From: Mucisphaera calidilacus
GTDB taxonomy: Bacteria; Planctomycetota; Phycisphaerae; Phycisphaerales; Phycisphaeraceae
Assembly: GCF_007748075.1 (NCBI RefSeq)
Contig: NZ_CP036280.1
Coordinates: 2,970,001 to 3,002,000, forward strand
DNA: 32,000 bases
Direction of reading: 5' to 3'
Every line of letters starts with the position of its first letter. The first letter of the stretch is position 1. The notes beneath the pieces were generated by a model. The model ran no database searches, was not told the origin of the DNA, and was given only the letters and a program-made list of their open reading frames with translations. Made by a program: the position numbers and the translations under genes. This document shows positions 1 to 32,000 of this stretch, one piece after another.

Positions 1-1137
1 TACACAGGCGCGTGCCTGCAGGTCGTCGATGTATGCGTGCAGCGCATCAACCAGGTCCGCCCGCAGTGGGATCATCGCGCCGCGACCCGCCTTCTCATCC
101 TTGGCCAGCAGTTCGAGACTCGGGTACTGGCCCTCAAGGTGAGCCTGGCCGACAGTGATGCTGGCCAGTTCGCTCTTACGCAGGCCGCTGCAGATCATGA
201 TGCGGTACATCAGCGCCCGCTGACGACCGACGAACATCAACGCGTCGACTCGGTCTGGCTGGTCAGCGAGCAGCTTCAATCCACACTGGTAGGCAGCGTC
301 AAGCGTGTCGAACGTCAGCTTCGCCTTGGTCCAGGTGCTATGACCTGACTTTTCATCATCCAGCTTGGCCACGCTCTCGCGCCCCAGTTCAGCAATCGGT
401 CGCAGTTCCGCCGACCGCAGCAGGCGTGTGATCTCATCTTCGGTCAGAGCCCTGCGGTTCCGCCGACGGTCACCGAGTTCATCGGCTTTGTACAGCTTGG
501 CCAGCGGGTTGAAGCTCAGCCGCCCCGAATCAACACACCAGTTACAGAAGGCGACGATCGCCGCACGGTGGGTGTTGCGGGTCCGACCTGCCATGCCGTC
601 TGCCTCACGCTGGTTCATCCACGTCTCCATCGTCTCGCGCGAGATGTCCGTCACGCGCTTGAACCCGCACTCGGCCACAACGCGTTCGAGTTGATGCTTC
701 ACGTTCCGCCGATGGTGGGTCGACACACGCTTGCCGCGTACCGTCTTGGCCTTGAGGTGTTCGAGGTAGGCGGCGATGTGCCGGGCAATGGGCTGGTCGG
801 CGAAGCCGGCCTGCCGATCTTGTTCAGCAGTGAGGATGCCCGACTTCACGTGCTCGACCCGCCGCAGCAGGTCAGCGAGTACCTGTCGGGCGGCCTGTTC
901 ATCCCGGCAGCCTGTTGATTCGATCCGCTCGATGCCCTGGGCGTCCCGATAGCGTGCGAACCACGTCGGGCTGACGCGGATGATCTTGGTCTGCCCCTGC
1001 TTGCCGGTAGTGATCTGGTCGTAGTGCTTGCGGCCACGCCGGTCACTCCACATCGCCACGCGTTGGCCTCGCCGCTCGACGATCTCGCACTGCCTGGGCA
1101 GGTGCTGGGTGTAGGTCTTCCTGAAGATATTCGCCAT
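1..1137 (-). CDS. int: Tyrosine recombinase / phage-type integrase, C-terminus cut off by the window edge (379 codons present)
   Basis: Absent from the ORF track because no stop codon lies in the window. Manual minus-strand translation from ATG 1137 is uninterrupted to position 1: MANIFRKTYTQHLPRQCEIVERRGQRVAMW...RTRNTHRAAIVAFCNWCVDSGRLSFNPL...ALTEDEITRLL...MICSGLRKSELASITVGQ...KDEKAGRGAMIPL. This shows a core-binding region followed by the GLR-x-SEL box-I arginine region. An AAGGGA Shine-Dalgarno-like element sits about 7 nt upstream. Track ORFs 37..348, 365..694, 568..918 and 846..1169 are off-frame Arg/Ser-rich artefacts. Confidence 0.85.
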   Translation of the reverse strand, partial: MANIFRKTYTQHLPRQCEIVERRGQRVAMWSDRRGRKHYDQITTGKQGQTKIIRVSPTWFARYRDAQGIERIESTGCRDEQAARQVLADLLRRVEHVKSGILTAEQDRQAGFADQPIARHIAAYLEHLKAKTVRGKRVSTHHRRNVKHQLERVVAECGFKRVTDISRETMETWMNQREADGMAGRTRNTHRAAIVAFCNWCVDSGRLSFNPLAKLYKADELGDRRRNRRALTEDEITRLLRSAELRPIAELGRESVAKLDDEKSGHSTWTKAKLTFDTLDAAYQCGLKLLADQPDRVDALMFVGRQRALMYRIMICSGLRKSELASITVGQAHLEGQYPSLELLAKDEKAGRGAMIPLRADLVDALHAYIDDLQARACV

Positions 1138-1245
1138 TTTCGAATCCCTTGCCCCCGGAAGTCTCCCACAGCAACGTGCCGGGGCGATCAACCTCCGGGG
1201 GTGACACACTCAGCGGTCAGTCGCCCCTGAAAGCAAGGGCGATCC

Positions 1246-1267
1246 GGCCCCCTCGCGAAAGGGGGCC
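1246..1267 (-). terminator. GC-rich hairpin (8-bp stem GGCCCCCT / AGGGGGCC, 6-nt loop) between the primase and integrase genes
   Basis: Perfect inverted repeat read directly: ggccccct-cgcgaa-agggggcc. It lies about 85 nt downstream of the primase stop on the minus strand. It is followed by only a weak U-tract (cccuugcuuuc), so the intrinsic-terminator call is tentative. Confidence 0.35.
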
Positions 1268-1278
1268 ACAGGTCCGCA

Positions 1279-1338
1279 GGTTCAAAAGGTTCAGAAGGTC
1301 AAACGCCTGGGCCTTTGGACCTTTTGAACCCCTGAACC
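1279..1338. repeat. Inverted array of GGTTCA / GGTCA hexamers (three per arm, 3-nt spacing) around a 16-nt centre
   Basis: Left arm is GGTTCAaaaGGTTCAgaaGGTC (1279-1300). Right arm is GGACCttttGAACCccTGAACC (1317-1338), whose reverse complement is GGTTCAggGGTTCAaaaGGTCC. It starts 12 nt after the primase stop codon and lies upstream of int. Confidence 0.6.
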
Positions 1339-1349
1339 GTGGCGGTCGA

Positions 1350-3689
1350 TCACGGCGTCGGGGCTGCCACCTTGGCGTTGATGTGGTGGACCACCTTGGC
1401 GCGGCCCGGCGTGTTGAGCGTCTCGGTTCGTAGCCAGCCCAGTTCGATCAGTTCATCCACGGCAAGCTGAACCTGCTCGGCATCCGCCAGCAGCGACCAG
1501 TGATGACCGTGGTACACATCGCGAACGGTGAACCCGGTGGCAACATCGCCTTGTTCAATGCGCTGGGCTAGTGCCCGGGCATGAGCCGTGGCTGGATGGA
1601 TGCCGCGCGAGTAGATGCGCCGAGCATGAGATTCGAGGTAGTCGGCCCAACCGACCGCCCGCGTCACGGCATCCAGTGTGACCGGCCCACCGTCGGACTC
1701 CGCAAGGTGGATGCTCAGCGCCAGCGCCGGCAGCAGCTTGCGGTACTTGGTCAGGTGGCTCTCTACGGCGGGGTGTTCCGCGCCGCTTCGGAGATGATTT
1801 TCCCGATCGACCATCCAGACGTAGAACCGATCCTGCGCCGCGGCATCGAACCGAAGGAACGGTGTCGTATTGCTGTCGAACGCGCCGGGCAGTTCGCCGA
1901 TGGATGAGGCAGGCAGTTCATCGAATCGCTGGTACACGGCATAGGCGGCATTCTTCGCATCGGAGTCGGGCCAGCGATCAACAACCTGCCATGCACCCGG
2001 GTCATCGGGCCAGACCGCCATCTGAAACCGCTGCATCAGACCATCGTCACCGGTGCCGCCGCGAAGTGCTTCACCGAGGTAGGTGCCCAGCGGCCCGGGC
2101 TGAATAGTGCCGAGGATGCTGAGGCAGAACCCATCGATGCGAACGTTGCCGCGTCCGATCCGGTCCGACTCGCAGGACCCATCGCCGGTCCAACCTTCAA
2201 GATAGAACGCACGAGCACCCTCTTGGCCTGGGCGCTCCAACGATTTGAGCAGGCCGATCAGTTCGTCGCGTTCGATGATGACGCCGTTGGGGTTGGCAGC
2301 CAGAATCTCACCGAGTGCTTCGACTGTGGCATCGTTCACCGTGTAGCGTTTTCGCTTCGGCTCCTCGGGCCGGGCCAAGGATGCCAGTTCATCCTGCAGG
2401 TCTTGGGTATCTTCACCGGCCTTCATCGCGGCGGCGATGTTGTTGCGGATGACCTTGGTCTGGATGCCCTGAAGGTCGGAGGCGGCAAGATACTCAGCCA
2501 TGGCGGCTTCGTATTCGGCAAGCGCGTCGGCCGTCATACGCCGAATCGGCAACAGCGTCTCCTTCATCGGCGGGCTTTTCATCAGGCTCGGCCGACCAAT
2601 GAGTACACCCCACAGATTCGGATACACCGTCCAGTTGTCGCGCTGCTTGGGACGGATTGCGATCTTGCGACCCAGGATGCCCGACAGCGCCACCATTGAT
2701 GCCACCGCCGGGAAGTCCGGCGGGCACTGCATGCGATCGGCAATGTCCACGATCCAAGGTCGGAGTGTCGAGGGCAGTAGCACCGGGTCAAAGGGCTTGA
2801 CCGGCGGCAGGTCATCCGGAATCGGCTGCGGATCGGGCCAGGCATCGGCATCACCATCACCGAGATACCGCTCAGGCCAGCATTCGATATACGCTTGGCG
2901 GGCGCTATCGGGTTCGTATCGGCTGACGCTATCGGCGATGCGTTCGACCTCTTTCACATCGAGCGGAGGCTGACACTTGGAAGCATTCCGCGCAAGCAAC
3001 GCGACCTTGATCTCGACGACGTCCATCCCGACCTGACGAAGGTGGCCACCCAGACGCATCAACGTGTTGTTGCGATTTCCCTCGGGAATCACATCGCCCT
3101 CGTCGCCTGACACAGCACCCGAATGCTTCGCGTTCGCATCGGTTCCGGCGGCGATCCGATCGAGTAGCCACTTCGGTGCATCGGCAATCGCACACCCGCC
3201 CGGCTCCTGATCCAGCAGCCAGTTGTAGGTGCTGCCCGACTTGTGATCACTCGGCGGCAGGATCACGTACCCACCGTCGCCCTTGATGTCGATGCCCGAA
3301 GCGACCTGTCCGGTCGAACACTTCACCCGCTGGCCCGGCCAGTTGAGATAGATGTGTCGGCCACCGCCCCCGGTCTGACACTCAACCGTATGGGGCAACG
3401 GGCCGTGTTCGGCTTCGAGTTCATCGAGGAGCACGTCGCCGCCGTGGCGCGGGTCGATGTCCACGACGAACACGCCAGATTCTTCACCTGTTCGCAGCGC
3501 GATCGCGGCATCGGGCCACCGCCCCCGGACGCCCCACCACTCACGGATCGTGTCCATGTCAGTGGTGGCGGTATAGAAGCCTTTGTCCACCAGCGGCTGG
3601 TGACCCGTCGGATGGCACGGAAACACCGGCCACCCCATCTCGGCGTATCGAACAGCCGTATCAACCAGTTCCTGTTGACGATCGCTCAT
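1350..3689 (-). CDS. Bifunctional primase-polymerase (PrimPol N-terminal domain + PriCT-1 + DUF3987/helicase-like C-terminal region), MGE replication protein
   Basis: 779-aa ORF. The N-terminus is MGWPVFPC...GFYTATTD...IREWW...VVDIDPRHGG...GGGRHIY...DIKGDGGYVILPPS (PrimPol/AEP motifs). NRNNTLMRLGGHLRQVGMDVVEIKVALLARN...VERIADSVSRY is PriCT-1-like. A long C-terminal DUF3987-like region follows. The ATG overlaps the upstream gene's stop as ATGA (3686-3689). Confidence 0.85.
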   Translation of the reverse strand: MSDRQQELVDTAVRYAEMGWPVFPCHPTGHQPLVDKGFYTATTDMDTIREWWGVRGRWPDAAIALRTGEESGVFVVDIDPRHGGDVLLDELEAEHGPLPHTVECQTGGGGRHIYLNWPGQRVKCSTGQVASGIDIKGDGGYVILPPSDHKSGSTYNWLLDQEPGGCAIADAPKWLLDRIAAGTDANAKHSGAVSGDEGDVIPEGNRNNTLMRLGGHLRQVGMDVVEIKVALLARNASKCQPPLDVKEVERIADSVSRYEPDSARQAYIECWPERYLGDGDADAWPDPQPIPDDLPPVKPFDPVLLPSTLRPWIVDIADRMQCPPDFPAVASMVALSGILGRKIAIRPKQRDNWTVYPNLWGVLIGRPSLMKSPPMKETLLPIRRMTADALAEYEAAMAEYLAASDLQGIQTKVIRNNIAAAMKAGEDTQDLQDELASLARPEEPKRKRYTVNDATVEALGEILAANPNGVIIERDELIGLLKSLERPGQEGARAFYLEGWTGDGSCESDRIGRGNVRIDGFCLSILGTIQPGPLGTYLGEALRGGTGDDGLMQRFQMAVWPDDPGAWQVVDRWPDSDAKNAAYAVYQRFDELPASSIGELPGAFDSNTTPFLRFDAAAQDRFYVWMVDRENHLRSGAEHPAVESHLTKYRKLLPALALSIHLAESDGGPVTLDAVTRAVGWADYLESHARRIYSRGIHPATAHARALAQRIEQGDVATGFTVRDVYHGHHWSLLADAEQVQLAVDELIELGWLRTETLNTPGRAKVVHHINAKVAAPTP

Positions 3690-3961
3690 CGGCGGCCCCC
3701 CTTCACGGCGGGGTTTGCGGGGGCGGGGCAGCCGTCAGCGATCCACTGCTCGATCTCACCGCGGTTCCAACGCACCAGTGCTCCCAGCCGCACCGGGCGG
3801 GGCATACGACCGGCGTCATTGAGCCGGTACACGGTGCGCGTCGAGCAGTTGAGCAGGCGGGCAACCTGGTTGATGGTGAGCATTGCAGGCAAGACGCCCG
3901 GGCCTGCATTCCGGGGGCGGCCGTCGGTTCGGTCGACGGTGGCGCGGTTCGAGTCGGTCAT
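3686..3961 (-). CDS. AlpA/excisionase-family helix-turn-helix DNA-binding protein
   Basis: Sequence LTINQVARLLNCSTRTVYRLNDAGRMPRPVRLGALVRWNRGEIEQWI is the classic AlpA/Xis/MerR-like HTH_17 signature. The track ORF extends to 4066, but the ATG at 3961 is preceded by GAGGAAGG at 7 nt and gives a 91-aa protein of typical size. The region 3962-4066 carries operator-like repeats. Confidence 0.8.
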   Translation of the reverse strand: MTDSNRATVDRTDGRPRNAGPGVLPAMLTINQVARLLNCSTRTVYRLNDAGRMPRPVRLGALVRWNRGEIEQWIADGCPAPANPAVKGGRR

Positions 3962-4030
3962 GTTTGGACCTTCCTCTGTGGGGATTCGGTTGCCGAACAC
4001 GACCGTCGCGTTCGGACAGAGGAAGGCACG

Positions 4031-4155
4031 AGGGGACATCCCCACCCCCGGAGGAGCCCGCACCATGCGCGCAAGGGCATGAATCCCCGGTTAGAAGCGG
4101 TGTCTGCTGAAAATGAAGTGGGTATCCCCAGTTGTAGGTGGGGACGGGTGGGGAT
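4031..4155. promoter_or_regulatory. Cluster of six ATCCCCA / TGGGGA(T/C) heptamers in the alpA-primase upstream region
   Basis: Read directly. aGGGGAC is at 4031-4037 and ATCCCCA at 4038-4044, which together form the palindrome GGGGACATCCCC. Further copies are ATCCCCg at 4083-4089, ATCCCCA at 4124-4130, TGGGGAC at 4139-4145 and TGGGGAT at 4149-4155. All lie between the stop at 4167 and the alpA start. Confidence 0.45.
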
Positions 4156-4166
4156 GACAGCGGGCG

Positions 4167-5105
4167 CTATTCGAAGTCGTCGTCGCAGCCCATCAGGATC
4201 GCTACGTTCTGGCGCACCTGATCGTCGGTCATCTCGCCTTCATTGAAACTGTCTATCAATGCCTTGGCGCTCTCCTTCGCCTTCGGCAATTCCGATTCGG
4301 CCAGTTTACGGATTCGCCGGAGCGTCTCCTCTCGCTCCTCTCGAAGAATCGCAGCATCGGCGGCTGCATGATCATCCGTGTCGGCCGCATCCATCGATGC
4401 CTGCTCGATGGCGATGTCCTGCCCGATCCTGGTGGGGCGAGCTGCGCCGGCCTGCATCTCGGTCTTGCGTTCCAGCCCCAGTTCCTTCGCTATCGCAACC
4501 CATGGCTGCGATTGGCTGACCATCTTTGCCGACTTGACGCCCAAGGCGCGGGCGATCACGTTGCGGCCGAACAACTCCTTCGCCTGCTTGCGTGCCGTAC
4601 GCTTGGATGATGGTGAAGACTTCGGGTCATCGAGCACTGACAGCAACCGTTGATACGACGACGCACGCTTGGCCTTGTACTCCCGGATCGCATCATCAAG
4701 ATCGCCCTGTGTCCACGATCGCTTGGGTGGGTCAGCCTTGCCCCCTGGTTTGGGCAGTTGCTTGGCTGGCTCGACGTGCGACATCGAGTCCAGCTGGCGA
4801 TGTCGGCGCTCCAGGTGACCGACCGTGAACTGGAACTCAGTAACCGCCTCCCATAACGCGTAGTCATCCGCCACGCTCTTGCCGTTCTGCGATTCCACTG
4901 CATGCAGCATCGCTTCGCGCAGCGCCTGATATTCACGGTCAATGCGTCGTGCGAGCGATTCATGGCCGTTGACGATCAGGTTGACCGAGAACTCACTGTA
5001 TCGCTGACGTACCTGGAGCCATTGCTCGGATCGAGCGAGGTCAACCGCCTGACCCGCAGCATGGGCGTCGAGCACCGATTGCACCATGTCCGCCAGGTCA
5101 GGCAT
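4167..5105 (-). CDS. Hypothetical protein (313 aa), helical and charged, with a possible internal HTH (GRNVIARALGVKSAKMVSQS)
   Basis: The track ORF is 4167..5186. The ATG at 5105 (MPDLADMVQSVL) overlaps the stop of the upstream ORF by 8 nt (ATGCCTGA), which suggests translational coupling. I recognise no family. Confidence 0.6.
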   Translation of the reverse strand: MPDLADMVQSVLDAHAAGQAVDLARSEQWLQVRQRYSEFSVNLIVNGHESLARRIDREYQALREAMLHAVESQNGKSVADDYALWEAVTEFQFTVGHLERRHRQLDSMSHVEPAKQLPKPGGKADPPKRSWTQGDLDDAIREYKAKRASSYQRLLSVLDDPKSSPSSKRTARKQAKELFGRNVIARALGVKSAKMVSQSQPWVAIAKELGLERKTEMQAGAARPTRIGQDIAIEQASMDAADTDDHAAADAAILREEREETLRRIRKLAESELPKAKESAKALIDSFNEGEMTDDQVRQNVAILMGCDDDFE

Positions 5106-5508
5106 CGAAGAAGCCCTCCCAGACGTCCGCAGGCAATTCAGAATCCAGGTCTTCGGCCACCCCCGATGCGCGACCAGCTGCGTCAATCATCGCATCCCGT
5201 GCATCACGGCAGCCCGGATCGTCGGCGGGATAGACGCCTCTACAGGCCTCCTCAAAACACCAAACCGCCTGTCGAAAGGCACCCATCGCTTCATCGAGCT
5301 GGGCGGCAGCATCATCTTGGCCCCTCAACTCCAGCCAGATGATGATCCCCTTCGCCTCATCGCGCAGTCGGTCGGCCCACATCCGGTGCTCGACTGTGTC
5401 CCGCCAGAGATCTTCTCCGCGTGCTGAGGCACACCACGCGTTGATGTTCTCCATCAACACCAGTAGAGGCCATTGCGAAATATCGGGGGTTTCAGGCGAG
5501 TCTGGCAT
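5098..5508 (-). CDS. Hypothetical small acidic protein (136 aa)
   Basis: ATG-initiated ORF starting 6 nt after the stop of the upstream gene and overlapping the downstream gene. It is rich in D/E/W residues. I recognise no family. Confidence 0.55.
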   Translation of the reverse strand: MPDSPETPDISQWPLLVLMENINAWCASARGEDLWRDTVEHRMWADRLRDEAKGIIIWLELRGQDDAAAQLDEAMGAFRQAVWCFEEACRGVYPADDPGCRDARDAMIDAAGRASGVAEDLDSELPADVWEGFFDA

Positions 5509-5514
5509 CGATGT

Positions 5515-6249
5515 TCAGCCCTCCCGCCACTCGGCCAAGATGTCGTTGACCTCGTCGATGTCAAATGCTTCGGGATCGAAATCGTCACCCAGCCACTCGA
5601 CCAGATCGTCGTGTTCTTCGTGATCGGCATCAGCCACCACGTCGAGCGTGTGGTCGTACCCATAGATGCCGCCGCAATCTTCGGGCGGACAGGCCAGTTT
5701 CCCGGCTAGGCACACCGGATATTCGACGCCCGGTTTCGGCTCCTCGATCTTCTGCACCTCGATGGTGTGTTCCCACCCGTCGCCGAAGTCATACTCATAG
5801 GTCAGCTTGCTCTTGACCTTCGGGCACACCTCGGCCAACGTCACGGCATCTTCGTCCTCACCCTCCATCTCCGTCGGGTCGCCAAACGGCGTGGTCAGCA
5901 TGCTGAACACCCGTTCGCCACGCATCCGTGCCATGAACGCATCGTCCCAGATGTCGGCCTCACCAACCTTGCGAATCTCATCCCGGCTAGGCTTGAGCGA
6001 CTTGTCCCGTAGCACGAACTGATGCAGGTGGCTGTTCGTCCACCCCATGGAGATCTGAATCACTTCGTGCAACTGCCCGAGCGTAATGTCCGACGGCACC
6101 GCCACCCGCCGCCAGATCGGGGGCTTGCTGTCCTGAAGCGTGATGCGAAGGGTGTGGATCAGCGTGCTCATGCCGTGATTGTCCGGGTGAGCATGACAAC
6201 AGGCAAACCGCTTCAATGGGGCCCCGTCAGTGATGACGAGGAAAGGCAT
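5515..6249 (-). CDS. Plasmid pRiA4b ORF-3-like family protein (PF07929-type)
   Basis: Signature LRITLQDSKPPIWRRVAVPSDITLGQLHEVIQISMGWTNSHLHQF...YEYDFGDGWEH...CPPEDCGG. The track start at 6258 is TTG. ATG candidates are at 6249 and 6171, where MSTLIHTLRITL marks the start of the domain. Confidence 0.75.
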   Translation of the reverse strand: MPFLVITDGAPLKRFACCHAHPDNHGMSTLIHTLRITLQDSKPPIWRRVAVPSDITLGQLHEVIQISMGWTNSHLHQFVLRDKSLKPSRDEIRKVGEADIWDDAFMARMRGERVFSMLTTPFGDPTEMEGEDEDAVTLAEVCPKVKSKLTYEYDFGDGWEHTIEVQKIEEPKPGVEYPVCLAGKLACPPEDCGGIYGYDHTLDVVADADHEEHDDLVEWLGDDFDPEAFDIDEVNDILAEWREG

Positions 6250-6394
6250 TATTCTCAATCATGGCGATCAGCGCGAGCCATCAGCCAAGTGGAACGACGT
6301 CACGGACAACGGATCAAACCTAACTCATCCATCATCTGTCAGATACGCAATTGTGAGAGGCGGCTTGTTGTCTTTACCAGGCCCTCCGGGTTCC

Positions 6395-9300
6395 TTACGC
6401 CACCGAGCTCTTGGCGATCCGACCGATCCTCTGCGGCATCGCATGCTCCAGCCGCCAGACGATGCTCACCGGCCGGCTGCCCTCGTGGGACACGTAGCCG
6501 GCCGAGCCCAAGAACACATAAGGCATCGCAAGCCCGCCCGGGCCGTACTTGCGTTCACGCACGAACAGCAGCGGGGTGTAGCCCACCGCCTGATGGTAGA
6601 TGTACCTCTGGCCGGTCTTTGACTCGACCGAGGTCGTGCTCTGAGACTGCCAGTGGAACAGGCGGTCGCTGATAGCGTAATCCTCGTACATGGTCGTCGG
6701 TGAGTAGGCGTCCTCGGTCTTCTGCAATGTGACGAAGAAGGCGTCGATCCGCTTCTCGGAAAGGTGCAACACCCCTTCGCGGAAGTCCGGCCGGTGGGTC
6801 TGCGTCCAGTGACCGAGACCAATGAGGATTTCGTCTCGGGTATAGCGGGCGTGCAGAGCCAGGGGGCCGGTCAGGTTGGAATCCAACGGGCCGCCTGCGG
6901 TCTGGGTGTTCCGAAGTCGATACTCCATCACGGCCTTAAGGTCACTCACGACGCTGTGCTGCCCCTGCAGCCGTTGGTCGGCCTCATCGAGGCCCATGCT
7001 GATCCCTCCAGAGCCCCAGAGCGTTCCGTGGAGTATGGACCGTCTGAGATCCCGAAGCGGATCGTCTAAAAGATCTTTCTGTAGATGACCAAGCAGGAAG
7101 CGAATGTGAGCGGGATCATCGAGGTGTGCAAGGCGTCGAATGCCCTTGGCTAACTGGTCCTCGTCGCGGACGTTCGGTTCAGCGACCAGTTCAGCGTCAT
7201 GTAGCAGGCGGCTCCAGAGGCCACGCTTTAGCACTTCATCAAGCGTGGTATCCAGGTACTCCAGTGCTTCGTGGAGCCTAGGCGGCCTGTCGAGGTGCCT
7301 GCCAAGTTCACGCAGGTCGCGGATCATCTGCGGGCGTCGGAGGTTCAGTGACTGCCGCACGTTCTCTAAAACTCGCTGTTGGGCGACGCGTTCTAACTGA
7401 ATAAAGCTGCCTGACGGCAGGTGCGGGAAGCCGTTCTCTATCTCCTGTTCGAGCCTGCCGGTCGGGTCTGTACTCAGAGCACGGAATCGTGAGGCGAATC
7501 GGAACTCACGTCTCTGGGTCCCGATGAAGTCGAGTACGGTCAGGCAATCCTTCTCATCGTTCAGCCGCAGGCCACGACCGAGCTGCTGGAGGTAGAGCGT
7601 CAGGCTCTCCGTGGGTCGCAGAAAGAGCACCGTGTCGACCTCGGGGATGTCTACGCCCTCGTTGTAGAGATCGACGACGAAGATGAAGTTGATTTCCCTG
7701 CGAACCAGCCGCTCACGAGCCGAGCATCGTTCCTCGTCCGAGCTTTCGGACGATAGACTCATCGCGGGTACACCGTGCTGGTTGAAGAACCGCGCCATGA
7801 AGCTTGCATGGGCGATGGAGACGCAGAAGCCCAGACCCCGGGCGGCACGCGGGTCGAGCAGGGTCTGGTACACCTTCTCCAGCACCAGGCCAGCACGAAC
7901 GTCGTTACCGGTGTAGAGCTGATCCAGATCCTCGACGTTGTAGCCCCCGCGTTGCCAGCGAATGCCCTGAAGATCCACACTGTCGGCGACACCGAAGTAG
8001 TGGAACGGACAAAGCAGCCGGCGTTCGATGGCGTCGGGAAGCCGGACCTCAGCCGTCGCTTCCCCGCCGAAGTGCTTCAACACATCCAGCCCATCGGCCC
8101 GCTCGGGTGTGGCGGTCAGCCCAAGCAGCACCCTCGGCTGGATCCACTCGAGCAGTCGCTGATAGCTCGGGGCTGCGGCGTGGTGGAACTCGTCGATGAC
8201 GACGTAGTCGAAGCGGTCTGGCGGAAGTTGGTGCAGCCCCCGACTGTTGTAGCGCTGGATCGAGCAGAACAGGTGATCATGCTGCTCAGGATGTTCGCCT
8301 CCTACCAGCAGGTCACCGAAGTTCTGATCCCGCAAGATCCCCCGGAACGTCCCGAGAGCCTGCCGCAGGATCTCCTCGCGGTGAGCGATAAACAGCAGCG
8401 ACGGACGCGAGCCCGCGGCCCATCGGTGGTAGTCGAAGCCCGCGATCATCGTCTTGCCGGTGCCGGTCGCCGCGACCATCAGATGTCGGTGCTTGTCCCG
8501 CACCTGCCGCTCGGCGGCAAGGGCATCAAGGATCTCTTCCTGGAACGGGTAGGGCCGCAGGTCGAACGCGGGCATTTCACCCATCGACACCGCGCCCCAC
8601 TGCTTCTCCCGATCGATGGCCCGTCGCAGACGCTCAGGAGCATCCGCGGCATAAGCCTCGAACTCGGCGTCGTTCCAGTAGCTCTCGAACGTCGCAGTGA
8701 CCTTCTGCCAAAGATGTGCCAGCTCGTACTGGCTGATCTTGCTGGTCCACTCCAGCCCCTCGGACAGGGCGGCCCGGGAGAGGTTGGCCGAGCCGACATA
8801 GGCGCTGCCGAAGCCCGTGGCCCGGTGCACCAGGTAAGCCTTGGCATGCAGGCGGGTCCGCTCGGTGTCGTAGGAGACCTTGATCTCGGTATGGGGCAGC
8901 GCGGCCAGAGCCTCGATCGCCTTGGGGTCGGTCGCACCCATGTAGCTGGTCGAGATGATCCGCAGCCTGGGTAGGCCCTCGGGGTGAGGCGTCGCCGTGA
9001 GGCTCTTGAGGCTGTCGAGCAGCAGCCGAAGGCCGCTCCACTTGATGAACGAGCAGAGGATGTCCACCCGATCCGCAGCGGCGAACTCTGCGGCGAGCTG
9101 CGAGGCGAGCGATGGATCAACCCGGGTACCGGTGAGCAGCGCCGAGCGGGCCAGCGGGGTGTCGGGCCGCTTCAGGGAGCCGGGCTCATCCTTGGCGTGC
9201 ACCGCCAGCAGCCGCCGCAGCGGGTTGTCGAGCCTGAAACGCTCGCCCCAGTCATCACCCAGTTCCTCACGCAGCGTCGCGATCAGCCGGTCTACCAGAC

Positions 9301-9523
9301 GCACTTGTTTCTCCGCAGCATCCTTACCCCGCAGGGTCGAGAGAGACAGGGCTAGCAGGTGCTCGAGGTGCTGGGCGATAGCCGCGTGAGCCTCGTCGGC
9401 ATCGATATCAGACGTGCGCTTCGGCAGAAGGCCTCCGTCGCGATCGAGCTGCTCGCGCAAGGCTCCTGTCAAGAGCTGGTCGTAGAGACCGGGGGGCAGC
9501 CTGGGGGCTTCAGACTGGGGCAT
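6395..9523 (-). CDS. PLD/HKD-family nuclease domain + SF2 (ResIII/DEAD-like) helicase + C-terminal DUF3427-type domain; 1042-aa fusion protein
   Basis: The HKD motif is TRLHAKAYLVHRATGFGSAYVGSANLSRAAL. Helicase motif I is MVAATGTGKT, motif II is VVIDEFHH and motif III is GLTATPER, followed by a Helicase_C region (FCVSIAHA...LRPTESLTLYLQQLGRGLR). The C-terminus is LALHARYTRDEIL...FFVTLQKTEDAYSPTTMYEDYAISDRLFHWQSQS...LLFVRE...YVFLGSAGYVSHEGSRPVSIVWRLEHAMP, which matches my memory of DUF3427. Confidence 0.85.
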   Translation of the reverse strand: MPQSEAPRLPPGLYDQLLTGALREQLDRDGGLLPKRTSDIDADEAHAAIAQHLEHLLALSLSTLRGKDAAEKQVRLVDRLIATLREELGDDWGERFRLDNPLRRLLAVHAKDEPGSLKRPDTPLARSALLTGTRVDPSLASQLAAEFAAADRVDILCSFIKWSGLRLLLDSLKSLTATPHPEGLPRLRIISTSYMGATDPKAIEALAALPHTEIKVSYDTERTRLHAKAYLVHRATGFGSAYVGSANLSRAALSEGLEWTSKISQYELAHLWQKVTATFESYWNDAEFEAYAADAPERLRRAIDREKQWGAVSMGEMPAFDLRPYPFQEEILDALAAERQVRDKHRHLMVAATGTGKTMIAGFDYHRWAAGSRPSLLFIAHREEILRQALGTFRGILRDQNFGDLLVGGEHPEQHDHLFCSIQRYNSRGLHQLPPDRFDYVVIDEFHHAAAPSYQRLLEWIQPRVLLGLTATPERADGLDVLKHFGGEATAEVRLPDAIERRLLCPFHYFGVADSVDLQGIRWQRGGYNVEDLDQLYTGNDVRAGLVLEKVYQTLLDPRAARGLGFCVSIAHASFMARFFNQHGVPAMSLSSESSDEERCSARERLVRREINFIFVVDLYNEGVDIPEVDTVLFLRPTESLTLYLQQLGRGLRLNDEKDCLTVLDFIGTQRREFRFASRFRALSTDPTGRLEQEIENGFPHLPSGSFIQLERVAQQRVLENVRQSLNLRRPQMIRDLRELGRHLDRPPRLHEALEYLDTTLDEVLKRGLWSRLLHDAELVAEPNVRDEDQLAKGIRRLAHLDDPAHIRFLLGHLQKDLLDDPLRDLRRSILHGTLWGSGGISMGLDEADQRLQGQHSVVSDLKAVMEYRLRNTQTAGGPLDSNLTGPLALHARYTRDEILIGLGHWTQTHRPDFREGVLHLSEKRIDAFFVTLQKTEDAYSPTTMYEDYAISDRLFHWQSQSTTSVESKTGQRYIYHQAVGYTPLLFVRERKYGPGGLAMPYVFLGSAGYVSHEGSRPVSIVWRLEHAMPQRIGRIAKSSVA

Positions 9524-9573
9524 TCATCCAGGATAACCGGGGTGTGACCTGATGATGGCGCGGATGTGATGCG

Positions 9574-16845
<7,272 letters not shown>

Positions 16846-17025
16846 GCCGACACTCTAACTATTGTGTTGCCAAAGAGCTAGAACGTTTCATCCGCGAACC
16901 TGTGTGTCTCGTCCTGATTCATCGTGACATCCTAGCGTCACAATCATCTAAGTCCGTCGGACACAACAACTTGACGAAGCCGCGAACCCGCTCATACACA
17001 TCGGCCTGCTTCGGGTTCGCGGCCC
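16846..17025 (-). promoter_or_regulatory. CRISPR leader (about 180 bp, lower GC) between the cas2 stop and the first repeat
   Basis: It sits next to the perfectly conserved end of the array and immediately downstream of cas2. It is visibly more AT-rich than its flanks. It contains a truncated repeat-like fragment, gtttcatccgcgaacc, at 16885-16900. Confidence 0.65.
16979..17023 (-). terminator. 12-bp perfect-stem hairpin directly after the cas2 stop codon
   Basis: GCCGCGAACCCG (16979-16990) pairs with CGGGTTCGCGGC (17012-17023) around a 21-nt loop. On the minus-strand RNA it is followed by uucgucaaguuguugugu. The loop is large, so the terminator call is tentative. Confidence 0.4.
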
Positions 17026-17316
17026 CTAGACGATGAGCGGGGCGTCGGGATCGGAAGACTGGTCCCGGCCGACGTGTTCGACCCTGCCATGCCAATGTTT
17101 GCCCAGGTTATAGAACCGCAGGCTGTCCGTCTTTGGGTTGATCAGGTCGGTCAGTGCGGCCTTAAGCCGTGTGTACTGGCCTGGGTCGAGTTTGCACTCG
17201 AACACGGAGGCCTGGACACGCTGGCCCCAATCGAGGCAGGCCTTGGCGACACGGCGAAGACGGCGTTTGCCGCCCTCTGCCGAGGTCGAGACGTCGTAGG
17301 TGATCAGGATGTGCAC
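17026..17316 (-). CDS. cas2: CRISPR-associated endoribonuclease Cas2
   Basis: 96 aa with a GTG start: HILITYDVSTSAEGGKRRLRRVAKACLDWGQRVQASVFEC...DSLRFY. This is the typical Cas2 ferredoxin-fold signature. It is the last gene of the operon and starts 2 nt after the cas1 stop. Confidence 0.95.
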   Translation of the reverse strand: MHILITYDVSTSAEGGKRRLRRVAKACLDWGQRVQASVFECKLDPGQYTRLKAALTDLINPKTDSLRFYNLGKHWHGRVEHVGRDQSSDPDAPLIV

Positions 17317-17318
17317 GT

Positions 17319-18353
17319 CTATCTCCAGATGAAGGCGGGGTAAGTGTCCAGTTCGCCACGCAGCACGCGGCTGAGCAGACGCGCCTGCAGGTGAATGAGC
17401 AGGCCAACCGTGGTCGATTCCTGCAGGTAGGGGTGTTGGATCGTCTCCTGCTTGCGGTTCTGGTAGGCGGCCAGGACGGTGCGGCGAGTCTGGTCGGTGA
17501 ACCGGATCGCCCCGCCTTCGATGGCCTCAAAGTCCTTGCGGGTGAGTTGTCTGCGGTTGATCAGGCTGAGGGCAAGACGGTCGCAGAGGAAGCTGCGAAG
17601 CTCTTCCATCAGGTCCAGAGCGAGAGACGGCCGTCCCGGGCGGTCACGGTGCAGGAAGCCAACAGCGGGGTCGAGGCCGCACGCCTCGCAGGCAGAGCGG
17701 GCGTCGTGACCGAGCATGGCGTAGAGGAAGCTGAGGATGCAGTTGAAGCGGTCGCGGGGCGGACGCTTTGAGCGTCCTTGCATGATGAAAGCCTCCCGGT
17801 CCTCACTCTTGATTGTCACGAGGTTGCTTAGCACAGCGAAGTAGGCGTTGGCGGCTTCACCCTCGATCCCCCGCAGGTGATCGAGGCTCTCGGCGGAGAG
17901 GGCGGCTTCGGCGTTCGGGGCCATGCGAGCGCAGGCGGCGGCGAGTCGTCCTTCGGCGTCGCCATGGTCACGGATCCCGCGCATCAGGGTGGTTCGGCTG
18001 TTGGCTATCTTGGCGGCGACCATCGGCCCGGCGATGGTCAGGCAGCGCGCATCATCATCGGCGGCCCGGTACTGGTCGCGGCGGAGCAGGACGTTGCCCG
18101 GCGTAAAGCCGGTCACGCGGGCCTGCAGCCTGCCGGTGCCGCTGAGGAAGGAGACGGCGACGCCCGCTTCGGCGCAGAGGGTGAGGACGGCGGTCGAGGC
18201 GTTGATGCGTCCGAAGCAGACGACGCCTCCGATGGTGTGGATTGGCACGCGTAGTTTCGTTTCGTCGTCGACGCAGACGAGGATGTTCTGGCCTTCTTTG
18301 CGCAGCCAGGTGCCGTCCGTCTGGACGAAGAGCGTGTTGAGGTGGTGTTTCAC
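17319..18353 (-). CDS. cas1: CRISPR-associated integrase Cas1 (type I-C)
   Basis: The track ORF runs to 18470, but the GTG at 18353 (VKHHLNTLFVQTDGTWLRKEGQNILV) overlaps the cas4 stop as GTGA. It gives about 344 aa with the usual Cas1 N-terminus. The family signature LNTLYV...G is conserved. Confidence 0.93.
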   Translation of the reverse strand: MKHHLNTLFVQTDGTWLRKEGQNILVCVDDETKLRVPIHTIGGVVCFGRINASTAVLTLCAEAGVAVSFLSGTGRLQARVTGFTPGNVLLRRDQYRAADDDARCLTIAGPMVAAKIANSRTTLMRGIRDHGDAEGRLAAACARMAPNAEAALSAESLDHLRGIEGEAANAYFAVLSNLVTIKSEDREAFIMQGRSKRPPRDRFNCILSFLYAMLGHDARSACEACGLDPAVGFLHRDRPGRPSLALDLMEELRSFLCDRLALSLINRRQLTRKDFEAIEGGAIRFTDQTRRTVLAAYQNRKQETIQHPYLQESTTVGLLIHLQARLLSRVLRGELDTYPAFIWR

Positions 18354-19027
18354 GGCGAGCCCTCCGTATCGAGACTGATGCGGAGCGAGCGGATCAGGTA
18401 CTGCCCCGGTCGGCGGCTGAGGCCCGTGGCGGCGGGCATGCAGAGGTGGAGGAGTGAACAGTTCCTGCACTTCGGCTCTTGTTTCGCGGCGGGGACGGTG
18501 TTCGTTTCAAGGTAGCCGCGGACCTCGTCGACGGTTCGCTCGACTACCTTTCGTAGATGGGCGTCGATGGTGACTGTCTCGCGTCGGCGGACAGCGTGAT
18601 AAAAGAGTTCCCCCTTCGGAACCTCCACTCCGAGCATCTCTTCGAGGCAGATGGCCTGAGCGGCGAGTTGAACGCGGTCGTGATCGAGACGTTTCGGGTT
18701 ACCGCGTTTGTGCTCCACAGGCCGCGGCGGCCCGGCGGGACAGCCTTCCGAGTCCAACGGGAACTCGACGACATCAGCACGGCCCGTCAGCCCGAGCCGC
18801 CGGTGGACCAGGGGCATTGCGCGGACGCAACGCACCCCGTGATCCTCGACGGCCCGGGTGCGGTGGCCGGGCGTATCCGATCGCTCGTGAAGCACCTTGC
18901 CTTCGCTCGTGAGCCGGTTCTCGGCCCATAGCCCGTCGACGTGGATCAGTGCGCACTGACGCGGGCAGAAAAGGTAGTGCTGCAACGCCGAGATCGGGAT
19001 CAGGTCTTCGTCGGCGTAGCCGGCCAC
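18350..19027 (-). CDS. cas4: CRISPR-associated exonuclease Cas4 (RecB-like, Fe-S cluster cysteines)
   Basis: 225 aa with a GTG start. It has ISALQHYLFCPRQCAL near the N-terminus and CRNCSLLHLC near the C-terminus, the four-Cys Cas4 pattern. It also has a DVVE...HKRG PD-(D/E)XK core. Confidence 0.93.
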   Translation of the reverse strand: MAGYADEDLIPISALQHYLFCPRQCALIHVDGLWAENRLTSEGKVLHERSDTPGHRTRAVEDHGVRCVRAMPLVHRRLGLTGRADVVEFPLDSEGCPAGPPRPVEHKRGNPKRLDHDRVQLAAQAICLEEMLGVEVPKGELFYHAVRRRETVTIDAHLRKVVERTVDEVRGYLETNTVPAAKQEPKCRNCSLLHLCMPAATGLSRRPGQYLIRSLRISLDTEGSP

Positions 19028-19029
19028 GA

Positions 19030-19938
19030 TCAGGGCTCGACCCAGGTCTCCGCCGTGACGCCTTGCGGCAGGTCGTCGAGTCTTGTCTCGAGGGTGTAGT
19101 CCTCAAAGGCTCGCGCCGGCCGGTTCTCGTCACGCTTCGACGGCTTGAGCTTGTAATCCACGCGGCTCAGCAACTGGTCGGCACGGGCGTTGCCAAGCGA
19201 CGAGTCGTGCTTGAAGGCGAAGCAGTGTCGAGGCCTCATCTGTCCGCGGGCGGCGGAGTGGTCGATCTCGAACATCATGTTGAGAGCACGCTTGAGCAGC
19301 TCGAGGTCCTCCTCAGAGAAGCCGGTGCCGTGACGCTCGGGGTCGGCGAGGTGCGGGCTGATGTAGCCGTGTACCCGGTAGAGGCCGTACGGGATGGTGA
19401 ACTTACGGCCCATGGTGCGCTCCTTCTCAAGATCTTTCTCGTTGGTCACAGCGCAGCGCGTGACGCTGTGCTCAAGGGTGATCAGCGGGTCGACGGAGCG
19501 GGCGAAGCCGAGCTGGACCGGGCCGCGGACTTGCCCGCAGTTGATCTCGGTGCTCATAACGGCTCCGAAGGTTCGAATGTCGAAGAAGTTTTGGCACATC
19601 CAGGCGGTCAGTTCGCGTGCTTTGGCCTGGTCTTTGGGCAGTTTCTTTTTTTCGGGCTTGAGCTTGAGTGCCTCGTAGGCCCGTGTGTGTTGCCCGTTGA
19701 GTACAGCCTTTTCCTTGACGTAGATCTCGTGGGGCGGTTGTTCGCCGAACTCGACGCCTACGAAGTTTCGGATCTTGCGTTTGAGGCAGACGTCGGTCAC
19801 GAGCCCCTGCCCGGTCTCGGGGTCGATGCGAGGGAGGTTGCCGGCGTCAGGATCGCCGTTAGGGTTACCGTCGAGGACATCGAAGAAGTAAACGAAGTCG
19901 TAGCGGTTGGTGATGGCGGTATCGGTGGCGGTGGTCAT
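19030..19938 (-). CDS. cas7: Cascade backbone subunit Cas7c (Csd2)
   Basis: 302 aa beginning [49 protein letters not shown], the hallmark Csd2 N-terminus. Its ATG overlaps the cas8c stop as ATGA. Confidence 0.95.
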
Positions 19939-20312
19939 TCTGAGGTCTCCTCGGAAACAGGGGTTTCGGATTTCTTAGTAAACAGGTCCTGACGCTGGTG
20001 GTAATAGCCGATCTGGAAGAGGCCCTGCTCTTCCAGCTTGAGCTGCTTCGGGAAGGTCTCGAGATGCGAGCAGACCTCCTGAATCAGCTTCTCACGGTTC
20101 GTCTTGAAGCCTGGGTCGAGCTTGGCGAGGTGATGCTGGCTCAGCCTGAGCAGTCTGGGGAAGACCGCTGCCGGCGTCGCCGAGGCGCTGCTGAAATAGC
20201 CTTCACGAATCGTTCTGTTGGTTCCGGGCAGAGCGTCGGTCTGGGTTTTCTCCAGAACCGCAAAGAGTCTGCCCAACTGGTAGGGGCCTGGCCCGTCGGG
20301 ATTCAGTGACAC
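19935..20312 (-). CDS. cas11c: Putative Cas11c small subunit, translated from an internal in-frame start within cas8c (125 aa)
   Basis: An in-frame GTG at 20312-20310 is preceded by a perfect AGGAGG (20323-20318) with 5-nt spacing, embedded in codons Q-E-V-P-V. The product begins [24 protein letters not shown] and is helical. Internal translation of Cas11 from the 3' part of cas8c is experimentally established for type I-C systems. Confidence 0.55.
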
Positions 20313-21785
20313 GGGAACCTCCTGAAATCTGCCGCCGGGACCCGCGAGGACCCTTCTGCGGCGGGTGATGCAGGCCTTGACGATCGCGGCCCGCGTGTGG
20401 GTGATCACGCCATCTGTCCGCACCCTGCGAACGATGGCTTCGAGAAGTGACTGGGGGTAAGGCCCGCCTGAGAAGACGGACCGTGCGACCTCGCCGGCGA
20501 GTTTGTGGGCGATGGCCTTCGCGTCCGGTTTGGGGGGGGTGCCGTCGTGCCGTGCCGTGGCCTGCAGCACACGAAAGATGGTCATAGGCCGCCCCTGTTC
20601 ACGTGGAGGGACGGGGAGCAGCCTGGCGTCGGCGTGGTGCTGTGCGACACGTTCGAGCATGTCACGCAGCGGGCCTGACCACCAGAAGCGGACGCTCAGG
20701 CGAGCGGCGTTGGGTGAGAGCCCGAGCACGTGGAACCCCTCGTCCACCCCGTCGAGGTCGGGCAACTCGCCTCGAGTGAGCTTCTGAATCGCCGTCTTGA
20801 GACGTTCGCGGTCTGCCGCGTCTTCGGCAGCAACCGCGTCATGATCCTCGCTGTCCTCGTCGAAGGTGTTGAAGAATCGAGCAAAGGCGGCCTTGGCCAT
20901 CACGTCCTCGGCGACTTTTGCTTCCGGGCTGTCGACCCACCAGACTGCCGTGGTGTCGCCGATCTGTTCGACACGATCACGATCCGCAAGGAGGCGTTTG
21001 AGCACCGTGCAGTACTTGAAGGCCTCTTCTTGACTGACAGGGGCGTTGTGCCCCTGCTTCTTGCCGTAACTCTCCGAAGCCTCGCTGTTGAACGAGACGA
21101 TGGTGGCGCCTGCGCTTTGTGCCCCCCAGACGCCCTGAATCTTCGGCTCGTGGAGCCGCGCGATGGTCCTGGGCAACCCTGAAATCAGTGACTGTGCGTG
21201 CTGTTCCGTGCTGTCCTCTGCGCCGGACGGCTGAGCCTGTAGCGTTCGCTGGTACCAGCCGTCGACACCGCGTCTTTGGTGGACGTAACCACGCTCGCCA
21301 TCCAGACGAAACAGACCGAAGGATGACAGGTAGGCACAAGTCGCCTCATCGGGCTCGAACGCTACAGAATCCCACGTCTCTAGGAAGCGGCAGACCGCGT
21401 CGAATCCTTCGTCATTGATCTCCTTGCGCAAGTCCAGGTGATGATCTCGGTAGGCCTCGAAGCTGGCACGGGTACGCTCGGGTTTGGGGTCGTCCGCTTT
21501 CCACCCCAGCAGGTAGGCGGCGTTGTCCCAGAGCAGGCAGGGATTCAGGCCAGAGCCGGACGGTTTCGCCTGTCCCGCTACACGAACCTGGCGTGCGAGC
21601 AGCTTCTGCTTGCCGCCAGTCGTCTCCACGGGTACACGAGCGTCTGCGATCTCGACCAGCTTTCCACTGGGATTGAGAACCACACAGAAACTGATCTTCT
21701 GCAGGCTGTAGCCGAAAGGCACGACCTCCGCTTCCGGGTCGGCAACGAGGCGGTCGTAGTAATCAATGAGTGAGGGGAGAATCAC
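19935..21785 (-). CDS. cas8c: Cascade large subunit Cas8c (Csd1)
   Basis: 616 aa with a GTG start overlapping the cas5 stop as GTGA. The N-terminus [45 protein letters not shown] matches the Csd1 family pattern. Confidence 0.95.
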
Positions 21786-22504
21786 GCGAGCCTCCGTTCC
21801 TGATCGATGTCACGGATCACGCCGTCACGCAGCACGGCCTTGAAGAAGTGAGGCGTCCGGTCCGAAGGGTGATCGATGTCCCACAGCATGTAGCCGAGGT
21901 CACGCTCACCCGAGAGCGAGGCCCGATCGGCCTGCGCAATCACCGGGTAAGGCTCCGTGGTCCAGTCCGCTGGCAAGGGTTCCGACGGCGCGGGTACCGT
22001 GGTCTCCGGATCAACCCAGGCGAAGAATGCCTCGTGCTCCCTGCGTCCGAGATACGGGCGGTGGAAGCACTGCCCGGAGTCTGCCCGCCGCTGGAACATC
22101 CCCAGGTGCTTGCCCGCGTTGTCGCTGCCCGAGAGCGTCTCGAACCGCGCCTCGATGATGTAGTGCACGTCCCTCAGCACCTGCGCCGCGAACTGCTGAC
22201 GATCCTCGTCGGCGTAGAGCGCAATCGCGCCGGATCCCTTTTTCATCGCTGAGCCCACAGCCCCCTTGGCCGGAATCTTTGAGGCGACGCCATTGGTCCG
22301 AAGACTCATGAACCGGATCGGGCTGAGTACGTGGATCGCCGTGATGACCCAGCGGATCTCCGGTTTCCAGTAGATCGCTTCGACGATCCCCCGGGCCGCC
22401 GAGGGCGTCATGACGTCGTAGCTCACCGCTTCGACTTTCATCTCGGGCCGCGCGAAGCACGCCGTAGGCCCCCATACACGAAGACGAACACCATGCTGTG
22501 CCAT
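21782..22504 (-). CDS. cas5: Cas5d (Cas5c), pre-crRNA-processing Cascade subunit
   Basis: 240 aa beginning VRLRVWGPTACFARPEMKVEAVSYDVMTPSAARGIVEAIYWKPEIRWVI, a textbook Cas5d N-terminus. A strong GAAGGAGGTG SD sits upstream. Its ATG overlaps the cas3 stop by 1 nt. Confidence 0.95.
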   Translation of the reverse strand: MAQHGVRLRVWGPTACFARPEMKVEAVSYDVMTPSAARGIVEAIYWKPEIRWVITAIHVLSPIRFMSLRTNGVASKIPAKGAVGSAMKKGSGAIALYADEDRQQFAAQVLRDVHYIIEARFETLSGSDNAGKHLGMFQRRADSGQCFHRPYLGRREHEAFFAWVDPETTVPAPSEPLPADWTTEPYPVIAQADRASLSGERDLGYMLWDIDHPSDRTPHFFKAVLRDGVIRDIDQERRLA

Positions 22505-24789
22505 CAGACACCTCCTTCAATTAGCCACTCAGGATTCATGCCGGCACCGGGATGCAGCCCGAGTACCGGGTCATAAGCTTGTTGATACTTCAGGATGTAG
22601 ATCCCCCTGGCCATGGGCGGTTCTTCGATCACCCCGTCCGCCAGCATCGACTTCAAGGCGTGGCTGCGCACCTGAACCGCCAGACGCTGACACCGTCGCA
22701 TGAGCGAGTGATCCGCCGGGTACTTCAAGCTCCGAAGCTCATCAACCAGCAACCGGCCAACATCGTTCCATGGCACCACGACCGGCGTCGTGCTGTCGGT
22801 GATCAATTGATACCGCTCCGCCGCGGTCCGGAAATTCAGAACCATGTTCGACCCGTCAAAGCTGAAACAGCTCATCACCGGGCCCTTCACGCCATTCCGG
22901 TCACGTGCGCCGTGGTCCCACCGGTCTTGATTCTGCCAGTAGTGCTCGCGGAAATAGGCTTCGATGGCCCTAGGGCTGAGCAGGTCCTTGTGCTGGCGCA
23001 TCACCGCTCGCGCGTCGTCTGCTGCCTGTCTCGCGTAGGCTGGCGGCTGTTCGCCGGTGTCGAAGACCACCACACGCCCCGGCTCCGGCAGCTTCCCTTC
23101 ACGGTTGCATCGGCCGGAGGCTTGAGCGATCGAGTCGAGGCCAGCGATCGCGCGGTAGACCACCGGGAAGTCGATGTCCACACCCGCTTCGACCAGGCTG
23201 GTGCTGACGACCCGACAGGGTTGCTCAGCTTCGAGGCGCTCTCGGATCTGCTGCAAGACCGACGTCCGATGCTCGGCGCAGAGGTCTGTCGTCAGGAAGA
23301 AACAGGATGCGTCATCGTCTTCTTTGGTGAGACGCTCCACCAGCTGCTTATAGAGTTCGCGTGCCTGCTTCTTTGTGTGCACAACGCAGAGCACACGATC
23401 AAGGTCAGCAAGCTCCATGGCCAGGGCGTCCTGAGTCAAGGTCCGTACAGGCTCGATCGTGACACGCCGTAATGCCTGAGCCAGCGTCTTCGGTTCGGGG
23501 ATGATCTCGCGCACGCCCTCGAGCCCGATCTCGAATTCGTCCTGTCGCCAGTGAATGGCTGGTTGCGTCGCGGTGCAGAGCACGACCGTGCAGCCGTAGT
23601 TCTGCACCAACTCGTTGAGCGCCATCAGTGTCGGCTTCAGCAGGTTGACCGGGAGCATCTGGGCTTCATCGAGAATGATCACGCTATCCGCAAGGTGATG
23701 CAGCTTCCGGCAGCGACCCGGCCTGTTGTGGAACAGCGACTCGAACATCTGAACGTTGGTCGTCACAATCAGCGGGGCATCCCAGTTCTCACTCGCGAGC
23801 CGGGACCACGTGTCCTCCTCAGAGGGCTCAAAGTTCGCGTGATGCTCCAACACCGCCCCCTCCCCCGCCGAAGCAAGGGCACCTCGGAAGACTTCGGCGT
23901 TCTGCTCAATAATGCTCGTGTAGGGGATGGCGTAGATCACCCGCCTCAGGCCGTGTCGCGTTGCGTGTTCGAGGCCGAACGCCAAAGACGAGAGCGTCTT
24001 GCCACCACCCGTCGGGACGGTCAGGCTGAACAAGCCCGGCTTCTCCTCGGCTCGAGTGCGGCAGGCCTGCAGGATCTGCTGGCGGTGCCTGTTGAGTTCC
24101 GTGGGGCTCGCATTGTTCGCCAGACCACTCAGGTGCTCATCCAGAGCACGTCGGAGGGCATTCAACGATGGTGGCATGACGCGACCCCTTCTTAAGGCAC
24201 GTTCAGGCGACATAAACCACTCGGTCGCGAGGAAGTCGGCATCCACCAGCGCGGAGAAAGTCATTCGCACCAGAAACGCCAACTGGAATGCCTTGTCGTC
24301 GCGTCCCTTGCTGATGTGCTGCAGGGGCGGCAGCTCCGGGACTTCCAGTTCCAGCAGCTCTCTCGGTGCATACGGTGCCGTGAGATCCTGCTTCCGCCTC
24401 AGCCGGTCCACGAGCTCCTGATAGTCCGGCATCCCGCCATGGTGCCCCGCAATCGCCTGAGCCAGAAGTGTTCCGAAAGGTCGTTGTTTCTCGGCCAGCA
24501 AGGCACCGAAACTCGAGTGGTCAACCCGCGTGGGTGCCTGCGCACGGTCTTCATCTGTGGCCTCAAGGAGATAGTCCTGATAGCCATCAGCATACTTGCC
24601 AAGATCATGCGTCAGGGCCAGATACTCCCCCCAGGCCGAGGTCCGGAAGATCTCGGCCGCTGCCTGGGCACCCGGAAAACAACCCTCTATCCCGTAGGCG
24701 ACACGCTTGAGATGCTCGAGTACCGGCTCCCAGCCATCCTCCGGCCGTACACCTTCCTTCGTATGTGCGTAGCAGTTGCGTTGTCTCAC
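22504..24789 (-). CDS. cas3: Cas3 HD-nuclease/helicase
   Basis: 761 aa with a GTG start and a GAAGG SD 7 nt upstream. HD-domain motifs are YAHT...LALTHDLGKY...DHSSFG...IAGHHGG. Helicase motifs are TVPTGGGKT (Walker A), VIILDEAQ (motif II) and a Cas3 C-terminal domain. Confidence 0.95.
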   Translation of the reverse strand: MRQRNCYAHTKEGVRPEDGWEPVLEHLKRVAYGIEGCFPGAQAAAEIFRTSAWGEYLALTHDLGKYADGYQDYLLEATDEDRAQAPTRVDHSSFGALLAEKQRPFGTLLAQAIAGHHGGMPDYQELVDRLRRKQDLTAPYAPRELLELEVPELPPLQHISKGRDDKAFQLAFLVRMTFSALVDADFLATEWFMSPERALRRGRVMPPSLNALRRALDEHLSGLANNASPTELNRHRQQILQACRTRAEEKPGLFSLTVPTGGGKTLSSLAFGLEHATRHGLRRVIYAIPYTSIIEQNAEVFRGALASAGEGAVLEHHANFEPSEEDTWSRLASENWDAPLIVTTNVQMFESLFHNRPGRCRKLHHLADSVIILDEAQMLPVNLLKPTLMALNELVQNYGCTVVLCTATQPAIHWRQDEFEIGLEGVREIIPEPKTLAQALRRVTIEPVRTLTQDALAMELADLDRVLCVVHTKKQARELYKQLVERLTKEDDDASCFFLTTDLCAEHRTSVLQQIRERLEAEQPCRVVSTSLVEAGVDIDFPVVYRAIAGLDSIAQASGRCNREGKLPEPGRVVVFDTGEQPPAYARQAADDARAVMRQHKDLLSPRAIEAYFREHYWQNQDRWDHGARDRNGVKGPVMSCFSFDGSNMVLNFRTAAERYQLITDSTTPVVVPWNDVGRLLVDELRSLKYPADHSLMRRCQRLAVQVRSHALKSMLADGVIEEPPMARGIYILKYQQAYDPVLGLHPGAGMNPEWLIEGGV

Positions 24790-25117
24790 GGCGTCAACCT
24801 TCTAGCTTCCAAGTTCATTTGTTCTCACGGCGTCAGGTCGACGTCTCTCTATTCGAGTTTCGACCGAACCCGGCGTCTTCGAGGAAGGTCCTCAGCCTAC
24901 TCCGCATCCTCCTCTGATCACGCAGGGTGATCGGGCGGCCGCGTTGCCTGGCCAGCCGCGCAAGACGGCGGACGCGGGCCTCAGCGAATCGCCGGGCCCG
25001 GTCACGCCGCCCCTCTCCCTCCCCCCGGAAGAGGGGAACCCTCAGCTCACAACCGTCCATGCCGAATCTCCGCCGATCACGTCCCTGTGACCATCGACCC
25101 GAGTCTCGCGATCCCAC

Positions 25118-25133
25118 TGACCACCCCCTGTCA
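25118..25133. promoter_or_regulatory. 16-bp motif copy B, TGACCACCCCCTGTCA, in the cas3 upstream intergenic region
   Basis: It matches motif copy A at 26174-26189 (TGACCACCCCCCGTCA) at 15 of 16 positions. It has inverted TGAC...GTCA ends and lies 25 nt after the nuclease stop codon. Confidence 0.4.
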
Positions 25134-25157
25134 CCGGGCTGTGCTGTTGCCCGGGCT

Positions 25158-26132
25158 TCATGGACCTGTCTCTCCCTCAGACCCCTCGGCCATCACGCTC
25201 TGAAGCGCCTCGTTGTGCTCACGTGCCCAGTAAAGCAGATGAACAGCGGCTCGCATGCCACGCTCCGCGGCCTGGGCGCTCTGATCGAAGGGCTTCGCGA
25301 AGTCGATGATCTCCTGCTGAATGCGGACCGCTGCAGATTTTTGCGTCCGAACGACCTGCATCCCCTCCTCCAGACAGGGCTCCAGCCTTGACGCGACCTC
25401 ACCCACCCGTCGCCCCAGCCCATTGAGCTGCAGGTCAATCGCCCCGGAGCAACACTTATGAATGATGTGGGTCCCCGCGGGCCTGTTCAGAGGACGAAAA
25501 TGAATGAAGCTTGAAGTCGCCGGCTTGCCTCCGGGGTGTGGCATTTCCAACTCAGGCGTGACACGAGACGCCACTTGCCAGTACCCCTTCCAGAATTTGG
25601 TGACGGATTGATCCTCGATCATGTTGTATCCCACGTGGGCCTTCTCGATCGCCGTCTTGAGCAGATAGACCTTGTACGCCGTGCGCAGCGACGGATCGTT
25701 GTTCTCCAGCCAGTCGACGATGGACTCGTAACTAAGGGTCTCATCGAACTCCGTCTCCGAGCACCCCGCGAGGTAATCGTCCGGAGCGATCAGCACCGTC
25801 GTGCAGGTGCGTAGTTCGTCGCGATCGAGGTAGTTCGCGGATCGCTCGGCGTAGCGAGCGGCCTGATCCTTCTGGAACGAGGCGTCAACCTTGTTCTCGA
25901 TCAGGATCTTGTGCTTGTCGCCATGCTCAAAGCGCAGCAGAAGTTCGAGATCCGATTCGCCGTTCGACTGTGTGATCGATCGACCGATACGCAGCAGTTC
26001 ACAGGTTCCGTGCAGCCTGGTCGTTCGTTGTACGAACCACTGAAGGAAGTCCTGCGATGCCGCAAGTTCTTCAAGGAGCAGCAGGTCGATATCCCGCTCG
26101 CAGACACCCGAAACCCTGAACTCAGTCGTCAT
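25158..26132 (-). CDS. PD-(D/E)XK-superfamily nuclease-like protein (324 aa), C-terminal half of unknown function
   Basis: ERDIDLLLLEEL...GESDLELLLRFEHGDKHKILIENKVDASFQKDQAARY gives the E...D...ExK core plus the IENK-x(n)-Q-x-x-RY pattern seen in PDDEXK families. The track start at 26141 is GTG. The ATG at 26132 has a GAGGTG SD 6 nt upstream. I did not recognise the roughly 170 residues after the core. Confidence 0.7.
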   Translation of the reverse strand: MTTEFRVSGVCERDIDLLLLEELAASQDFLQWFVQRTTRLHGTCELLRIGRSITQSNGESDLELLLRFEHGDKHKILIENKVDASFQKDQAARYAERSANYLDRDELRTCTTVLIAPDDYLAGCSETEFDETLSYESIVDWLENNDPSLRTAYKVYLLKTAIEKAHVGYNMIEDQSVTKFWKGYWQVASRVTPELEMPHPGGKPATSSFIHFRPLNRPAGTHIIHKCCSGAIDLQLNGLGRRVGEVASRLEPCLEEGMQVVRTQKSAAVRIQQEIIDFAKPFDQSAQAAERGMRAAVHLLYWAREHNEALQSVMAEGSEGETGP

Positions 26133-26145
26133 GCAAATCACCTCG

Positions 26146-26155
26146 TGTCATGACA
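26146..26155. promoter_or_regulatory. Perfect 10-bp palindrome TGTCATGACA abutting the ribosome-binding site of the PD-(D/E)XK gene
   Basis: Read directly from cctcgTGTCATGACAgcagg. It lies in the 49-58 nt gap between the WYL gene stop and the nuclease start. Confidence 0.3.
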
Positions 26156-26173
26156 GCAGGTTATCTGCCGCCT

Positions 26174-26189
26174 TGACCACCCCCCGTCA
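26174..26189. promoter_or_regulatory. 16-bp motif copy A, TGACCACCCCCCGTCA, immediately after the WYL gene stop and upstream of the PD-(D/E)XK gene
   Basis: See copy B at 25118-25133. Copy A begins 2 nt from the WYL stop codon at 26191-26193. Confidence 0.4.
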
Positions 26190-26190
26190 G

Positions 26191-27177
26191 TCAGGACCTG
26201 TACTGTTCGGCGGTTCTCTCTGCGAGATCGCGTAACCGTTCAACCAGATCATCCGGTTGCTTCACCTTCGCGTGCGGGCCATAACCCAGCACCCACCAGA
26301 CAATCTCATCGAGCCCATCGACGGTGCACCGGAAGGTCAGCGAACCGTCCTCGTGCTCCTCGATCTCCTGCGTGCGGTGCCAGGTTGTCTCACTCACCGC
26401 GTCGGCCACCGTCGCGTCAAAGAGGATCTCGACCGCATACGTCGTCTCGCCACGGATCATCCGCCAGGCGTTGCCGCGGAACGACGTCAACGAGAAGTTC
26501 TCTGGGCGGGTAAAGGCCGTCTCGGTCGGTCGAGCCTCCGTGAAGCGGTTGAGTTTGAGCCGCCTGACCGCGTCTCTGCCGCTGTGGTGCCCTACGACGT
26601 ACCACGCCCGCTGATCGAAGGAGAGCGCGTAGGGGCGCAGACGAAACGCCTCCCCGCCGTTGTCGCTGTCGGTCGTTGCCGATTCGTAAGTGCACACCAC
26701 CTCGACGCTGCGCCGGATCGCGCCCTGCATCACGGTGAAGACGTCCTTGACCGCTCCCTCATCCGGGCCGGTCGCGGGCAGACGGATCTCGATGTGCGGC
26801 TCAAGACCCTCAACCTCGCCGAGCACCGACTCGGGAAGCTGGCTCCTGAGCTTCTCAATCGCAGAGGCGGCGGGGGAGGTCATCGCGATCTGGTCCTGGC
26901 CTGCGATCTGACCCGCCAGAGCCACTAACGCCAGCGACTCGGGAGCCGTCATGTGAACAGGCGGCAGGAAGAAGTCCTTGCGGATCCGGTAGGTCCTGGC
27001 CTCTTCGTCGAAGAAATAGGGGATGCTGAGGTCACTGATGACCTTGAGGTCGCGGTAGATCGTGCGTACTTCAACATCACATCGCTGGGCAAGGTCATCG
27101 GCGTTGCCCGCATTGCCCTGCTGCATGAGCATGATCTCGAGCAGCAGGCGGTGAACCTTGGAATAGTCGGCGGGCAT
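26191..27177 (-). CDS. WYL-domain transcriptional regulator (HTH + WYL + WCX architecture; BrxR/CapW/PafBC-like)
   Basis: 328 aa. The N-terminal winged HTH is KVHRLLLEIMLMQQG...DDLAQRCDVEVRTIYRDLKVISDLSIPYFFDEEARTYRI. The WYL domain is FRLRPYALSFDQRAWYVVGHHSGRDAVRRLKLNRFTEA. The C-terminal WCX-like region is EDGSLTFRCTVDGLDEIVWWVLGYGPHAKVKQP. The ATG has a GGGAG SD 7 nt upstream. Confidence 0.9.
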   Translation of the reverse strand: MPADYSKVHRLLLEIMLMQQGNAGNADDLAQRCDVEVRTIYRDLKVISDLSIPYFFDEEARTYRIRKDFFLPPVHMTAPESLALVALAGQIAGQDQIAMTSPAASAIEKLRSQLPESVLGEVEGLEPHIEIRLPATGPDEGAVKDVFTVMQGAIRRSVEVVCTYESATTDSDNGGEAFRLRPYALSFDQRAWYVVGHHSGRDAVRRLKLNRFTEARPTETAFTRPENFSLTSFRGNAWRMIRGETTYAVEILFDATVADAVSETTWHRTQEIEEHEDGSLTFRCTVDGLDEIVWWVLGYGPHAKVKQPDDLVERLRDLAERTAEQYRS

Positions 27178-27249
27178 GGAAGCACTCCCAGGAACTCATG
27201 GGATCATAACGTCTGAACAAATCGCCGTTTGCCTTCCTTGCTGAGAGCG

Positions 27250-29130
27250 TCACAGTCTTCGTCGTCGCTGCAAGCCCATGATCGCAACGAGCACTGGTAT
27301 CGAGGGCTCGGGCACCGCTGTACCGTCAAAACCGAAGTTCGCGGCAAGGATCGAGAGGTCGTTCAGGTTGACGATGCCGTTGAGGTCGAAGTCGCCATCG
27401 GCCCAGCCGCCAGTCTGGCCGAATGAAGCGGCGAGTTGCGAGAGATCGAGCAGGTCGACGCGTCGGTCGAGGTTGGCATCGCCGAAGGTGGTGCCGAGAA
27501 TCGAGGTCACGAGGTGATCGAGATCGTATTGGCTGACCTGCCCGTCGGTGTCGAGATCACCGCTCGAGGCGCAGGTGGCGTAGATGAAGCTGTCGATGTC
27601 GTTGGCGTTGATGACGCCGTCGCCGTTGAGGTCTCCGGGCTCGGGCCAGCAACCTTCTTCGGCCCAGACGAGTTCGGGCAGGGCGAAGTCGTGCTCCATG
27701 CTCAGTGGCATGCGGTAGACGCGGGTGGCATCGGCGTTGGCGAAGTAGAGGTGCGAGGTTGAGAAGGTGTCCGGGTCGCCGTCGGCCCAGAGAAAGGCGA
27801 AGGCGTCCTGCGCCTTGTTGACATTGCGGACGTAGGTGTGGTGTGTTGCGGCATCGGGCAGGGGTTGTCGGGAGAGTTGCCAGGTCTGGCCGAGGTCGTC
27901 GGACTGCCAGTAACCCAGGTCGCCACCGGTTCGCCAGGGGCTGGAGCCGTCGAGATAGGGTCCGAGGATCGACCATATCTCGCTCCCATCCTCCGCCTGC
28001 GTGATGACCATCGATCCCTGATCGTAGTTGTGATCTGTGGTCAGCACGTCACGGATGTCCCACGTGCTTCCGGTCCATCGTGCGGTGTGGAGCGTGCGGT
28101 CGAAGCGGTCTGGCCCGGGCGAGTAGTCGTCGGCGGTCAGATAGACCAGCACGGGGTTGCCCTGGGTGTCGAAGGTCGTCTGCTTGAGATAGACGTTGAG
28201 TCCGGCGCTCGCGTACTCGGCGACCAGAGCGGGGTTGATTGTGTCGGTGAGAGGCGTCTGTACCGTGGCGCCGTTGGCGGCGGTCCATGTCCGGCCGGCA
28301 TCGGGTGTCTGGAGGTAGTAGAGGTTGGTGCGGGCGTTGAGTCCGCTGCCGTTGGGGCTGCTGGCCGGGTGCATGTTGAATGCGGTGCCGACGACGTTGC
28401 CGTACTGACTCGATACCTGATATTGCCCCTTCTCGAGGTTCGACAGCAGCGGGCGGTGATGATCCGGGAAGAGGTTGAGATTCCACTTGTGGTCCCAGGT
28501 GATGCCATCGGGCGAGGTGTTCCAGTAAAGGTTTCGTTCGGCGCCGTCGGGCGGGAGGTCATAGTGGGTATGGAGGAACAGGACGCCTTGGCCGGGGATG
28601 GTGTAGGGGTTGCCGTAGGAGAAGTTAGCGCCGCTGCGGGTGAGGCTGAGTGTGGTGGTGAAGGCAGATATGTCCCATGGCTGCTCGCTGATCAGGAAGC
28701 TCGAATCCCTGCTGAAGCCATGCGCGTTGTCTGCGACGAATAGGCGGCCGTCCTCAAGGATGGTCATGGTCGGGTTGTTGTGGGCGTCGTCGCCGCCGGG
28801 GACGGTGAGCACGCGGGGTCTGGCAAGCAGTCCGGTGGTGTGGTCGTAGTAGCTGATCGCGCTGGCCAGTCCGTCGGGCGAGTCGGAGCCGTAGACAAAG
28901 TAGGTACGGTTGACCTGATGGGCGTAGGTGGCGAGGGTGCCGTGCTGCTGGGGGTAGGTGCCCAATCCCCCGGAGTACTTGTAGCCATAGGGGCCGGGTG
29001 TTCCCAGGCCGTACCAGATGCCCGCGTAGCCGGGAAGGGTGTTGTTCTCGGCGAGTGTGTTTGTCGAGAGCAGGGTGAGAAGGGTCAGAACACGTAGCGC
29101 AGCGATCGCGCGGGGGTTGCCTGAGTTCAT
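27250..29130 (-). CDS. Secreted BNR/sialidase-like beta-propeller protein with dockerin-like Ca-binding repeats and a PEP-CTERM sorting signal
   Basis: 626 aa. The signal peptide is MNSGNPRAIAALRVLTLLTLLSTNTLA. The long central region is rich in Trp, Tyr and Gly. Repeats include DLNGDGVINANDID, DLDTDGQVSQYDLD, DANLDRRVDLLDL and DFDLNGIVNLNDLS. The C-terminus VPEPSIPVLVAIMGLQRRRRL is a PEP motif followed by a TM helix and a basic tail. Confidence 0.85.
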   Translation of the reverse strand: MNSGNPRAIAALRVLTLLTLLSTNTLAENNTLPGYAGIWYGLGTPGPYGYKYSGGLGTYPQQHGTLATYAHQVNRTYFVYGSDSPDGLASAISYYDHTTGLLARPRVLTVPGGDDAHNNPTMTILEDGRLFVADNAHGFSRDSSFLISEQPWDISAFTTTLSLTRSGANFSYGNPYTIPGQGVLFLHTHYDLPPDGAERNLYWNTSPDGITWDHKWNLNLFPDHHRPLLSNLEKGQYQVSSQYGNVVGTAFNMHPASSPNGSGLNARTNLYYLQTPDAGRTWTAANGATVQTPLTDTINPALVAEYASAGLNVYLKQTTFDTQGNPVLVYLTADDYSPGPDRFDRTLHTARWTGSTWDIRDVLTTDHNYDQGSMVITQAEDGSEIWSILGPYLDGSSPWRTGGDLGYWQSDDLGQTWQLSRQPLPDAATHHTYVRNVNKAQDAFAFLWADGDPDTFSTSHLYFANADATRVYRMPLSMEHDFALPELVWAEEGCWPEPGDLNGDGVINANDIDSFIYATCASSGDLDTDGQVSQYDLDHLVTSILGTTFGDANLDRRVDLLDLSQLAASFGQTGGWADGDFDLNGIVNLNDLSILAANFGFDGTAVPEPSIPVLVAIMGLQRRRRL

Positions 29131-29217
29131 GGCAGCACCTCTCGGAACAGGGGGACCGGGATGTCACGGCCTCGACGCGGGGCCGCTGGGAATCAGGCTT
29201 CAAGCATGCGCATCGCA

Positions 29218-29235
29218 CTGACATCTACGTGTCAG
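29218..29235. promoter_or_regulatory. Inverted repeat CTGACA-N6-TGTCAG about 50 bp upstream of the HEPN-like gene
   Basis: Read directly: gcaCTGACAtctacgTGTCAGtcg, in the divergent intergenic region 29131-29287. Confidence 0.25.
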
Positions 29236-29287
29236 TCGATACCCGGTGATTGCTTGTTTTATGAATCAGATATGGGAGGATGCCGGC

Positions 29288-29959
29288 ATGACCACGACAG
29301 ACCCTGCGACCGTTCGTGAACTTCGGCGACGCTGGAAACCCAGGAAGAATGATCCGGCGATCAAGAGCCTTGGTATTCGGCTCCACCGCGCGTGGAGCTG
29401 GATGACACGGCTGGAGGAACTCGATGAGGTCGGCCTGTCGAGCGAGGATACGCACCTGATCTTCTCGTGGATCGCGCTCAACAGCCTCTATGGCACTTGG
29501 GATCCGGTCAGGCAAGAGCCGGAAGCTGACAGAGCATCACTCGATCGTTTCAATGGGCGGTTGTTCACGCTCGATCAGGACAAGCGTCTTGAGTCGATGC
29601 TTGTCGAGCACAAGAAGCTGGTAAAAGCGATCGTCAGTGACGAGCATCTGAGCAAGTACTTCTGGCGTGACCCCGGCGAGGGTGAAGCAAAACGGGCACG
29701 CTATGCCGGGAACAAGACCAACAGCCTCTACGTCGAGAAGCGTTACCCCGTCATCCTCGACATGGTTCTGCAGCGCGTCTATCTGGCTCGGTGCCAGCTG
29801 GTGCACGGAGCCGCGACCTACAAAAGCCGGCTCAACCGCACCGCACTGCGCCGGACGGGGAGGTTCCTGCACCTCTACCTGATCGAGGCGAGCCTGATCC
29901 TGATCGATCACGCGGGAGCGGACGGCTGGGATGATCTGTGCTATCCGCCGACCCAGTGA
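29288..29959 (+). CDS. Hypothetical all-helical protein with an Rx4H (HEPN-like) motif; putative HEPN-domain RNase
   Basis: The track ORF starts at 29246, but the ATG at 29288 has a GGGAGGA SD 7 nt upstream. The motif YLARCQLVHGAATY (R182..H187 of the track ORF, nt 29789-29806) fits the HEPN consensus R-x4-H-G at the start of the last helix. The upstream helices (RLHRAWSWMTRLEEL, LIFSWIALNSLYG) fit a four-helix bundle. Family membership is not verified. Confidence 0.5.
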   Translation: MTTTDPATVRELRRRWKPRKNDPAIKSLGIRLHRAWSWMTRLEELDEVGLSSEDTHLIFSWIALNSLYGTWDPVRQEPEADRASLDRFNGRLFTLDQDKRLESMLVEHKKLVKAIVSDEHLSKYFWRDPGEGEAKRARYAGNKTNSLYVEKRYPVILDMVLQRVYLARCQLVHGAATYKSRLNRTALRRTGRFLHLYLIEASLILIDHAGADGWDDLCYPPTQ

Positions 29960-29968
29960 GACGAGTAC

Positions 29969-30829
29969 ATGGCGCGACGAACCTCACAATCGGATCAGAA
30001 CCTCGATGATCTGCTGGATGTTCTGTGTCTTGTGCCCTGGTGGATGGGCCCACCACTGATCTTCCTGGTCTGGTGGCTGTTACACGATCTCGTGCCGACG
30101 CTGGCGACCGACTACTGGCCCGGGCGAGACCACGAGCTTGCGAAGCCCGGCATCCAGTTGCTGACCACGATGTCGGTGACCTTCTCGCCTGTTATCGCGG
30201 GGGTGGTTGGTCTTGTCTGGGTGGTAGCGTTGCTTAAGAAGATGGGGCGCAGCCGTCGGCTGGAGCGGCAAACGGGGATCGAGAGCATCCGTTCGCTGTC
30301 GTGGCGAGAGTTCGAGTTGCTGCTGGGCGAAGCCTTCCGTCGCCAGCGTTACATGGTCGAGGATACGGGCGGCGTCGCGGACGGCGGCGTCGATCTGATT
30401 CTCTCCAGACGTGGGCAGGTGACGCTGGTGCAGGCCAAGCAATGGAAGGCGAGGAAAGTAGGCGTCAAGATCGTACGTGAGTTGTTCGGCGTCCAGATCT
30501 CTCGCCAAGCGCACGATGCCATCGTCGTGACCAGCGGCGACTACACGCGTGAGGCCAGGCAATTCGCTGCGTCGAACGGTGTCAAGCTCGTCGATGGTCC
30601 TGTGCTCGAGCGGATGATCGCTGACGTGCAACGCTCCGGCCGCGTTCAGCCAACACCCAAAACACGGTCATCGTCAACCAAGACCGCGACGGCTGCCGCT
30701 AACCCCCGATGCCCGAAATGCGGAAAACCCATGGTGCAACGTGTCGCACAACGAGGAGCCAACGCCGGGCAGGCCTTCTGGGGTTGTAGCGGCTATCCCA
30801 GCTGCCGGGCCACACGGAGGGTGGGGTAG
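29969..30829 (+). CDS. Membrane-anchored Mrr-like (Mrr_cat) restriction endonuclease with a C-terminal topoisomerase-type C4 zinc ribbon
   Basis: 286 aa. There are two N-terminal TM helices (LCLVPWWMGPPLIFLVWWLL; VTFSPVIAGVVGLVWVVALL). The Mrr_cat core is SWREFELLLGEAFRRQRYMVEDTG...DGGVDLIL...VTLVQAKQWK...VGVKIVRELFG...AIVVTSGDYTREARQFA...VKLVDG. The zinc ribbon is CPKCGKPMVQR...FWGCSGYPSCRAT. It starts 9 nt after the upstream stop. Confidence 0.85.
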   Translation: MARRTSQSDQNLDDLLDVLCLVPWWMGPPLIFLVWWLLHDLVPTLATDYWPGRDHELAKPGIQLLTTMSVTFSPVIAGVVGLVWVVALLKKMGRSRRLERQTGIESIRSLSWREFELLLGEAFRRQRYMVEDTGGVADGGVDLILSRRGQVTLVQAKQWKARKVGVKIVRELFGVQISRQAHDAIVVTSGDYTREARQFAASNGVKLVDGPVLERMIADVQRSGRVQPTPKTRSSSTKTATAAANPRCPKCGKPMVQRVAQRGANAGQAFWGCSGYPSCRATRRVG

Positions 30830-31261
30830 GAGCAACCTGTCGACACACGCAAGCACGTCATCCGGCACACTCATGATCAAGACAATTGCGTCCCAGTAGC
30901 TTAGCCTCTTTCATGTTGACGCCGGTTCGGAGGTATCGCCGAATATAACGATTACGTTCGTCTCGTGGTACGATTTATCAGCAATTATCTACTTCTCTTT
31001 GCTGGGCTGGCACGCCAGATCTCGGCCGGCTCTGTCAGCATGTATTAGGCCGGCTCCGTCCCCTTGAAGTAGCTAGTTATCGGCGTACGGGTACCTAGTC
31101 GTCTTGCCAGATCTCAATCTTGACACGGTGTGCTCGTCGAGCCCACACCTGGGCGCCGAAGGCTGGAACCTCGTCTGCCTGCTCTGGACCGCACGACAGG
31201 TCCACAACAAAGACCTGCCCGCGGAACTGGATGACTGGACCCTGGACCCGACAAAGACCGC

Positions 31262-31519
31262 ATGATCCACCTCACCCTTATCCTCCTGGCAGCCCTCGAA
31301 TCCGTCATCTACCTCTGGCGTATCCGATCGGCCAACCGATCCTCCGTCCTCTCCTCTTCCCTCTCCGCCGTTGCCGTACAAGCCGTCAGAGTGACGGGTA
31401 TGGGCTCCGTGGTCTACACGATGGATCAGGGTGACCTCTGGCCCCTCCTCAGCTACGTCGCCGCTACGGGCCTCTTCACGGCCCTCACGCATCACCTGCT
31501 ATCATGCGCGGATGCTTAA
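31262..31519 (+). CDS. Small integral membrane protein (85 aa, about 3 TM; loosely DUF5698/UPF0316-N-like)
   Basis: Hydrophobic segments are IHLTLILLAALESVIYLW, LSSSLSAVAVQAVRVTGMGSVVY and LWPLLSYVAATGLFTAL. A strong C-ending codon bias supports coding. The antisense ORF 31073..31495 is rejected. Confidence 0.55.
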   Translation: MIHLTLILLAALESVIYLWRIRSANRSSVLSSSLSAVAVQAVRVTGMGSVVYTMDQGDLWPLLSYVAATGLFTALTHHLLSCADA

Positions 31520-31694
31520 CAAGCGACCCACCAACAGACAGCTCCTCATCATCATTGCTCTCCTCGCTCAGATGGCCTTCACAGCCATCCTCCACAGCGA
31601 ACATATCACCGACAGAACTACCCCCGCAGGGTTCTCCCACCTCATAAGCCTCGGCGTCATGACACTGACGATCTTCTGGACCAAACCCGAGTAA
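31512..31694 (+). CDS. Small membrane protein (60 aa, 2 TM)
   Basis: The ATG at 31512 overlaps the upstream stop by 8 nt (ATGCTTAA). Sequence is MLNKRPTNRQLLIIIALLAQMAFTAILHSEH...FSHLISLGVMTLTIFWTKPE. The track ORF starts earlier (31431) in a region that overlaps the previous gene. Confidence 0.45.
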   Translation: MLNKRPTNRQLLIIIALLAQMAFTAILHSEHITDRTTPAGFSHLISLGVMTLTIFWTKPE

Positions 31695-31791
31695 CCCCGA
31701 AATTTCGTGGCGCCGTCGACTCGGGGGTATCTATGGGATTCGGGGGACCGAAAGATCCCTCCCCTAAGAATGTGCGCCTCTCCCCGAATCC

Positions 31792-32000
31792 TGATCCAGA
31801 TCTGATGCTCGTTATCGGCGACAATTCGGCCTTTGTTTGGAAAGGCCATTTTGATGAAGAAGTCGAGATTTACCGAGGAGCAGATCGCGTTCGCACTCCG
31901 CCAGGCCGAGGGTGGTACGCCGGTGAAGGAGGTCTGCCGGAAGCTGGGTGTGCATGAGCAGACCTTCTACCGGTGGAAGAAGCAGTTCGCGGGTATGGGC
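31792..32000 (+). mobile_element. IS3-family insertion sequence, left part only; left terminus is a guess
   Basis: OrfA is present (see the CDS above). IS3-family left ends normally begin TG... some 50-100 bp upstream of orfA. TGATCCAGATCTGATG at 31792 is a plausible but unverified IRL. Confidence 0.45.
31854..32000 (+). CDS. IS3-family transposase OrfA (HTH, IS3/IS911 type), N-terminal 49 codons; continues beyond the window
   Basis: Not in the ORF track because it has no stop in the window. Manual translation from ATG 31854 gives MKKSRFTEEQIAFALRQAEGGTPVKEVCRKLGVHEQTFYRWKKQFAGMG, the near-invariant IS3/IS407-group OrfA N-terminus. Confidence 0.85.
   Translation, partial: MKKSRFTEEQIAFALRQAEGGTPVKEVCRKLGVHEQTFYRWKKQFAGMG

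Follow-up and report, generated by a model that had tools for sequence, protein, structure and literature searches.

A solo two-domain nuclease gene and a type I-C CRISPR-Cas locus beside a resident DriD-like WYL regulator gene in Mucisphaera calidilacus

WYL regulators govern defence islands (PMC9122601), and they sense single-stranded DNA (ssDNA) (PMC11662680, PMC10853764). Caulobacter crescentus DriD is an ssDNA-sensing activator of wHTH-WYL-WCX architecture; its operator is palindromic with a GACAG...CTGTC core, and its regulon covers the region of its own gene along with a small protein, didA, and an endonuclease, bapE (PMC10853764, PMC13004042). The DriD half-site is CGAC, in which R37 and R41 read G2 and C4 and E40 reads C1 (PMC10853764). 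For BrxR and CapW, for Sll7009, a type I-D CRISPR repressor, and for WYL-Cas3 fusions, the WYL protein heads a string of defence genes, and systems of the BrxR/CapW type carry inverted-repeat boxes at more than one promoter (PMC9122601, PMC11662680, PMC4012209). Among nucleases, MspJI (type IV, modification-dependent) and Cap4 each carry on a single polypeptide a PD-(D/E)XK domain and a further domain for recognition or sensing, and PADLOC PDC-S26 (~400 aa) is a solo gene of defence islands with a PDDEXK_4 core that includes IENK...QxxRY.

The window described here, that is, the whole 32,000-nt stretch of M. calidilacus DNA that was analysed, carries a WYL regulator gene and a nuclease gene beside a type I-C CRISPR-Cas system. 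The initial annotation read the first two as grafted onto the cas operon, the nuclease being either an accessory effector under WYL control or a separate one-gene defence unit with the same regulator as cas3. From sequence comparison, the best-supported reading is one of separate defence units under common predicted WYL control.

Gene content of the locus and architecture of the nuclease

The WYL regulator gene (26191–27177, minus strand, 328 aa) is followed on the same strand by the nuclease gene (25158–26132), which encodes 324 aa if read from the ATG that follows a GAGG, or 327 aa from a GTG at 26141, and by a complete type I-C cas operon (17026–24789). PADLOC profiles identify cas3 (22504–24789; Cas3c, 4.5e-216), cas5c (21782–22504; Cas5c, 2.7e-61), cas8c (19935–21785; Cas8c, 2.4e-139), cas7c (19030–19938; Cas7c, 8e-108), cas4 (18350–19027; Cas4c, 1e-78), cas1 (17319–18470; Cas1c, 2.7e-141) and cas2 (17026–17316; Cas2c, 2.5e-40), all on the minus strand. 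The array lies beyond them (9573–16845, minus strand; ~110 repeats, GTCGCTCCCTTCGCGGGAGCGTGGATTGAAAC on the minus strand), followed by a gene for a PLD-nuclease/SF2 helicase/DUF3427 protein (6395–9523, minus strand; 1042 aa, Pfam). On the other side, the 5' neighbor of the WYL gene encodes a secreted BNR_4/dockerin protein (27250–29130, minus strand; Pfam). Divergent from it is a HEPN-family gene (29246–29959, plus strand), for which NCBI sets a later start giving 185 aa; its homologues are named “HEPN domain-containing protein,” and a relative 59% identical (P0242) is encoded on the contig of L035, where the gene is syntenic. The initial annotation described the regulator, the nuclease and its quoted motifs (GESDLELLL, ILIENKVDA and QAARY) correctly, as it did the 368 nt between the nuclease stop and the cas3 GTG (24789); the gap between the WYL stop and the nuclease ATG, given as ~50 nt, measures 58 nt.

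Those 368 nt had been described as a gap, with the nuclease directly upstream of cas3. They contain a conserved gene for a 75-aa Arg-rich protein (24833–25060, minus strand), so that the nuclease gene is not the immediate upstream neighbor of cas3. The small protein shares 62%–64% identity with ORFs in two related genomes, L036 and L035 (E 1e-17 to 3e-18), with a weaker match in a third, L037, and in all three the orthologue lies directly 3' of the WYL gene. Substitutions are in excess at third codon positions (63 versus 38 and 35). The exact protein sequence was not found in the protein collection; the analysis brings to light a conserved gene that is missing there. An exact 13-nt direct repeat, TGACGCCGTGAGA (minus strand; 24784–24835, two copies 39 nt apart), has one copy containing the stop codon of the small gene and the other containing the cas3 GTG start.

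The regulator combines HTH, WYL and WCX domains in one protein of ~330 aa (Pfam WCX, 1.8e-20; WYL, 4.6e-11; HTH_11/HTH_PafC). PADLOC assigns it to WYL (3e-34), and it also matches the N-terminal WYL part of the Cas3c fusion model (2.6e-30). Against the PDB, DriD, PafBC and other WYL proteins are matched with E values of 7e-10 to 3e-8, the alignment with DriD (8tp8, E 3e-8) being full-length. In that alignment R38 and R42 correspond to the base-reading R37 and R41 of DriD, and Y41 to E40; Y193, R205, K208 and L207 pair with Y192, R204, R207 and W206, so that the WYL-motif tyrosine and the equivalent of Arg204 are kept. Its 861 homologues include proteins of 50%–70% identity across Phycisphaerae.

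The nuclease comprises an N-terminal PD-(D/E)XK domain of the PDDEXK_4 type and a C-terminal α/β domain (residues ~148–324). Pfam PDDEXK_4 (PF14281) matches residues 58–147 with 31.7 bits against a cut-off of 22.3, and the N-terminal half alone scores 33.9 bits. In an alignment of 40 sequences (38%–59% identity to the query), E12, D14, D16, D61, E79, K81, Q90, Y94 and R97 are invariant, which covers the D...(D/E)-x-K triad and the upstream acidic residue (D61, E79, K81 and E12); conservation of the D/ExK residues, on which the earlier proposal depended, thus holds throughout the alignment. The AlphaFold2 model is confident (pLDDT 93.2 overall) and shows an α-β-β-β-α-β core (helix 12–37, strands 44–51, 61–68 and 73–80, helix 90–104, strand 109–116). 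Foldseek returns EcoO109I, EndoMS, MspJI and Cap4 as the best PDB matches, at a probability of 0.9–1.0 with E values of only ~1e-3. The C-terminal ~170 aa, previously described as unrecognizable, are conserved across the family with their own invariant residues (F180, W181, Y184, P200, H225, K226 and W302) and a confident fold (pLDDT 95.5), for which the MotA DNA-binding domain offers a weak likeness (E ~0.02, TM at most 0.48).

We rejected an assignment to the Cas4/RecB family. The common feature is only a QxxxY-like motif after ExK; neither Pfam nor PADLOC gives a match to Cas4 or any other cas profile, the 40-sequence alignment has no invariant cysteine quartet, and Cas4-like chains are matched by Foldseek only at E values of at least 0.07.

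Distribution of the nuclease family and synteny of the locus

The nuclease family is broad and its domain architecture fixed, with 644 clusters at 50% identity; nor is it a housekeeping family, as had been considered. Homologues were located at 22 genome loci in more than 10 phyla, one archaeon among them, and their surroundings were searched by tblastn with the Cas and WYL proteins of the window, with a WYL HMM whose positive controls worked, and with an array scan. Cas genes or a CRISPR array lie beside none of them (0/22 genome loci and 0/8 metagenome contexts), and each Pfam family is seen in two of the 22 neighborhoods at most. In these ~30 contexts a WYL gene occurs near the closest relative only, ~4.3 kb away. 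PADLOC defence matches are found among the neighbors, and by plain count five of the eight metagenome contexts are defence islands around the homologue, with BrxL, AbiE, Mrr, type I RM, DarT, TIR and NERD genes. Two homologues (L027 and L028) have housekeeping surroundings with no defence neighbors. Viruses contribute a single match in 2.9 million viral contigs, and there is no PHROG match.

These distributions bear directly on the proposal that the nuclease is a dedicated type I-C accessory, a second Cas4-like, pre-spacer-processing or interference nuclease co-transcribed with cas3. The gene does lie near cas3 on the same strand, no coding-strand terminator is predicted between the WYL gene, the nuclease gene and cas3, and the ExK-x8-QxxxY arrangement recalls RecB and Cas4 nucleases. 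However, the homologues show no enrichment beside cas or WYL genes, and the accessory reading is therefore not supported: the closest homologue (59% identity) has no cas genes within 10 kb, no cas profile recognizes the protein, the operon already encodes its own Cas4c, and an unrelated conserved small gene intervenes before cas3. We regard it as highly improbable. The label “second nuclease of type I-C,” tempting but wrong, has been removed; on this distribution the nuclease is read as a patchily distributed, free-standing, horizontally moving gene and not as a CRISPR accessory. It represents a compact, uncharacterized two-domain family, absent from PADLOC, and a candidate one-gene defence system.

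Comparison with L035, L036 and L037 indicates how the locus was assembled. The order BNR_4 gene, WYL gene, palindrome, small basic protein gene is kept in four Phycisphaeraceae genomes, a BNR_4 or BNR_4-sized gene preceding the WYL gene in all three relatives. In L037 an orthologue of the PLD-helicase protein (66% identity over 1037 aa; L037:12201–15341) comes after the small gene, and in the window the PLD-helicase gene is the distal boundary of the CRISPR-Cas insertion. On this synteny the WYL gene is resident and the nuclease gene and type I-C locus are inserted, which reverses the direction of the proposed graft: the comparison places the nuclease gene at the palindrome 3' of the WYL gene, duplicating the palindrome, and the whole I-C locus, separately from the nuclease, between the small gene and the PLD-helicase gene. 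The locus thereby illustrates defence genes accumulating 3' of a resident regulator. The defence cargo 3' of the WYL gene differs between genomes, and L036 has a second WYL-like gene nearby. A 320-aa protein of L035 with a faint YbjN match was considered as a nuclease paralogue and rejected, as it has no meaningful similarity.

Palindromic boxes around the WYL gene

The surroundings of the WYL genes show a strong enrichment of a DriD-like palindrome, TGAC-N8-GTCA. Four copies occur in the window against 0.7 expected (0 of 100 shuffles reach four), five in L023 against 0.22 expected (0 of 200 shuffles reach five), with a sixth in its extended form L035, five in L036 and one in L037; other loci hold only one in 446 kb. 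The copies cluster within a few kilobases of the WYL gene in 4/4 genomes, and every one is intergenic or at a stop codon. Bit scores given below come from a weight matrix trained on the same sites that it scores.

Two copies, one on either side of the nuclease gene, make up a direct repeat of 16 nt. The degenerate copy TGACCACCCCCCGTCA (26174–26189, on the plus strand; 12.1 bits) lies just past the WYL stop and precedes the nuclease ATG by 41 nt, a distance that is 45 nt in L035, the other genome with the nuclease. The strong copy TGACCACCCCCTGTCA (25118–25133, on the plus strand; 22.1 bits) lies between the nuclease gene and the small gene, 24 nt past the stop codon of the former and 57 nt before the ATG of the latter; the 57-nt spacing is the same in three genomes. 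In both L035 and L036 the orthologue of this strong box is the one at the WYL stop, with flank similarities of 25/45 (0 of 5000 shuffles) and 22/45 (p about 0.01), respectively. A further strong palindrome, TGACATCTACGTGTCA (29219–29234; 22.8 bits), occupies the divergent region between the BNR_4 and HEPN-family genes, and the equivalent region of L035 has two boxes. The weakest, TGACATCCTAGCGTCA (16925–16940; 10.2 bits), falls within the CRISPR leader (180 nt) and precedes the first repeat by ~80 nt; it has the exact core pattern, yet its score is within the background range.

A plain target-site duplication alone was dropped as an account of the 16-nt repeat, since the palindrome recurs at further promoters and in the three relatives. 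A palindrome intrinsic to the nuclease gene was also rejected, as upstream palindromes differ from one homologue to the next; TGAC-N8-GTCA does occur once, before the homologue of L018, and is there regarded as chance.

The box positions, 41–45 nt before the nuclease ATG in both genomes and before the small gene that leads into cas3, lend support to the alternative offered earlier, a separate defence unit of one gene that has its regulator in common with cas3, and on these grounds the nuclease gene and the I-C system probably share WYL control sites. The strong box is 328 nt from cas3, and control of cas3 would therefore need transcription to run on from the small gene. Genes for secreted enzymes (BNR_4 and a GDSL lipase) have the same boxes in front of them, and the regulator would therefore not be defence-specific.

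The palindromes might instead belong to a different factor, act as RNA hairpins or as terminators at gene ends, or form a local repeat family; the nuclease would then be an unregulated passenger that landed by chance between the WYL gene and cas3. Several boxes overlap stop codons, boxes also flank genes for non-defence secreted proteins, and the additional WYL-like gene of L036 is close by, all of which suit such an explanation. Against it, the boxes gather near the WYL gene and are almost absent elsewhere, their spacing to the ATG is kept for both the small gene and the nuclease gene, the stems are short with no T-tract, and the half-site fits the prediction from conserved DriD-type base-reading arginines (PMC10853764). 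We favor a reading as putative WYL operators and consider this alternative rather doubtful.

A second alternative places the nuclease in a DriD-like DNA-damage regulon, either as a repair enzyme or as a BapE-like suicide endonuclease, induced by damage and directed at the cell's own DNA, in neither case with direct recognition of an anti-phage target. The regulator is DriD-like, a small gene and a nuclease gene sit behind boxes here just as didA and bapE belong to the DriD regulon (PMC10853764, PMC13004042), and a box lies 5' of the nuclease gene in both genomes although its position differs between them. Yet the family is patchy, horizontally spread and often in defence islands, which is atypical for repair, and homologues elsewhere have no WYL partner. 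This reading is unlikely in our judgment, and a defence role for the nuclease is preferred.

Proposed model and comparison with known systems

Considered together, the data are consistent with a model, to which we give about an even chance, in which a solo, mobile, anti-element nuclease and a separate type I-C insertion both lie beside a resident DriD-like WYL gene and its putative boxes. The nuclease would catalyze metal-dependent cleavage through E12, D61 and E79-x-K81, followed by Q90-x3-Y94, with the C-terminal α/β domain most likely serving substrate recognition or gating of the nuclease. Its most probable role would be one-gene innate defence against mobile elements, comparable to type IV restriction enzymes or PDC-S26 candidates, with no part in type I-C interference or adaptation. 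In M. calidilacus the gene would have entered the operator-like palindrome behind the WYL gene, thereby doubling it, and the CRISPR-Cas locus would have entered separately just downstream, between the small gene and the PLD-helicase gene. A WYL dimer is predicted to bind TGAC-N8-GTCA before the nuclease gene, before the small gene (and so toward cas3), at BNR_4/HEPN and possibly at the CRISPR leader. On the pattern of DriD, CapW and BrxR, ssDNA from phage replication or DNA damage may then switch the boxed units on together.

A bolder extension holds that WYL operator palindromes are landing sites for incoming defence genes, because the duplicated box brackets the nuclease gene and the I-C locus lies directly behind the box-driven small gene. 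We think this quite unlikely. If recombination did occur at or near WYL boxes, defence genes arriving in this way would automatically come under a switch that senses ssDNA, and the result would be an inducible, multi-layer island of HEPN protein, solo nuclease, CRISPR-Cas and PLD-helicase.

[quoted passage not shown] The locus offers an experimentally tractable one, with a presumed ssDNA-sensing regulator of the DriD type and a predicted operator before a CRISPR-Cas operon and other defence genes.

Of the described nucleases, PDC-S26 resembles this one as a solo gene of defence islands with the same type of core, and in L024 one homologue of the nuclease family has a full-length PDC-S26 gene ~2.5 kb away. 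Membership was nevertheless rejected. The PDC-S26 profile matches residues 30–147 only (profile positions 69–185 of 413, E 2e-6), whereas for a true member the match is full-length, at 1.8e-113; most family members have no PDC-S26 match, an hhalign comparison with a genuine member covers 42 columns with a probability of 11%, and the C-terminal domain is different. MspJI and Cap4 share the plan of a PD-(D/E)XK domain with a second domain, but they differ in how the domains are ordered and in what the second one is; as structural matches they are weak (E at least 1e-3, TM at most 0.27), and no SRA, SAVED or other known sensor domain was detected in the nuclease.

The regulator resembles DriD in length, architecture and base-reading arginines, the box resembles the DriD operator in its palindromic form and its GACAG...CTGTC core (PMC10853764, PMC13004042), and the predicted regulon, like that of DriD, spans the region of the regulator's own gene together with a small protein and a nuclease (PMC10853764, PMC13004042). 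The half-site here is TGAC with an 8-nt gap and a GC-rich center, in contrast to CGAC with a 7-nt gap and an AT-rich center for DriD, and unlike the DriD regulon, the predicted one includes secreted enzymes and horizontally acquired defence genes. As with BrxR, CapW, Sll7009 and the WYL-Cas3 fusions, a WYL gene heads a string of defence genes, and as in systems of the BrxR/CapW type, boxes of inverted repeats stand at more than one promoter. In contrast to BrxR, CapW and Sll7009, the WYL regulator described here is conserved within its lineage and syntenic with a non-defence BNR_4 gene, rather than traveling with one system.

Gene order and the two-domain nuclease

The minus-strand gene order of the window begins with a secreted BNR_4/dockerin protein (27250–29130), followed by the 328-amino acid HTH-WYL-WCX regulator (26191–27177) and, 58 nt further on, a 324-amino acid nuclease (25158–26132), in which GAGG precedes the ATG. 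The GTG start of cas3 lies at 24789, 368 nt past the nuclease gene, with cas5c, cas8c, cas7c, cas4, cas1, and cas2 following in that order, all cas genes being typed as subtype I-C by PADLOC. The same strand then carries a 180-nt CRISPR leader and an array of ∼110 repeats (9573–16845), which is very long and closes with a degenerate repeat (…GTGGATACTTAC). Mucisphaera calidilacus (Planctomycetota, Phycisphaerae) encodes proteins 100% identical to both the nuclease and the WYL protein. The initial annotation thus had the order, the nuclease motifs, and the I-C typing right, but the 368-nt gap that it described is not empty: it holds a 75-amino acid, Arg-rich open reading frame (ORF; 24833–25060, minus strand), here termed the small gene.

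On the other side of the BNR_4 gene are more defense-type genes, namely the HEPN-family gene orf237 (in the region 29246–30829, plus strand; 185 amino acids with the later start given by NCBI) and, next to it, an Mrr_cat restriction-endonuclease-fold protein with a C-terminal topoisomerase-type zinc ribbon (PADLOC ZorD/mREase_IV-like). A 779-amino acid primase-helicase-type protein comprising Prim-Pol, PriCT_1, and DUF3987 (1350–3689, minus strand) and a PRiA4_ORF3-like protein (5515–6258, minus strand) suggest that an integrated mobile element adjoins the island.

The N-terminal half of the nuclease matches Pfam PDDEXK_4 (31.7 bits; threshold 22.3), and AlphaFold2 models the whole protein confidently (pLDDT 93.2, pTM 0.80). 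The modeled N-domain has the α-β-β-β-α-β core of restriction endonucleases, for which the best solved matches, EcoO109I, EndoMS/NucS, MspJI, and Cap4, are all distant (E ≥ 1e-3). Residues 148–324, modeled alone with a pLDDT of 95.5, form a helix-3 strands-helix-2 strands-helix module without a close relative among solved structures; the best matches, to the T4 MotA dsDNA-binding “double-wing” domain and to YbjN/T3SS-chaperone-like folds, are weak (E ∼0.02, TM ≤ 0.48). Alignment of 40 homologs reveals invariant residues in both parts: E12, R13, D14, D16, G58-E-S-D61, E79-x-K81, Q90, Y94, and R97 in the N-terminal half, and G168, F180, W181, Y184, P200, H225, K226, and W302 in the C-terminal part.

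A database search returned 825 full-length homologs, mostly at 40%–46% identity. In a phmmer search of 1.84 billion representatives, the C-domain matched 644 clusters at E ≤ 0.001 and 324 at E ≤ 1e-10, nearly always at residues ∼150–310 of proteins of ∼310–330 amino acids, so the two-domain architecture is fixed and the family small. The top match, P0361 (329 amino acids), has two matched stretches, the best from residue 10, and may be either an assembly artifact or a tandem duplicate of the C-terminal domain that lacks the nuclease domain. Assignment to PADLOC PDC-S26 was rejected, since the profile match is confined to the core. The genuine PDC-S26 protein of one homolog locus (L024) scores 1.8e-113 against these profiles and most members of the nuclease family do not score; hhalign pairs the two families over 42 columns only, at 11% probability. 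The nuclease has no sequence match in the PDB and none in NCBIfam or PHROG, and a single relative among 2.9 million viral contigs. It is a new, uncharacterized variant within the PD-(D/E)XK/PDDEXK_4 group.

Genomic context of nuclease homologs

We examined 22 homolog loci from species-representative genomes, spanning Acidobacteriota, Cyanobacteria, Nitrospirota, Verrucomicrobiota, Campylobacterota, Lysobacterales, Chloroflexota, Patescibacteria, Planctomycetota, and one Methanophagales archaeon, together with eight metagenome contexts. Searching these loci by tblastn with the WYL and Cas proteins of the window found nothing, and no CRISPR array was detected outside the window. A WYL HMM, which in a control recovered a 27%-identical protein at 9e-48, identified a WYL gene in the closest relative only. 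The 102 neighboring genes, at most three per side, include no Pfam family that occurs in more than two loci. The initial annotation had proposed that the nuclease is either a WYL-controlled accessory of the I-C system or a separate one-gene defense unit sharing its regulator with cas3. With neither cas genes nor arrays beside its homologs in these contexts, and WYL confined to the closest relative, the first proposal fails at the family level; contradicted by these co-occurrence data, a dedicated I-C accessory is highly improbable. The separate unit is the better supported of the two.

Housekeeping genes surround the homologs at two loci (L027 and L028), and several neighbors are matched by PADLOC. 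Other homologs sit in clear defense islands, comprising BrxL, AbiE, Mrr, HNH, and PDC-S26; BrxL, FokI-like, and TIR; DarT and MqsRA; and type I RM, Mrr, and NERD. The distribution of the family is that of a solo gene that moves horizontally. Because the regulator is DriD-like, a place for the nuclease in a DNA-damage regulon, either in repair or as a BapE-like suicide enzyme, is plausible; its patchy distribution and association with islands favor defense, however, and we consider this alternative unlikely. In two unrelated defense islands, a second PDDEXK_4 gene is found 2.5–4 kb from the homolog (L024:11513–12673, full-length PDC-S26; L029:3036–4127, a partial match), and both have a BrxL gene within ∼7.5 kb.

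The WYL gene and its flanks

The WYL protein has 861 homologs, with 50%–70% identity across Phycisphaerae. In three related contigs a BNR_4 or BNR_4-sized gene always precedes the WYL gene and the downstream genes vary: HNH, PARG, and an HsdM methylase in L035 (an extension of locus L023), an ABC transporter in L036, and a PLD-helicase-DUF3427 gene, NERD, and phage-like genes in L037. The closest nuclease homolog (59% identity) is in L035, on the other side of BNR_4 and behind three opposite-strand genes, one of them the ortholog of orf237. Upstream of BNR_4 in L036 is a second, shorter WYL-family gene (7182–7832), whose 216-amino acid product has a faint HTH_PafC and a WCX domain (E 2.5e-61 against the WYL HMM) and could be a paralogous partner, as in PafB/PafC.

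The ORFs directly after the WYL gene are 62%–64% identical to the small gene in L036 (E 1e-17; annotated there as a gene) and in L035 (3e-18), with a weaker match in L037. Substitutions cluster at the third codon position, with 63 there, 38 at the first, and 35 at the second. No Pfam family matches the small gene, and the protein collection lacks its exact sequence. The 45 nt past the palindrome on the 3′ side of the nuclease gene match those past the WYL-stop palindrome of L035 at 25/45 positions (0/5000 shuffles) and of L036 at 22/45 (p ∼0.01), whereas the WYL-to-nuclease spacer of the window does not match (p ∼0.2). The insertion of the nuclease gene therefore separated the WYL gene from its ancestral 3′ palindrome and left the 16-nt direct repeat that brackets the nuclease gene.

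A 1042-amino acid PLD-nuclease/SF2 helicase/DUF3427 gene (6395–9523, minus strand) starts ∼50 nt past the last degenerate repeat. Its product is 66% identical over 1037 amino acids to that of L037:12201–15341, the gene after the small gene there, so the ∼15-kb I-C locus was likewise inserted, with the small gene on one side and the helicase gene on the other. Synteny and flank matches thus reverse the direction initially proposed, of a WYL gene grafted onto a cas operon: a resident WYL gene was joined by the nuclease gene and the cas operon. The PLD helicase-nuclease is itself a defense-like gene, with NERD next to it in L037. An exact 13-nt direct repeat, TGACGCCGTGAGA (minus strand; 24784–24796 and 24823–24835, 39 nt apart), holds the small-gene stop codon in one copy and the cas3 GTG in the other, and may be either a scar left at the junction when the cas genes were inserted or an element with a regulatory role.

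Palindromic boxes and the likeness to DriD

Exact TGAC-N8-GTCA palindromes occur four times in the window (0.7 expected; 0/100 shuffles reach four), five times in L023 (0.22 expected; 0/200 shuffles reach five) with a sixth in L035, five times in L036, and once in L037, as against once in 446 kb of unrelated loci (∼6 expected by base composition). That single copy, L018:5004–5019, lies 15 nt upstream of a nuclease homolog in a locus without a WYL gene and was put down to chance. The extended consensus is CCACTGACAG-N4-CTGTCAGTGG; 13 sites reach 20 bits in 91 kb of WYL loci and none in 453 kb elsewhere exceeds 12.5 bits, a partly circular comparison because the matrix was trained on the same sites.

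All copies are intergenic or overlap a stop codon. Strong boxes lie at the nuclease stop and small-gene promoter region (25118–25133) and between BNR_4 and the HEPN-family gene (29219–29234), and weaker ones at the WYL stop, upstream of the nuclease gene (26174–26189), and in the CRISPR leader (16925–16940). Spacing to the ATG is conserved for the small gene (57 nt in the window, L035, and L036; 78 nt in L037) and the nuclease gene (41 nt in the window, 45 nt in L035), and three genomes have a box before BNR_4, two before the WYL gene. That the palindromes are something other than WYL operators is, given this distribution, unlikely. A strong box in L035 (14792–14807), in the divergent region between a PARG_cat_microb gene and a 320-amino acid “YbjN-faint” gene, suggests further regulon members there; the latter protein has no similarity to the nuclease. 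A second conserved element, TGCATGCTTCAGGC, is located 9–10 nt downstream of boxes before secreted-protein genes (BNR_4, GDSL lipase; window ∼29185–29209, minus strand; L035 ∼6303–6320; L036 ∼5272–5290 and ∼7944–7962) but is missing where a box precedes the nuclease gene or the small gene, which may point to two classes of promoter.

Over their whole lengths, the WYL protein and DriD (PDB 8tp8) align at E 3e-8; PafBC is a further match. A 327-residue homodimer activated by ssDNA in its WYL-WCX pocket, DriD recognizes ATACGAC-N7-GTCGTAT (crystallized as ATACGACAGTTACTGTCGTAT), with Arg37 and Arg41 reading G2 and C4 and Glu40 reading C1 (PMC10853764). R38, Y41, and R42 of the WYL protein align opposite R37, E40, and R41: both guanine-reading arginines are conserved, and the half-sites (TGAC versus CGAC) share G2 and C4; base 1 and the residue that reads it both differ. 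Also conserved are the Tyr of the WYL motif (Y193) and the equivalent of Arg204. That the WYL protein binds the boxes is a well-founded prediction. DriD sites overlap the −35 position in promoters without a −35 element (PMC13004042); A/T-containing hexamers 8–10 nt past several boxes (GATACT, GATCAT, GAGACT, GATAAC) hint weakly at a similar placement.

We propose that ssDNA arising from phage replication or DNA damage would be sensed by the WYL dimer, which, acting at the predicted boxes, would alter transcription of a mixed regulon comprising its own neighborhood (BNR_4, HEPN), the nuclease gene, and the small gene. Small-gene transcription could continue 46 nt into cas3, no terminator being predicted on that strand, and the leader box may contribute to control of the array. 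The nuclease would work independently of Cascade, its PD-(D/E)XK domain cutting DNA and its C-domain supplying substrate recognition or gating.

The regulator could be an activator, like DriD, whose regulon includes the small protein gene didA and the endonuclease gene bapE (PMC13004042), or a repressor, like BrxR and CapW, which control defense islands through inverted-repeat boxes, CapW sensing ssDNA (PMC9122601, PMC11662680). Fusions of Cas3 with WYL domains exist (PMC4012209), and one PADLOC Cas3c model is covered by the WYL protein (positions 7–316) and Cas3 (positions 326–1005) of the window. In its regulation, the locus would be a new case of a defense island under WYL control.
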